Below, one piece after another: positions 1-47,145 of a stretch of DNA of 47,145 nt. Origin of the DNA: a virus. A program made the translations under genes and the position numbers. Within the stretch, counting starts at the first letter, position 1; the number at the start of each line of letters is the position of its first letter. The notes under the pieces are model-generated. The model had not been told where the DNA came from and made no database searches. It was given only the letters and a program-made list of their open reading frames with translations. The stretch spans positions 1-47,145 of the IMG/VR virus record IMGVR_UViG_3300050187_000010. One strand, written 5' to 3'.

Positions 1-99
1 ACCAAACAACTGTCAAGTTCTTTTCCGCCTGAATAACGCAGGCGCCGGACACGGTAACCGGACTGAATGGCTTGGCAGTTGGAACTCACGACAGGCGGA
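1..99. repeat. Terminal direct repeat, copy 1 (identical to 47047-47145); marks circular closure or terminal redundancy
   Basis: Base-by-base comparison: ACCAAACAACTGTCAAG...CACGACAGGCGGA occurs at both contig ends (99/99). Confidence 0.95.
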
Positions 100-112
100 T
101 AACTGTCGAGCC

Positions 113-253
113 CTCTTCAGTATCGGCTCTGCTCCTTGGTTCCACGCAGGGCAGTCTGGCTGTGATCGTTCGCAAGTGGCATACCGTATATGCCCCCGAC
201 GATTCCATAGGACCAGCAGTGAACAGAGCACAATTAGAGCCGATACTGAAGAG
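113..253 (+). repeat. Perfect 18-bp inverted repeat (113-130 / 236-253) enclosing a 105-nt branched loop
   Basis: CTCTTCAGTATCGGCTCT vs AGAGCCGATACTGAAGAG. Nested stems: GGCATA 178-183 / TATGCC 189-194 and ATCGT 165-169 / ACGAT 199-203. Confidence 0.85.
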
Positions 254-441
254 CGATTCGATGAAGCGCACAAAGGTACGATAGATTATTCCTACCTTTG
301 CATCCCTCACGTAAGCGCTATAGCGTGAGATCAAGCTGACACGGTGAACTGTGCGACGCGGAAGCCAGAAGTCAGTATCCGCAGTTTCAAAGTCCCCCCA
401 GCTCCCCGATGTGAGAGTCTCCGGCTGGGTGGGCGGGGAAG

Positions 442-483
442 GAGCCAGGTTAATCCATTGTGGGAGACTGGCTCTTTTCTTTT
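442..483 (+). terminator. Candidate intrinsic terminator closing the junction non-coding segment
   Basis: GAGCCAG (442-448) pairs with CTGGCTC (468-474) and is followed by TTTTCTTTT. The loop is long (19 nt), so confidence is moderate. Confidence 0.4.
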
Positions 484-510
484 AAAGTCCTTGTAAAAGT
501 TTCTGCAATT

Positions 511-552
511 CTTGATTGACTCCGCGCGGATATTCCGGTTAAATACTCGCGC
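511..552 (+). promoter_or_regulatory. Composite promoter copy A (TTGACT-17-TTAAAT with two CGCGCG-type boxes)
   Basis: CTTGATTGACTCCGCGCGGATATTCCGGTTAAATACTCGCGC. The -35 is at 516-521 and the -10 at 539-544. It lies upstream of the first + strand gene. Confidence 0.55.
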
Positions 553-586
553 ACGAACGTGGCAACACACCAGGAGATCTCTCACA

Positions 587-859
587 ATGCTATTCAAATT
601 TCATTTCGTTGTACTTGGTGGCCATACACATATCCGGCTATTTACTGGCCCAGGCAGTGGTAGCTTAGCTAAAGCCGGAGAATTTGTTCTCCGCAACGAA
701 GAATTCAAACATCTTCGCGATGGTATCGAAGATACACTTTGCCAAGGCGCAAGTATGACTCACACTAAACTAAGTCATCCTATAGGCCATGACATAGAAT
801 TTATTGAGGAAGAAGCCTATCCAGCTCCCAGATCTATTTTCTGGCGATTCCCTCGCTAA
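587..859 (+). CDS. Hypothetical early protein
   Basis: The ATG at 587 is preceded by CCAGGAGATCTCTCACA, and the same 17-mer precedes the ATG at 898. The ORF-track start at 512 would overlap the promoter. No motif recognised. Confidence 0.5.
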   Translation: MLFKFHFVVLGGHTHIRLFTGPGSGSLAKAGEFVLRNEEFKHLRDGIEDTLCQGASMTHTKLSHPIGHDIEFIEEEAYPAPRSIFWRFPR

Positions 860-897
860 TCCCAGCATGATTACTAACTTTCCAGGAGATCTCTCAC

Positions 898-1431
898 ATG
901 TCCTCAAAAGCCAAGCTCCATGCCCGGCGCCGCGCGCAGCGTTTCGGTGACCTCGACCAGCTATTAGCTGAAGCCCTCAAAGACCAACGCAAGGGCGAGG
1001 GCGCTGTCAAGCGTCTCAAAGGCGTTAACCAAGCCATCCACGAACAGTTCTCCAACCCCGCAAATTGGACCGCTTTAGGCGTTGTCCTAGTCATGTACGT
1101 TGATGAACTGACAGGTGAACAGCAAACCGTTGGCTTGTTTCAAGACCTTCGCCACAAATCAGGCGCTAGAAAACTAACCCGTGTCGCAATGGCTGATTTA
1201 GCCATGGGCTTCAACCAGGAAATCACTCACGATCCCTTTCTGGTAAAACAACCTGAACCTATCTGCCCGCCGGCGGCACCAGCTAATCCTTACGAACGCC
1301 AAGCAATACGTGATTATGTTACTAGGGTTACTACACAGCAGCAATCTTTGGCTGAATTTACCGGCTCAAAACTAGACGCTGCAGCTTTGTTGCGGGAGCT
1401 GAAACAGATGGGGGTTGAGAGAATTCATTAA
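898..1431 (+). CDS. Hypothetical protein
   Basis: 177-aa ORF with a GGAGA Shine-Dalgarno sequence. No motif recognised. Confidence 0.6.
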   Translation: MSSKAKLHARRRAQRFGDLDQLLAEALKDQRKGEGAVKRLKGVNQAIHEQFSNPANWTALGVVLVMYVDELTGEQQTVGLFQDLRHKSGARKLTRVAMADLAMGFNQEITHDPFLVKQPEPICPPAAPANPYERQAIRDYVTRVTTQQQSLAEFTGSKLDAAALLRELKQMGVERIH

Positions 1432-1444
1432 AGGAAAGGCTATC

Positions 1445-2221
1445 ATGAAAGTTCAAGTTCTAGACCACGGCTACGTCGAACTAATCGAATGCTGGGGCAC
1501 CGGAAAAGCTGGAGTTGAAGACCCCCACGACGCCGCAAATGACTTCGAAGCCGGTATTATAGAAGCCGCACGGCAGTCAACTCAAGGTTCGTTTAGGGGC
1601 TGGAACACAACCCCCTGCAGCTGTGATTCAACCCCCCATGCAAAGAGCTGTAGCTATAGCCCTGGCGATAAACAATTGCTGCGGTATCTCTACAAACATC
1701 AGCATCTAACTCCCTTTGAATTTGCTGGTATGGTAATTGAGGTTCAAGCACCAATCTTTGTATTCCGTGAATGGCAAAGGCACAGAACACAGTCGTATAA
1801 CGAAATGTCTGCGCGATACGCCCCGCTGCCAGATATAAACTACGTGCCGACAGTTGAACGTCTGTTACAACAGGTAACTGGCAGCAACAAGCAAGCTGCA
1901 GCGGTTGAAGGTTCCAGACCTTTTACTATCCATGAAGCAGAAGTCTTTCAGGATGGCCTTCAAGACCAATATGAAGAAGCACAGGAGTTTTATTCCAACT
2001 GGCTTACACTAGGCGTCCCTAAGGAATTAGCCAGAGTATGTCTGCCCGTCGGCCGTTACTCTCGCATGCGAGCTTCGACAAGTCTGCGTAACTGGCTAGC
2101 GTTTTTAACGCTACGCTTGGATTCAACTGCGCAGTGGGAGATTCGTCAGTTTGCTGAAGCGGTCAGCCAACTCGTTGCCGAGAAATTCCCACGAACTTGG
2201 GAGCTGTTTTGTGAAGACTGA
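1445..2221 (+). CDS. thyX: Flavin-dependent thymidylate synthase ThyX
   Basis: The ThyX signature RHRxxSxxxxSxRY is present as QRHRTQSYNEMSARY. The N-terminus MKVQVLDHGYVELIE from the ATG at 1445 is typical. Confidence 0.85.
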   Translation: MKVQVLDHGYVELIECWGTGKAGVEDPHDAANDFEAGIIEAARQSTQGSFRGWNTTPCSCDSTPHAKSCSYSPGDKQLLRYLYKHQHLTPFEFAGMVIEVQAPIFVFREWQRHRTQSYNEMSARYAPLPDINYVPTVERLLQQVTGSNKQAAAVEGSRPFTIHEAEVFQDGLQDQYEEAQEFYSNWLTLGVPKELARVCLPVGRYSRMRASTSLRNWLAFLTLRLDSTAQWEIRQFAEAVSQLVAEKFPRTWELFCED

Positions 2222-2456
2222 CGCTGAAGCCTTCACCCAAGACCCAACTCTGCCTCATTACCACCAATGTGGGCGGTTGGCGGGCGGTCTGCTGCCAGAC
2301 TTTGGATGCAGACACGTCTGGCAACATGCTGCTGAACCAACTAAGAATTACGTCAAGTACAGCACCCAACACAAATGCCCTTTGTGCGGCAAAGGCCCCT
2401 GGTATTACGTGTTATCGGAAGAGGAATTTGAAAGTGCACACAGTGAAACAAGATAG
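2211..2456 (+). CDS. Small Cys/His-rich (zinc-ribbon-like) protein
   Basis: An in-frame GTG at 2211 follows GGGAG. Contains HQCG...CRH...CPLCG. The start is uncertain. Confidence 0.35.
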   Translation: MKTDAEAFTQDPTLPHYHQCGRLAGGLLPDFGCRHVWQHAAEPTKNYVKYSTQHKCPLCGKGPWYYVLSEEEFESAHSETR

Positions 2457-2874
2457 AAATCCTTGGCGCCCCTTAATATCTGTTGACTTCGACGGTGTTC
2501 TCCACCAATACGACGGGATATGGTCCCCAGGACGAATAACAGGTGACCCTGTTCCAGGAGCCATTAAATGGCTAGTCGGTCTTTACTGTGAAGATCGCTG
2601 TGACGTAGCTATCAGCTCTGCTCGCTCGCGTTATCTTCGTGGGCAGTTTGCAATGCGACAATGGATGAAGAGGCAACTTTTTGACGAGCTAGGTAATCAG
2701 CCCCCCGACGATTTCTGGGAAGTGGTTTACGATTGGTTAAAGTGGCCAATTATTAAGCCTGGTGCTTTGATTTATATCGATGATCGTGCGTACTGTTTTG
2801 AGGGTAGCTGGCCAACAACCAGTGAAATGCTACGTTTCCAGCCCTGGAACCGCCGGACTAAAACCAATTCTTGA
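2434..2874 (+). CDS. HAD-superfamily phosphatase / nucleotidase-like protein
   Basis: Contains SVDFDGVL (DxDxV motif I) and IYIDDR (acidic motif). In-frame GTGs at 2434 and 2443 lie near the end of the preceding ORF. The start is uncertain. Confidence 0.55.
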   Translation: MHTVKQDRNPWRPLISVDFDGVLHQYDGIWSPGRITGDPVPGAIKWLVGLYCEDRCDVAISSARSRYLRGQFAMRQWMKRQLFDELGNQPPDDFWEVVYDWLKWPIIKPGALIYIDDRAYCFEGSWPTTSEMLRFQPWNRRTKTNS

Positions 2875-2910
2875 TTGACGTGCGCGGGTATTCCATGAGA
2901 TAATCCACGC
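2870..2910 (+). promoter_or_regulatory. Composite promoter copy B
   Basis: CTTGATTGACGTGCGCGGGTATTCCATGAGATAATCCACGC. It has the same architecture as copy A and overlaps the stop codon of the HAD gene. Confidence 0.5.
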
Positions 2911-2942
2911 ATGAAATTGCAATTAGGGTTAGAGGTCTAATT

Positions 2943-3227
2943 ATGTCTGACAAAATTAGAGTACTCCGTATCCTTGAATACGTTGGGGAACGAGCAGCAG
3001 TTGAAGCTACACTCTCGAATTCAATCTACGGTGAAAAAACTTTTCAACAGCATATAGCAGGCCGTCACCTCGGCAGCGTTACAATACGCGCAGCAACTCT
3101 AGGCAATTTCCCGGAAATCTTAGAAAAAGCAAAATGCCGTGCTACAGCGGTAAACCCAGATTCTGAGTTAGAAGGTTATTGCTCTTTGCCGTACGATCAT
3201 TCTGGCCCCCACGACTTCGGGTTTTAG
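2943..3227 (+). CDS. Hypothetical protein
   Basis: 94-aa ORF downstream of promoter B with an AGAGG Shine-Dalgarno sequence. Confidence 0.5.
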   Translation: MSDKIRVLRILEYVGERAAVEATLSNSIYGEKTFQQHIAGRHLGSVTIRAATLGNFPEILEKAKCRATAVNPDSELEGYCSLPYDHSGPHDFGF

Positions 3228-3232
3228 CCATC

Positions 3233-3580
3233 ATGTCCTCAGGTCGCCCCCAAAAAATCCTTCGCCCAACTGCGCTCAACACAGTAATCCCTGAGGATCT
3301 ACGTGCGAAGCTCGACTTACACTTGTTCAGCTCGGTTGAAAACCGCATCCCTCACGGGGCTTATAGCAAGTTTATCACTGAGCTGTTGCAGAAGTTTTTC
3401 GAAGGCGGAGTAACAGAGCGAAATCCTAACCTAGCATTAATAGACCAACATGGGCTAAAAGCTCTTGGTCTGTTAACCAAAATCGCGCTAACTGATCTTC
3501 GCACAGGCTGGTCTGCTGACCGCATCACCGAAGTCGTCCGCGAGGCTCGCGAAATCACTGGAAAGGTGCCCGTGAAATGA
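3233..3580 (+). CDS. Hypothetical protein, possible ribbon-helix-helix DNA binder
   Basis: ATG at 3233. The N-terminus (LNTVIPEDLRAKLDLH...SKFITELLQKFF) looks like an Arc/CopG-type strand-helix-helix. This is weak. Confidence 0.4.
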   Translation: MSSGRPQKILRPTALNTVIPEDLRAKLDLHLFSSVENRIPHGAYSKFITELLQKFFEGGVTERNPNLALIDQHGLKALGLLTKIALTDLRTGWSADRITEVVREAREITGKVPVK

Positions 3581-3804
3581 TCGTTCAAAATCCTGAACTA
3601 CTCAACCGTATCGCTGAGTGGCGGCGCAAGGCTACTGACGGCACGATCAGTCTTGAAGAAATGCGTGAAGCTATTAAAGTGCTGCGCGAGAACCGAATCA
3701 GTGCAACGGCTGAAGCAGCAAAACCAAAGTCTAGCAGGGGCAAGAAAGCTCCAGTCACCCCAGTTGACGCCGGAGATCTGCTTGATCAACTAAAAGGGCT
3801 TTAA
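3577..3804 (+). CDS. Hypothetical protein with C-terminal VDAGDLLDQLKGL tail
   Basis: ATGA overlap with the previous gene. Basic linker KPKSSRGKKAP followed by the VDAxxLL tail. Confidence 0.55.
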   Translation: MIVQNPELLNRIAEWRRKATDGTISLEEMREAIKVLRENRISATAEAAKPKSSRGKKAPVTPVDAGDLLDQLKGL

Positions 3805-3807
3805 GCT

Positions 3808-3954
3808 ATGGAAACTTGGATGTGGATTTGTATAGCTTATATACTTGGCTGTATACTAGGTTATATAATCGGAAAGCAAGTCGGCTGGCAAAAGGGCTTT
3901 CTAGAAGCTAAACGTATTGTCAATCAGTATAATTGGCCGTTTTCGCCCAAATGA
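3808..3954 (+). CDS. Small membrane protein (48 aa, not in ORF track)
   Basis: Translated by hand: METWMWICIAYILGCILGYIIGKQ... has one TM helix. Its stop overlaps the next ATG (ATGA). Confidence 0.4.
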   Translation: METWMWICIAYILGCILGYIIGKQVGWQKGFLEAKRIVNQYNWPFSPK

Positions 3955-4157
3955 GCACCCCTCTCTATCACCTGCGGAAGCACTTTAACTTCCGCCCTAA
4001 CTTCAGCCGCGAATGCCGCGAATGCGGCGCTCGGCCAACTGTCATTGTCGAGGGCCATGCAGTTTCACAAACTGATCTTTGCGGCCCGCATTTTTTTGCT
4101 GATCGCCTGATGGTAGATTGGCAGTTGTGGAATGAACAAGAGGAGGCGACAGAATGA
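3951..4157 (+). CDS. Small Cys-containing protein
   Basis: The ATG at 3951 is coupled to the upstream stop. Contains CRECG...CGPH. Confidence 0.45.
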   Translation: MSTPLYHLRKHFNFRPNFSRECRECGARPTVIVEGHAVSQTDLCGPHFFADRLMVDWQLWNEQEEATE

Positions 4158-4339
4158 AAACTAGAATAACTATCACAATTACAGTTGAGTACGAACAACA
4201 ACCTTCTCTGTATGCAGAAGCCGACAGAACACCGGAACGAATGCTAGCTGTTGATCTGCAAGGGGCCAAAGACGATCCATACTTGTTTATGGAAATGGAT
4301 ATTGCAGTATTAGATGTTACAGGACAGGTGATAGAATGA
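4154..4339 (+). CDS. Hypothetical protein
   Basis: ATGA overlaps on both sides. Confidence 0.45.
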   Translation: MKTRITITITVEYEQQPSLYAEADRTPERMLAVDLQGAKDDPYLFMEMDIAVLDVTGQVIE

Positions 4340-5367
4340 TTAACGACTATCTACTCGATCAAACCACTACCAGTGGGGTTTCCGCCGAGGGCACGCAAAT
4401 CCCCTTCGTCGCAGGATTCCCTGAAATCTTCGACTCTTCCATGCTCGCCTCTCGCAAGGCTTGCCCCGAGCAATTCCGCAAAACTTATATCCAGCACTGG
4501 AAAGCCAAAGGCACCAGCGTTCACCTTCATGCCGGCGGAGCCTTCGCCAAGGGTTTAGAAGTAACCCGCAAGGCTTTCTACACTGGCGAGATCGTAGGCT
4601 TCGTCAACGGCCAGTGGGTTTCAATCCAACGCGAGCCTCAAGATGCTGGCACCGCTATCGCCTTAGGTCTCAAAGCTCTTTTAGCCTTCTATGGCGGCTT
4701 CGATTGCCCCTCGGCCAGTGCCAAGTCTGCCGAGCGCATGTGCGGGGCTTTTGAATTCTACTTCTCCAACTACCCCCTTGATCACGACGATGGACATCCT
4801 ATCACAGTCCCCGGCGGCGCCCGTGCCATCGAATACAGTTTTGCTCATCCTCTCCCTATACAGCACCCTGTCACAGGTAACCCTCTGCTCTACGTCGGCC
4901 GTATGGACGCAATTATACAGTACGCGGGCGGCTGCTATATCTGCGACGAAAAAACTACTACCCAACTTGGAGCTTCGTGGCCACGCCAGTGGGACCTACG
5001 TGGTCAGTTTACTGGCTATGCCTGGGGCTGCCAGCAAGCTGGAATCAAAGTTGAGGGAGCTATCGTTCGCGGTGTGTCGATCCTCAAAACTAAGTACGAC
5101 ACCGCGCAATCGATTAACTATCGACCAGAATGGCAGATTAATCGTTGGTACGACGAACTGCTGGAATGGGTCGAAGACACTATCAGGGACTGGAAACAGC
5201 GTGGGCCAGACAAGCCCTGGCGCCATAACCTCGATCATTCCTGCGCCGAATACGGTGGTTGCCAATTCCGCGAAGCCTGTCTATCGATGGACGAACAGCC
5301 ATGGCTGGAAACTGCGTTTGAAAGGCGGGAGTGGAATCCCTTGCTAAGAGAGGAGAAGAAGCTATGA
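4336..5367 (+). CDS. PD-(D/E)XK (Cas4/RecB-like) exonuclease with Cys cluster
   Basis: GRMDAI...CDEKTT gives the D...(D/E)xK core. There is one N-terminal Cys (ACPEQF) and a C-terminal CAEYGGCQFREAC, as in Cas4/AddB Fe-S nucleases. Confidence 0.75.
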   Translation: MINDYLLDQTTTSGVSAEGTQIPFVAGFPEIFDSSMLASRKACPEQFRKTYIQHWKAKGTSVHLHAGGAFAKGLEVTRKAFYTGEIVGFVNGQWVSIQREPQDAGTAIALGLKALLAFYGGFDCPSASAKSAERMCGAFEFYFSNYPLDHDDGHPITVPGGARAIEYSFAHPLPIQHPVTGNPLLYVGRMDAIIQYAGGCYICDEKTTTQLGASWPRQWDLRGQFTGYAWGCQQAGIKVEGAIVRGVSILKTKYDTAQSINYRPEWQINRWYDELLEWVEDTIRDWKQRGPDKPWRHNLDHSCAEYGGCQFREACLSMDEQPWLETAFERREWNPLLREEKKL

Positions 5368-5540
5368 CCCTTTGGAATCTCATTGGTCGTTGGTGGGGGC
5401 TGGCTGTTGCAATTGCAGCTATTAGTCTCGCCGGAGTAGTTTCAGCATTTTTACCTTTACCATTAGGCAGCATCGTTGCAATGCCTATTGGTATACTAGG
5501 TGGGATTACCATGCTTGCGATTGGGGCTCGTTATGAATGA
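5364..5540 (+). CDS. Small two-TM membrane protein
   Basis: ATGA overlap. The sequence is hydrophobic (WWGLAVAIAAISLAGVV...IGILGGITMLAIG). Confidence 0.5.
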   Translation: MTLWNLIGRWWGLAVAIAAISLAGVVSAFLPLPLGSIVAMPIGILGGITMLAIGARYE

Positions 5541-5871
5541 GGTTTTAGCTAAAGCCTCTCCAAAATTCTGCATCAACTGCAGGCACATCGGCACTAATTC
5601 CAGCCAGGATGCTTCTCGCTACCGATGTTTTGCGCCGCAGAATTTAGTCCGTAAAGGCTTTGATCTAGTCACTGGTAACTGCGCAGACGAATATAGATAT
5701 CCAGATTGTTATACAGCTAGGTTAGACCACGCTGAAGATTCCTGTGGAACAGAAGCCAAGTGGTTTGAGGGTCGGTCAAAGCCGGTTTTTCCATCGGCGG
5801 CTCCAAGCACTGCATATTCTACCGGTAGCCAGGTTACTACCCTGCTCAACCAACTCAGTTCTATGAAGTAA
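5533..5871 (+). CDS. Cys-rich hypothetical protein
   Basis: The ATG at 5533 overlaps the upstream stop. Contains CINCRH...C...C...C...CG. Confidence 0.5.
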   Translation: MNEVLAKASPKFCINCRHIGTNSSQDASRYRCFAPQNLVRKGFDLVTGNCADEYRYPDCYTARLDHAEDSCGTEAKWFEGRSKPVFPSAAPSTAYSTGSQVTTLLNQLSSMK

Positions 5872-5890
5872 CCAAAGGGGAACTTTTTAA

Positions 5891-6190
5891 ATGTTAACTA
5901 TCAAACCAGGTGTTCGTGTACGTGGGCTCTCAAACGAAATTCTGTTAGCTATTATTATAGCTAAAGAGGTATTTGCTGAATTCAAAGAAGATCTAACGAT
6001 AACTTCGTTAACTGACGGCAAGCACATGTCAGGATCGTTACACTATACCGGTGACGCAGTAGATCTGCGGCTGCCAAAAGATCTCTCAATTGAAGTCGCG
6101 CTTCTCAGCGAACTACAAGCGGCTTTAGAAACAGGCTATGACGTAGTTTGGGAAACTAACCACATTCATATCGAATATGATCCTGTGTGA
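5891..6190 (+). CDS. Small LAS/M15-family metallopeptidase-like protein
   Basis: SLHYTGDAVDL (HxxxxxD) plus HIHIE (HxH) resembles the Zn ligand pattern of the D-Ala-D-Ala carboxypeptidase / L-Ala-D-Glu peptidase fold. It is only 99 aa. Confidence 0.55.
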   Translation: MLTIKPGVRVRGLSNEILLAIIIAKEVFAEFKEDLTITSLTDGKHMSGSLHYTGDAVDLRLPKDLSIEVALLSELQAALETGYDVVWETNHIHIEYDPV

Positions 6191-6201
6191 GGTGATTTAT
6201 C

Positions 6202-6576
6202 ATGCAGCGAAAAGACAAGACAGCAGCCAAGGTCAAAACCAGGGGCAATAGAGAGATCAAAGATAAAAACTGGACTCCACTTTATTTTAAGTGGCCTCCA
6301 GTTTTTGAAGTTGACACTCCACGCAGCTATGAAGAGGCTCCAGTTGAACTAAAACAACCCTCAGACAACATCAACCACCCTCCACATTACACTAATCATC
6401 CCAGCGGTATCGAATGCATTCAGATTACAGAACACATGAACTTCTGCTGCGGCAACGCAATAAAATATATCTGGCGTGCGGGGCTTAAGTCTACTTCTCC
6501 TCTGGAAGATCTGCGCAAAGCCAAGTGGTACATCACGAGAGAAATCGAGCGTTTGGAAAAAGTGAGACTGCGCTAA
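6202..6576 (+). CDS. DUF3310-family phage protein
   Basis: INHPPHYTNHPSGIECIQITEHMNFCCGNAIKYIWRAG matches the DUF3310 core as I recall it. Confidence 0.7.
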   Translation: MQRKDKTAAKVKTRGNREIKDKNWTPLYFKWPPVFEVDTPRSYEEAPVELKQPSDNINHPPHYTNHPSGIECIQITEHMNFCCGNAIKYIWRAGLKSTSPLEDLRKAKWYITREIERLEKVRLR

Positions 6577-7472
6577 TGAATACGATCTCTCCTATAATAG
6601 CACCTGCTATTCCCACAGCTTCTTCAGAACCCTCTTTACTCCCCGGCGTCAATATCCTGCTCGAAGGCCCGACTGGCACAGGCAAAACTCACTCCCTCGG
6701 CACTATTGCTGACGCAGGCGTTGAACTGTTCTGCCTCTTTACCGAAAACGGTCGCGAGACTTTGATGGGCTACTGGACAGATCGCGGATTGCCGATCCCT
6801 GAAAATGTCCACTGGCATGATTTGCCGAGAGGCGAAAACAGTTTTGCGACTCTTGCTGACAGTGCACATACAGTTAACACCTATACCATGGATGCACTGT
6901 TCAAAATGCAAGACCCGAAGCGGCATTTCCATAACCAATTTGTGACTCTACTACGAGCGCTAGCAGATTTTCCAGACGACCGCACAGGGCAAAAATTCGG
7001 TGCTGTCGATAGCTGGGGGCCAAATCGTTGTATTGCGGTTGACTCTTTAACTGGCATTAACCCCATTGCCATGTCACTGGTTATTGGTAACAAGCCGCTT
7101 AAAGACCAGCGCGATTGGGGCGTTGCACAAGACCAGATTATCAAAATGCTCCGTAACCTATGTGATGGATCGAAATGTCACTTTGTTCTCACTGCTCACG
7201 TTGAACGTGAAGTTGATCAAGTGTTCGGTGGAGTAAAGGTCACCGTCTCAACTTTAGGCAAAGCTCTAGCTCCTGTGATCCCAACTATTTTCAGCGATGT
7301 GATTCTAAGCGTACGCGTCGGTACAGAATTCAGCTGGTCTACTGCCAACCCTATGTGTGACTTGAAAGCTCGTAATGTCCCCTTTGCCGAAGGCATTCGC
7401 CCGGGCTTTCAGCAAATCTTCGACAAATGGCAATCCAGAGGAGGTAGCTTCACACCAACCGTTAAAAAGTAA
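6576..7472 (+). CDS. P-loop ATPase (AAA_24 / Sak4-like recombination ATPase)
   Basis: Walker A LLEGPTGTGKTHS and Walker B-like CIAVDSLT. Its position next to the nuclease and an SSB-like gene fits. Confidence 0.7.
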   Translation: MNTISPIIAPAIPTASSEPSLLPGVNILLEGPTGTGKTHSLGTIADAGVELFCLFTENGRETLMGYWTDRGLPIPENVHWHDLPRGENSFATLADSAHTVNTYTMDALFKMQDPKRHFHNQFVTLLRALADFPDDRTGQKFGAVDSWGPNRCIAVDSLTGINPIAMSLVIGNKPLKDQRDWGVAQDQIIKMLRNLCDGSKCHFVLTAHVEREVDQVFGGVKVTVSTLGKALAPVIPTIFSDVILSVRVGTEFSWSTANPMCDLKARNVPFAEGIRPGFQQIFDKWQSRGGSFTPTVKK

Positions 7473-7527
7473 CCATGTTTGCAATCGATCCTTTTAGTCC
7501 GTTCAACAGTACTAGAGATCTCATCAC

Positions 7528-8007
7528 ATGTCTACAAACGCAAGTTCAATCTTCTCCCCCGATACCTTCCTCGACGCTACTACTACTCAGGAATCCACCA
7601 AGCGCCCTCCGCTTCCCGCCGGTCGCGAGTTCCAAGGCATCATCAAGGGAATCAAAATGCGCCCCTGGCAGGGTAAAAAGGATCCTACTCAAGGCGGGAT
7701 CGCCGCCGATCTTACCATCGAATTCGATCTGACTAGCTATCCCGACGTCCAGCAGCTGCTGGGGGGCCTGGATAAAGTCCAGATCGTCGATGGTATCATG
7801 CTAGACTTGACCGAAGGCGGGTCAATCGATTATTCTCCTGGCAAGAATGGCAAGCTTCGTCGTTATCGTGATGCGACTGGGCTGAACAGTGCCGGCCAGC
7901 CTTTTAGCATCCGTATGCTCGAAGGTCGAGTGATCCGAGCAAAGATCAAGCATGATCCTTATGAGGGGGAAATCTACGACAAAATCGAGTCTGTAGCAAA
8001 AGTTTAA
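7528..8007 (+). CDS. Hypothetical protein, possible DUF669-type ssDNA-binding protein
   Basis: It follows the AAA_24-like ATPase, as DUF669 genes often do. The N-terminal PLPAG...I pattern is weak evidence. Confidence 0.35.
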   Translation: MSTNASSIFSPDTFLDATTTQESTKRPPLPAGREFQGIIKGIKMRPWQGKKDPTQGGIAADLTIEFDLTSYPDVQQLLGGLDKVQIVDGIMLDLTEGGSIDYSPGKNGKLRRYRDATGLNSAGQPFSIRMLEGRVIRAKIKHDPYEGEIYDKIESVAKV

Positions 8008-8047
8008 TCAGTCTAGAGATAAACTTAAGCTCAAGCTCAACTTTCTT

Positions 8048-8078
8048 GGGACCGGTAATAAAACACCGGTCCCTTTTT
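8048..8078 (+). terminator. Rho-independent terminator
   Basis: GGGACCGGT-AATAAAAC-ACCGGTCCC followed by TTTTT. Confidence 0.75.
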
Positions 8079-8097
8079 AACTGTTAGGAGGACTGCA

Positions 8098-8451
8098 GTG
8101 AACGCAAAGGTTAAAGCCAATCCTATAGATCCTACTCGATTAGTCGAAGTCCGCACTTATACTGATCCAGCTGCTGGTACTATCCATCGTAATATTCCAG
8201 TTCTTGCAACCGGTGAACGTGATCCAATGCGGCAGGAGTTGTTTATGGGGTCCTGTGTTCTGCAAACTCCGCGCGGGCCGATGAATGTTAACTTTCCAAT
8301 AGAAGCGGTAACTTCATTAACCGAAGCCGTAGAAAAGTTTGCCCCCTCATTAATGGCTGCAGTGGAAGAAATGCAAAACCAAGCCTTGCGCAATAAGATC
8401 ATCACCGGCGGCAATAACAGCAACGTTAAACTACCTAATCACAATAACTAG
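8098..8451 (+). CDS. Hypothetical protein
   Basis: GTG start 7 nt after AGGAGG. Confidence 0.5.
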   Translation: MNAKVKANPIDPTRLVEVRTYTDPAAGTIHRNIPVLATGERDPMRQELFMGSCVLQTPRGPMNVNFPIEAVTSLTEAVEKFAPSLMAAVEEMQNQALRNKIITGGNNSNVKLPNHNN

Positions 8452-8471
8452 TTTTCTCTGGACTATACAAA

Positions 8472-9794
8472 ATGGCTCATATACTTTCGATCAAAGTCGA
8501 AGACATTCTCATCCCCAAGAATCGCCAGCGAAAAGAATTTATCCCAGAAGATCTAGTTGCTCTTGCGGGATCGATCTCACAAAACGGCTTAATGCATCCA
8601 GTCGTCATCCGCCGAGAAGACCACAATATCATGCTGGTTGCAGGCGAACGCCGTATCAGAGCGCTGCATTATTTGTGGAACTTCGGCGAACAGGTCAGTT
8701 GCGGTACCGCTCGTTTTAACGAAGGAACAGTCCCCTGTATCGATTTTGGCGAACTCGACCCCCTGACAGCGAAGGAAATGGAGCTTGAAGAAAACATCCG
8801 TCGAGTTGATCTAACCTGGCAGGAAAAGGCAGCGGCGACAAAAGAACTAATTGATCTCCGCCGCGAACAGGCAAAAGCCAACGGCACCGAACCCCCAACT
8901 GTCGATACTATAGCTAAAGAGGTCCGAGGAGAATCCACTAATGCCAGAGATAAAACCCGCAAGGAACTTTTGGTCTCAAATTATCTGGAAGATCCAGAAG
9001 TAAAAAAAGCTTCAACAGTTGATGATGCTTTTAAATTACTAAAACGCCGTGAAGCCTTAGCTAAGAACGCAGAACTTGCTGCAAAGGTCGGCGCGACTTT
9101 TAATTCTTCGGTTCACACACTTATTCAGGGGGACGTCTTTGAACAGTTGCCAGAGCTTGCCTCGGGAACTTTCGACGTTATACTCACTGACCCTCCCTAT
9201 GGGATTGATGCAGATAAATTCAGTGATTCAGGCGGCCTTGCGGGTGCAGGAAACACTGGCAGCCATTTCTATAACGATTCCTGGACCTACTGGAATAAAC
9301 TAGCAAAATTCCTCGCCGCCGAATCGTTTAGGATCTGCAAACCCCAAGCCCATGTCTATGTATTTTGCGACGTGGACAATTTCGTCCTGCTTAAAAGTTT
9401 CTTCATTGAAACAGGCTGGCGTGTATTCCGCACTCCTATAATCTGGGTTAATCCAACAGCAAATCGAGCGCCTTGGCCAGAACACGGCCCGCGGCGTCAA
9501 TATCAAATCTGCATGTTTGCTGTTAAAGGAGATCGCCCTGTTACAAAGGTAGTTTCAGATGTCCTTACCTATTCGTCGGACGAAAATCTCAACCATCAAG
9601 CGCAAAAACCAGTGGCTCTTTTTCAAGACTTACTTGTGCGCTCAGTCAGCCCTGGAGACTCAGTACTCGACTGCTTTGGTGGGACGGGCACGATATTGCC
9701 AGCTGCGCATGCTCTTAAATGTCGAGCAACGTATATCGAACGTGACGCTGCAGCTTATGGAACAGCGATTAAAAGATTAGGGGAATTGGAATAA
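8472..9794 (+). CDS. ParB-like nuclease domain fused to beta-class N6A/N4C DNA methyltransferase
   Basis: N-terminal ParB box (LVAGERRIRAL). DPPY motif IV (ILTDPPYGI) precedes motif I (VLDCFGGTGT), which is the beta-class order. Confidence 0.85.
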   Translation: MAHILSIKVEDILIPKNRQRKEFIPEDLVALAGSISQNGLMHPVVIRREDHNIMLVAGERRIRALHYLWNFGEQVSCGTARFNEGTVPCIDFGELDPLTAKEMELEENIRRVDLTWQEKAAATKELIDLRREQAKANGTEPPTVDTIAKEVRGESTNARDKTRKELLVSNYLEDPEVKKASTVDDAFKLLKRREALAKNAELAAKVGATFNSSVHTLIQGDVFEQLPELASGTFDVILTDPPYGIDADKFSDSGGLAGAGNTGSHFYNDSWTYWNKLAKFLAAESFRICKPQAHVYVFCDVDNFVLLKSFFIETGWRVFRTPIIWVNPTANRAPWPEHGPRRQYQICMFAVKGDRPVTKVVSDVLTYSSDENLNHQAQKPVALFQDLLVRSVSPGDSVLDCFGGTGTILPAAHALKCRATYIERDAAAYGTAIKRLGELE

Positions 9795-9795
9795 T

Positions 9796-12351
9796 ATGCC
9801 TATTCGCGTCCCCCCAAAAGGGCCTATTCCCGCCCGCATCATGCTGGTCGGCGAAGCCCCCGGTGAAGACGAAGAGCGCTATCACGAACCTTTTGTTGGT
9901 CTTAGCGGAGCTGAATTAAACAAAATGCTGGGCGAAGCCGGGATCTCCCGTTCAGAATGTTTCGTCACTAATGTCTCAAAGTATCGTCCTGGCTTCGACA
10001 ATGATATCAAGAGATTCTTTGCCGGCGCAAAGAAAAACATTGTCGCTGGAGTGCACTTCCCTTTACGCGGCAAAATGGTTACTAAGGAATTAATCGATGG
10101 AGTCGCCGAACTCAAAGCTGAAATCCTCAGTGTCCAACCCAACATCATCATTGCCGTCGGCAACACCTCTCTCTGGGCGCTTATCGGGATCTGCAAACAC
10201 CCAAATGATCTCGAAGCTCCTACAGGCATCACCGACTGGCGAGGCTCAATGCTCGTCGAGGATTTGTCAGGGCGAAACACTCAACTTATCCCGACATATC
10301 ATCCGGCAGCAATCCTGCGGCAATGGAGTTGGCGAGCTGCTGCAGTCCAAGATCTCAGAAGGGCTGCTCGCTTTCGCGATGGAACGAGATTTCCTAAGCC
10401 AGAATGGCGATTTATTATTCGGCCCAGCTTCGACACTGTGGTACAAGTACTGGTGGGACTTCGAAAACGCCTCAATCAAGGTGAACGTTTACGTCTCAGC
10501 TACGATATTGAAACTCGACGAGGGCATACTGCCTGCGCAGGATTAGCCTGGTCCTTGCTGGATGCGATCTGTATACCTTTAATGTGCGCCGAGAATCGCG
10601 CTGGTTATTGGAGTGAAGAGGAAGAAACCCATATAATTAAACTACTCAGCGAAGTCCTCAACCATGTTAATGCTGAAGTCATCGGCCAAAACATTATCTA
10701 CGATTCACAGTATAACTATCGTCATTGGCATTCAGTTCCTCATGTTAAACAGGACACGATGATCAGCTGGCACTCAATGTTTAGCGATCAGCCAAAGGCT
10801 TTAGCTTTTCAGGCTTCAATGGTTTGCAATTACTATCGTTACTGGAAAGACGAAGGCAAAGACTGGGCCAAAAATATGCGGGAGGAGGAGCTTTGGTACT
10901 ATAACTGCGAAGACTGCGTTTATACCCTGGAAATTGCTAACGTGCACCTGCAGACTATTGAAGCCCTAAAGAACAGCAACCGGGCTCCTTGGCCAGCGCT
11001 TCCAGCAGTGCATGATTTTCAGCAGAAAATGTTTTGGCCTGTGCTTAAAGCTATGCAACGAGGGGTGCTGATCGATCAACAGAGACGTAAGGATTTAATT
11101 GCTGAAGTCGAAGAACAGCTACATCACCGCGAACAATTTTTGTTAGATATTCTAGGCCACGAGCTAAATCCCCGTTCACCTAAAAAGATGATGGCTTTTT
11201 TCTACAATGATTTAAAACTGCCGATTCAATACACCAGAGCTAAGAAAGGAGCCCCAGCGAAACCGACTTTAAACGACGATGCCTTGATGAAGTTAGCTAG
11301 AATTGAGCCAATCGCTAAGCCTCTGATCAACGCCATTGCAGACATTCGTACGCTAGGGCAGTTTCTATCAAACTTTCTACGCAAGCCCTTAGACGTTGAT
11401 GGCCGTATGCGTTGTTCGTATAACATTGGAGGAAGTGAAAGTGGAAAATCTGCACCTAAAACTTACAGACTCAGTTCATCAGAGAACGCTTTTGGTTCTG
11501 GAACAAACTTACAGAACATCCCTTCAGAGAAGTCTAAGTCCCTTGGAAAAGCAGCTGCTAGAGGAAGTATTTCTGCTATCGGGGACCCATACCAGTTTCC
11601 GAATATCAGATCTATGTTCATCCCAGATTCAGGCTTTACTTGGTTCGATGGAGATCTTGATCGAGCTGACCTGCAGGTCTTCGTCTGGGAAATAGACGAC
11701 CCGGTTTACAAAGAGCTGTTAAAACGCGGCGTAGACGCGCATTTGTTTCACGTCTATTTACTAGACGGCCAGGAACCTCCACCGCTCGACGAACTGGTTG
11801 AGACTCACCCGAAGTACCTTGACCACCGTATCCCGCGTAAACATAAACGCGAGTTTTCAAAAGTTTTCTGCCACGCTGTTGACTACGTAGGCAGTTCTAG
11901 AACCATTGCTAGTCATGTCGGCCGGACTATCCATGAAGTAGATAAAGCTAGAAAACTTTATCTCGGCGCTCACCCAAAGATCGAGCCTTACTGGAAAAGT
12001 ATCGAGAGCCAGATCAAGAAATTTCGCTTCGTTGAAAACCGCTTCGGTTATCGTTGGTACATCTTTGATCGTCTAGATACTGTTTTGCCTGAAGCTGTAG
12101 CCTGGATTCCTCAGTCTACTGTTTCTATTGTCATCAATAAAATTTGGATGAATCTTTATGAACAGATGCCTGAGGTCGAGGTACTATTACAGGTCCATGA
12201 TTCGCTGGCGGGGCAATTTCCAACTATTCAAAAGGAGATAGCTTTGGCTGGTATTAAGAATTGCGGGAGAGTTAAAATTCCTTATGCAGATCCGCTTGAA
12301 ATCCCGTTTGGGGTTAAGACTAGTGAAGTCTCCTGGGGAGAGGTGAAGTGA
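9796..12351 (+). CDS. Family A DNA polymerase with N-terminal family-4-UDG-like domain and 3'-5' exonuclease
   Basis: UDG4 motifs GEAPGEDE and YHPAAIL. Exo I LSYDIET. Pol motif A DLDRADLQV, motif B RKHKREFSKVFCHAVDYVG and motif C QVHDSL. Confidence 0.9.
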   Translation: MPIRVPPKGPIPARIMLVGEAPGEDEERYHEPFVGLSGAELNKMLGEAGISRSECFVTNVSKYRPGFDNDIKRFFAGAKKNIVAGVHFPLRGKMVTKELIDGVAELKAEILSVQPNIIIAVGNTSLWALIGICKHPNDLEAPTGITDWRGSMLVEDLSGRNTQLIPTYHPAAILRQWSWRAAAVQDLRRAARFRDGTRFPKPEWRFIIRPSFDTVVQVLVGLRKRLNQGERLRLSYDIETRRGHTACAGLAWSLLDAICIPLMCAENRAGYWSEEEETHIIKLLSEVLNHVNAEVIGQNIIYDSQYNYRHWHSVPHVKQDTMISWHSMFSDQPKALAFQASMVCNYYRYWKDEGKDWAKNMREEELWYYNCEDCVYTLEIANVHLQTIEALKNSNRAPWPALPAVHDFQQKMFWPVLKAMQRGVLIDQQRRKDLIAEVEEQLHHREQFLLDILGHELNPRSPKKMMAFFYNDLKLPIQYTRAKKGAPAKPTLNDDALMKLARIEPIAKPLINAIADIRTLGQFLSNFLRKPLDVDGRMRCSYNIGGSESGKSAPKTYRLSSSENAFGSGTNLQNIPSEKSKSLGKAAARGSISAIGDPYQFPNIRSMFIPDSGFTWFDGDLDRADLQVFVWEIDDPVYKELLKRGVDAHLFHVYLLDGQEPPPLDELVETHPKYLDHRIPRKHKREFSKVFCHAVDYVGSSRTIASHVGRTIHEVDKARKLYLGAHPKIEPYWKSIESQIKKFRFVENRFGYRWYIFDRLDTVLPEAVAWIPQSTVSIVINKIWMNLYEQMPEVEVLLQVHDSLAGQFPTIQKEIALAGIKNCGRVKIPYADPLEIPFGVKTSEVSWGEVK

Positions 12352-12356
12352 GATGA

Positions 12357-12401
12357 TCATTGAATAACTCGCGCAAATAATCCCCCGGAATATCCACGCA
12401 C
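12357..12401 (+). promoter_or_regulatory. Degenerate or variant copy F of the composite promoter motif
   Basis: TCATTGAATAACTCGCGCAAATAATCCCCCGGAATATCCACGCAC aligns to copies A and C. It has 5 extra nt between the -35-like and -10-like hexamers, so function is doubtful. Confidence 0.25.
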
Positions 12402-12421
12402 AAAACGGATCTATTAAACTT

Positions 12422-13615
12422 GTGACCAATAGAAACTTCGACGACTGGCTAACAGCCTATGTCAAATACGCTTCCTTCAGCGAAGCCCCAGCTATCATGC
12501 ATTTTTGGTCAGGGGTCTCCGCCGTCGCCGGGGCGCTCCGCCGTAAATGCTGGCTTGACATGGGGTACTTTAAGTGGACCCCTTGCTTTTACATCATCAT
12601 AGTAGCACCCCCAGGCGTTGTGTCAAAGTCCACTACCGCTGCAATAGCTATGGACCTGTTACGCCAGGTACCAGGGATAAAATTCGGCCCACAGATGGTG
12701 ACTTGGCCGGCATTAGTCAAGTCTTTTGCTGAGTCCAAAGAGGAATTCGAATTCGAAGATCTCTGGCACCCAATGTGCGCGATGACGATTGAATCCAGTG
12801 AACTCGGCAACTTAATCAATCCTGCAGATCGCGAAATGATCGACCTGCTAGTCACTCTTTGGGATTCCAAAACCGGTGCGCTGGAGAAGAAAACTAAAGG
12901 TTCAGGCAATGATGAGATTGTCAATCCTTGGATTAACCTAATAGCCTGTACAACTCCAGCATGGATTGAGGGTAACTTCCCAGAATACGTAATTGGTGGG
13001 GGATTTACTTCTCGTTGTATATTTGTTTATGCTGAGAAGAAGGAGAAGTTAATAGCTTATCCAGCACAGAACATGCCGAAGGAATTAACAACTCTACGAA
13101 CACTATTGCTGCAAGATCTTGAACATATAGCAAATACGGTTGCTGGTCCTTTTACCATTGACGAAACAGCATTAAAATGGGGAACTGACTGGTACAAGCT
13201 ACATAATCTTAACAAACCAGAAGGCCTCAGCGATGATCGTTTCAGCGGATATCTAGCACGTAAGCAAACCCATTTACATAAACTAGCAATGGTGCTTAGT
13301 GCTTCGCGCGGTGACGAACGAATTATCAACTTAGACGACTTGGTCACCGCCGATAAAATGCTTGGTGAAATAGAAAAAGAAATGCCGAAAGTCTTCGCCA
13401 GAATAGGCAGAACAGAACAGTCAATTCAAGCTGAACGTTTTATCAAGCACGTGCAACAACAGGAGCAGCTGTCCTATTCAGCTGCTTATCAATTCATCCA
13501 CGTGCACTTTCCGATGTTCAGGGATTTCGAAGCGATGCTTTCAGGAGCGATTAGGTCAGGACAGCTTGAACTAGTAAATGGGGAAGGGGGATATATAATT
13601 AGAGCGGTATTGTAG
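12422..13615 (+). CDS. DUF3987-like P-loop NTPase (putative replicative helicase / primase-associated)
   Basis: GTG start. Deviant Walker A APPGVVSKST follows the HFWSGVSAVAGALRRK pattern typical of DUF3987, as I recall it. Walker B-like INLIACTT. Confidence 0.5.
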   Translation: MTNRNFDDWLTAYVKYASFSEAPAIMHFWSGVSAVAGALRRKCWLDMGYFKWTPCFYIIIVAPPGVVSKSTTAAIAMDLLRQVPGIKFGPQMVTWPALVKSFAESKEEFEFEDLWHPMCAMTIESSELGNLINPADREMIDLLVTLWDSKTGALEKKTKGSGNDEIVNPWINLIACTTPAWIEGNFPEYVIGGGFTSRCIFVYAEKKEKLIAYPAQNMPKELTTLRTLLLQDLEHIANTVAGPFTIDETALKWGTDWYKLHNLNKPEGLSDDRFSGYLARKQTHLHKLAMVLSASRGDERIINLDDLVTADKMLGEIEKEMPKVFARIGRTEQSIQAERFIKHVQQQEQLSYSAAYQFIHVHFPMFRDFEAMLSGAIRSGQLELVNGEGGYIIRAVL

Positions 13616-13665
13616 AGGTCGAAGTCACCGGGGAGCGGTGGGTCCATTTTAGCTATGCGCACCTA

Positions 13666-15963
13666 TCAGGGATTGCTAGGCCCTGATGTCCATGTAGCCA
13701 ACGTACCGATGTAATCCCATGTCACGGTTCCATCTACGATCCCGGATCCAGTGCCCGTTGGGCCACCTGATCCAGCCGATGTACCGGCGACCGTGCAGAC
13801 ATAGATTTTACCCGTGTCGTTTTCAACCATGCGGTTCAGTTCATACGCCGTTGAAACAGCCCATGCGGTAGCGTTATATCCGCTCGCTGTACATTGCCAG
13901 TACGAAACTGTTGCCGATGCGGCCAACGAGTTGTGAGCGATAGTCCCGCGTTGCGTCCACCCTCCACCACGCACAGTTGCTGGACTGGCATCGACGAAAA
14001 AATAATCAGAACTTTGTGGGCCACCGTAGACGTTAAGCGCAAGCGCCACAGAATTGCAGTAGTACCCAATGATTTCAAACGCGCGCAAGTACAAGGGGTT
14101 TGTGCCGCCAGAAAACAGGATTTTTACCTTCTGTACGGACGACCCAACGCTGAACTGAACTGATGTGCGGGTGTCAGTTGGTGTGGAATACGAGTACCCG
14201 TAGGTTGCTGCGGCGGAAAGACTGGAATTCACAACGAACGGATGCCCAGGATCACCGTTGTCCAATATGTTGTCGGCGCTATCATAAGCAACAAAGGCAA
14301 TGCGACCTAAATTTGTGCTCTTTGCGTCTATCTTGACTTCTAGCTGCTTGAAGTAACTGGTATCGACATAGACGCCGATTGCCGCGCCGCTACCAATGCG
14401 CAAATAGTCTTTATATATTCGTCCAGCTACTTCATTCGTTTCAGTCGATGAGCCACTCAACTGGCCAAACATACCCTTTACGGCAATGTCGCCGACATCA
14501 GACCCAAAGGCTTTTTCTAGCAGCCCGCCACTATGCCATGATGTGTAAGGCGCGCCTGAATTCTGGCGGAAAAAGACTTGATTCCCAAAGGCAAGTCCGC
14601 CATCAGATTCTTGCAGGTGCTGTGTGTAAAACGAGCTTTCAAGATAACCAAAAGATACGACGTTGTATCTCACTGCAAATGTTGTACTGTCAACCTTAAC
14701 AACCGGCCCGCGTCCACCTTCCGCTCGCGCATCAATGATTGAATTATTAGTCCCGGCCTCTTGAAACCAAACAGGAACTCTTTCCGTTCCTCCATCGCCG
14801 TCGCCAACCTGGAAACTGGGCTTAATGAAAACATTAGAATTCAGGCTGGCTGTTCCAATGTCAGACAAGCAATGCAACCCGTAAGCATCCTCGTCTGTCG
14901 GGTATGCGCTTGTCTGTTGCAGGTTTATGCCGTCGAAAAGGTTTTCATTGACAAATGCACCAGAAGTGGCCACCCGTAGCTGCAAGTGATACTTGGCGTC
15001 GAACGAGGTGCCGATTCTAAGCTTGTTGTACGCGATACCAGTCGTACTGTTCCCATATAACTGGCAGTTGACGGTGAACCCGTTTATGACCTTTAGGTCA
15101 AACCGCTGGCGATTGACGCGCACTAGCCGCAACCCGACAAACCCACTGTCCGACCAATCGTGACTTGTATCGTTGCGCAGGGATAGACCATCTATCCCTG
15201 CGACAACAGATGTCGTTGAAGTACCGAACGTGATGGCGACTTTGTTTGCTGTTCCTGTGTACCGAAGTTGCGAGCCTTCAGCAAATTTTAGTCCGACCAA
15301 AGCAGAGGTAAACGTCAAAGCATCATCGAAATACAAATCACCATCCGGGAAAAACAACGTGACTGTACGCCCCCACGAAGCAGTCCCAAGTGTGTTTAGG
15401 GCCGAAACATTAGCGGAAGCTGCCGCAGATGAATTGAGAACAACACCGGATCGACGTACATCGTAGTATTGAGAATTTGCGGGGTACGCATAGTCCACCG
15501 GCGTCACGCCCGCGTCGATCTCGGCAGTGGTACGACGATTAGCTAATGAAATGCCTCCAGCTATAATTCGCCAGGCAGAACCAGTCCATTCAACTATTAC
15601 CGGGGTAAACAACTCGCCGCCGGTACAAGCTGTTCCGTCTTGAGCTAAAATAGCAGCTGCACCGGTACCGTTAACGTTTAAGGTAGTCGCCTCTGTGTTA
15701 ACCGCAGTAGCGCTGAAACTTACCTTCGATCCAGTCGCGCGCACGTAGCCAGTGATAGGGCCAGTTAAGGTAACTACAGCAGCATTAGCTGCTCCACTAT
15801 CAACACCTTCAGCTACTAATTGAGGGTCTAGTTCCAGTGCTGTTCTAGCTGTAGGCTTAGTAACTGCATCGTTGAAGACAGTAAATTTCAACGCGTCAAC
15901 AACATTTAGCCAAGCTGCACTAATAGCAGGCAACCGCCGAGCGACAAAGTTTTGCAGTGGCAT
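13666..15963 (-). CDS. Tail fibre / tailspike with beta-helix core and C-terminal carbohydrate-binding-like module
   Basis: It is the last gene of the late operon. The middle is Ser/Thr/Gly/Asn-rich and repetitive. The C-terminus WQCTASGYNATAWAVSTAYELNRMVENDTGKIYVC...VTWDYIG resembles CBM5/12-type modules. Confidence 0.65.
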   Translation of the reverse strand: MPLQNFVARRLPAISAAWLNVVDALKFTVFNDAVTKPTARTALELDPQLVAEGVDSGAANAAVVTLTGPITGYVRATGSKVSFSATAVNTEATTLNVNGTGAAAILAQDGTACTGGELFTPVIVEWTGSAWRIIAGGISLANRRTTAEIDAGVTPVDYAYPANSQYYDVRRSGVVLNSSAAASANVSALNTLGTASWGRTVTLFFPDGDLYFDDALTFTSALVGLKFAEGSQLRYTGTANKVAITFGTSTTSVVAGIDGLSLRNDTSHDWSDSGFVGLRLVRVNRQRFDLKVINGFTVNCQLYGNSTTGIAYNKLRIGTSFDAKYHLQLRVATSGAFVNENLFDGINLQQTSAYPTDEDAYGLHCLSDIGTASLNSNVFIKPSFQVGDGDGGTERVPVWFQEAGTNNSIIDARAEGGRGPVVKVDSTTFAVRYNVVSFGYLESSFYTQHLQESDGGLAFGNQVFFRQNSGAPYTSWHSGGLLEKAFGSDVGDIAVKGMFGQLSGSSTETNEVAGRIYKDYLRIGSGAAIGVYVDTSYFKQLEVKIDAKSTNLGRIAFVAYDSADNILDNGDPGHPFVVNSSLSAAATYGYSYSTPTDTRTSVQFSVGSSVQKVKILFSGGTNPLYLRAFEIIGYYCNSVALALNVYGGPQSSDYFFVDASPATVRGGGWTQRGTIAHNSLAASATVSYWQCTASGYNATAWAVSTAYELNRMVENDTGKIYVCTVAGTSAGSGGPTGTGSGIVDGTVTWDYIGTLATWTSGPSNP

Positions 15964-15968
15964 CGTAT

Positions 15969-16295
15969 TTAATCCAAGGTCAAGTCAAAAGCTGGATTAT
16001 CAGGGATCGAGCAGTCTGGGAGCGCTAAATCCGGAACCGCTGAAACACCATTGAGATCGCAGATTTCAATATCAATATCAGTTTCAGGCTGATTGAATGG
16101 CACAGACTGCACATCTGGTACAGCACGAACGAAGTCTTGTGGCTGACGTGGCTCATTATGTTCCGGGCAACGCCAGAAGCCTTGCCAGTTACGAACCATC
16201 TGCGAAGCTTTTCGCTTGCGCCCGCACATCGAGCAAGCGACGTTCCAATCGCCTAGAATTAAATGATCAGCTCGACCTTTGCCAGGACCGCTCAT
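15969..16295 (-). CDS. Zn-ribbon protein conserved next to tail-fibre genes
   Basis: CSMCGRKRKASQM...WRCPEHNEPRQPQDFVR (CxxC...CP). ATGA-type overlap with the upstream giant gene. Confidence 0.5.
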   Translation of the reverse strand: MSGPGKGRADHLILGDWNVACSMCGRKRKASQMVRNWQGFWRCPEHNEPRQPQDFVRAVPDVQSVPFNQPETDIDIEICDLNGVSAVPDLALPDCSIPDNPAFDLTLD

Positions 16296-19200
16296 CAGCG
16301 GGATTCCTCTGGTTCTTCATAGCTATATCGCAGGTGCTCGCGGTTAGCGTGCGGTAAATATTCAGCACGTTCGTCTTCAGTCATTTTGTCCAGCAATCGC
16401 TTTTGCTGCTGCCAGGTCAAGCGCTCGAACATTGTTGCGTAAGGGTTGTAGTCTTGCCCACGTTGCATGACATTACGAGCTAGACGTTGTTGTTCAGTAG
16501 CGGTTAGATCGTACTTCTCTAGCATTTTATCCAACAATTCGCCATATTCTTCAATTTTACCTTCACCATAATAACGTGCAAGTTGCTTTCGGTCATTTGA
16601 CAATATAGCAGTTTCATATGGAGTAGCTGCTGTCGCAAAATATCTTCTGTACAAAGACGATATAGAGGCTTCAGTGTTAGTTTGAGTAGCGTATTGCGGG
16701 GCTTTGCCAAAGCCGCTTATTCCAAGCACTACATCTTTTGCTGACCGGTTGCTTTCCCTAATTGATTGTATGCTGATGGGTTCTAAATCAGCTAATGAAG
16801 CTCTCAGAGTATCCCAAGTTTTTTGCGCTAGTGGCGAGTTAGGGTCACGAATCTCGTGTCCGCGCCAGTCACGACCCGTCCACCACTGACGTACCATACC
16901 GATAGCACCAGAAGCTTTATTAGAAATAAAATGCCAAAGCCCAGAAGTAACGCCTTCATGTTCAATATGCTTAGCAATAGCAGCAATTTCTCGTGGATAA
17001 AATGGCGTATTTACTCGTTTGTCTTCCCCACGAGAATCTTTATCCCCAGTTTTGGGGTATAGATAATCAATTAAATCCTCTGGTGGCTCGCCAGTCATAG
17101 CCCAAGTTATTAAACCGCCAATTAACGTAGTTTGTAATGTATAAAACATCACAAACAGTGGACGATCTAATTCTCCTTTAGCTATTTTTTGAGTTAGTTT
17201 TCCTTTAGTAGTAACAGCTTTAGATATATCACTTACTGCTCCACCGTATTCACGGAAAAATCCAAAAACCCAACCCAAAGAAATCATATTAGCTACAGCT
17301 GCATCCTTAATCATTCTATTCCAGAACAAAGTATTATAGGCCATTTCGCCATAGCGATTGTCAACTGATTTTGCTAATTTGCGTAAAGCCAATCGACGAC
17401 GCCCGACGTCCTGTAATAAGGTAGGATCAGTTTCAAAAGCCGTTTTAACATCTTTAGTATATGAAGCTAACTTCATAGCTGGAATCCAGCGCTCAAACAT
17501 TGGCTTTTGAAGCTTATCCAAAATTGCAAAAGGCGCATACCAAGCGGCTTTTACTCCGCCTTCTATAGAACGTGTACGATTAAGTGGCAATTCTGTAATA
17601 GCTTGATTCAGTGCAGTTCTAAACGATTTTGCAGCATTAGTCTTAAACTGCTCTGATAAGGTTGGAATAAATCCACCTTCATTCACATACTGTAATATTA
17701 ATAAATCAGACTTAGTTAATTTATTAGCTGAAATTCTTCCCGTTATAGCATTTAACAATCTGTAGCCTATTTTAGGGTTATCAATAATTCCGTAAAGGGG
17801 AATTCCTTTTGCCCCTAATGTCAAAGATTCCAGCCATTTCCCGAAAAAAGTAATTGCATTCATCTTCCCCACAGCCATTTGTTTTGCGTATCTCACCATA
17901 TTAGCTGCAGAGTCCATACCAGCTAACAAGTGTATTGGATGAAATAACGAAAGAGCCAAGATCGAAGGTACAATAGAGTTCTTTAAAAACATTGCTCCTT
18001 TAAAAATATCACCTCGTATACCACCAATGTTCCACAAGGATTTAGTATCGAAATGATTATGCAGAATTTGATCTGCTGTACGATCTACCCAATAACCTTG
18101 GCCATTTGGAGCACGGCGATAGTTCCACTCCCCCATAGGAGGCTCTTCACCTTTTTTAGCCTCTCGCGCAAGTCCTTGGTCTGCTAAGTCTTTAAGTAAG
18201 TCGATTCGCATTTCAGCTATATCACTAGCATGCGCGCGAGCCAACATAATTTCTTCTGGATTAGTATACTTGGGCGTAAAACCAGCTTTAATAGCCTCTT
18301 CGTATAAAGCAAATTCTCGATCCTTGGTAAATCCAGGATTACCCCATTTGACACCGTATTTACCCTCAAAGTAAGTACTAACACCTTCGCCGTCTTCGAA
18401 AGAGTGATATAGGTAGTTATCGATAGGATCATATTCAATTTTGTTTTTACGATCCTGTTCGAAAATTTCCTTATTTCTCTCTCGGATGTTTTCAGCAGCT
18501 TTCTGCAACACTGGATCTTTAAATCGTGCTCCAGTTTCAAAAAACCGCATAAATAAACGAATGTCAACAGCCGACATTTTTTGCCAGAAGGCTAAGCGAT
18601 CTTTAGCAAACCCATAATTTGCGGTTTCTAGGTTTGACGATCTTGCTATATGAAAAGCAAGAGTTGCTGCAGTTTTTTTAGCCTGTTCGCCGAGAGCTTC
18701 AGGGTTGACGTTGCGGATTAGTTCTGTGTACCAAGCTGTAAGTTTGCCCTGAACAAATTTGCCACCGGGAAGGGAATCAAGAGTTGGGCCGGAAGCGAAA
18801 ATTTGTTGCTGTTGCGGAGTGATAGTTGGTTCAGCGACAGGTGCTTCTACCTGTCGCGTCACTTCATAAACCGGCACTCGCGGGTCGGCGGAGACCTTTG
18901 AACCATTTATTCCAGGGCTGTTAGGATTTTCCTTTACTTCAAAGCCCTTTTGTTTTAGTGCTGCATAAACACGTTGTTGGTCCTGAGAAACGCTAAAGTC
19001 GCTAGCTAAAGTTAACCCTCGCCGTTGTACTTCATCGGCCAACGTCTGCATCATCTCCTGTGCTCGGCCCTTGCCACGTTCAGCCTCAGCAACATCTATA
19101 CGTTTAACCTGTAAAAACTGGCGATTTTCCTGCGCCAGCAGTTCGCCAACAGAAGATTTAACTTCAACTTGCCCGGTGTCTTCGTCAACAGTTAACTGTG

Positions 19201-20491
19201 GCTTCGCCGGGTCAACTTCAGCCCGTGGGGTCTCCGCGACAGTTCGTGCAATCCCAATCCCCAATTCTTCCGGGGTAATCACTTCTTGCCCAGGCTGTAA
19301 ACGAACTCTAGGTTTAGGCTGTTTTTGTGCTAAGTCGATCTCCAGTTCTCCAATCCGCTTGCCAGTTGCTTCAGCATCCTTCTGTATTCTGCGAGCGAGT
19401 TCTTCTGACGAAGGCGTTTTAACGTCTGGATTACGAAACCTAGCTTTAGCATTAGCGTTGTTAATAATCCCAGTCATCAACCCAGAAACACTCAACTGTG
19501 CGCCAGCTCCGACAATCGTTGCACCAGTTGTTTCTTGGATCGTCTCCCAAATATCCTTCATCGTTACGTCATCGCGAAGCTGAAGGTTCCAGTCCTCAAT
19601 CAAAGTCGCAGCTGAAGTAATATTCTCGCCAAGAAGATCAGTAACGACGAATTCTGCAGCTTGACGAACGAAAGGAGATTTCTTTGCCAAAGCCCCCAAT
19701 GGGATAGCTTCAGTTAAACCTGCTAAACCTCCAATCAGTCCAGCACTAATCGCAGCCTCACCTTCAGGTACCCTCAAGGCACGAAGCTCGCCATAGCGCT
19801 GTAGACCTTCCATTCCACCGAGTGACATAAGAGCAGGGATTTGTGCCCCCGGAACCAGTGCTCCGACAGTAACAATTGGTACAGTAATAGCCGCGCTGGT
19901 TAACCCACTATGCACTGCGCGTTCAATCGGTCCTGCATCTGCAGGGATAGCTGCTGTAGCTTCTGCCATGTGCCGCCGCGTTTGGCGAGCTGCACGACCA
20001 GATTCAAGCTCTGCCCCAAAGGCACGTTCTTCTGCACCAACAGCTACCTGTGCTGCAACGTCCTCAACGATTTTACTCATCCCCAGCCAGCGATGTTCAC
20101 CAGGACGAATTTGCCGCTGAAGTTGACCTGTAGCTAACTGCTCGGCAGCAGCAGCTTCGCCGGTTGCTGAGATGTCCGCAACCGCCTGGTCGATACTGGA
20201 ACCTAAAGAGCGCAAAGTAGCTCTAACACCGGTAGCGATTTTAGGTAGTCTTTTTACTGCGGTTTGCAACTCCTGCGATGGCGTAGGAACAGCTTCACGC
20301 AGCGAGGTTAGAACTGGTTCTGCGACCCGACGATAGAAATCAAAACGAGGTTGAGCTTCGACAGGCCCAATGGCTTCAGCAAAGCTGATTTCGACACCTG
20401 GAGCTGCAGGCTGAATAGATGGCTGTTGCTGTTGCTCTCCTCCTACAACAGCACTAAAAGGGATTTCCCTAGGCTGAGCTGTTTTAGGCAT
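16295..20491 (-). CDS. Giant internal virion / ejection protein (1398 aa) with embedded GNAT-like segment
   Basis: Its size and position before the fibre match T7 gp16-class proteins. It has hydrophobic segments and a GNAT motif-A-like ERGKGRAQEMM...YAALKQKGFEV at aa ~435-525. Confidence 0.6.
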   Translation of the reverse strand: MPKTAQPREIPFSAVVGGEQQQQPSIQPAAPGVEISFAEAIGPVEAQPRFDFYRRVAEPVLTSLREAVPTPSQELQTAVKRLPKIATGVRATLRSLGSSIDQAVADISATGEAAAAEQLATGQLQRQIRPGEHRWLGMSKIVEDVAAQVAVGAEERAFGAELESGRAARQTRRHMAEATAAIPADAGPIERAVHSGLTSAAITVPIVTVGALVPGAQIPALMSLGGMEGLQRYGELRALRVPEGEAAISAGLIGGLAGLTEAIPLGALAKKSPFVRQAAEFVVTDLLGENITSAATLIEDWNLQLRDDVTMKDIWETIQETTGATIVGAGAQLSVSGLMTGIINNANAKARFRNPDVKTPSSEELARRIQKDAEATGKRIGELEIDLAQKQPKPRVRLQPGQEVITPEELGIGIARTVAETPRAEVDPAKPQLTVDEDTGQVEVKSSVGELLAQENRQFLQVKRIDVAEAERGKGRAQEMMQTLADEVQRRGLTLASDFSVSQDQQRVYAALKQKGFEVKENPNSPGINGSKVSADPRVPVYEVTRQVEAPVAEPTITPQQQQIFASGPTLDSLPGGKFVQGKLTAWYTELIRNVNPEALGEQAKKTAATLAFHIARSSNLETANYGFAKDRLAFWQKMSAVDIRLFMRFFETGARFKDPVLQKAAENIRERNKEIFEQDRKNKIEYDPIDNYLYHSFEDGEGVSTYFEGKYGVKWGNPGFTKDREFALYEEAIKAGFTPKYTNPEEIMLARAHASDIAEMRIDLLKDLADQGLAREAKKGEEPPMGEWNYRRAPNGQGYWVDRTADQILHNHFDTKSLWNIGGIRGDIFKGAMFLKNSIVPSILALSLFHPIHLLAGMDSAANMVRYAKQMAVGKMNAITFFGKWLESLTLGAKGIPLYGIIDNPKIGYRLLNAITGRISANKLTKSDLLILQYVNEGGFIPTLSEQFKTNAAKSFRTALNQAITELPLNRTRSIEGGVKAAWYAPFAILDKLQKPMFERWIPAMKLASYTKDVKTAFETDPTLLQDVGRRRLALRKLAKSVDNRYGEMAYNTLFWNRMIKDAAVANMISLGWVFGFFREYGGAVSDISKAVTTKGKLTQKIAKGELDRPLFVMFYTLQTTLIGGLITWAMTGEPPEDLIDYLYPKTGDKDSRGEDKRVNTPFYPREIAAIAKHIEHEGVTSGLWHFISNKASGAIGMVRQWWTGRDWRGHEIRDPNSPLAQKTWDTLRASLADLEPISIQSIRESNRSAKDVVLGISGFGKAPQYATQTNTEASISSLYRRYFATAATPYETAILSNDRKQLARYYGEGKIEEYGELLDKMLEKYDLTATEQQRLARNVMQRGQDYNPYATMFERLTWQQQKRLLDKMTEDERAEYLPHANREHLRYSYEEPEESR

Positions 20492-21642
20492 CAGTCAGGC
20501 TCCCGATAATTAGGAGTACGAAATTCCTCCCGCGAGAGATCTCGTTCAGCAGCAGCTTCAGGGTCTTCAACTATCCTAAAGCCTGTGCCAGTCCACAACA
20601 ATACTTTACCTTCATATTTCCCCTTGCCTTTGTAAAACATATTTGGACGAAGTGCGTCTTGAGCAGAAGGCAGATCCAGCGGGTTTGTTGCATCGCCTTT
20701 CATTCTAGTTCGCGCGCGTAGACCGCCGAAGTCTCCCCTAGCCTGAGCTTCGTTAAACGCACGGCGTGCAGCCTGGCTACGAGAAATCCCCAACTGCGCC
20801 TGTAACTGCATCATACGTTCAGCTACGGGACGAGCTAAAATCCTGGCATCTTCTGAGGTAACAGCCCCAAGGTATTCAGCATTAATCAAGTCGCTCACCG
20901 CACGGAGATCTTCAGCTTTAGGCTGTTTGCCAACAGCCCCCTCTTTACGCAAGGCTTCTGCACGGGTTTCCGCAAGCTCTTTCTGCGCCCGGCGTAATGG
21001 AACTAAAGCCTCACTAGCTCCAGCAGCAGCACTAGAAGCTTGTTCTCTAGCTCTGGCCGCATTAGTTAAAGCTTGATCTTTTTGACTGACAACAGAATCT
21101 TGCAGCTGAGCTATTAACTCAGGACTATAAGGCAGATCCGCAAAGGCACTCTCTTGTCCTGTCTGCATTGTATAAAGCATGTTAGCCCGACGCCAACTGG
21201 CTTCGTCTCCAACAGTAGATAGCAAATTGGAGATCAACGTTAGCTTTTGTGTCTGGGCATCGAGTTCGCGCTCTTTAATAACTGAAGCATTAGCTCGAAT
21301 AGCTGAAGCCTTTGAAGCATATTCAGCGGCTTGCTGTGGCAAACCGGATTCCATCGCCATTTTAGCCAAGTCATCTAGACTATCTGGTATATCCTGAGTC
21401 TCCATAGCCCCAGCACCAGGGGGGGCTGAGTCCTGAGCATTTTGCTGCTGCGCAGACCGATTTCGCATCAGCTCGATCATTTTCTTTTGGGATTCGAGAG
21501 CTAGAGAACTGGATTCCAACGCGACGTCGGCCTGCATCAGCTCAGCTTCCCCACGTCGCAAGGACATGTCAGCTAGAGACTGCTGCATGTCTTCCTGACG
21601 TCGCAGAGATTGCCCAGCTTGAAAACCCCAGAGTTCGCTCAT
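20491..21642 (-). CDS. Internal virion protein (coiled-coil rich)
   Basis: ATGA overlap with the giant gene. Ala/Gln/Glu-rich helical sequence. The call is by position. Confidence 0.45.
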   Translation of the reverse strand: MSELWGFQAGQSLRRQEDMQQSLADMSLRRGEAELMQADVALESSSLALESQKKMIELMRNRSAQQQNAQDSAPPGAGAMETQDIPDSLDDLAKMAMESGLPQQAAEYASKASAIRANASVIKERELDAQTQKLTLISNLLSTVGDEASWRRANMLYTMQTGQESAFADLPYSPELIAQLQDSVVSQKDQALTNAARAREQASSAAAGASEALVPLRRAQKELAETRAEALRKEGAVGKQPKAEDLRAVSDLINAEYLGAVTSEDARILARPVAERMMQLQAQLGISRSQAARRAFNEAQARGDFGGLRARTRMKGDATNPLDLPSAQDALRPNMFYKGKGKYEGKVLLWTGTGFRIVEDPEAAAERDLSREEFRTPNYREPD

Positions 21643-21644
21643 GG

Positions 21645-22226
21645 TTACGACCCTGCTCCAGGAACGTTAACTATATAACCGCCACCGGTAGACATAGTAC
21701 CTGGAACGCTGGTTCCCGCACCAAAGCCACCTGTGCCAGCGCCAGCTCCGCCAAAGGTAGTGCCCCCTATACCAGCAAGGCCATAGCCTAACGAGGCCAA
21801 CACATTTCCCATGCTCTGGAATGCGCCAGCTTGCTGACCAGCTCCAACTTGCATAGCTTGCGCAGGGTTAACCTGTGCGCCAGACAAACCAGCTAATAGT
21901 TGTCGTTGCTGATTTAGGTAATCAGCCGCAAAACTCTGACCGAATCGCTGCAAAGCTATCGCTGCGTTGCCAGAGCCAGTAAAACCTTGTAGAGTTCCAG
22001 CGCGCTCGACAGCTTGAGTGCCCTGACGAAAAGCTTCTTGATAGCCAGGGTCTTCGTAGATCTTCGAAGGATCCTGTAGCAGAGCGCGAAGTTGCTCGTC
22101 GTAGAATGCCTGTCTACCAGCTTGCTGTCTCGCAAGCCCATAAGCCCGATCGCCAGCTCGTTTTTGCTGATAGGCGCCGTAAGCACCTACGGCTACGCTA
22201 GCTACAGCAGCGGTTACAAGCGCCAT
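21645..22226 (-). CDS. Gly-rich internal virion protein with N-terminal TM helix
   Basis: MALVTAAVASVAVGAYGAY... with a GGAGAGTGGFGAG tail. The call is by position. Confidence 0.45.
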   Translation of the reverse strand: MALVTAAVASVAVGAYGAYQQKRAGDRAYGLARQQAGRQAFYDEQLRALLQDPSKIYEDPGYQEAFRQGTQAVERAGTLQGFTGSGNAAIALQRFGQSFAADYLNQQRQLLAGLSGAQVNPAQAMQVGAGQQAGAFQSMGNVLASLGYGLAGIGGTTFGGAGAGTGGFGAGTSVPGTMSTGGGYIVNVPGAGS

Positions 22227-22227
22227 T

Positions 22228-22677
22228 TTACAATACCTTTAAAAAAACGGTTTCCATTGGCTTATGCCCATCGCGCTCATAAAGCGCACTGACCTGCTCT
22301 GACATTGAATCTTTTAAAGCAACCATATGCCAAAAATCAGCTCCCTTTGATTTAGCAGCTGCTTCAAGCGCACGGCGCAAGGCGGTTCCAGCACCATTAG
22401 AGCGATACAAAGGTTCGATCCACCAGAAAACTTCCAGCCCCTGGCGCCACACAGAGTTCCAGTAAAGTGGAGCAATAAAGGCTCCAGCCATTCCTATGAT
22501 CTTGTCGTCAGCTTCAGCCACTAACAGCACGTGGTCATCAGCTAGTTGTTTGAAAGTTCTAATCAGCGACACTTCGTCTAGAACTACAAACTGCTGATAA
22601 GGCGTTAAGGAATAGAACTTCCGCCCTAACTCCAGCATAGCAGTGAAATCGTCAACGAGCGCTTTTCGAATGTGCAT
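22228..22677 (-). CDS. GNAT-family N-acetyltransferase
   Basis: Motif A YRSNGAGTALRRALEAAAKSKG within the typical ~150-aa GNAT layout. Confidence 0.8.
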   Translation of the reverse strand: MHIRKALVDDFTAMLELGRKFYSLTPYQQFVVLDEVSLIRTFKQLADDHVLLVAEADDKIIGMAGAFIAPLYWNSVWRQGLEVFWWIEPLYRSNGAGTALRRALEAAAKSKGADFWHMVALKDSMSEQVSALYERDGHKPMETVFLKVL

Positions 22678-22691
22678 GATTTAGCAACTAA

Positions 22692-23231
22692 TTAGTAAAA
22701 AGCTGTAAGCACTAAGCGTCCGTTTTGAGCGTTTTCGCCAAAACCGCCTACTGGTTCGGCACGATGCATTAGACCAGCGTCAAATATAGCTGCACGATTA
22801 GGCTGCATTTTGGCTATGTCGTATATCTGCCAAGCAGTTCGGCGGTTAGTATCTAGCTCCCATATAGCAAGTTCTTCTGGGGTCTTGGGGTCTCGCCGCA
22901 TGCCGGTATGTTCATGACGAACTAATGATGTTCCACCCTGGCAGTGCTCTGAACGATTCAAATAAAGCATTAAAGAACGTGTTCCCATTACGCTATCAGT
23001 ATGCGCTTGGTGAGGTGCTTCTACACCCTTTAAACTAAGCCGCATGAAAAGTGTTTTTGGGCACCCCAAAAAAACCTTTACAAATTCAGGAATGTCTAGG
23101 CTTATACCAGGGTAAATAACCCCGTCTACAGGACTAGCTACTCCTGAATAAGAAAGTTTATCGCAATGCTGACGCAGAGCGGTGAATACGTCCTGAGGCA
23201 AAAAATCATCTATGATTTCGAAGTGGCTCAT
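22692..23231 (-). CDS. 2OG-Fe(II) oxygenase superfamily protein
   Basis: HQAHTD (HxD) ... LMLYLN...GGTSL ... distal MHRAE. I prefer the ATG at 23231 over the TTG at 23264 given in the ORF track. Confidence 0.7.
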   Translation of the reverse strand: MSHFEIIDDFLPQDVFTALRQHCDKLSYSGVASPVDGVIYPGISLDIPEFVKVFLGCPKTLFMRLSLKGVEAPHQAHTDSVMGTRSLMLYLNRSEHCQGGTSLVRHEHTGMRRDPKTPEELAIWELDTNRRTAWQIYDIAKMQPNRAAIFDAGLMHRAEPVGGFGENAQNGRLVLTAFY

Positions 23232-23241
23232 AACTGCACTG

Positions 23242-23460
23242 CTATGTCGCTGGAGTTTGATCAATCAAAACCCCATTGTCGAAAGTCATCGACCCCTGTG
23301 CACCGCCGCCGGTTAGAGCAGCAGTTGTGATGGTTCCAGTAAAACCATCGCGTAACAGTTCAGTTAGCAAAAACATCCAGATAAACATTAATTCAGTCGG
23401 TTGCCCCTGTTCGTTTACGATCTGAGCTTCACGACGAGGAACATCGGTAATGTGGGCCAT
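23242..23460 (-). CDS. Hypothetical virion-module protein
   Basis: 72-aa ORF packed between tail genes. Confidence 0.4.
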   Translation of the reverse strand: MAHITDVPRREAQIVNEQGQPTELMFIWMFLLTELLRDGFTGTITTAALTGGGAQGSMTFDNGVLIDQTPAT

Positions 23461-23461
23461 T

Positions 23462-24997
23462 TTAGTTCTGCCCTATGTCTAACTGCAGATCAAAGGTTTT
23501 AATCCGCATGGAAGTATTGCTTTGGTGTCGTAGATTCCAGGCTCGGCGGTGGAACGAACCACAATCGGTAACCCTAGGACGCGTAGCACCTAAGTCAACT
23601 TCACGAAAGTTAGACCAAGTGGTAAAGTCATCGTCAGTCCAACGCATTTTGAGCGTTGATCCAGTCTCACGATTACCCCGGAAAAACATAGCTCCTAGTT
23701 GCTTAGTACGTTGAGTGCCAAAATCATGATCAGGGGTGTAAATGTCAACCGCTGGCACGACACCGGCATCGGAGCTGAAAACATAATCTTCAGCTATAGA
23801 ATGGATGTTGCCAGTAGTGTAGTTCTGCATGATAACTCGGCCACTGTCATCAGGACCCACTGCAGCATTTACTGGCCAGCCAACAAAGAGCGGAAAGCTA
23901 GAGTCTGTTGCAGCTTCTGTCCACCGGTACCACAGGTTTTGATCTAGATCGTAGACAAAAGTTAGAAATCGGCTAGAATAGCCGAAAGCCGAAAAGGGGC
24001 CTGATATACCGTAAAAACGATGGCCGGCTACTTTTAGCTGAAAGGAAGTAACTAATGCAATTGATCCCCCCACAAAGCCAGCAAATGTACGCAATACACG
24101 TTCGAGGTCTGGAGTTGAAATAACCCTAGGCCTAAGGTCAGTAAGTCGTACTATTTGATACAGCCCACTTTCGTTTCTAGAAAGCCATAGAAGTTCTTCG
24201 TCTATTTCCTGAACTGTATAAGCGTTAGCGCAACCGTAAGGTATTTTGCTACCGCGTAGAGAAGATAGCGGAGAACCACTAGGATTACCAGCGTTGTAGA
24301 AGAATTCAGTTGAGCGTTCTTTTAAGGCAGCAACGTATTCCTTGTGCTTGGCGAGAGCAACAGAACGATCTGAACCGTTGCGAGCTATGATAACGTTTAA
24401 GGGGTCCCAAACTGCAGGGTCGTCCAAATTAGCACTGCCATAAATTTCGTTCTCGCCTGTCATTACATAGAGAGTACCATCAAGGTAAGCCCAGCCACGA
24501 ACAGTGCCAGTTGGAAAATTAGCCAGCCCTGTCATGTCGGTGATTGTAGCGCCGTCTGTGTAATAAGCTATGCCGCCGTCGTTAAACACAGCTGTGTAAT
24601 CAGGCGAAGTCCGAATAGTCTCGAAGGTATAGTTAGCCTGGTTAGTTACAATATTGCCGATTAAAGTAGTTGTAGTAACGCCTTGGTTTAATCGACTGAG
24701 TCTGGCGTTTTTAACTACTAGAAAAATGTAAGCGCTGCTGCCTCCACTGTAGCCCTGGAACCTATAAAGCCCGCGACCGGGGTTTACACCGGAACTGGCT
24801 GGAGACAGCAATTCGTTTGAGAACCCCGGTCGCTTGTTGATCCAGTATTCCCCATCGTTAGAATCACGTTCCGCAAAGCAATTGACCAACTGCGCGTCTT
24901 CAGCTACACTGGCTGAACGCCAGCCGGGCGCAGCCACTAGCTGCAATCGCTTTGGAATAGCGACTGTTTCAAATTGGCTACGAGGCGAGATAGCCAT
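23462..24997 (-). CDS. Tail tube / nozzle protein (T7 gp12 or P22 gp10-like position)
   Basis: 511 aa, beta-rich, and follows an adaptor-like gene with an ATGA overlap. The call is by position and composition. Confidence 0.4.
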   Translation of the reverse strand: MAISPRSQFETVAIPKRLQLVAAPGWRSASVAEDAQLVNCFAERDSNDGEYWINKRPGFSNELLSPASSGVNPGRGLYRFQGYSGGSSAYIFLVVKNARLSRLNQGVTTTTLIGNIVTNQANYTFETIRTSPDYTAVFNDGGIAYYTDGATITDMTGLANFPTGTVRGWAYLDGTLYVMTGENEIYGSANLDDPAVWDPLNVIIARNGSDRSVALAKHKEYVAALKERSTEFFYNAGNPSGSPLSSLRGSKIPYGCANAYTVQEIDEELLWLSRNESGLYQIVRLTDLRPRVISTPDLERVLRTFAGFVGGSIALVTSFQLKVAGHRFYGISGPFSAFGYSSRFLTFVYDLDQNLWYRWTEAATDSSFPLFVGWPVNAAVGPDDSGRVIMQNYTTGNIHSIAEDYVFSSDAGVVPAVDIYTPDHDFGTQRTKQLGAMFFRGNRETGSTLKMRWTDDDFTTWSNFREVDLGATRPRVTDCGSFHRRAWNLRHQSNTSMRIKTFDLQLDIGQN

Positions 24998-25728
24998 CAG
25001 CGAAAGGCTCCACGATTTTGCATTGAGCGAGAATCAGGGACGAAGCGAGTTGAGGCGTCTTCGACGTCCCAGCCTTCGAGAGCTGTGCGATAACGAGCAG
25101 CCATCTGCTCACAACGGTTAATGATAGCAGAAGGTTGACCAGTAGCAAGTTCTTCTGCCAGAGCCCAGTGAAGGTAAAGAAACCATTCCTGGGGGAACGA
25201 CAAGGCGTCAGTCAACGCGATCATTTGAGTGATTTGGGTTTGGACGATGAAGTGAACTGTGCCAGTAGCGGCTTCAGCATCAGGGGTGTTCCACAGGTAG
25301 ATGTTGAGGGTGTTTTGCTGCTTGTCGACGTAGTAGGAAGTAATCGCCCCTTGCTGCGTTACGTTTGACAGGCGGTAGTATTCTTCACGAGCCATCGGCG
25401 GCTCGATAGGCCGACGGTTGTCTGAAGAATCGATGAAATAACCTTGCAGCACTCGCAGAGGCTTGCCTGCTAGAACAACGGTGCCGGTTGGGCCTAGAGT
25501 GTAAAGGGCAGTCCCAGCGACCAAAATAGGTGCGGCTATGGAAATGTCCTGGTCGAGCCAGAGCTTGAGCCCCTGGGTTTGTTCGTAGTTGATTAAATCG
25601 TTGAGACGATTTAGGCCTTCAGCAAACTGCGAAGACGAGGGTTCGGAGTCCTGGTCCAGCTTTCCAGCATTTCTATACGCGTAGGTGATAACGCGGAAAG
25701 GAGTGTTGAAAGTGGCTGGACCAGGCAT
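24997..25728 (-). CDS. Head-tail adaptor / tail tubular A-like protein
   Basis: 243 aa. The call is by position only. Confidence 0.35.
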   Translation of the reverse strand: MPGPATFNTPFRVITYAYRNAGKLDQDSEPSSSQFAEGLNRLNDLINYEQTQGLKLWLDQDISIAAPILVAGTALYTLGPTGTVVLAGKPLRVLQGYFIDSSDNRRPIEPPMAREEYYRLSNVTQQGAITSYYVDKQQNTLNIYLWNTPDAEAATGTVHFIVQTQITQMIALTDALSFPQEWFLYLHWALAEELATGQPSAIINRCEQMAARYRTALEGWDVEDASTRFVPDSRSMQNRGAFR

Positions 25729-25749
25729 TTGAAGGGGCTCCGAGGTTAG

Positions 25750-26697
25750 TTAAGCAGGATCAGCACTGGTAAAGCCAGCGGACGAAGCGTTACCGTACCA
25801 GTTGTCGCCAGCTCCACCTACTCTATAACCACCTGCTATACTGTAAGTACCTGACAAGTTATTCCAGCTAACTTGGTTAGTACCAGTTCCGCCATTAAGG
25901 TCAATGCCGCCACTGCTGCCAGCAGCAGTAAACGGTCCTATGTTATTGTATTCGATTACAGAATTCTGCAAGGCCATTGTAATTTGACTGGTATTAGGCC
26001 CAAATACGTTATGATGAATATGCCAGCCATTACCATTGATCCCACTCATCGCAGTAGTCATGTCGTTAAATTTGCAGTTAGCAACTTCAACATTGAAAGC
26101 GATTTCAGTAAACAAACCGGCTACACCACTACGAATGCCGATGCCTGTTCCAGCGAAACGACACCCCAAAAGTTGACAGTGTGAGCCGTCGCGCTCCGCA
26201 TCGCCTGCACCAGCATTACGCACAATCTCAACACAGGCTGCATTAACGTCGATCGCAGTAAACAGAATGTTGACAAATCGCCAACCTTGCTGCAGAACAC
26301 GAACCGTTGCTTGTGCAGCGGTGCCACCGCTAGGAGCGCCCCATTGTGAAGCTGCCCAATTACCACCTGCCGGCGTTGCATCAGCATGACGCGGGCGGTT
26401 GCCACAACCTACGACAGTGACGTCAAAAATCTGAACAGGAGTAACCAGCTGTTCTTCGATCTTGCCGACGAAATAAATAATATCGCCACTAGCAATTGAA
26501 TCAAAAGCCCGATCCATCGTAGCGAAAGCGGTTCCTGGGCTGCGACCATCACCGTCACCACCATAGGAAGAGTCAACAAACCATGCTCGGCCTTTGTTCT
26601 GAATGCCTCGGTTGTTGAAGAAGGTTTTGCTGACGTCGAAGCCCAAGCCAACAGGGGCACCGCCGAATTGCCGAACCATGTCTGCAAAAGTAGTCAT
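25750..26697 (-). CDS. Right-handed beta-helix (pectate-lyase-fold) virion protein
   Basis: WFVDSSYGGDGDGRSPGTAFATMDRAF (DUF1565-like N-cap) followed by repetitive G/N/V-rich rungs. It has its own promoter (copy E) and a GGAGA Shine-Dalgarno sequence. Confidence 0.6.
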   Translation of the reverse strand: MTTFADMVRQFGGAPVGLGFDVSKTFFNNRGIQNKGRAWFVDSSYGGDGDGRSPGTAFATMDRAFDSIASGDIIYFVGKIEEQLVTPVQIFDVTVVGCGNRPRHADATPAGGNWAASQWGAPSGGTAAQATVRVLQQGWRFVNILFTAIDVNAACVEIVRNAGAGDAERDGSHCQLLGCRFAGTGIGIRSGVAGLFTEIAFNVEVANCKFNDMTTAMSGINGNGWHIHHNVFGPNTSQITMALQNSVIEYNNIGPFTAAGSSGGIDLNGGTGTNQVSWNNLSGTYSIAGGYRVGGAGDNWYGNASSAGFTSADPA

Positions 26698-26790
26698 GAA
26701 ACGATCTCCAATGAACTACCTACTAGGGGAGACCCTCCGACAGCTCCTCGACCACGAGCCAATAGGTAGCAGTTGTGGATAGTCGAGATT

Positions 26791-26836
26791 CTCGCGCGGA
26801 TATTTAAATGGAATACCCGCGCGAGAAATCAATCAT
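26791..26836 (-). promoter_or_regulatory. Composite promoter copy E (minus strand), internal to the late arm
   Basis: The reverse complement reads ATGATTGATTTCTCGCGCGGGTATTCCATTTAAATATCCGCGCGAG. It lies between the capsid gene stop and the beta-helix gene. Confidence 0.5.
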
Positions 26837-26850
26837 ACCGCCCCTCTACC

Positions 26851-27771
26851 TCAGGGCCCGTTCGACCCATAAATACCTCGGGCATCAGTATTACCTACCG
26901 ACAGCCGCATGTAAGTCGAGGCTTTAGCATTCTTCGTATCGAAGTCGTTGTCCTGGTCAAAAATCGGCCTATCTCGCCAGAACATCTGCATGCCATTAGG
27001 GCAATTAGTTCTGACATACCAGGCTCGTGGAGCAGTAAAAAAGTGGCACATCTTAATGCCCTTAGGCAGAGCATTAGTCGCGCGCAGAACGTTGAGGTTG
27101 TTGTTAGCGGTGTCAGACTGCAGCACACTCTTTAAGATGCGATTAGCATTCCACCATTCATTCGGAGCAACATGCAGAGACTGCATCATGAACGAGACTT
27201 TCAGTCCACGGTCGTTCTGCGCCTGCATGATCTGAATACCCATGTCTTCGATGGAGGTTTCAGTCAAGTCAGCCGCAGGTGAAAGGGCATTGGACCAAGT
27301 CCCACCGGTTGTGTTTACATGAGCAGTAGAGATCAGAGTCTGACCATCAGCACTCAAGAAAACAGCACCGGTGAAGGCGTCGTTGTAGACCGCAGCTGCA
27401 ATGTTTTCGACAGTCTGATTAATCGAAAAGGCATTAGCCTGGACCCGGCTGCGAGAAACCTTTTCATAAAGGTTATCGCGCAGCTCTTCAAAGGTCACTT
27501 TGTAACCCAGGGCATAAGCGATATGCGTGTAGCGCTGAGTTGGACCCTGAACCTCGCTATCGTAGCTGATCGAAGCACCTTCAGCCTTTGCTGGGGCGAG
27601 GCCGAAGCCAGTGATCTGGGTGTCCTCCTCATAGGACATTCCAGAATCCATAATGTCGTAGAGGTCTGGGTGTTCCTGCGGATGTGCTGCGTAGACCTGG
27701 CCCCAAAAAGCATGTACACCGGGCCACAGGGCCTTGGGGTGCGAACCGGTATTGATGACGCCGCCTGGCAT
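26851..27771 (-). CDS. Major capsid protein (HK97-fold type, no delta domain)
   Basis: 306 aa with a strong AGGAG Shine-Dalgarno sequence, downstream of the scaffold-like gene. The sequence character is typical of capsid proteins. This is recognition only. Confidence 0.6.
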   Translation of the reverse strand: MPGGVINTGSHPKALWPGVHAFWGQVYAAHPQEHPDLYDIMDSGMSYEEDTQITGFGLAPAKAEGASISYDSEVQGPTQRYTHIAYALGYKVTFEELRDNLYEKVSRSRVQANAFSINQTVENIAAAVYNDAFTGAVFLSADGQTLISTAHVNTTGGTWSNALSPAADLTETSIEDMGIQIMQAQNDRGLKVSFMMQSLHVAPNEWWNANRILKSVLQSDTANNNLNVLRATNALPKGIKMCHFFTAPRAWYVRTNCPNGMQMFWRDRPIFDQDNDFDTKNAKASTYMRLSVGNTDARGIYGSNGP

Positions 27772-27828
27772 GGTTGCAAACTCCTGAAAAGAAAGGGATG
27801 GAAGACTGGTAGCGAAAGGTTAGAGCAC

Positions 27829-28452
27829 TTATGCCGGCGCTGTGATACCCGCGCGATAGCGGTGGTTGTTGATCAAGCAAAGCCATTTTGCATACTGACC
27901 AAAGGTATTGAGAGCACCGTTGTCGTAGCGGCGGACCAGCCCCAACAGCTTGAGGTTCAGGGTAGCAGTAGTGTTGACAGTATTGCTGTCAATCATTGTT
28001 CCACTCACTCGAACACCAGTTGCTGGTGCAGCATAGATAAAGTCAACATTGCTGGAGACATTAGCTGCTGCAATAGCACCACCAACACCGTCTTCCTGCG
28101 CTTCGAAGATCACTTGCGGATCGTCAACCACCAGCGCATAGTAAGCTTCCGCCTGTGCGCCAGAAGGACGCCAAGTGCGTTCCAGATTTGCAGGGTTGAT
28201 ATAAGGACCACCCTCAGCATTAGTACCGATAGCAACAACCACGCCAACAGCAGGATTACCAGCTGTTGCTAGGGTAACGCCCTGAATACCTCGCGTTGCA
28301 TCTGCGGTGTTGTTGAGGTCTACCAGATCGCCGATGTAAAAGGCGTTGGTATCCGCCGCCGCGATGTAATACATGTTTGCCTTACCATCCCAATCTGCAC
28401 CGCCAAGGTACTTGACTGGGGAAAGGCCGCTTGGACGATTTGTGTTCGCCAT
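27829..28452 (-). CDS. Abundant head protein (decoration / second capsid component?)
   Basis: It is preceded by a 146-nt leader and a GGAGA. The second ATG (28452) is the likely start (MANTNRPSG...). Confidence 0.45.
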   Translation of the reverse strand: MANTNRPSGLSPVKYLGGADWDGKANMYYIAAADTNAFYIGDLVDLNNTADATRGIQGVTLATAGNPAVGVVVAIGTNAEGGPYINPANLERTWRPSGAQAEAYYALVVDDPQVIFEAQEDGVGGAIAAANVSSNVDFIYAAPATGVRVSGTMIDSNTVNTTATLNLKLLGLVRRYDNGALNTFGQYAKWLCLINNHRYRAGITAPA

Positions 28453-28604
28453 TGCCATTCTCCAAAAGGTTAAAGAAAGAACCGGAAACAGTCAGTCAAC
28501 TACCTCAGCGATCAATCAATTTATTCAAGTTCATTTGCGCATCGTATAAAACATGAGCGGGGAACTTGCAAGTCTATTAAACAAGATATGCCCGGGAAGG
28601 GCTA

Positions 28605-29222
28605 TCAAGTTTGTTTTTTCAACCCACGGTTGAGCAGCCTGCCAGAACCTTGAGCAATAGCTGTGCTGACATAGGATTGTGAATGATCTCCGCCGCGTTC
28701 AGTGCCAATAACAACACCCTTGAAGATAGCACTGAGTACTGCAGCATTCGCATCGTCCAACAACTTACGGTCTTCCAGCCAAAATTCCTCGCGGATCTTC
28801 ATCAAGACCAAGCGCTCGGAAGTTCCACGTTCGCCAATTCGATCTCCGATAACGCTAACACGGGAGCCCAAATCGGTGTTGCCAGAACCTTCAGCATGGT
28901 TGGCCTCATTGGATTGATTTAGCTGAACTTCGCGCCCATCGACAAAGTCATAACCTGCGTCGATAGCAATAGGAATGTTAGATTCCTTAAACCAGTAAAG
29001 CACATAACCAGGAATTGGCCGGGCTTCTAATTTACGGCGAGGGACTGAAAGTGGAATTCGCTTTCGTTGTAGTGGCTCAGCAGCAACTCCACTAGTTGAA
29101 GCAGGGTTAAAAGCCGCGTTGCGTTCTTGGAGATGGGCCGCGGATTGTTCAGCTGTGTCAGGGGCGTTAGTAACGCCTTGAGCTTGTGCAGCAACAGGAT
29201 TTTTGGGGGTAGGAGTAGTCAT
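28605..29222 (-). CDS. Head-morphogenesis-associated protein
   Basis: 205 aa, lying between the scaffold and head proteins. No motif recognised. Confidence 0.4.
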   Translation of the reverse strand: MTTPTPKNPVAAQAQGVTNAPDTAEQSAAHLQERNAAFNPASTSGVAAEPLQRKRIPLSVPRRKLEARPIPGYVLYWFKESNIPIAIDAGYDFVDGREVQLNQSNEANHAEGSGNTDLGSRVSVIGDRIGERGTSERLVLMKIREEFWLEDRKLLDDANAAVLSAIFKGVVIGTERGGDHSQSYVSTAIAQGSGRLLNRGLKKQT

Positions 29223-29231
29223 CAGATCACC

Positions 29232-30263
29232 TCAAGAATTGAAATACACAGTCACGTAATGCTTGCGCCAAGCAGCAACATCTTTAAAAGCCCGCCCCTC
29301 GCCGACAACCCAATTAGCCTGGCGGTCACAAGCGGCTTTAGCATCAGCTGGTAAGTCAGCATAAGCTTTGCCAGAAGCCGCGTCGCGGGAGTCAGAGCCG
29401 CTGCCACTGCCATTACTGGTTCCACCGCCGACCCCGCCCTCGACCTTTGAACTACCTCGCTGCTGTGGAGAGAAGATTTTGTTGACCTCACTAACTATCC
29501 TGTTAAAAAACGCTGCGCCGACAAGCTGTTGGGTAGCTGGATCTTGTTTGAGTTCCCGACCGATAGCTACGGCCAGTGCGCTGCGACGATGATCAGTTCC
29601 AAACCAGGGGTTGTCACGAACAAACGCCTGGTAGGCAGGATCAGTAGTAGGGTCGGGGGCAGCAGACTGAGATTCGGTTGCTTGTGCAGCTGAAGCTGTA
29701 GTTTTACGCTTAGCCGCAGGTTTCTCTACAGCTGTCTCGGCCGAGTTAATCTCCGCCGTGACGTCGGCGATCTGCTCGCCCAAGTCTATTTCCAGCTCTG
29801 CATTACCATCAGTACGTGCCTGAGCCTGCTGCCGTAGCAGTTCTCGCCGCTTTTCTCTAGCAGTTTCACGACTCTGCTCAGTGCTGAGGTTGGTTAGCAC
29901 CTGGATAGATTCATTTGCAGCTTGTAGCAGAGTGCTCTGCCTCTGGAAATCCGCCCGCATACGGGTTAGCTCAGCTTCGGTTCGCTGCAAGTTCGAGCGC
30001 AGAATAGGGAGAATCTGCTCCCCTCGCTGAACATATTCACCGGCGTCAAGCCAGTTTTGCGGGTCACCGCGCCACTGGTCTTTAGGCGCCCAGCCCATGG
30101 AGCGAGCGCGTTCCTGGAGAGCAGCTTGATCAGCAGAGCTAGCATCTTGATTCTGGTTCTGTTCTCCGCCGGCTTCACCAGCTCCACCACCAGCATTAGC
30201 CCCATCAGCCGCTGCTTGTTCCAGCACGCTCTTCGTCAATTTCTGCAATATAGTATTCATCAC
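29232..30263 (-). CDS. Scaffolding protein
   Basis: Low-complexity Gly/Ala/Gln-rich ends and a long coiled-coil centre. Positioned between the portal and the capsid gene. Confidence 0.55.
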   Translation of the reverse strand: MMNTILQKLTKSVLEQAAADGANAGGGAGEAGGEQNQNQDASSADQAALQERARSMGWAPKDQWRGDPQNWLDAGEYVQRGEQILPILRSNLQRTEAELTRMRADFQRQSTLLQAANESIQVLTNLSTEQSRETAREKRRELLRQQAQARTDGNAELEIDLGEQIADVTAEINSAETAVEKPAAKRKTTASAAQATESQSAAPDPTTDPAYQAFVRDNPWFGTDHRRSALAVAIGRELKQDPATQQLVGAAFFNRIVSEVNKIFSPQQRGSSKVEGGVGGGTSNGSGSGSDSRDAASGKAYADLPADAKAACDRQANWVVGEGRAFKDVAAWRKHYVTVYFNS

Positions 30264-30265
30264 TG

Positions 30266-30628
30266 TTACTCCGCAGCTTCAGGATCTACCTCAGCAAAGA
30301 CGTCGCGATCGTTTACAATACGATAGACTAGACTGTCTTTGCCAGTCACCATACGTCCAGCGAGATAAGGGACTAGAACTAGATCACCTATCTGCGCACG
30401 AGGGCGCTTTTCATCTGACCAGCAAGCGTCACCACAGGCAATTACCTGTAATTTATCACGCTGCATTTTAGCTCGCTCTCGAACCGTGTCAGGGATAATA
30501 ATCTTGCTATCTCCTTTTGGCGGTTCGTAAGGCAAGCACAAAACAGCATGACCTTTTGGTCGAATACCGCTAAGGTTTTGGACTGTGCTTTTGGCTTCAA
30601 CTTCGTCAAATCTGTTGCTCATCTTCAA
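30266..30628 (-). CDS. GroES/Cpn10-like co-chaperonin
   Basis: IRPKGHAVLC...IIIPDTV...LQVIACG...IGDLVLV...IVNDRDVFAEV follows the GroES pattern (IRPLhDRVlv...GIvlp...g.VvavG...vGD.Vlf...e.dIlavi). Confidence 0.5.
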   Translation of the reverse strand: MKMSNRFDEVEAKSTVQNLSGIRPKGHAVLCLPYEPPKGDSKIIIPDTVRERAKMQRDKLQVIACGDACWSDEKRPRAQIGDLVLVPYLAGRMVTGKDSLVYRIVNDRDVFAEVDPEAAE

Positions 30629-30875
30629 GTGCCTCGTTTAATTCCTCTGGGGTCAGATCAATCAACTGGTCCAGTACCCGAATTTGCGCAATGGCTGCAG
30701 CATTAGCTTCAGCAGTACGTTGCACAGTATCGCCCTGAAACATCCCACTAGACCACTGCAGCCTCAGCATTTCCTTCCAGCGCCTCAGCAGCTGGTATAC
30801 CTCCTTCGTCACCGGGTCCACCTTCCAAGCCTGGAATTCCTCCGGCGGCACCGGGAAGTGTAGTTTGATCGACAT
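30606..30875 (-). CDS. Hypothetical head-module protein overlapping the portal 3' end
   Basis: 89-aa ORF with a globular-looking sequence. It overlaps the portal ORF by 128 nt in another frame. Confidence 0.45.
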   Translation of the reverse strand: MSIKLHFPVPPEEFQAWKVDPVTKEVYQLLRRWKEMLRLQWSSGMFQGDTVQRTAEANAAAIAQIRVLDQLIDLTPEELNEALEDEQQI

Positions 30876-32919
30876 CTAAATTACCTCCAATTTCAGTTCC
30901 ACTACCACCACTTTGAACCTGCCCTAAGGCAGCTATACGATCGTTAATTGCCTGGTTGTGTGCTTGTAGTGCGCTAAGAGCCGTCTGCAGATAGGTTAGT
31001 TGAGTAGCTGCTTCAGCCTCGTCAATTCCTGCGACTGTGGCCGCAGCTTTAGCCTGCAGATCAACGATCTTAGCCGTGTTGAGCCGCTTTTGCTCCATGA
31101 GTTCAGCCATCCAACGCAAGCGCTCTTCTTCAAGTTGAAGTCTTTTAACCTGCAATTGCATTTCAGCAACAGCAATCTTGGGGTTCGGCGGCGCCGGGAC
31201 TTTGCCAGAGCCTGGAAAATAACGATCAATTGCTTCGACTCGCATAGCTTTAAGAAACTGGCGTTCGACGTAGTCGATGTCATAGCCAGGAACCTGCTGC
31301 GAAGCCTGACGAATAGACTGTGCCTGGAAAAACTTCATCGAGAACGAAGTAATGTTTGGGTCGGCTGTTGGGACTACTTGATCAGCTGAAGATAAATAGT
31401 CCTCGCGGCGAGCACCTTGCCCCTCGCCGAATTGAAAAGTTGCAGGTAGATAAATAGCATTGAGACGAAAGAGCTTTTTAAACTCCGATTTCATCGCACG
31501 CCAGAGTCGTTTGAAAATGGTACTGAAAACCTGCATGCCTTGCTCCAAGGCGTTGCGCGAGGTCTCCGCCGGGGTGTTTTGGCCTGGAGTTTTGCCGATC
31601 ATAATCTCGGTAGTAGCTGCTACACGATTGGTGTAGTCGATCAGCAAGCTCAACAAGTTGAACAAAACTGTAGAAGGCTGGCGGTCAGGAAATGGCACGA
31701 CGTTTTTACGAAGGTCATCACCTGTTGAATCAACTCTAACCCATTCCCAGGGGGCCATTGAATACTGGCCGCCACGGATCTTTGCTCCTCGACCCAGAAA
31801 ACCCCCTATAGAATTCTGCATTGTGCCACTGTCAAGCAGCTGGTTAATCGAAGTATTAACAGATTCGTTCAGGGGGCCTAACAAAACACCGAAGCCGATA
31901 TCATAGATGCCGCCGTCAGGCGAAGGAATAAAACCATACTTGGTAAAATATTCTGTCGCGTTGATACAGATTACTTCACCTGCAGCATTACGCTCGATTT
32001 GTGTTTCGTTATCCCAGCGAGCAACAATACGAACAACGTCGCGAGAGGTTTCTTCGATGGTGACGATATAAGGTTCGGCGTAGCCGTCGCCATCAAGATC
32101 AAGCGTCCGGTGTTGTTCAAGAAACCTAAAAGGGGTGTCCTGGTCGGGCGGCGGTGGCCGAATTCCTTGACGATTATCGCGCTCTGCCTGAGACGAAACA
32201 GCAGAAGCTGGAGATGCTGCCGGAGGAACAGAAGCTTTATACCAATCGCTCTCTAAGACATCTCGAAAGACCCCTCGACGAATTCTTTCGTAGATATCGT
32301 TGCGGAATAGGGAAATTCTATGCGTCTTGCGCTGGCAGCTTTCTACTGACTTCGCATAGTAGTCCATGGTCAAATCGCGAGCTTGGACTAATTCACTGAC
32401 ATTATGCCCTAGCTTGCCGTCGTAATAGGACTTTACAAAGGCAGTCCCAACAATGGCGTCGCTGATGAACAAGCGATCATGCTGCTCTTCCCAGGGTTCG
32501 TCTTCTTCAAGCACCTGCCATGACATATGGGTGCTGATACGGTCAGCACGGGCAGTCAATGCGCCAGTAGAATCATTGCTAGGCACACGGCAGCGAACGA
32601 TATCTGTACCGCTGATGATATTTGAATAGGCACGAGAGCTGAACTGCAAAGCAGCAATGGTGATCAAAGGAAAAATCACATTTGAACAGCCCTGCCAGGG
32701 CCAGTTCTTGTCACGAAAAATCTGCAGAGCAAAGTTCATTCCGGCTTCGTTTCGGCGCAGCCAATCTGCACGAGAAGACTCGTCTGCCTGATAGCCTTCG
32801 TAAACTAATTCACCGATAGCAGTTAAGTCTTCGGCAGTAAGGCGCCCTGCTAAATTAGGCGCCTTCATTGTTTCGGCGTCTAAGCGAATACGACGAGACA
32901 GTTCTAAGCGAACAGCCAT
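30748..32919 (-). CDS. Portal protein
   Basis: 723 aa, starting 4 nt after the TerL stop. It has a Gly/acidic C-terminal tail. The call is by size and position. Confidence 0.65.
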   Translation of the reverse strand: MAVRLELSRRIRLDAETMKAPNLAGRLTAEDLTAIGELVYEGYQADESSRADWLRRNEAGMNFALQIFRDKNWPWQGCSNVIFPLITIAALQFSSRAYSNIISGTDIVRCRVPSNDSTGALTARADRISTHMSWQVLEEDEPWEEQHDRLFISDAIVGTAFVKSYYDGKLGHNVSELVQARDLTMDYYAKSVESCQRKTHRISLFRNDIYERIRRGVFRDVLESDWYKASVPPAASPASAVSSQAERDNRQGIRPPPPDQDTPFRFLEQHRTLDLDGDGYAEPYIVTIEETSRDVVRIVARWDNETQIERNAAGEVICINATEYFTKYGFIPSPDGGIYDIGFGVLLGPLNESVNTSINQLLDSGTMQNSIGGFLGRGAKIRGGQYSMAPWEWVRVDSTGDDLRKNVVPFPDRQPSTVLFNLLSLLIDYTNRVAATTEIMIGKTPGQNTPAETSRNALEQGMQVFSTIFKRLWRAMKSEFKKLFRLNAIYLPATFQFGEGQGARREDYLSSADQVVPTADPNITSFSMKFFQAQSIRQASQQVPGYDIDYVERQFLKAMRVEAIDRYFPGSGKVPAPPNPKIAVAEMQLQVKRLQLEEERLRWMAELMEQKRLNTAKIVDLQAKAAATVAGIDEAEAATQLTYLQTALSALQAHNQAINDRIAALGQVQSGGSGTEIGGNLDVDQTTLPGAAGGIPGLEGGPGDEGGIPAAEALEGNAEAAVV

Positions 32920-32923
32920 TGTA

Positions 32924-35398
32924 TTAGTATCCTGTTACTGGAGAACGCCCGTCGCCGCCGCGACGCATGGACTGTGATAACATGACTTCGCGAAGTTCGT
33001 CGTCAGTAAGCTGGTCGTCGTCTTCCACTGCTACTTCTTCAAGGCCAATTACCAGCCAAGCTGTTGAATCAAATTGATCATCAGCAAGGGCTTCGGCGTC
33101 GGCACGGAATAGCAGGATTTCAGCCTCATATTCCTCGTACCACTCAGCGTCCTTGTCAAACCGCATTGAACCAGCACGAGAACGCTTTTGAAACGGCCGA
33201 CCACGAACAGCCTTGTCCTTTACCGGCATGCGAGGTTCTAGGTTGAGGTAAACGCCGCGCTCTCGCATTTCGCTGCGTAGAATAGGTTCGAGGGTCTTCC
33301 AGATCACGCCGTCTTCGACGTAGAAGGTGAAGTCGTTTAAGTCGTCAGCCCAACGTTTAGCAATGTCAAAGAATTTTTCAATCACCTCAGCACTATGCCA
33401 ACGGCCAACATGTTGATCTTCGATGCAGATAGTGTTGTCGAGGCACTTGCCGCCGATAGTAAAGGAAGTGCGATTAGCGGTGTCGTCTTTAGAAACAGCA
33501 AAGTCAACACCGCAGCCCCGGCGTTTGAACTGGCTGCGATAATCGACTTCGATTAAGTTATCATGAACGTCCTTGGTGGTGAAGATCATTGGCAGCATAT
33601 CATCTTTACGAATATACTGCTCTTCATTATCGCGAGGATCGTTAAGGTATTCCTGAGAATATCCCGCAGCATCGCCTTCGGCTACGAATTCTCGCTGAAT
33701 AGCGCTAAGGCGGTCAGCAGGGAATTTCTCTGGCCACAGAATCTGAGTGAAATCGTTAAAGGCTCGATGGGCCTTGTACTTGCGGGAGTGCCAGGCTTTG
33801 TTTTTGATTAAGTGGTTTAGCAAAGAGTCTTCATGCAAGATAGTCCCATGAACCCGAATCCGCCCGCCATCGCGAAGGGCTTGTTTGCAAGCCCTGAAAA
33901 ACCAGCGCCGAAACTTGCGTCGGCGGTCTTTATTTTCGACCTGTTCATCGTCTTCTAGGTCATCACAGACGATCAGCCCAGGACGCTTTCCACGCCATTT
34001 GCGACCGCGGATCTTTTGTTCAGCTCCGCGAGCAATGATTCGAAACTGGTGGCCGTCGACGCATTCAATGACGATGTCGGTTTTCTGCTCGGTGCAGAAA
34101 TCCTTGATCTTGAAGTCGCGGCGTAGATCTTCGTTCTCGCGAAGCTCGTTAGCGATATCACCAAGATGTTCAATGGACATCTCTTCTGAAGCTCCAACGA
34201 GAATGACATAGTCTTCCTGGCGGAAACAGACATTAGCCAGGATAAAGTCGTGGGTCAAGCCTGTGCTGTTGTGAGTAAGCAAAAAATCTTCAGTCACATA
34301 AAGACCGTCTTCTGCTGCAACTGTAATACAACGTGAAGCTTCTTCACCAACATAGTCTATTGCTGTTATGCTGAGTCGTTCGTTGTTACAGCCTTTCCAT
34401 AAAGCTGCCTTTCTGTGCAACCTAAAAGGACACAAATCCTTTGGTAATTTAACCGACACTCTGTAAGAAGTTTGTGTCGCGCCTTTTGCAGACTTAGTTA
34501 TAGAAACTACAGCTACGCCGCCGAGGCTACGCACAATAAACACCACGGCTTCAACAAGATTTTCGTTGGTGTTGCAGAAATAAGCAATCTTACCGTCTTG
34601 GTGAACAGTCCCATCGGTGTCCATCAATCCCTGTAGCAGGGCCAGACGTTTAACTGGAGTGTCAACCAAATACAACGCAGGTACAAATTTATTATTCAGC
34701 AAACCCGCTGCCTGAAGTCTATCTCTAAAACCTTCTGGTTTGTATAGATAACTTCCAGCTTGTTTAATAACAACACAGTCAAACCAGTTGAATATCTCAG
34801 GATCAGCAGAAGTTATTCGTCCATCAGCCGCGTGGCCATCGCCAAGCCACACACCAAGCATATAGGCTGGAATATCAAGTTCCTCTCCATGCTCGAAAAA
34901 GCAAACAGGCTTGCAGAGCGGCAAAAAAGCTCTATATTCAATGTAGCCATTCGGCTTTTGCGCAAAAGCTTTAAGTTTTAGCTCCTTTAATGAAAGTGTT
35001 ATTAGCCTTTCACCTGTATTGCTGGGGATATACACAGACCACAGATGTTCATCGTTGCACAAAACAGCCCGTTCGTCTTTTGTTTCCAGTCTGTAAGTTG
35101 GCTGAACAGCAATAGGGTGTAACTGTGTTACTCGTGTGGCATGCCCATCGCTGCCAATAACAAAATCACCAACCGATAGTTCTCCAATTGTTGTCCATCC
35201 AGTAGGAGTCAGCACTTTGGTTTTCAGCGGCTGTGCTTTTGCGTGATTTCTGGGAGCCGCGGTAGCACATGCAGGATAATCGCTGCAGTAACGATTCCAA
35301 CATTCACGGTGGAAGTCCGGCGTTGGCTGAGGCGCGTCGTAACGGGGGCTGAGATAAACCCCCGCAAAAGCCTCGATCATCTCAGCGGTGAGCTTCAC
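32924..35398 (-). CDS. terL: Terminase large subunit, interrupted by an intein (mature ~501 aa)
   Basis: The P-loop AAPRNHAK|...|STGL is split after Lys54. Walker B is RPGLIVCDDLEDDE. The C-terminal part is nuclease-domain sized. GTG start. Confidence 0.85.
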   Translation of the reverse strand: MKLTAEMIEAFAGVYLSPRYDAPQPTPDFHRECWNRYCSDYPACATAAPRNHAKAQPLKTKVLTPTGWTTIGELSVGDFVIGSDGHATRVTQLHPIAVQPTYRLETKDERAVLCNDEHLWSVYIPSNTGERLITLSLKELKLKAFAQKPNGYIEYRAFLPLCKPVCFFEHGEELDIPAYMLGVWLGDGHAADGRITSADPEIFNWFDCVVIKQAGSYLYKPEGFRDRLQAAGLLNNKFVPALYLVDTPVKRLALLQGLMDTDGTVHQDGKIAYFCNTNENLVEAVVFIVRSLGGVAVVSITKSAKGATQTSYRVSVKLPKDLCPFRLHRKAALWKGCNNERLSITAIDYVGEEASRCITVAAEDGLYVTEDFLLTHNSTGLTHDFILANVCFRQEDYVILVGASEEMSIEHLGDIANELRENEDLRRDFKIKDFCTEQKTDIVIECVDGHQFRIIARGAEQKIRGRKWRGKRPGLIVCDDLEDDEQVENKDRRRKFRRWFFRACKQALRDGGRIRVHGTILHEDSLLNHLIKNKAWHSRKYKAHRAFNDFTQILWPEKFPADRLSAIQREFVAEGDAAGYSQEYLNDPRDNEEQYIRKDDMLPMIFTTKDVHDNLIEVDYRSQFKRRGCGVDFAVSKDDTANRTSFTIGGKCLDNTICIEDQHVGRWHSAEVIEKFFDIAKRWADDLNDFTFYVEDGVIWKTLEPILRSEMRERGVYLNLEPRMPVKDKAVRGRPFQKRSRAGSMRFDKDAEWYEEYEAEILLFRADAEALADDQFDSTAWLVIGLEEVAVEDDDQLTDDELREVMLSQSMRRGGDGRSPVTGY
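34268..35236 (-). mobile_element. Intein (323 aa) with LAGLIDADG homing endonuclease, inserted in the TerL Walker A motif
   Basis: It begins AQPLKTKVLTPTGW (block A with Ala1). Block B is NDEHLW. LAGLIDADG motifs are LGVWLGDGHA and LLQGLMDTDGT. Block F is SRCITV. It ends LLTHN followed by Ser. Confidence 0.8.
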
Positions 35399-35667
35399 TG
35401 CTTGAACCAGCCCATAAACTTGCCGATAGCATTGAGAAATAGTGCTGGACCGTCAACAGGCTGGCCACTGAACGAAAAACAAGTACAAGGCTCGCCCTGT
35501 TCGTCTATTTCCCGCCAGATGATCATAACTGTGTCAGCTTTTGCCGACAATATTCGTTGCTGAGCACTATACAACGCGTCAGCTGGTTGCCAGTCAGATC
35601 CAGAACAGCTTTTAGCTGATCTACGATCGCGAAGATCAAAACCTTCTGGCTTTGGGATAAGCTTCAC
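35395..35667 (-). CDS. Hypothetical protein upstream of TerL
   Basis: GTG start with a GTGA overlap onto TerL. No motif recognised. Confidence 0.4.
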   Translation of the reverse strand: MKLIPKPEGFDLRDRRSAKSCSGSDWQPADALYSAQQRILSAKADTVMIIWREIDEQGEPCTCFSFSGQPVDGPALFLNAIGKFMGWFKQ

Positions 35668-35670
35668 TAT

Positions 35671-35835
35671 TCAGCCCTCCAGCAGCCTATAAACCAACCA
35701 AGCAATAAACCAACGTTCTCGGCGAGAGAACTGATTGCGAGCTTGAATAGCTTCAAGCGCAATAACATCACCAGGTGTAATGTCAGGTGTGCTAAGCAAT
35801 GCCCTGATAATAACGTGGCTGGATTGGTGTGTCAT
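35671..35835 (-). CDS. Small hypothetical protein (54 aa, not in ORF track)
   Basis: Hand translation MTHQSSHVIIRALLSTPDITPGDVIALEAIQARNQFSRRERWFIAWLVYRLLEG. ATGA overlap with the upstream gene. Confidence 0.4.
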   Translation of the reverse strand: MTHQSSHVIIRALLSTPDITPGDVIALEAIQARNQFSRRERWFIAWLVYRLLEG

Positions 35836-36110
35836 GGAGATTCTCCTGGCAAGTGAACGGCGGTAGGTAGCTGATGTGCATGCAGAACATTCTTAAAGCT
35901 CTCAACCTCAAGCTGTAACAAGTCAGCTCGTTCTTCAGCTCGCCAGGCGATGTAGCCAAAGGCAATGGTACCAGCTGTACAGACGCCCGTCATGAAACAG
36001 ATGATCATTAACAATGGCAGTGTCACCGCCGAATCCCCAACTCGAACTGAAGCACTCGGGCTATAGTGTCGGCGAGAGGTGCTGTGCTTGCGGGTCTGTT
36101 GGTGACTCAT
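35832..36110 (-). CDS. Single-pass membrane protein with C-terminal helix
   Basis: TM helix LPLLMIICFMTGVCTAGTIAFGYIAW followed by an amphipathic helix. Confidence 0.5.
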   Translation of the reverse strand: MSHQQTRKHSTSRRHYSPSASVRVGDSAVTLPLLMIICFMTGVCTAGTIAFGYIAWRAEERADLLQLEVESFKNVLHAHQLPTAVHLPGESP

Positions 36111-36433
36111 GGCGCAGATCCTCTACGCTCAATAGCATTGAGCCTGCGCTCGTGTGCAGCAACAATTTCCTTGAGGTCTTTAATATCATCGCTGACGTTA
36201 GTCTGCTGCACAGACATTACTCGGATGTCGCCGCTTTGTTCAAGCTGCTTCTCGCGCATGTTCAAGGTAGTGATCAAATGCCAAGCCTGCATCGCAAACA
36301 AGATTGACCACAAAACAGCGCCAATCGCTAAGGTACTTTTAGGAATGTCCGTTCCACTGATATGCATAGAATCATCATCTCCGCTAAAGTCCTCTGAAAA
36401 GTCTTCTTTTCCCGGCGGTCGAGGGACAGACAT
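36107..36433 (-). CDS. Single-pass membrane protein with C-terminal coiled coil
   Basis: TM helix LAIGAVLWSILFAMQAWHLI followed by a coiled coil (LNMREKQLEQ...IKDLKEIVAAHERRLNAIE). Confidence 0.5.
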   Translation of the reverse strand: MSVPRPPGKEDFSEDFSGDDDSMHISGTDIPKSTLAIGAVLWSILFAMQAWHLITTLNMREKQLEQSGDIRVMSVQQTNVSDDIKDLKEIVAAHERRLNAIERRGSAP

Positions 36434-36437
36434 AAAG

Positions 36438-36587
36438 CTACTTCCGCTTTATAGGCTTTCTGGTTTTTACTTCACCTGCATAAGACTTGCCGTTTTTGAA
36501 GCAAAGATGCACGTATTTGTTGCCCGAAAGAGACTTAGTGCGAACGCGGCCACCGCGATTGACACAGGAGGTGAAGGCTTTAGGCAT
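36438..36587 (-). CDS. Small basic protein (49 aa, not in ORF track)
   Basis: Hand translation MPKAFTSCVNRGGRVRTKSLSGNKYVHLCFKNGKSYAGEVKTRKPIKRK. It starts 1 nt after the upstream stop. Confidence 0.4.
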   Translation of the reverse strand: MPKAFTSCVNRGGRVRTKSLSGNKYVHLCFKNGKSYAGEVKTRKPIKRK

Positions 36588-36588
36588 T

Positions 36589-36909
36589 TTAAGTTAACCC
36601 CGTGACGACAGCTAAATAGCTGGACATTCGAAGCGTTTGGCCATCAGACAGCAAAGCCTCACAGGTAAGTTCGTAGATGACGCCGGCGACCCCAGCGGTT
36701 AGTTCCTGGGTGACAATTGCTCCGGAGATGGAATCAGCACCAGAAATCAAAGCAGAAGGATTAGCGTCAACTCCACTGTAAACGGCGGCGGTTACGGTGG
36801 CGGAAGAAATTGAGCCTCCTGCAGGAACCTTACCGCTGAAGTCAAACAGAACATCGGCGGTTTCGCCGACTTTTTTGACTTGCTGAACTTGCTGGCCGCC
36901 GAAGGACAT
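36589..36909 (-). CDS. Small beta-sandwich (Ig-like / fibre-adaptor-like) protein
   Basis: The pattern DVLFDFSGKVPAGGSISSATVTA...ELTAGVAGVIYELTCEALLSDGQTL resembles small phage adaptor/Ig-like proteins. This is weak. Confidence 0.4.
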   Translation of the reverse strand: MSFGGQQVQQVKKVGETADVLFDFSGKVPAGGSISSATVTAAVYSGVDANPSALISGADSISGAIVTQELTAGVAGVIYELTCEALLSDGQTLRMSSYLAVVTGLT

Positions 36910-36955
36910 CTGGAGGGGCTCTGGTCGGGTTAGGTTAGACTAGGTTAGGCTGGTT

Positions 36956-37393
36956 TCAAGGCTGGTCGTAAAGCTTAGTCATGCAAATCAACAAGGTATA
37001 GACACGTATAGGGTCGGAACCAGGGGTAACAATAATGTTGTTGACAGTCAAGTCAATGTCACCGGTATAACCAGCTGCTATTCGACTAGGCTGCAGGCCA
37101 TTTTTATCACCAAAGCACATTTTGTCGTGCCCGGCTAGAGCAGCTATAAGCTGGTCAGCAGTAGCGTCCCAGAACAACCTGGCTGTAACACCGTCTGAAA
37201 TAGAATACTGAATCTCGTCAACGCGCAGGCCTGCAAGGACTAAGCCAACTTCATTGTTAGCGAAGTCGACGTCGAGATCAATTGCAGGAGTGACAGTGAA
37301 TTCAGCAGCTGTCGTGTCGAGAACGCCGATCAGTTCAACAACTGCATTACGCGGGCCGTCTGCGACTATCCGCTTGGTGTTGGTGTTTGCCAT
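36956..37393 (-). CDS. Hypothetical structural-like protein
   Basis: 145 aa. It starts MANTNTK, like the head protein at 28452. Confidence 0.45.
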   Translation of the reverse strand: MANTNTKRIVADGPRNAVVELIGVLDTTAAEFTVTPAIDLDVDFANNEVGLVLAGLRVDEIQYSISDGVTARLFWDATADQLIAALAGHDKMCFGDKNGLQPSRIAAGYTGDIDLTVNNIIVTPGSDPIRVYTLLICMTKLYDQP

Positions 37394-37409
37394 TGTGCTA
37401 TAAACTCCA

Positions 37410-38180
37410 CTAAGTCACAGGCCACTGCAAGCCAACAGTATTAACCAGCAGGCCATTTAACAGGACTGAAACATCCACATCGTTGTGGCTGACAGAATTC
37501 ACACGAACTTCCAGGGTAGCCTTTTCGTTAACTACTATTCCGCCGTTGACGTCGATAGGGACGCCTGGTTCGCTGATGGTGAAATCCAAGCCAAGCAATC
37601 TAACACCTGTTGCGAGATAGACGTAGGCGGCGATGGTAGCTGACACGCCGGGCCCACTACCACGGCCGACTAGGTAGTTAGTGCTGGATAACAGCAAGGA
37701 ATATCCAGCTGGAATAGTAAAGGAAGCTTGTCGAGAAGCTGAAGTAGCCGGGGCGATGTTTGCCCGGGCGGCGCCTCCACCAGCAACTTGAATAGTCAAG
37801 CGCCCAGCGTTAGTTTGCCCTGAGCCAGCTGATATAACGAGCGTGGATTGATGTCTGAAGCAATTTGCCGCTATTGCTACTGGCGTAGTGCCATTTAGGG
37901 CTACGACGGCAGACTGCAAAATGAATTCGTCGTCGAGATAAGTGATTAATGCACTGCGTGCTCCAGTACCAGCAGCTGCGTCAGCAGCATCGTCAGAGAC
38001 AATTTCCCAAGATTCTTCCCCAGCTGCAAATAGCTGTAACAGGTTATTCGAGCCGATAGTTAAAGGGGGTTGAACAGTTTGAATATCTGCTGCCCGCGCA
38101 GCCATTACAAACTCGCTAACGCCCTCGACGAGGCCCAAGCGGCCTGCTAGGTCGAAGTTCTGTGGAAAGGAAATACCCAT
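37410..38180 (-). CDS. Hypothetical structural-like protein
   Basis: 256 aa and beta-rich. SDDAADAAAGTGARSALITYLDDEF...ALNGTTPV is a conserved phage pattern I recognise but cannot name. Confidence 0.45.
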   Translation of the reverse strand: MGISFPQNFDLAGRLGLVEGVSEFVMAARAADIQTVQPPLTIGSNNLLQLFAAGEESWEIVSDDAADAAAGTGARSALITYLDDEFILQSAVVALNGTTPVAIAANCFRHQSTLVISAGSGQTNAGRLTIQVAGGGAARANIAPATSASRQASFTIPAGYSLLLSSTNYLVGRGSGPGVSATIAAYVYLATGVRLLGLDFTISEPGVPIDVNGGIVVNEKATLEVRVNSVSHNDVDVSVLLNGLLVNTVGLQWPVT

Positions 38181-38195
38181 GGCAAGTAACAGTAA

Positions 38196-38408
38196 TCAAT
38201 AACCGCCGTATTGTCGGCCCTTGACAGATGACTTGCGGCGAGGCATTTTGTCCATTGGGTCTCCGCCGAGCTGCGCGCGCTGGCGAATCGGCTGGGCGTC
38301 GGTGGGGGGTTTCTGGCCCTGGAGATCTCCGCCTGGGCTGACAGTAGTTGAATACCGCTGGCCTGTAGAACCGGCGGAGCCCATTGGCCGCGAGCGATGG
38401 ATAGACAT
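38196..38408 (-). CDS. Small basic protein
   Basis: AGGAG lies 9 nt upstream of the ATG. GC-rich. Confidence 0.45.
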   Translation of the reverse strand: MSIHRSRPMGSAGSTGQRYSTTVSPGGDLQGQKPPTDAQPIRQRAQLGGDPMDKMPRRKSSVKGRQYGGY

Positions 38409-38414
38409 TTGAAG

Positions 38415-39083
38415 TTACTCCTGGGTAAGAGCAATAGCGAGGGCTGTGTCGGGCTTGGATTCGGCTAGAGACTCAACAACAGTAACAGCCTCAGCTTCTC
38501 GCTTCTTCCGCTGCAGCAGCTGCACGAGCCCTCCACCTAGCTGTTCGAGGTGGATGTTGACTTCAACTGGGGTTCCACCAGGCAGAGCTGTTTCCTTCGC
38601 TCCATAGCCTGCAGCTCGTGCGCCGATTTCCGCCGCTCGCAAGGCGAGGTTGTCTGAGATTGCAATCGCAGGACGATTCAGCTTCTGCAGCAATACATCC
38701 AGCGAACGCGAGACCAGGGCCTTGAAGTTATCTTCCACCGTGCGCTGCAGCACGGGATCGATCATTTCCTCACGCCGCTTGGCAAAGGCGGTTTGAAATG
38801 CGTCACTGACCATCACCTGGGAGACCCAGGCGGGCGTCAAGCCAAAATGCCGGGCGATTTCGTTCTGTGAAATCGCAGGGTTAGCCAGAATCAGGTCAAT
38901 CATTGCCTGGTGATTGTAGGCGACCTTTTGAATCGCCCCGCGCTCGCGAGAACCGCTCGCAAGAGGCTTGTCCGTGTCCATGCCCGTAGCAGCAGGGCTA
39001 GCCGCCTTCGCCTCTGCGAGCAGTTTGGCTAGTTCGGCGTCAGCGCCAGGACTAAGATCAACTTCAACTTCAACTGCGCTCAC
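38415..39083 (-). CDS. HTH DNA-binding protein (candidate small terminase or late regulator), first gene of the minus arm
   Basis: GTG start 8 nt after AGGAG. HTH-like ISQNEIARHFGLTPAWVSQVM. The function assignment is speculative. Confidence 0.5.
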   Translation of the reverse strand: MSAVEVEVDLSPGADAELAKLLAEAKAASPAATGMDTDKPLASGSRERGAIQKVAYNHQAMIDLILANPAISQNEIARHFGLTPAWVSQVMVSDAFQTAFAKRREEMIDPVLQRTVEDNFKALVSRSLDVLLQKLNRPAIAISDNLALRAAEIGARAAGYGAKETALPGGTPVEVNIHLEQLGGGLVQLLQRKKREAEAVTVVESLAESKPDTALAIALTQE

Positions 39084-39130
39084 ATTCCAAACTCCTGGCT
39101 GTTAAAGCCTAGCCACCTAGCCCTCTCCCG

Positions 39131-39162
39131 CGCGTTTTAACCCGGCGGCGCCGAGCTGTCAA
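39131..39162 (-). promoter_or_regulatory. Candidate sigma70-type promoter for the minus-strand arm
   Basis: The reverse complement reads TTGACA-16 nt (GC-rich)-TTAAAACGCGCG, related to the composite promoter family. Confidence 0.4.
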
Positions 39163-39510
39163 CCCCCTTTCCACCAAGATATGCTCAACTGGAGGCCGAA
39201 GCGCCCAAAGCGCCCGAAGCACGAAGCACTCTCGGGCGGAGCCGGAGCCCCGCGCGGATAATCGGGAGGAATATTCGAGCGAGGATTAGAGGATTATGTG
39301 CGTGGAAAAGTAGAAGGGAGAGAAAATGGGAATGGGGCTTTCTCCCGCGCGCGAGCGCAGCGGATTTTTCCCCCCCAGGGGGTATGGGACCCAAGGATTT
39401 AACATAATTCAGATGATGACGAGAGCACAACAGCCGAGAGACCAATGGTGTGGGAGCAACAGGCTGGCGGAGATGTGGGGGTTTGGCAACGCGGCTGGAC
39501 GGATTCGAGG

Positions 39511-39561
39511 GTGACAAAAATTGTCACAATGTGACGGTCACAATGTGACCAAAATTGTCAC
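39511..39561. promoter_or_regulatory. Operator array: six GTGAC/GTCAC half-sites with symmetric 7-3-1-3-7 spacing
   Basis: GTGACaaaaattGTCACaatGTGACgGTCACaatGTGACcaaaattGTCAC. It contains two adjacent GTCAC-AAT-GTGAC palindromes. Confidence 0.6.
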
Positions 39562-39673
39562 GCTGGAGGAGTTGTTCAGGTTCGAGTGAGCAATGGCGCG
39601 GGGCCTGCAGCTGGCACGGGGGTTGCATGTAATTGGTGGGCGCCAATTCGGCGCGGCGGAGGAGAACTCTCTC

Positions 39674-39901
39674 ATGACACACACACGCAGCACACGCACC
39701 GGACCGGTCTGGAATCACGCGAGAAACGAGCCAGCCGTGGAACAACCCTCGTTATGGGGCTGGGCCATTTCGTGGAACCCAGACGATGGCCGATGGTACG
39801 TTGACTGGCCAGATGACCGCGGGACGCGGATCACGTTTCGCGAGCGGCGTAACCTCGTGCAATGGACGCGGAAGAATCCATTGAATACGCACAATCCCTG
39901 A
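39674..39901 (+). CDS. Trp-rich small hypothetical protein
   Basis: The ATG at 39674 follows GGAGGAGAACTCTCTC. Contains WGWAISWNPDDGRWYVDWPDDRG. GC-rich. Confidence 0.4.
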   Translation: MTHTRSTRTGPVWNHARNEPAVEQPSLWGWAISWNPDDGRWYVDWPDDRGTRITFRERRNLVQWTRKNPLNTHNP

Positions 39902-40019
39902 TACCACGGACCACGGGCATTCATCTAGAGTGCCCGTGCTCGGTCGCGATCAGGACCGGTTTCGCGGGCAATTCTGCACGCGGATATTCATGGGCGGCAT
40001 GGCCGCCGGGAGAACTCTC

Positions 40020-40733
40020 ATGACCACGACAACCGATCTGATAAATGCCAATGGACGCGCGGAGGAGCCCGAGGCGGCGCGCGAGGGCGAACCCGGTACA
40101 TCAATGACGGGGGGCGAGAGCACGCCCGACACGGCCGGAGAATCCGCCTCGGGGCAAACCGGCCAATCCCGCGCGAACAATGGCAAGCGCTCCAACTGGA
40201 CGGTCTCGGCGAAGGCAGACATGCAACATCGCACCATTACGTGGACGGTGCGAGGGAGCGACGAACCGCCGCTGGTGCTTGATTTGTCGAAAGTCAGCGA
40301 CGCCAACCGCCTCCGGGCCGAGTATCACGGGTTCACGCAACGCGTCAGCGACGCAGCTGCGATGGCCCGGGACACGAAAACCGGCAAATCGGCGACTCCG
40401 GCGCAGAAACGAATGGCGATGGCGCGGCTGGTCGAGCATTTGAATTCGGGGGCCGTGGAATGGTCACCAGCCAGGGCTGAAGGCGCGGGGCGGACGGTGA
40501 AGGAACATCCGAATGCCGAGTTGCTGCGGATTGCGCTGGGGATTTTTGATCCAGAGAAATCGCCAGAAACCATTGCTCAATTCGTGAGCGAGCGGTCGGC
40601 GGCGCAGATCACGGCGCTGGTGTTGAGCGAGCGGCTGAAAGACGCAATGGAGCTCGCCCGCGAGCAACTGCGGGAGCGGGAGGCGGCCCTGGCAGGGGAT
40701 GTTGATGCGGAAGAGTTGCTGAGAGGGCTCTGA
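40020..40733 (+). CDS. Hypothetical protein, GC-rich paralog of 46319-46966, with VDAEELLRGL tail
   Basis: The ATG at 40020 follows GGGAGAACTCTC. It can be aligned to the 46319 gene through HGFTQRVSDAAA / HGASQKIGDETA, EWSPAR / EWTAKR and the C-terminal tail. Confidence 0.55.
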   Translation: MTTTTDLINANGRAEEPEAAREGEPGTSMTGGESTPDTAGESASGQTGQSRANNGKRSNWTVSAKADMQHRTITWTVRGSDEPPLVLDLSKVSDANRLRAEYHGFTQRVSDAAAMARDTKTGKSATPAQKRMAMARLVEHLNSGAVEWSPARAEGAGRTVKEHPNAELLRIALGIFDPEKSPETIAQFVSERSAAQITALVLSERLKDAMELAREQLREREAALAGDVDAEELLRGL

Positions 40734-40773
40734 AAAGCCCAGGGCGGAGCCCGAGGGCGATCCGAAATCGCTG

Positions 40774-40825
40774 AAATCGCGGGCTGGGCAGCTAAAGCTA
40801 AAAAGTGCCCAGTTCGCGATTTTTG
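40774..40825 (+). terminator. Rho-independent terminator (bipartite stem)
   Basis: AAATCGCG-gg-CTGGGCA ... TGCCCAG-tt-CGCGATTT followed by a T run. Confidence 0.65.
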
Positions 40826-40831
40826 TATGTT

Positions 40832-41117
40832 ATCATCATCATTATCATCATCATCATCACGCGCATACGACCCATTTCCCCTCATCGATATATGTGCGTG
40901 GATAACTACTCAGTGATTGATACCCCCAGTGTGCACCATTTTAGTGCATGTCCAGTCTTAGTCCTTTTTTATTTTTTTTTTTTAATAACTATAGAGAGAG
41001 GAAACTGGGGAGGAAGAGAACTGAGGGGGTTAGCCACTGGGGAATTATCCACGCGGGAATTGACGGGAATGGGAATGGGTTGAATGAGTTTGATAATGAT
41101 GATGATGAAGATGATAT
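40832..41117. other. Origin-of-replication-like region
   Basis: 15-bp inverted arms ATCATCATCATTATC (40832-40846) / GATAATGATGATGAT (41092-41106). Convergent GCGTGGATAA (40896-40905) / TTATCCACGC (41045-41054). T6AT12 at 40965-40983. Polypurine tract at 40993-41029. GGGAAT x3 at 41055-41078. Confidence 0.4.
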
Positions 41118-41323
41118 GCCAATTGAGCAATTCTTGATGGACGACGGGGTTTGAGAGTGGGATAATGAGGGCCGAACGCGAGAACAGGCGCCGAGACATG
41201 AAACCGGAGAGGGAGGGGATGATATCCGACGCTGAATTGGAAACCATATTGCTTGTCGGCTACGGCTACCGCTTCGAGAGAACACACAAATGCATTTCTT
41301 AAAGGATACAGGAGAATAGACAA

Positions 41324-41896
41324 ATGAGCGCAATTATCACGCTAGCTCAACTCAAACGTTTAGGCGCCTGCACAGATGAGACCTCCCAGTTCGAGCGGCT
41401 CTTCGGGAGTTCAATCGAGGTTACTGAGGCATGCTGTGTCCAACATGCCGCTCAATTTGATTGGAACTGGGCGGCCGAGCATCTGCTGAGCCAAGACGCG
41501 TTGGCTGAGTACCAGCGCGTTAGGGCGACTGCGTCGGCCGAGTACGAGCGCGTGATGGCTGCCGCGAGGGCCGAATTCGACCGCATGTGGGCCGCGAGGG
41601 CCGAATACAAACGCGTGCGGGCAGCCGCAAACGCCGAATATCAAAGCACGAGAGCAACCGCGTTCGCACGGTTGTACATTAGAGAGGCAGCAGAAGCAGA
41701 TGCGAGGACTACAGCTGAGACGAAGGCAGCTGAGACGAAGGCAACCGATGAACTCATCCACGCAATCAATGCATATGCCGACGCGTGTCGCGCGGATGAA
41801 GTAAAGGGTGGTGGTGACCCCGCGTCCATACCAGAAATTGAAGCGCGGCTGAAACGCACGCAACAGCAACTTGCGTTTCATATACAGCGTATGTAG
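41324..41896 (+). CDS. Repeat-containing hypothetical protein
   Basis: AGGAG Shine-Dalgarno sequence. Five tandem ~11-aa units (AEYxRVxAxAx). The N-terminus is LKRLGAC...DWNWAAEHLL. Confidence 0.55.
   Translation: MSAIITLAQLKRLGACTDETSQFERLFGSSIEVTEACCVQHAAQFDWNWAAEHLLSQDALAEYQRVRATASAEYERVMAAARAEFDRMWAARAEYKRVRAAANAEYQSTRATAFARLYIREAAEADARTTAETKAAETKATDELIHAINAYADACRADEVKGGGDPASIPEIEARLKRTQQQLAFHIQRM
41507..41668 (+). repeat. Five tandem 30-33-nt coding repeats
   Basis: GAGTACCAGCGCGTTAGGGCG... / GAGTACGAGCGCGTGATGGCT... / GAATTCGACCGCATGTGGGCC... / GAATACAAACGCGTGCGGGCA... / GAATATCAAAGCACGAGAGCA... Confidence 0.8.
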
Positions 41897-41924
41897 CGTC
41901 GTCACAGTTATACACCAGAAAGGC

Positions 41925-42413
41925 ATGACCATGACCTTCCAACGACTAAACACTCGAGCAGCGAAGGCTACTGGTGAAGCAGTAATGGCAATTCGCCAAC
42001 GCTATGCTAAGATGGAAAGCTATCCAATGATTCGACAGGCTCTGGTTGAGGAATTCGGGATTCTATTGTCGATTCAGCAGATCACCAGGATAGCTAAAGG
42101 GTATAGCTTTCCACAATTACCGGGGGCGCCGCCGACTGACCGGGAAGTCGATCTAACCATGGCGGTTAACGCCTGTCGGAGTAAACAGCTGGCTGAAGAG
42201 GCAGCAGCTGTTTCACAGGCAGCTATAGACGCGAGTTTAGCTAAGCTGCAGGGAATGCTAGCTGAGGCTAAAGCTGAGGCTGAAACAGCCCCTGATTATA
42301 CTGCGATCCGCGAACGGACTGAAGCAACTGGAGAAGGGGTTTCCAGGCTAGAGCAGGAGATAGGAAGGTTGAAGGCATCAACATTATCTAAATCTAAGAG
42401 GTTCTCAAAATGA
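41925..42413 (+). CDS. HTH-like DNA-binding protein with coiled-coil C-terminus
   Basis: ATG at 41925 or 41931 after AGAAAGG. Contains IRQRYAK...IRQALVEEFGILLSIQQITRIAKGYSF. Confidence 0.45.
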   Translation: MTMTFQRLNTRAAKATGEAVMAIRQRYAKMESYPMIRQALVEEFGILLSIQQITRIAKGYSFPQLPGAPPTDREVDLTMAVNACRSKQLAEEAAAVSQAAIDASLAKLQGMLAEAKAEAETAPDYTAIRERTEATGEGVSRLEQEIGRLKASTLSKSKRFSK

Positions 42414-42616
42414 CCACCAACGCCAACATCACGAACTGCACGACCAAAAATGGCGCAAGCTGTATACCAACGGGCCGCTACTTCAACCAGCATGGAGCTA
42501 GAATAGCAAAAGCAGAAAATAAACAGCTTGATTATGTCGAGTGTCAAATGCTGCCAATACATCCGCAGCGGATCGAGCGGATTAGGTTGGGGAATTTGAT
42601 ATTCGACCGAACTTAG
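42410..42616 (+). CDS. Hypothetical protein
   Basis: ATGA overlap with the upstream gene. Confidence 0.4.
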   Translation: MTTNANITNCTTKNGASCIPTGRYFNQHGARIAKAENKQLDYVECQMLPIHPQRIERIRLGNLIFDRT

Positions 42617-42712
42617 ACCGAACTTGTTGTACCAAGGTTGCACGATGGCTCTTTGAAAAAGGAGCCATCCTGGAACATAGCCAACGACATCATGACACAG
42701 GAGCCTCTCAAA

Positions 42713-43192
42713 ATGACCCCTGAGCAAATCCGTGCTTTTATTCTCGCCGGCAACGCGTTGTTTACCTTAAAATCTATGCGCACTGGAAAACACTTTACCT
42801 TTAAGGTCCAGCTTCGCTACCAACGCAACCCGCAAACAGGACAATTAGCTCCAGTCGAACCTCAGACTTGGACTGTCAAAGTCCTCGCTGGCCGCGACAA
42901 CGGGGATTCCCGCAACTATCGCTACTGCGGCAGCATTCGCGAAGGGCATTTTAGCTATTTGTTATCCCAGGCAACCCCAGCAGTTAAAGGATTTGCCTGG
43001 TGCTGGAAGCATCTTGAACGCTGCGGGGAGCGGTTTGAATTCGCTCATGCTGGACGGTGTGGTAGATGTGGGAGGTTGTTGACTGTTCCAGAATCTATAG
43101 CTAGTGGTATTGGCCCGGAATGTCGAGATAAACTAGCTTTTGAAGCCATGGGCGGGGCAGACGGGCTCTTGAATCAACTTTTTGGAGGCTGA
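42713..43192 (+). CDS. DUF6011-like zinc-ribbon protein
   Basis: C-terminal CGRCGRLLTVPESIASGIGPECRDKL. The ATG at 42713 lies 10 nt after AGGAG. Confidence 0.55.
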   Translation: MTPEQIRAFILAGNALFTLKSMRTGKHFTFKVQLRYQRNPQTGQLAPVEPQTWTVKVLAGRDNGDSRNYRYCGSIREGHFSYLLSQATPAVKGFAWCWKHLERCGERFEFAHAGRCGRCGRLLTVPESIASGIGPECRDKLAFEAMGGADGLLNQLFGG

Positions 43193-43201
43193 AGTTAAAC
43201 C

Positions 43202-43318
43202 ATGCGATCACCAATACGAACTTTTCTCAACGCTTTCGCCCTGGTCTGCACTTTGCTGATGTGGGTGCTGAGCTTCCTGGCGATTATCGGAGTTTCAACT
43301 GGAGCTTTACTGCAATGA
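43202..43318 (+). CDS. Small membrane protein (38 aa, not in ORF track)
   Basis: Hand translation MRSPIRTFLNAFALVCTLLMWVLSFLAIIGVSTGALLQ. Its stop overlaps the next ATG. Confidence 0.35.
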   Translation: MRSPIRTFLNAFALVCTLLMWVLSFLAIIGVSTGALLQ

Positions 43319-43461
43319 ACACAGATCAACCACAGCAACCACATCAACCACAATGGCTGCAACTAGCTATCAAACGTTATAATTCAGCTGATTTCTGGCG
43401 TGGAGTGCGAGAGGTTATCGCGCTGGCAATAGCAATTTGGTTTGTGCTTTGGGTTGGCTGA
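43315..43461 (+). CDS. Small protein with C-terminal TM helix
   Basis: The ATG at 43315 has an ATGA overlap. Ends ...VIALAIAIWFVLWVG. Confidence 0.45.
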   Translation: MNTDQPQQPHQPQWLQLAIKRYNSADFWRGVREVIALAIAIWFVLWVG

Positions 43462-43485
43462 GGCAAACAAACAGAGAGAACTTTC

Positions 43486-43821
43486 ATGAAACCTCTTATC
43501 CGTGACAAGCTATTAACCGCCGGGGCAATCGTTTTAATGTCTGTCGGCAGCTGTTCAACTAGCGGCTGTGCAACGACAAGGGCTTATAGCAATAGCAATA
43601 GCAACAATAGCTCCAGTCCTAATCGGGGCTCCGCCGCCGATTCCTCCCGGTTTATATGGGAGTGGAACTGGCGTACCGCGAGCGCAGTAGTAGCCAGCAT
43701 GCTTGCGACAGGTTATTTAATAGCTGAACGCGAGAAGAATGGCGGGCAACTAACAGCAGCTCCCGAACGTGGTCTGCAGCCGGTTGATCCAAGTTGTATA
43801 GTTAAAGGATGCGCGAGATGA
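43486..43821 (+). CDS. Putative lipoprotein
   Basis: Signal peptide with lipobox-like LMSVGSC, followed by a low-complexity NSNSNNSSS stretch. Confidence 0.5.
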   Translation: MKPLIRDKLLTAGAIVLMSVGSCSTSGCATTRAYSNSNSNNSSSPNRGSAADSSRFIWEWNWRTASAVVASMLATGYLIAEREKNGGQLTAAPERGLQPVDPSCIVKGCAR

Positions 43822-44096
43822 ATAGATACCATAGACAAGTGGAACTGATGCTTAGCCAGTTAGTTAGAGAAGGAGCACAGATTATTATAGACACATCAAG
43901 AATAAAAATTTTGTTAAAAGCAGAGGATGCTGATGCTACAGGCGCGTACGAGTGCATGCTATACGTAGACGATGAATGGTTGTTTCGAGATCGTAAGAAC
44001 GAATACGGTCAAATTCTTAGTCGAGAGAGATACCTTGCGTCGGGGCGATGGGAAAAGATTCTGGGTGAAGAAAATATAAACACCTCCAATTCTTAA
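43809..44096 (+). CDS. Hypothetical protein
   Basis: 95-aa ORF. Its stop lies inside promoter copy C. Confidence 0.5.
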   Translation: MREMNRYHRQVELMLSQLVREGAQIIIDTSRIKILLKAEDADATGAYECMLYVDDEWLFRDRKNEYGQILSRERYLASGRWEKILGEENINTSNS

Positions 44097-44135
44097 TTGA
44101 CTCCGCGCGTGTAATCGGGTTGAATATCCGCGCGG
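44092..44135 (+). promoter_or_regulatory. Composite promoter copy C
   Basis: CTTAATTGACTCCGCGCGTGTAATCGGGTTGAATATCCGCGCGG (TTGACT-17-TTGAAT, flanked by two CGCGCG boxes 25 bp apart). Confidence 0.55.
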
Positions 44136-44173
44136 AGTTTTGGCCATTTCATTTACCTAGGGAACTCAAACAT

Positions 44174-45400
44174 ATGTCTGTTGTCACTACCACTGCCACA
44201 GAAATCGCTCTTAGCGAAACCCAAGGCAAAGCCTTAGCACAGTTTGATGAATGGTTTCACAGAGCTAGTCGAGTCTACACCGGCAAACGTAATATGGAAC
44301 CAGAAGCAGAGGAATCTGCTATTACCGAAAGCGTTCCCCAAGTCTTCAAAATCTTCGGCTTCGCCGGCTCCGGCAAAACCACTATCGCAGCCCGCAAAGC
44401 CCAGGATCTCGGCCGCGGAGTTCTAGCTGCAACATTCACTGGCAAGGCAGCCTTAGTCATGCGGCGTAAAGGTTTTAATTGCTCAACCATTCATTCGCTG
44501 ATTTATGTTCCTAAAATGACTCCGGTGCTGGACAAAACCACCGGTCAGCCAACCGGGGAAGAAGAACTCAGCTTCGTCCTCAACGATGAATCGGATTTGT
44601 GGAACGCCAAGCTATTAATCGTCGATGAAGTTTCAATGGTTGGGCAAGAACTTGGCCGAGATCTATTATCGTTCAACAGGCCAATTTTAGTTTTAGGCGA
44701 CCCAGGCCAACTTCCGCCAATCAGCGGAACAGGTTATTTCACCAAAGATCGTCCAGACGTGATGCTGACTGAAATCCATCGTCAAGCCTTAGACAACCCA
44801 ATTATCAGAATGTCAATGGATATTCGTCTAGGTCGTGGGGTAAAGTCAGGAAACTATGGCGAATCCCGCGTGCTGCGGAAAGCCTCGTTAAATCGCCAAA
44901 GCGACCTGTTAGCTGCAGACCAAGTTCTCTGTGGCATCAACCGCACGCGCCGTACGCTGAATGCAGACATTCGCAAAATGCTTGGCTTTGACCAACCGCA
45001 AACTCCCATGTCAGGGGAAAAGCTGATCTGCCTCAAGAACAACCGCGACAAGGGGCTGTTCAACGGCGGTATGTGGCAGGTCGCCGCCGAGCCGCCTCCG
45101 GTTTTCGACGGCGAGATCTTTGAATTAAAGGTTAACAGCCTAGACCTCGCCGGGCGTACTGCCAAGGTGAAGGTCCCGCTTCAGTTTTTCTGCGCCGAGG
45201 AAGATAAACTTCCAGCTAGCAAGCACCGCAAGTTCGACGAATTCGACTGGGGCTATGCTATCACAGTGCACAAGTCTCAGGGATCGCAATGGGATAATGT
45301 TTTGGTAATGAACGAAAACTATTGTTTTAGGGAAACCGCCATTCAATGGCTGTACACCGCAGTGACGCGGGCGGCAGAGAAATTGACTCTGGTAATCTAA
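44174..45400 (+). CDS. SF1 RecD/Dda-like DNA helicase
   Basis: Walker A GFAGSGKTT, Walker B LLIVDEVSMV, LVLGDPGQLPPI, and motif VI YAITVHKSQGSQWDNV. Confidence 0.85.
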   Translation: MSVVTTTATEIALSETQGKALAQFDEWFHRASRVYTGKRNMEPEAEESAITESVPQVFKIFGFAGSGKTTIAARKAQDLGRGVLAATFTGKAALVMRRKGFNCSTIHSLIYVPKMTPVLDKTTGQPTGEEELSFVLNDESDLWNAKLLIVDEVSMVGQELGRDLLSFNRPILVLGDPGQLPPISGTGYFTKDRPDVMLTEIHRQALDNPIIRMSMDIRLGRGVKSGNYGESRVLRKASLNRQSDLLAADQVLCGINRTRRTLNADIRKMLGFDQPQTPMSGEKLICLKNNRDKGLFNGGMWQVAAEPPPVFDGEIFELKVNSLDLAGRTAKVKVPLQFFCAEEDKLPASKHRKFDEFDWGYAITVHKSQGSQWDNVLVMNENYCFRETAIQWLYTAVTRAAEKLTLVI

Positions 45401-45440
45401 TCTAATCTAATCTAATCTAATCTAATCTAATCTAATCTAA
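45393..45440. repeat. Perfect pentanucleotide microsatellite (TAATC) x 9.6
   Basis: Counted directly. It starts within the last codons of the helicase (GTA ATC TAA) and ends immediately before AAGAGG, the Shine-Dalgarno sequence of the next gene. Confidence 0.95.
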
Positions 45441-45455
45441 AAGAGGTATCTTAAA

Positions 45456-46001
45456 ATGGAAACGGTTAATCCTGACGAAGTCACCAATCAAACTGAAATA
45501 GTTGAGGCTATTTCTGAACTTGGTAAATCCACTACCATAGATATAAATCATAGCAATGAAGTTCGCAGAGCGTTTTTATTCGGCCTGTGGTATAAATCGT
45601 TTCCACGATATATGCTTAGAGACATAACCAGCGCTTATACCTGGGATCTACGGCATATTTTACCTAGAAGTCAGAATTGGGATTTTAACCTGCCGCCAAA
45701 CGCCTTAAAATTCGGCTTCATTTCTGACACCGGCAGCTCTTGGCATCAGCTTTATAGAGATCTGCGTGAACTTGGCTGGAAACGTCAAGCTGTTTGGCGA
45801 GAAGGTGGAAGGCTACAATATCTGCTGAAGTTAACTGGTGCTGAAGGCGAATACCCAAAGGGATTTGAGGAACTGAATTTGCTGCTGGACATTTCGATCA
45901 GCACCTGTAAACAGATTCAAGTCGGAACGAAGATTGAGGAAGTTCCTGTTTACGAGACGCAGTGTGATCTAGTGGAATTGGAGGAAGATTCATATATGTA
46001 A
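45456..46001 (+). CDS. Hypothetical protein
   Basis: 181-aa ORF with an AAGAGG Shine-Dalgarno sequence. Confidence 0.55.
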   Translation: METVNPDEVTNQTEIVEAISELGKSTTIDINHSNEVRRAFLFGLWYKSFPRYMLRDITSAYTWDLRHILPRSQNWDFNLPPNALKFGFISDTGSSWHQLYRDLRELGWKRQAVWREGGRLQYLLKLTGAEGEYPKGFEELNLLLDISISTCKQIQVGTKIEEVPVYETQCDLVELEEDSYM

Positions 46002-46017
46002 CACAAGGATCAACCAC

Positions 46018-46179
46018 ATGATCCCTCCTGGAAAATTACTGACCGTTGAGCAGTCCAGACGCTTAGCGATGCTAGACAAGCTCAGCCGAGAGCAGGCTAT
46101 CGCAGAGATCGTGCGTCACCTGCAAGAGACGAAGCGAGACGGCGCGCCTCGGCAGTGGTATACAAGGAGGATGCTGTAA
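46018..46179 (+). CDS. Small hypothetical protein (53 aa, not in ORF track)
   Basis: AAGGA lies 8 nt upstream. Hand translation MIPPGKLLTVEQSRRLAMLDKLSREQAIAEIVRHLQETKRDGAPRQWYTRRML. Confidence 0.45.
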   Translation: MIPPGKLLTVEQSRRLAMLDKLSREQAIAEIVRHLQETKRDGAPRQWYTRRML

Positions 46180-46206
46180 GCAAGTGCATTTTATTCTAAT
46201 CCAACA

Positions 46207-46247
46207 CTTAATTGACTACCGCCGCCAACCGCGCGATCATCCGCGCC
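46207..46247 (+). promoter_or_regulatory. Composite promoter copy D
   Basis: CTTAATTGACTACCGCCGCCAACCGCGCGATCATCCGCGCC (TTGACT-17-GATCAT, with the -10 flanked by CGCGCG / CCGCGCC). Confidence 0.5.
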
Positions 46248-46318
46248 ACGCACAATGCGGGGAATCCGGCAATCGCCCTCTAATAGGATGCCATTTTGAT
46301 CGTTCGGAGAACTTAGAA

Positions 46319-46966
46319 ATGTTCAACAACCAAGGTTTTGCAGTCAAATTGATGGAGGCAGTCTCTGACGCTGTTGGTGGCCCCGGCTCAGCACCACAGC
46401 CGCAACGTTCCAAAGTCGAGCCCGAAACCGTTATCATGGAAGACGGCCGCTCTGTTGTATTCCCAGGTAAGCGAAAGCTGCAGAAGGAAGTAATCAAGCC
46501 CGATGACGGTACTGATGGTGTTACAGTACGGTTTGACTTCCGCAACGGCAAGACCCGTTCGTTCACTGTCACTACTGGTTCTCCCCTGCTCTGGGACTTC
46601 GCCGGCCACGGCGCTTCGCAGAAGATCGGCGACGAGACCGCCGGTGAAGACGACGTCGATGACATGGTGGTAGCAGTCGATGAAATGATCGACCGCCTCA
46701 GCGGTGATTCTCCTGAATGGACTGCCAAGCGCGAGGGCGGCGGCTTTGCCGGGGTTTCGATTCTGCTGCGAGCGCTGATGGAGCATTCGCAAAAGGATGA
46801 AGCAACGGTCAAGGCTTTCCTGAAGCCCAAGACTCATGCTGAGAAGATGGCCCTGCGAGCACATCCTCCGATCGCAGTAATTGTCAAGCGGCTAGAGGAC
46901 GAAAAGCTGGCCAAGGCAGCTGGCGCATCGAAGGTAGATGCAGAGACCCTGTTGGGGACACTCTGA
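46319..46966 (+). CDS. Hypothetical protein, paralog of 40020-40733, with VDAETLLGTL tail
   Basis: The ATG at 46319 follows CGGAGAACTTAGAA. The ORF-track start at 46184 would span promoter D. Confidence 0.55.
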   Translation: MFNNQGFAVKLMEAVSDAVGGPGSAPQPQRSKVEPETVIMEDGRSVVFPGKRKLQKEVIKPDDGTDGVTVRFDFRNGKTRSFTVTTGSPLLWDFAGHGASQKIGDETAGEDDVDDMVVAVDEMIDRLSGDSPEWTAKREGGGFAGVSILLRALMEHSQKDEATVKAFLKPKTHAEKMALRAHPPIAVIVKRLEDEKLAKAAGASKVDAETLLGTL

Positions 46967-47046
46967 GATTAGTATTGAGACCAGAGTAAAATCGCTAGCG
47001 CTGTTGTGGCTTGACAGTTGGGACTCATCTTAAGCTCTGAGGCTAC

Positions 47047-47145
47047 ACCAAACAACTGTCAAGTTCTTTTCCGCCTGAATAACGCAGGCGCCGGACACGG
47101 TAACCGGACTGAATGGCTTGGCAGTTGGAACTCACGACAGGCGGA
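47047..47145. repeat. Terminal direct repeat, copy 2 (identical to 1-99)
   Basis: Same 99-mer as 1-99. Confidence 0.95.

Follow-up and report, generated by a model that had tools for sequence, protein, structure and literature searches.

Two conserved RNA modules at the circular junction of an uncultivated phage genome, one with a loop complementary to early-gene ribosome-binding sites

Introduction

What purpose a long, hairpin-rich stretch without genes may serve at the circular junction of a phage genome, directly ahead of its early promoter, is the question raised by IMGVR_UViG_3300050187_000010, a record of 47,145 nt that was analysed over its whole length and is referred to here as the window; all coordinates are those of its + strand. 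To our knowledge, very few lytic phages have a characterized small RNA that regulates their own programme. A 2010 review of phage T4 reported that no trans-acting regulatory RNA had been characterized even in that phage (PMC3014915). An initial annotation of the window had described the junction as an ORF-free chain of strong stems, had suggested a single ~0.67-kb structured RNA or a packaging region, and had concluded that a transcript of this kind was not explained by any nameable feature. Here, comparison with related phage contigs is used to separate the parts of the junction that are conserved from those that are not, and to relate the conserved parts to the genes around them.

Organization of the junction segment

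Positions 1-99 of the window are identical to 47047-47145, and this exact 99-nt terminal overlap indicates that the contig is circular with a length of ~47,046 bp, so that the wrap-around coordinates used earlier are correct. The overlap itself looks like the assembly overlap of a circular contig, of the sort typical of k = 99. The segment made up of 46967-47046 and 1-510 was described as free of credible ORFs, and it is: positions 1-510 hold only ORFs with non-ATG starts, all of 88 aa or less, and indels between the homologous junction sequences of relatives have lengths that are not multiples of three. The stems attributed to the segment are likewise all present, with complete pairing at 47010-47020 / 47053-47063 (11/11), 26-31 / 39-44 (6/6), 113-130 / 236-253 (18/18, perfect), 271-278 / 293-300 (8/8), and 306-311 / 324-329 (6/6), a single bulge in 394-402 / 424-433, and a terminator-like stem followed by a U-run at 441-483. 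The stem 71-80 / 101-110 pairs at 10/10 positions as + strand RNA, with 8 Watson-Crick pairs and 2 G.U wobbles, and these two wobble positions become C.A mismatches if the stem is read on the - strand. The stem of the terminator was missed by a consensus scan, which is attributed to the loop limit of 8 used in that scan. The same kind of scan did not call the putative early promoter at 503-557, a position at which relatives carry syntenic TTGACA-type sequences. Coordinates of the features discussed below are collected in Table 1.

Table 1. Features of the junction segment and its surroundings
Feature	Position	Strand	Remarks
Upstream protein gene, 215 aa	46319-46966	+	ORF; homologs anchor the RNA island in all relatives
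P0' hairpin	47008-47065 (arms 47008-47020 and 47053-47065, the latter = 7-19)	+	Seen in the window and L005 only
Conserved CUGAAUGG motif	63-70	+	63-67 is the 5' strand of an alternative helix with 116-120 (UUCAG)
P0 hairpin	69-112	+	GGCUUGGCAGUU / AACUGUCGAGCC, 2 G.U pairs; directly adjoins P1
Module A core	113-253	+	Alignments A2 and A4, RNAalifold, covariance model R1
P1	113-130 with 236-253	+	18 bp, sequence nearly invariant
P2	131-134 with 226-229	+	
P3	139-142 and 144-145 with 219-224	+	C143 bulged
P4	156-164 with 206-216	+	
Module A distal variable domain	165-205	+	
Two small perfect hairpins (271-278 / 293-300; 306-311 / 324-329)	271-329	+	Pairing verified; absent from relatives
Predicted anti-RBS hairpin (module D)	392-436	+	Stem 394-402 / 424-433; invariant 15-nt loop GAUGUGAGAGUCUCC at 408-422
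Intrinsic terminator	441-486	+	GGAGCCAG...CUGGCUC, then UUUUCUUUU; stem 441-474, U-run to 483-486
Putative early promoter with palindromic operator	503-557	+	TTGACT-N17-TTAAAT; CGCGCGGATATTCC...; motif family with 5-6 copies in the genome
Translation-initiation region, early gene 1	573-589	+	GGAGAUCUCUCACAAUG; predicted loop target, duplex -20.4 kcal/mol
Translation-initiation region, early gene 2	885-900	+	GGAGAUCUCUCACAUG; predicted loop target, duplex -21.9 kcal/mol

Folding positions 1-510 as RNA gave z = -4.66 for the + strand, against -2.49 for the - strand; 15 sense-oriented 510-nt windows of the same genome gave a mean z of -0.58 and a minimum of -3.9, values that are noisy as just 20 shuffles were used per window. 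The strongest test is comparative. In contigs of related phages two sub-elements, at 62-255 and 392-486, have been kept while acquiring compensatory changes. No counterpart of the hairpins at 26-44, 271-300, or 306-329 could be detected there. Covariation, which the initial annotation had named as a test, is thus found for two parts of the segment. The hairpins at 271-300 and 306-329 may be incidental or peculiar to this phage.

The picture drawn in the initial annotation is thus partly supported. A noncoding, structured segment that closes with an intrinsic terminator just 5' of the early promoter is what the comparison recovers, and transcription from the + strand agrees with the G.U pairs, with the orientation of the terminator, and with tRNAs on the same strand in relatives. 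The idea of a single ~0.67-kb structured RNA has to be given up, conservation being restricted to the two modules at 62-255 (module A) and 392-486 (module D), and the junction appears instead as an island of separate small-RNA modules. Nor is the statement that no feature could be named still apt for 392-486, for which a concrete explanation, a loop predicted to act against ribosome-binding sites (RBSs), can now be offered.

Searches for known relatives of the region returned little. Rfam 15 (4227 models, including GOLLD, ROOL, 6S, tmRNA, ribozymes, and riboswitches) gave no gathering-score match anywhere in the window, and for positions 1-620 at E up to 10 only three chance-level matches of 11-17 bits. 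The junction region has no blastn match among GenBank phages. Neither a tRNA nor a tmRNA is found in the window (ARAGORN, Rfam RF00005), although relatives do carry tRNAs in the same island, and no RNA-processing enzyme is detectable in it. Structural genes of the podophage type and a family A DNA polymerase are encoded by the phage, whose terminase gene lies ~12 kb from the junction. The 215-aa protein encoded just upstream of the junction has 236 homologs, with no match in Pfam, PHROG, or PDB sequences and, for its AlphaFold model (pLDDT 83), no informative match in PDB or BFVD, so that nothing points to a small terminase or an RNA-binding protein.

Module A, a covarying fold closed by a nearly invariant helix

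Module A, which lies on the + strand of the window, is carried by related phages at 11 loci that stem from 10 distinct genomes. Searching with covariance model R1 gave 85-158 bits for L002, L003, L004, L005, L123-L128, and L327 and 38.7 bits for L120-L122, with one copy per genome. The 18-bp arms and the core are kept even in loci where the neighbouring gene has only ~70% DNA identity. In alignment A7, whose 12 sequences come from one clade and were fitted to the model, 97.9% of 380 cells are paired and 12/35 pairs show double, compensatory changes, a level of pairing and covariation reached by none of 500 shuffles, with slid controls only 28-42% paired. The changes are spread over the inner helices: P2 occurs as GUCU:AGAC, GCUC:GAGC, GGGU:ACCC, and GCCU:GGGC, and P3 as GGUC:GACC, GUUC:GAAC, and GAUC:GAUC, with a bulge that is C, A, or U. 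The + strand polarity is indicated by 9 G.U cells in alignment A7, by the G.U pairs in P0, and by the more negative folding z of that strand. Covariation by itself is compatible with a single-stranded DNA hairpin too.

Between P1 (18 bp) and P2 (4 bp) lies a 0 x 6-nt asymmetric loop, and the module as a whole occurs in long (150-169 nt) and short (70-98 nt) forms. A helix with a purely structural role would not usually be as nearly invariant as P1. At the position of P0, relatives retain a hairpin with changed arm sequences (GGCUCGAAGGGC / GCCCUUCGAGCC in L125, GGCUUGGU / ACCAAGCC in L127 and L128, and GGUUCGCUG / CAGCGAACC in L123). P0' is a diverged duplicate of P0; its loop at 47018-47053 is 97% identical to positions 4820-4855 of L005, where the arms differ.

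A further pairing involves the conserved motif that precedes P0. The second base of CUGAAUGG, which is U or G, covaries with A or C at position 119 in the 5' arm of P1 in 10/10 cases, and the U:A and G:C states are interspersed and polyphyletic on the tree of the flanking gene. The alternative helix that results pairs 63-67 with 116-120 and cannot form together with the outer 8 bp of P1, and P1 is thermodynamically favoured over it by 6-12 kcal/mol.

The surroundings of module A vary among relatives. In L002 a tRNA-Pro begins at the base after P1 (5655), in L128 a tRNA-Ser lies 21 nt past P1, and in L005 a tRNA-Pro is found further downstream, all on the same strand as the module. In L127 module A is followed by YrlA-like RNAs (E = 3e-6 and 4e-5) and then, ~400 nt downstream of the module, by a TROVE/Ro60 gene (31.5 bits, with the cutoff at 23). 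Protein genes or tRNAs stand between modules A and D in L002 and L003, the two modules are in reversed order in L120, and the spacers between them are neither conserved nor alignable.

Model R1 found no copy of module A in a distant clade of 79 IMG/VR loci, and a search for antisense targets of the module gave only chance-level 11-12-mers, on strands that are probably not transcribed. On the comparative sequence evidence, module A is a conserved and previously undescribed structured RNA family that is absent from Rfam. A hammerhead ribozyme, prompted by CUGAAGAG in the 3' arm of P1, which fits CUGANGA, was considered and rejected: there is no Rfam hammerhead match, no GAAA core or stem II/III arrangement, and the sequence 3' of P1 is not conserved (a tRNA in L002).

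Module D, an invariant loop complementary to early ribosome-binding sites

In module D the loop is identical in the window and 8 relative loci (9 in total) and has one substitution in L005, whereas the stem occurs in nine different sequences, all of which pair; this covariation was read from individual folds and not from a pair-count table, as the MAFFT alignment put the stems out of register. The loop is possibly closed in part by a 3-bp mini-helix. Most relatives also have a stem and U-run at the matching position behind the hairpin.

Reverse-complemented, the invariant loop reads as the conserved early-gene RBS GGAGACUCUCACAUG, a motif of the form GGAGA(N)CUCUCAC-AUG. The two best sense-strand duplexes that it can form in the genome are with the first two early-gene RBSs, the second of these being the best; the next-best site reaches -15.6 kcal/mol and the majority of the 45 sites tested about -6 to -12. 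Pairing in the window includes a 1-nt bulge, and in five relatives the early gene 2 site is a perfect complement, which covers 13 nt or more from the start of the reverse-complemented loop. Any CUCC-bearing loop would have some Shine-Dalgarno affinity.

Loop and target also tend to occur together. For the close clade the frequency of the RBS motif is 0.21 per kb, against 0.006 per kb in the 79 distant loci, and L327 has neither the motif nor the loop. A search for the loop pattern in IMG/VR gave 17 matches, none in the same context, with the RBS motif in 0/7 of those examined. A second, different pair of loop and site, sought in the distant clade as a test of co-evolution, was not found there.

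In a read-through RNA spanning 385-605, the centroid fold pairs the loop region with the first RBS (573-589) and the minimum-energy fold keeps the local hairpin. The gains computed by cofolding are small (-5.7 and -0.6 kcal/mol), and they probably underestimate binding because cofolding is not known to model kissing pairs between a loop and an mRNA. In L002 the perfect target lies 870 nt downstream, a distance that disfavours a purely cis mechanism there. Module D combines an intrinsic terminator at its 3' side with a conserved, unpaired seed complementary to an RBS, as expected of an anti-RBS RNA, and its loop lies upstream of both the putative promoter at 503-557 and the RBS at 573-589, the layout of RBS sequestration of the T4 type. 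Judged by these sequence relationships, module D is probably an anti-RBS riboregulator that acts in trans or on read-through transcripts.

A proposed small-RNA island at the end of an operon

The explanation that we favour, and consider reasonably probable, is that the junction forms the 3' end of a + strand operon, as an island of small RNAs made up of two independent functional RNA modules and non-conserved spacer hairpins. The operon would run from a putative promoter near 46212 through the gene at 46319-46966 and the noncoding RNAs to the terminator at 441-486, with the island ending just 5' of the putative early promoter at ~511. Module A would be excised from the operon transcript, candidate cutters being a double-strand-specific RNase acting on the ~22-bp P1/P2 helix, conceivably RNase III, and RNase P where a tRNA adjoins. 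The 5' hairpin composed of the alternative helix and P0 could form first during transcription, or again after cleavage, when it might cap the 3' end of the upstream mRNA. The released hairpin of module A would then be a stable RNA, which may be bound by a protein that recognizes the invariant sequence of P1.

Module D, for its part, would block ribosome binding on early mRNAs. Acting in trans, it would be a small RNA from the 3' end of the operon that accumulates with expression of the upstream operon; acting in cis, it would work on transcripts that read through the terminator, so that only transcripts initiated at the early promoter would be translated. A more ambitious version, which we offer tentatively as something short of probable, sees in the 392-486 RNA a global riboregulator whose invariant loop shuts off translation of GGAGACUCUCAC-AUG early genes, and in module A a processed phage RNA of a new class, programmed to switch between local pairing and end pairing. 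If this were true, the 392-486 RNA would do with RNA alone what T4 RegA and other translational repressors do as proteins. The locus is directly testable, as it sets a 15-nt invariant loop against a conserved early RBS and offers natural variants for compensatory mutations. The presence of tRNAs, Y RNAs, and Ro60 in the island of module A in sister phages could make the module relevant to the manipulation or protection of RNA metabolism by phages. More broadly, such junction gaps of uncultivated podophage genomes appear to be mosaic cassettes of RNA genes and not mere packaging DNA.

Alternative explanations

That the whole 590-nt gap is one large structured noncoding RNA like GOLLD, ROOL, or OLE would account for how well the entire segment folds and for its place between a gene end and a terminator, and large phage RNAs beside tRNAs are known (GOLLD, ROOL). 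This is nevertheless highly improbable, given that Rfam offers no matching family, even at E up to 10, that conservation stops at the module borders with spacers that cannot be aligned, and that the modules are split by protein genes in L002 and L003 and reversed in L120. It also appears quite unlikely that the stems are DNA features of a packaging site, a terminal repeat, or a replication origin, as in T7-like podophages, whose genomes end in exactly such a gap. The podophage-type structural genes and family A polymerase, the 99-nt terminal overlap, and the near-invariant inverted repeat that P1 represents would all fit. An exact 99-nt overlap, however, is what circular assembly at k = 99 would typically leave; the contigs of relatives are broken at unrelated positions; the terminase gene is distant; tRNAs and Y RNAs on the same strand lie among the modules; the loop of module D is accounted for by the logic of an antisense RNA; and the helices covary and accept G.U but almost no A.C pairs, which argues for RNA. 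A packaging role of the non-conserved spacers could coexist with RNA modules.

Other proposals concern single modules. Module A might be a Y RNA, in which case it would bind a Ro60/Rsr protein and tether it to a nuclease. Phages are among the known carriers of Y RNAs, which measure 80-130 nt, have a long stem that joins their 5' and 3' ends, and in YrlA/YrlB carry the motif GNCGAAN0-1G near the 5' end (PMC4201824). Module A agrees with them in size and in the long stem between its ends (P1), its P3 with the bulged base (GGUC-C-AC / GU-GACC) is similar to GGUCCGA, the Ro-binding helix of metazoans, and the Ro60 gene of L127 lies close behind its module A copy. Only L127 has such a gene, however, tblastn at E up to 1 finding no TROVE homolog in the window, and L127 has separate YrlA-like RNAs between module A and Ro60; GNCGAAN0-1G is present in one of these Y-like RNAs (GGCGAAG) but absent from the module A sequences, as is a tRNA-like domain (neither GGUUCGAAUCC nor AGCUCAGUGGUAGAGC). 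Rfam YrlA and Y_RNA have no match on the window, and the covariation of P3 bases (GGUC to GAUC or GUUC), with a bulge of C, A, or U, speaks against base-specific recognition by Ro. Lacking most of the defining motifs, module A was rejected as a Y RNA, an identity that we regard as very unlikely. Barely credible is the view of module A as a mobile DNA element or recombination site, either MITE-like, bounded by terminal inverted repeats of 18-24 bp, or a hairpin site in single-stranded DNA. It would explain a near-invariant inverted repeat around an interior of 40 to 110 nt, the interspersion of long and short forms on the flanking-gene tree, and the partial extra copies of the 5' part in L126, possibly L003, and the window (P0'), but each genome has a single copy, which never lies outside this island, the interior helices P2-P4 show covariation in register with the arms, and no transposase or integrase is nearby. 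Exact and degenerate patterns found no two-armed copy of P1 in 596 Gb of bacterial and archaeal (GTDB) genomes, JGI metagenome contigs, and IMG/VR, which excludes a host MITE or widespread element; the patterns returned only single hits, none sharing further sequence with the junction region. Finally, the complementarity of the module D loop to the RBS could be a by-product, for example if the hairpin merely belonged to a tandem terminator and its loop were left over from an inverted RBS duplicate, or were a protein-binding site. The hairpin does stand directly before the terminator, complementarity of the Shine-Dalgarno type is easily obtained, and the cofold gains are small. We nevertheless regard this reading as unlikely: a relic would not remain 15/15 identical in 9 loci while the stem changes at nearly every position, the complement reaches well past the Shine-Dalgarno sequence up to the start codon (at least 13 nt), and loop and RBS motif co-occur phylogenetically.

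Comparison with known systems

If the junction is an island of small RNAs, its two modules can each be set beside better known RNAs. Like the hairpins cut by RNase III in T7-type phages, module A is a long, quasi-continuous helix with an asymmetric internal loop, situated between an mRNA and the next transcription unit, where it could leave a protective 3' hairpin on the upstream transcript. About two helix turns with an internal loop, as in the T7-type substrates, are present in module A, in which cleavage may occur; its conserved distal domain, the strict sequence conservation of P1, and the covarying alternative helix set it apart from them. The two mutually exclusive partners of strand 116-120 recall the end pairing of hok/sok mRNAs with its "coupled covariations." Covariation supports the local 5' partner of this strand, and thermodynamically the distal 3' partner dominates, a combination that suggests sequential folding or refolding after processing. 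Unlike hok/sok, module A has no toxin ORF and no antisense partner, and it is found in a phage RNA island.

In its setting, module A resembles the T4 RNAs RNAC and RNAD, stable RNAs from the tRNA gene cluster whose biological role was not known (PMC3014915). The likeness lies in an island of tRNAs and small RNAs, with module A adjoining a tRNA in L002; it is a comparison of setting between different phage lineages, not of sequence or structure, and the defined covarying fold, the 18-bp closing stem, and the alternative 5' helix are features of module A's own. With the Y RNAs (YrlA/YrlB, RF02553), module A shares a size of ~80-150 nt and the joining of its two ends in a long stem, topped by a helix with a bulge, and differs from them in the absence of the GNCGAA motif, of a tRNA-like domain, of an Rfam match, and, in the window, of Ro60.

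The C4 RNA of phages P1 and P7, DicF, and small RNAs from mRNA 3' ends have in common a single-stranded anti-RBS region, an origin in a longer precursor, and an end at an intrinsic terminator. Module D resembles C4 and DicF as a short RBS-complementary RNA with an intrinsic terminator, for which origin in a longer precursor is predicted, and differs from them in having no sequence relation and in that its predicted targets are a class of the phage's own early genes sharing one RBS motif. Rfam presumably includes the C4 and DicF families, and no Rfam family matched the window. A second parallel is offered by the T4 genes e, soc, 49, and I-TevI, whose RBSs are sequestered in read-through transcripts (PMC3014915). 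Here too the anti-RBS sequence lies upstream of the productive promoter, so that only read-through RNAs would carry it. In contrast to the T4 cases, the anti-RBS sequence of module D occupies the loop of a separate stable hairpin, is matched by several genes, and is separated from its target by a terminator and ~150 nt, and with these features a mode of action in trans appears at least as likely as one in cis.

Genome context and the mosaic gap

The first 99 nucleotides of the window exactly repeat positions 47047-47145, so the window is a circular contig of ~47,046 bp, which confirms the wrap-around junction proposed in the initial annotation. As judged from sequence, its gene content marks a tailed phage, with genes encoding a portal protein, a podophage fibre-tail adaptor, ThyX, and a Dda-like helicase, and with a large terminase gene that appears to be interrupted by an intein, given the homing-endonuclease domains in its product (see table). 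Among isolates, Microcystis phage Mel-JY34 has the nearest DNA polymerase, the two being only 40% identical, and the junction region has no match among GenBank phages at the DNA level. Genes on the + strand span 39593 to 46966 and restart at 587, which places the gap under study (46967-47046 plus 1-510) between two co-directional gene blocks. Only short non-ATG ORFs were found within it, in keeping with the earlier view that it holds no credible ORF.

Relatives were sampled through the upstream 215-aa protein (46319-46966), which has 236 homolog clusters and itself offered no functional clue on examination. They comprise a close clade of 14 loci (L002-L005, L120-L128, and L327; 59-74% protein identity) and a distant clade of 79 IMG/VR loci. 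An ORF-poor gap follows the 215-aa protein gene in every close relative, and its contents are a mosaic. As only 62-255 ("module A") and 392-486 ("module D") of the window's gap recur in relatives, the proposal of a single large structured RNA is rejected.

Every stem listed in the initial annotation is present on inspection; the 18-bp stem 113-130/236-253 is indeed perfect, and the two apparent mismatches in 71-80/101-110 are G.U wobbles on the + strand. RNA folding of 1-510 gives a + strand z of -4.66 and a - strand z of -2.49, as compared with a mean of -0.58 and a minimum of -3.9 for 15 control windows from the same genome. The predicted structure is thus extreme within its own genome, a result that alone is not conclusive. 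Taking the evidence together, functional + strand RNA structure very probably exists in the gap. That claim is supported for the two recurring modules; for hairpins 26-44, 271-300, and 306-329, no counterpart was found in relatives. These hairpins, together with P0' (47008-47065), a diverged duplicate of the module A hairpin P0 common only to the window and L005, could be incidental, particular to this phage, or features at the DNA level. Some of the spacer in the gap may also serve in packaging or as a terminal repeat, and no observation calls for such a role.

Module A, a new RNA family

The arms of module A are near-invariant in blastn matches and alignments (GAGCCCUCUUC[A/C]GUAUCGGCUCUG ... 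UUAGAGCCGAUACUGAAGAGC), enclosing an interior of ~105 nt in a "long form" and 40-50 nt in a "short form." RNAalifold predicts a rod composed of P1 (18 bp), P2 (4 bp), P3, and P4, with a single base bulged out of P3. R1, a covariance model of the module, finds one + strand copy each in L002-L005, L123-L128, and L327 (85-158 bits) and a trimmed copy in L120-L122 (38.7 bits), and none in the 79 distant-clade loci. In a 12-sequence alignment, standard pairs fill 97.9% of 380 pair cells and both sides have changed in 12 of the 35 pairs, values reached by none of 500 shuffles; sliding the 3' partners lowers pairing to 28-42%. Although this alignment was fitted to R1, which favours the structure, the covarying pairs are plain in the raw sequences, both in P2 (GUCU:AGAC, GCUC:GAGC, GGGU:ACCC, GCCU:GGGC) and in P3 (GGUC:GACC, GUUC:GAAC, GAUC:GAUC). 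Nine G.U cells versus very few possible A.C cells point to the + strand. The module matches no Rfam family and constitutes a new family of RNA.

Immediately 5' of P1 lies the hairpin P0 (69-112), whose arms differ wholly among relatives while pairing is kept in all; a conserved motif, C[U/G]GAAUGG, lies ahead of it at 63-70. The CNGAA of this upstream motif can pair with UUCNG, which forms the outer portion of the 5' arm of P1, in an alternative helix that is mutually exclusive with the outer 8 bp of P1. The sole polymorphism in the 5' arm lies at position 119, which is A or C; in 10 of 10 cases it covaries with the U/G of the upstream motif and not with the P1 3' arm, where U stays, leaving a C.U mismatch in P1 of four genomes. 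The U:A and G:C states are interspersed on the flanking-gene tree, so that the switch occurred more than once. As the full P1 is more stable by 11-12 kcal/mol for U:A genomes and by 6 kcal/mol for G:C genomes, this covariation identifies the local helix as a selected state rather than the thermodynamic endpoint; it must arise either while the RNA is still being transcribed and the 3' arm is yet to be made, or once that arm has been removed.

L126 (~3255-3300) and possibly L003 have extra, partial copies of the motif-P0-CUCUUCAG unit, as does the window in the form of the diverged P0'. Those in L126 and P0' consist of CUGAAUGG, a hairpin, and GAGCCCUCUUCAG without the rest of module A, which suggests recurrent duplication or recombination at that sequence.

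Identity and proposed role of module A

Small-RNA genes accompany module A in several relatives. A tRNA-Pro begins at the nucleotide right after P1 in L002 and lies further downstream in L005, a tRNA-Ser(CGA) lies 21 nt past P1 in L128, and a tRNA-Gln is found in the corresponding gap of L001, a distant relative. In L127, two to three YrlA-like Y RNAs at ~4150-4500, whose T-arm and D-arm motifs are permuted (Rfam YrlA E = 3e-6 and 4e-5, under the gathering score), are followed at 4534-5844 by a gene for a 436-aa TROVE/Ro60 protein (31.5 bits against a cutoff of 23) with its own ribosome-binding site bearing the GGAGACUCUC motif. As the tRNAs, YrlA-like RNAs, and Ro60 gene all share the strand of module A, this phage group has its small-RNA gene island in the gap, and module A behaves as an RNA gene of that island.

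Other identities fit less well. The general shape of a Y RNA, with an end-paired stem and a bulged helix, is matched, but the window is without a Ro60 gene and the Ro-like helix covaries in sequence. Likewise, CUGAAGAG in P1 fits the hammerhead motif CUGANGA, with no other hammerhead feature present. Module A is not a host repeat: the arm pattern gave only single matches in 596 Gb of genomes, JGI metagenome contigs, and IMG/VR, none with further sequence in common with the junction region. No antisense targets were found for the conserved segments. Module A would yield a stable RNA, probably bound by protein, that is processed by cleavage within the long P1/P2 helix and whose 5' hairpin caps the upstream mRNA; the RNase III and 3'-capping details of this scheme are doubtful. 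Its closest analogues would be the T7 RNase III sites and RNAs C and D of the T4 tRNA cluster, the role of which is still unknown (PMC3014915).

Module D, a predicted anti-RBS hairpin

The module D hairpin (394-433) recurs in nine relative loci, with CGGRGAA after it in all and, in most, a terminator hairpin with a U-run, past which come promoter-like sequence and the first early genes. The stem sequence is different in almost every genome (see table), while the 15-nt loop GAUGUGAGAGUCUCC is identical in the window and eight relative loci and one base off in L005. Reverse-complemented, the loop reads GGAGACUCUCACAUC, which is the translation-initiation region conserved in the early genes. Five relatives have GGAGACUCUCACAUG at the site of the gene 898-1431 homolog, a perfect match that spans the Shine-Dalgarno sequence and runs on into the start codon; the window sites at 573 and 885 each have one extra U (GGAGAUCUCUCACA(A)UG). 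These sites still give the two best sense-strand duplexes with the loop genome-wide, at -20.4 and -21.9 kcal/mol, respectively; the next best site reaches -15.6, and the majority of the 45 tested sites fall at about -6 to -12 kcal/mol. The ribosome-binding-site motif is 35-fold commoner in the close than in the distant clade (0.21 versus 0.006 per kb), and L327 is without both motif and loop.

On balance, module D is predicted to act as an anti-RBS element. So read, it is a new instance of anti-RBS antisense RNA, a known principle, in an unusual configuration that is testable. Its action could be in trans, by a small RNA from the 3' end of the operon, or in cis on read-through transcripts, resembling T4 genes e, soc, 49, and I-TevI, for which anti-RBS action in cis on such transcripts is described (PMC3014915). 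When a read-through RNA (385-605) is folded, the loop is paired with the first ribosome-binding site in the centroid structure, and the local hairpin is kept in the minimum-energy fold. A perfect target 870 nt away in L002 favours a trans component.

Other features of the window and its relatives

Coordinates of coding, regulatory, and structured features
Feature	Locus	Position	Strand	Detail
Large terminase (824 aa)	window	32924-35398	-	LAGLIDADG / Hom_end domains at ~residues 239-316
Family A DNA polymerase fused to N-terminal uracil-DNA-glycosylase (UDG)-family domain	window	9796-12351	+	
ParB-N domain fused to N6/N4 DNA methyltransferase	window	8472-9794	+	
Palindromic motif, probable operator	window	503-557, 2871-2915, 12370-12404, 26789-26827, 39251-39285, 44084-44138		
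Module B	L002	4887-4977		
Module B	L127	3840-3929		
Module B	L124	3729-3818		
Module B	L005	4867-4955		
Module D stem	window			CCCCCCAGC / GCUGGGUGGG
Module D stem	L002			CCUCCCAG / CUGGGAGG
Module D stem	L005			CGGCGAAG / CUUCGCCG
Module D stem	L120			CUCUGUAGAG / CUUUACAGAG
Module D stem	L128			UUCGCGAG / CUCGCGAG

A second conserved non-coding module of ~90 nt, "module B," is ~94% identical among three phages and absent from the window. A hairpin is predicted in it, along with a possible pseudoknot (CGUGG/CCACG), and no Rfam match was found in the stretch of L127 searched.

Within the window, a palindromic motif (CGCGCGGATATTCC...GGAATATCCGCGCG) is repeated adjoining TTGACT-type -35 boxes, and these sites are probably a phage promoter family with one common operator. 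Among the folding controls, windows ~17000-17510 and 26600-27110 (- strand sense) also fold unusually well (z of about -3.9 and -3.7, based on only 20 shuffles each); the latter spans a divergent intergenic region near 26697-26851 bearing one operator motif. Composition is markedly heterogeneous, with GC of 0.38 at 17001-18000, inside a 1398-aa structural gene, against 0.57-0.59 at 38001-41000. At 40835-41115, where long ORFs are few, there is a 45-nt imperfect inverted repeat, ATC/GAT-rich and 80% complementary, with its arms 191 nt apart; a TAATC tandem repeat of ~10 copies (45393-45445) separates the helicase gene from the next gene.

Follow-up and report, generated by a model that had tools for sequence, protein, structure and literature searches.

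The locus at 511–552 of the 47,145-nucleotide viral sequence analyzed here (the window) carries two CGCGCG boxes on either side of a −10-like hexamer, and similar arrangements recur across the window; this raises the question of what the boxes are and which protein reads them. The original prediction was a family of promoters, each with two separate GC boxes. Instead, the paired boxes are the outer arms of one 37-bp imperfect palindrome, not independent boxes, and exactly six copies of this dyad occur in the window. Judged from their sequence and placement, the dyads are most likely the operators of a small phage-encoded repressor; three of them, perhaps four, appear to sit on a promoter, and the others (F, H, and E) appear to be without a good one. 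The six candidate operators and the predicted promoters at A, B, and C are:

520–556, plus strand: operator A, CTCCGCGCGGATATTCCG-G-TTAAATACTCGCGCACGA, 43.5 bits; the next gene starts at 587.
516–521 and 539–544, plus strand: promoter at A, −35 TTGACT, 17-bp spacer, and −10 TTAAAT, with a predicted start at ∼551.
2878–2914, plus strand: operator B, 35.5 bits, heading the operon (2943–3227 and 3233–3580) that contains the RHH-like gene.
2875–2880 and 2899–2904, plus strand: promoter at B, near-consensus TTGACG, 18-bp spacer, and GATAAT, TG-extended (10/12 promoter match).
12367–12403, no strand assigned: operator F, 38.9 bits, between the DNA polymerase gene (end 12351) and the primase gene (start 12422).
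26790–26826, minus strand: operator E, 47.5 bits, the most perfect palindrome among the six; it starts 24 bp past the stop of the major capsid gene (26851–27771, minus strand), and the next gene is 92 bp on.
39248–39284, no strand assigned: operator H, 42.2 bits, in the divergent region between the minus-strand operon led by 38415–39083 and plus-strand genes.
44101–44137, plus strand: operator C, 42.3 bits, before the Dda-type helicase gene (44174–45400).
44097–44102 and 44120–44125, plus strand: promoter at C, TTGACT, 17-bp spacer, and TTGAAT.

The six dyads have identical geometry, and their 12 half-sites give the consensus yCTC-GCGCGG-ATATTCC. In the count matrix of the dyad sites the inner arms (ATATTC/GAATAT) are as conserved as the GC outer arms; each half-site is thus a GC-rich outer box (GCGCGG) plus an A/T-rich inner box (ATATTC), that is, ∼13 informative bases. 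In A, B, C, and E the order is TTGAT/TTAATTGAC, GC box, ATTCC/AATCG, A/T-rich hexamer, and second GC box, and the GC boxes start 25 bp apart (523/548, 2881/2906, 44104/44129, and 26793/26818), which bears out the spacing of 25–26 bp first proposed for A, C, and E; C and A are 82% identical over 50 nt. The pattern GCGCGNNTAWT-N7-AWTANNCGCGC has three matches in the window (0.00 expected), TTRATTGAYNNNNCGCG also has three (0.25 expected), and an unsupervised repeat search of the window independently recovered a 5-copy, 35-nt family (D1). With a position weight matrix, the scan that had been suggested for the genome and its relatives, the six sites score 35–47 bits, the runner-up in the window reaches 8.9, and 30 shuffled versions peak at 9.4; because the matrix was trained on the same six sites, the gap carries more weight than the scores themselves. 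Clustering of palindromes with exactly matching arms proved so strict that even the window's own sites escaped it, and codon-driven repeats swamped the signal in a k-mer enrichment for motifs. All six dyads are wholly intergenic, as compared with 5.2% of 37-mers (probability ∼2e−8, using an ORF-based gene map). Dyad symmetry, a conserved half-site, fixed spacing, and several copies are features expected of a repressor operator.

This description changes the membership of the family. Among the five copies originally counted as strong promoters, A, B, C, and E are as described but the fifth, at 46207, is a separate promoter (D) with one half-site. The supposedly weak copy with an expanded spacer at 12357–12401 is a full member (F) with the same 25-bp spacing; 39251–39285 (H) indeed has no −35 but is not weak, being a full member at 25-bp spacing. 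The minus-strand relative at 39131–39162 is a separate promoter-like sequence (G), and because D and G are without a dyad the idea that the element acts at every promoter fails. Finally, 39969–39990, read as a copy with its −35 deleted, does look like a remnant of a promoter/operator cassette but consists of a lone half-site only. These additional features are:

46207–46247, plus strand: promoter D, TTGACT at 46212–46217 and GATCAT at 46235–46240, with one half-site and the shared −35 block.
46232–46250, minus strand: lone half-site CGTGGCGCGGATGATCGCG, overlapping the −10 of promoter D.
39131–39162, minus strand: promoter-like site G, TTGACA at 39162–39157, 17 bp, and TAAAAC at 39139–39134; dyad absent.
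39974–39991, plus strand: lone half-site CTGCACGCGGATATTCAT preceded by CAATTCT, 15.8 bits in one arm with its partner absent, inside ORF 39930–40733.

The GC boxes around GATCAT in D are just 11 bp apart (not 25), and the counterpart of D in relatives is a promoter and leader conserved separately from the dyads.

The promoters at A, B, and C are sigma70-like and share the block CAATTCTTGATTGAC (at 506–520 upstream of A); their operators end 28–36 bp ahead of the start codons of co-oriented genes, and the 37-mer spans the last −35 bases to past the predicted start, which is not so for F and H. A, B, and C are plausible sigma70-type early promoters. Against a consensus of −35 ∼TTGACA and −10 ∼TATAAT with 16–18 bp between them, B conforms and so does D (TTGACT-17-GATCAT); the consensus scan did not call A and C because TTAAAT and TTGAAT lack an A at position 2. 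E would be a poor promoter because its upstream TTGATT is 19 bp from TTAAAT. No convincing −35 was found for F, and H has none of its own; H is upstream of the leftward site G, with ∼85 bp between its edge and that of the G −35.

Related phages carry dyads at the same places. The capsid, RHH-like protein, and P222 (the 38415–39083 product) of SRR25722115_23413 are 82%, 56%, and 67% identical to those of the window, respectively, and its dyads occupy six positions equivalent to those in the window:

L013:116, equivalent to A.
L013:3534, equivalent to B.
L013:14201–14237, equivalent to F.
L011:4577, equivalent to C.
L011:7937–7973, equivalent to H.
L068:10927, equivalent to E (past the capsid gene).

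The outer box at these sites is CCGTC/ACGTC, as compared with GCGCG in the window, and the weight matrices of the two phages give no cross-hits. The same pattern is found in L015, L016, L069, and L070; the capsids of the close relatives with the same six dyad positions are 82–89% identical to that of the window. Because CCGTC replaces GCGCG in the relatives at every site, the whole site set has changed in concert. The copy after the capsid gene (E), already picked out in the original prediction, is among those conserved in relatives, with the relatives' own half-site sequence. A near-consensus promoter (TTGACA-17/18-GATAAT) with a dyad heads the RHH-like operon in every close relative; in more distant IMG/VR phages a dyad is located ∼1 kb upstream of the RHH-like gene, at the operon head, and other phages with an RHH-like protein have multiple dispersed dyads (three in L047, four to five in L059).

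The window's own version of the operator was not recovered elsewhere. Pattern scans, including IMG/VR and the JGI metagenomes, yielded no second phage with the exact operator: the corrected dyad pattern gave just unrelated single sites (in IMG/VR, three loci, none with the RHH motif), and a stricter pattern gave five loci in the JGI metagenomes, mostly in coding sequence of high-GC bacteria. A scan of Mel-JY34, MW202489, and the IMG/VR primase relatives with the window matrix turned up no dyad, and megablast of 12 kb against GenBank phages returned no close DNA relative; MW202796 and MW202785 have the capsid in common with the window, but their replication and regulation modules differ. A host search in the genome collection gave one uninformative 1.5-kb contig in a Chloroflexus MAG, and a literature search found no account of the dyad element or of Mel-JY34.

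Conservation that extends well beyond the −35 and −10 hexamers points to a dedicated regulator, as had been proposed. The best-supported binder is one of the candidates named at that time:

3233–3580, plus strand: 115-aa protein, candidate binder of the operators, RHH-like over its first 58 residues and predicted to be transcribed from promoter B.

The support for this protein is the covariation of its strand with the outer box, described below, and its operon, which is headed by a dyad; the HTH proteins 38415–39083 and 41925–42413, named alongside it, are set aside because their recognition helices are constant while the operator changes. The family of the 3233–3580 product (628 clusters at 50% identity) is in no family library, and neither Pfam nor PHROGs has a match for the window's member. 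Its N-terminal 58 residues are highly conserved, save for every second residue of the strand (14, 16, and 18); the window has A14, N16, and V18 at these putative DNA-facing positions. The RHH assignment is not statistically established: no family match is significant (sub-threshold matches to RHH_1, RHH_5, or RHH_6 in only 4/128 family members, best E-value 0.005), hhalign aligns it with Arc and Mnt in the expected register but at probabilities <1%, and a PDB sequence search gave no hits. In the AlphaFold monomer, helices at 21–31 and 43–57 (pLDDT 85–89) follow an extended N-terminus, with the strand absent, and a Foldseek/PDB fold search with this model gave no match. A half-site of 13 bp is long for one RHH dimer. 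The GerE, OmpR-type, and ECF-sigma genes of the relatives are absent from the window, where the dyads persist.

Across loci, the outer box tracks the strand residues in three classes, a correlation drawn from few independent lineages. Strands with Asn16 (A14/N16/V18 in the window, Q/P/V-N-A in other loci) pair with GCG(C/T)G(G/A)AT dyads, those with Thr16 (K14/T16/Y18) with CGTC(G/A)AT, and those with Glu16 with CCGGGGAT. Half-sites in the Asn16 loci are 35 Asn-pattern vs 3 Thr-pattern; in the Thr/Ser16 loci the counts are 4 and 18, respectively. In strand and operator alike, the window departs from its close relatives and matches distant Asn-type phages. One locus, L017, is an awkward intermediate, with Q14/T16/T18 and CGTG/GCGG boxes. 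All strand classes share the conserved inner boxes, which may thus be read by invariant residues or may simply be −10 elements.

Our preferred reading, which we regard as probable, is a regulon under an autoregulated phage repressor, by which early transcription is shut down or tuned, with the 3233–3580 product as the binder. From the sequence relationships we infer that this protein binds the dyads, that it represses rather than activates, and that transcription starts where predicted. At A, B, and C the −35 would abut the left arm, the −10 would coincide with the right inner box, and transcription would start in the right GC box; the operator would lie across the core of a host sigma70-type promoter, so a bound protein would exclude RNA polymerase. 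The N-terminal strand-helix-helix (RHH-like) module of the protein would contact the operator, presumably as a dimer of dimers, and because promoter B would drive the binder's own operon the result would be a negative feedback loop. Host polymerase would fire the early promoters, the 3233–3580 protein would accumulate, and early transcription would then be shut down or capped. The same protein may bind F, H, and E as a roadblock or modulator (guesswork for these three), and E probably doubles as an RNA hairpin.

Among the alternatives, a genuine operator with another binder is unlikely; the candidates are a host factor, the two HTH proteins, the 75-aa product of 3577–3804, and the ParB-methyltransferase of 8472–9794. 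The gene at 38415–39083 encodes an HTH and adjoins H, the 75-aa partner accompanies the RHH-like gene in 43/49 loci, the inner boxes that are common to all strand classes could be read by a conserved factor, and the RHH fold of our candidate is unproven. However, the recognition helix of the 38415–39083 product is near-identical (TPAWVSQVM vs TPSWVSQVM) in phages with differing operators, and that of 41925–42413 is likewise conserved. The former, which we set aside, resembles a small terminase: in MW202489 the gene for its homologue immediately precedes that of the large terminase, and the best fold match of its model, although weak, is 2ao9, a nonameric putative small terminase. A host factor would leave unexplained the concerted change of six sites between phages with such similar capsids. 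The 3233–3580 protein might instead bind but serve mainly as an activator or temporal switch, driving a leftward or late promoter from H and acting at E; we regard this as quite improbable because the sites at A, B, and C span −35 to +5, where repressors typically bind, B already approximates the consensus, and ∼140 bp separate the center of H from the predicted G start, far for direct activation. This role would nonetheless suit the position of H, without its own promoter and upstream of G, the position of E within the structural arm, and the imperfect −10 hexamers of A and C, which might need help; RHH proteins such as AmrZ provide a precedent for both activation and repression (PMC3325190).

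Two further explanations dispense with a dedicated binder. That the GC boxes are intrinsic promoter features, a GC-rich spacer and discriminator through which early promoters would respond to host physiology (stringent response or supercoiling), is very improbable: it leaves unexplained the dyad symmetry, the conservation of the left inner box, the sites without a usable −35 (F, H, and E), and the fact that relatives have the less GC-rich CCGTC in place of GCGCG at every site. In its favor, the right GC box falls between the −10 and the predicted start, as the GC-rich discriminator does in promoters under stringent control, and promoter D also has GCGCG/CGCGC around its −10. We give least credence to nucleic-acid structures (RNA hairpins, terminators, or DNA cruciforms) or small mobile palindromic repeats. 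Compared with shuffled sequences, E (a strong predicted hairpin, −26.4 kcal/mol, z −7.2) and C (z −4.4) are clearly stable as RNA, E is past the capsid gene, a classic place for a stabilizing or terminating hairpin, and TTTT follows the E-equivalent site in L069 and L070; against this, B folds only modestly better than shuffles and A, F, and H no better, the arms hold the same sequence instead of compensating, the U-tract of an intrinsic terminator is absent from all window copies, and an Rfam search was empty. What is conserved is the half-site sequence, rather than pairing potential. Mobile repeats (REP/MITE-like) were rejected because all six positions are orthologous in relatives.

The repressor reading, if correct, would provide a regulatory map for uncultivated and apparently very common phages, including their early promoters, their probable shut-off, and the 'hypothetical protein' responsible; homologues of the capsid number >6000 at E <1e−40, with many 47–50-kb contigs. 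More tentatively, the RHH-like family may act as master regulator of transcription in uncultivated podophages that form a very abundant clade, with a specificity code and concerted retargeting. This broader proposal, doubtful as a whole, would combine bipartite operators whose inner boxes double as the −10 in two alternative registers, a code in the central strand residue (Asn/GCGYGG, Thr/CGTC, and Glu/CCGGGG), and regulons that are retargeted whole, with the capsid-side site coupling early shut-off to structural-gene expression. The natural protein/operator pairs comprise three or more specificity classes on a scaffold that is otherwise conserved; this makes them a compact system for the joint change of repressor and site specificity, and they could yield orthogonal pairs of repressor and promoter for use in synthetic biology.

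Gp53 of Pseudomonas phage PhiPA1019 is, like our candidate, an early RHH DNA-binding regulator of a lytic phage, but its reported targets are host genes, the virus is unrelated (94 kb), and a phage-wide operator set is not described there (PMC13650114). As gene control the proposed circuit is tidy but conventional, and the general understanding of phage regulation is unaltered. In the virulent phage phi29, as proposed here, early-made proteins (p4/p6) bind and shut early promoters and affect late transcription; however, they have another fold, their sites are clustered in one control region, and they act by bending DNA and contacting the alpha subunit of the polymerase. The dispersed, mostly intergenic sites of P1 C1 and the stoperators of mycobacteriophage L5 gp71 are similar in that one repressor serves several units, with some sites away from promoters; these sites are asymmetric (17 bp and 13 bp, respectively) and maintain lysogeny, whereas those in the window are palindromic and just six, so we rejected assignment to this asymmetric class, and no integrase or lysogeny module was seen in the window. 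The omega protein of pSM19035 is an RHH protein that acts at several promoters through multi-part operators, and NikR demonstrates that an RHH tetramer can recognize half-sites separated by two helical turns; however, omega uses arrays of 7-bp heptads, NikR requires a metal-binding tetramerization domain, and neither has the −10-like inner boxes seen here. The similarity of the 3233–3580 product to P22 Arc/Mnt is not significant and its inter-helix loop is longer, but FNFRMPMEV of Mnt is in register with the strand motif h-N-h-x-h-P-x-E/D of its family. Arc and Mnt are small autoregulated RHH tetramers on dyad operators over a sigma70 promoter (Pant/Pmnt), as we propose here; they control one divergent promoter pair from 17–21-bp operators, whereas the window has six 37-bp bipartite sites spread over 47 kb.

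The family of sites is best described by its symmetry. When all CGCGCG-like hexamers are listed, the GC-box starts are exactly 25 bp apart at A, B, C, and E, four of the five strong promoters in the original prediction, which had paired CGCGCG boxes bracketing the −10. The predicted motif sequences are present where they were placed, and their architecture is corrected: the flanks read as inverted repeats, so each site is an imperfect palindrome of 37 bp, with 18 nt on either side of a central base, and is one of six members of a palindromic operator family. The copies at 12370 and 39251 (F and H), ranked as weak, are indeed family members but are full dyads with the same 25-bp spacing.

Copies of the 37-bp dyad located by the matrix scan
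520-556: copy A
2878-2914: copy B
12367-12403: copy F
26790-26826: copy E
39248-39284: copy H
44101-44137: copy C

The half-site from the twelve arms is y-C-T-C-G-C-G-C-G-G-A-T-A-T-T-C-C, with G5, C6, T12, and T15 invariant and G7, G9, and A13 present in 11 arms. The six sites score 35.5-47.5 bits, the best 37-mer beyond them scores 8.9 bits, and the maximum over 30 shuffled genomes is ≤9.4; the matrix was trained on the same six sites, and it is this gap, not the scores, that counts. The top direct-repeat family of an untrained repeat finder consists of five of these sites, and a loose IUPAC dyad pattern has 3 matches (0.00 expected). All six dyads are wholly intergenic, against just 5.2% of the genome's 37-mers (chance about 2e-8). 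Folding the sites as RNA separates E (−26.4 kcal/mol, z −7.2) and C (−23.1, z −4.4) clearly from their shuffles and B marginally; A, F, and H fold no better than shuffled sequence, and the arms retain one sequence with no compensating changes. Because few sites fold well and the arms do not compensate, the dyad points to a double-stranded DNA site that a symmetric protein would read; site E, past the capsid gene, may additionally serve as a hairpin.

Other sites first grouped with these proved different. The supposedly strong copy D (46207-46247, +) has the shared −35 block but a single half-site; its GC boxes flank GATCAT 11 bp apart, and it aligns with a separately conserved promoter-plus-leader of relatives. 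Site G (39131-39162, −) is a different promoter-like site (TTGACA-17-TAAAAC) with no dyad, and 39969-39990, proposed as a truncated copy, does contain a half-site, though a lone one with no partner arm. In segment 46212-46318, promoter D (TTGACT-17-GATCAT) leads into about 70 nt of leader sequence kept in the related loci L011, L015, and L016 (...TGAATGCGGGGA.TC.GG.AATCGCCC.C.AATAGGATGCCA...); this leader precedes a widely conserved 215-aa early gene (46319-46966) and may act in cis as a regulatory 5′ UTR.

The window is a phage genome in which bases 1-99 are repeated at 47047-47145, giving a unit of 47,046 bp that is either circular or terminally redundant; the exact 99-bp duplication could reflect overlap in a circular assembly or short direct repeats at the termini. 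The sequence comes from Logan assembly SRR9729087.

Main features of the genome
0.5 to 13.6 kb (+): ThyX, PD-(D/E)XK nuclease, AAA_24 ATPase, ParB-methyltransferase, family-A DNA polymerase, DUF3987 primase
− strand: converging structural arm, including the next three genes
26851-27771 (−): major capsid
30748-32919 (−): portal
32924-35398 (−): large terminase
39.3 to 47 kb (+): second early block, including a Dda-type helicase

Searches of the window for an integrase, RNA polymerase, tRNA, or Rfam element were negative. The closest named relatives, all distant, are Microcystis phage Mel-JY34, the Manatee Spring viromes, and 119X/PaP2-like Pseudomonas phages; the capsid has >6000 homologues at E below 1e-40, many on 47-50-kb contigs, and the phage is therefore a member of a large uncultivated group.

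Several other elements were observed. The G+C content of 38000-42000 is 0.56-0.575 (about 0.49 elsewhere) and its ORFs are weak or doubtful (e.g., 39326-39514, 39593-39901), so this segment may be recently acquired or may be a control region that is largely non-coding. Just past ORF 39326-39514, the segment 39515-39565 contains the 13-bp palindrome GTCACAATGTGAC twice in tandem (39523-39549, 100% match), with more ATTGTCAC half-sites on the flanks; it resembles a second operator set with no relation to the first. An inverted repeat of about 290 bp at 40830-41115, with arms of (ATC)n / (GAT)n that are 45 nt long and 80% complementary, a non-coding centre, and operator-like half-sites GCGTGGATAA at 40896 (+) and 41054 (−), is a candidate for an origin of replication or a site of packaging; a structure of this kind also occurs in a relative (L011:6210-6628), with a T-run and a TATATATA centre. 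A perfect (TAATC)x9.6 array lies past the helicase gene (45393-45445), and the relative has (CAACA)n at the matching position (L011, reverse strand, near 2380).

The dyad can be distinguished from the promoters that it overlaps. Directly left of the dyad, A, B, and C have a common 15-16-nt block, CAATTCTT(G/A)ATTGAC; read as sigma70 promoters, the last 2-3 nt of their −35 (TTGACT/G) lie within the left arm, the right inner box is the −10, the predicted start is inside the right GC box, and the start codons are 28-36 bp past the dyad. B is near consensus (TTGACG-18-GATAAT, TG upstream); A and C have 17-bp spacers and −10s (TTAAAT, TTGAAT) without the usual A at position 2, and were not called in a promoter scan. 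Since E is poorly spaced (TTGATT 19 bp from TTAAAT) and F and H have no −35, the dyad is separable from the promoter; three copies, perhaps four, appear to be on promoters and the remainder off them. Several A/C-type promoters of relatives place the −35 some 12 bp farther upstream and use the left inner box (GATAAT/AATAAT) as −10 (TTGACA-17-GATAAT), and locus L059 has both registers within one genome. The putative operator thus provides two −10-like boxes, 12 bp apart, and the core promoter or start region would be covered in either register.

Identical 17-mers, CCAGGAGATCTCTCACA (570-589, 882-898), directly precede two early start codons, and in relatives (L013 intergenic regions) GGAGACTCTCAC is found ahead of several early genes, a conserved, putative translation-initiation leader. 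An ECF-like motif, GGGAAC-N16-CGTC, occurs just upstream of the dyad in the more distant phages L034, L041, L047, and L055; in close relatives, CTCTTGGTTGAC...CGTC is compatible with sigma70 and ECF-like readings alike.

Using homologues of P222 (the product of 38415-39083, −) and of the protein encoded by 3233-3580 (+), we reached full-length relatives in Logan assemblies. Contig SRR25722115_23413, with a capsid 82% identical, has the same 37-bp architecture at the same six places.

Dyads of contig SRR25722115_23413
L013:116: ahead of the first early genes
L013:3534: ahead of the operon with the 3233-3580 homologue
L013:14201: between polymerase and primase
L011:4577: in the helicase region
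L011:7937: in the divergent control region
L068:10927: directly past the capsid stop codon

L015, L016, L069, and L070 are alike; in all of these relatives, SRR25722115_23413 included, the inner boxes (RATAWTC ... GAWTATY) and spacing are kept, and the outer box is CCGTC/ACGTC, not GCGCG. In a cross-scan, each phage's matrix finds no site in the other. Such concerted change of six orthologous sites is expected when a binder acquires a new specificity and its sites are altered to suit; the site after the capsid gene is the most telling, as a mere hairpin would not need each phage's own half-site. Judged from sequence, the feature is real and probably functional, and the earlier suggestion of a dedicated regulator stands.

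Pfam and PHROGs searches identify no regulator in the window. The recognition helix of the P222 HTH hardly varies between phages whose operators differ, so we set P222 aside as the binder. Its homologue in MW202489 (L005:557-1111), annotated ‘cyclic nucleotide-binding domain’, is immediately upstream of the large terminase. The best, though weak, fold match of the P222 model is 2ao9, a nonameric putative small terminase; P222 is probably a packaging protein of the small-terminase type, about 3 kb from the window's terminase gene. The HTH protein of 41925-42413 was also set aside, its helix being likewise conserved; it is present in few relatives.

The 115-aa product of 3233-3580 fits better than either HTH protein. 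Its gene would be transcribed from predicted promoter B, and in every relative a promoter bearing the dyad stands at the head of the operon with its homologue, an arrangement that implies autoregulation. The gene is part of a conserved block of the replication module (49 fetched loci), together with a 75-aa partner, the PD-(D/E)XK nuclease, AAA_24, ParB-methyltransferase, polymerase, and primase. The 75-aa protein (3577-3804), encoded immediately 3′, co-occurs in 43 of these loci and may work with the regulator or modulate it. In close relatives, genes for GerE-type HTH, OmpR-type winged-helix, and often ECF-like sigma proteins surround the homologue (L013:3221-5909, L015:9594-11220, L016:8972-11604); none of these is in the window, although the dyads are kept.

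The first 58 residues of the protein are highly conserved except at alternate positions of an N-terminal stretch (invariant among close relatives: R11, P20, E21, D22, A25, L27, D28, H30, L31, S33, E36, R38, P40, G42, A43, Y44); this stretch followed by two helices (AlphaFold 21-31, 43-57) is an RHH-strand pattern. Hhalign places it in register with Mnt FNFRMPMEV, at nil significance, and A14/N16/V18 are presumably the counterparts of Arc Q9/N11/R13 in that register. Positions 14/16/18 covary with the outer box: A14/N16/V18 in the window, and Q/P/V-N-A in L034, L041, L046-L051, L053, and L055, accompany GCG(C/T)G(G/A)AT; K14/T16/Y18 accompanies CGTC(G/A)AT; Glu at position 16 (L059, L040) accompanies CCGGGGAT; and L017 is intermediate (Q14/T16/T18 with CGTG/GCGG). 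Among these loci, which are phylogenetically non-independent, half-sites number 35 Asn-pattern vs 3 Thr-pattern with Asn16, and 4 vs 18 with Thr16/Ser16. At 50% identity, the family forms 628 clusters, 183 of them with E ≤1e-10; its members are all small proteins that carry the domain N-terminally. Sub-threshold RHH_6, RHH_5, or RHH_1 matches occur in 4 of 128 members, and no other DNA-binding fold recurs among the 128; therefore, we use the label ‘RHH-like’ for what is a putative fold.

In the mechanism that we propose, host polymerase would initiate at A, B, C, and the dyad-less D, and the RHH-like protein would build up from B. From binding onward, we infer that a dimer of dimers fills the 37-bp sites and keeps polymerase off A, B, and C, closing a negative feedback loop; when bound at F, H, and E it may stop transcription from reading through or affect promoters nearby, and E may in addition stabilise the capsid transcript or terminate it.

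That a different protein binds the dyad is unlikely; the constancy of their recognition helices where operators differ argues against both P222 and the 41925-42413 protein. The same binder might instead act as an activator or switch, for which we see a somewhat slimmer chance. The GC boxes could also be clamps intrinsic to the promoters, or the dyad a nucleic-acid structure or mobile repeat; the former is very improbable and the latter is the reading we credit least, as the concerted change is hard to explain by promoter composition, a hairpin, or a mobile repeat. A hairpin is further opposed by the phage-specific half-site after the capsid gene and by the poor folding of A, F, and H with non-compensating arms.

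For the predicted RHH-like circuit, the closest models include Arc/Mnt of P22, RHH tetramers that bind promoter-overlapping dyads and are autoregulated, the dispersed regulons of P1 C1 and L5 gp71, the RHH global regulator omega of pSM19035, and the phi29 p4 early/late switch. An early RHH factor that acts on host genes was recently described in a lytic Pseudomonas phage (PMC13650114). The circuit in the window differs from these systems in its long bipartite half-site, in inner boxes usable as −10 in two registers, in an operator copy after the capsid gene, and in an RHH-like family with no entry in Pfam, PHROGs, or the PDB; in kind, the predicted circuit is still a phage repressor-operator regulon.
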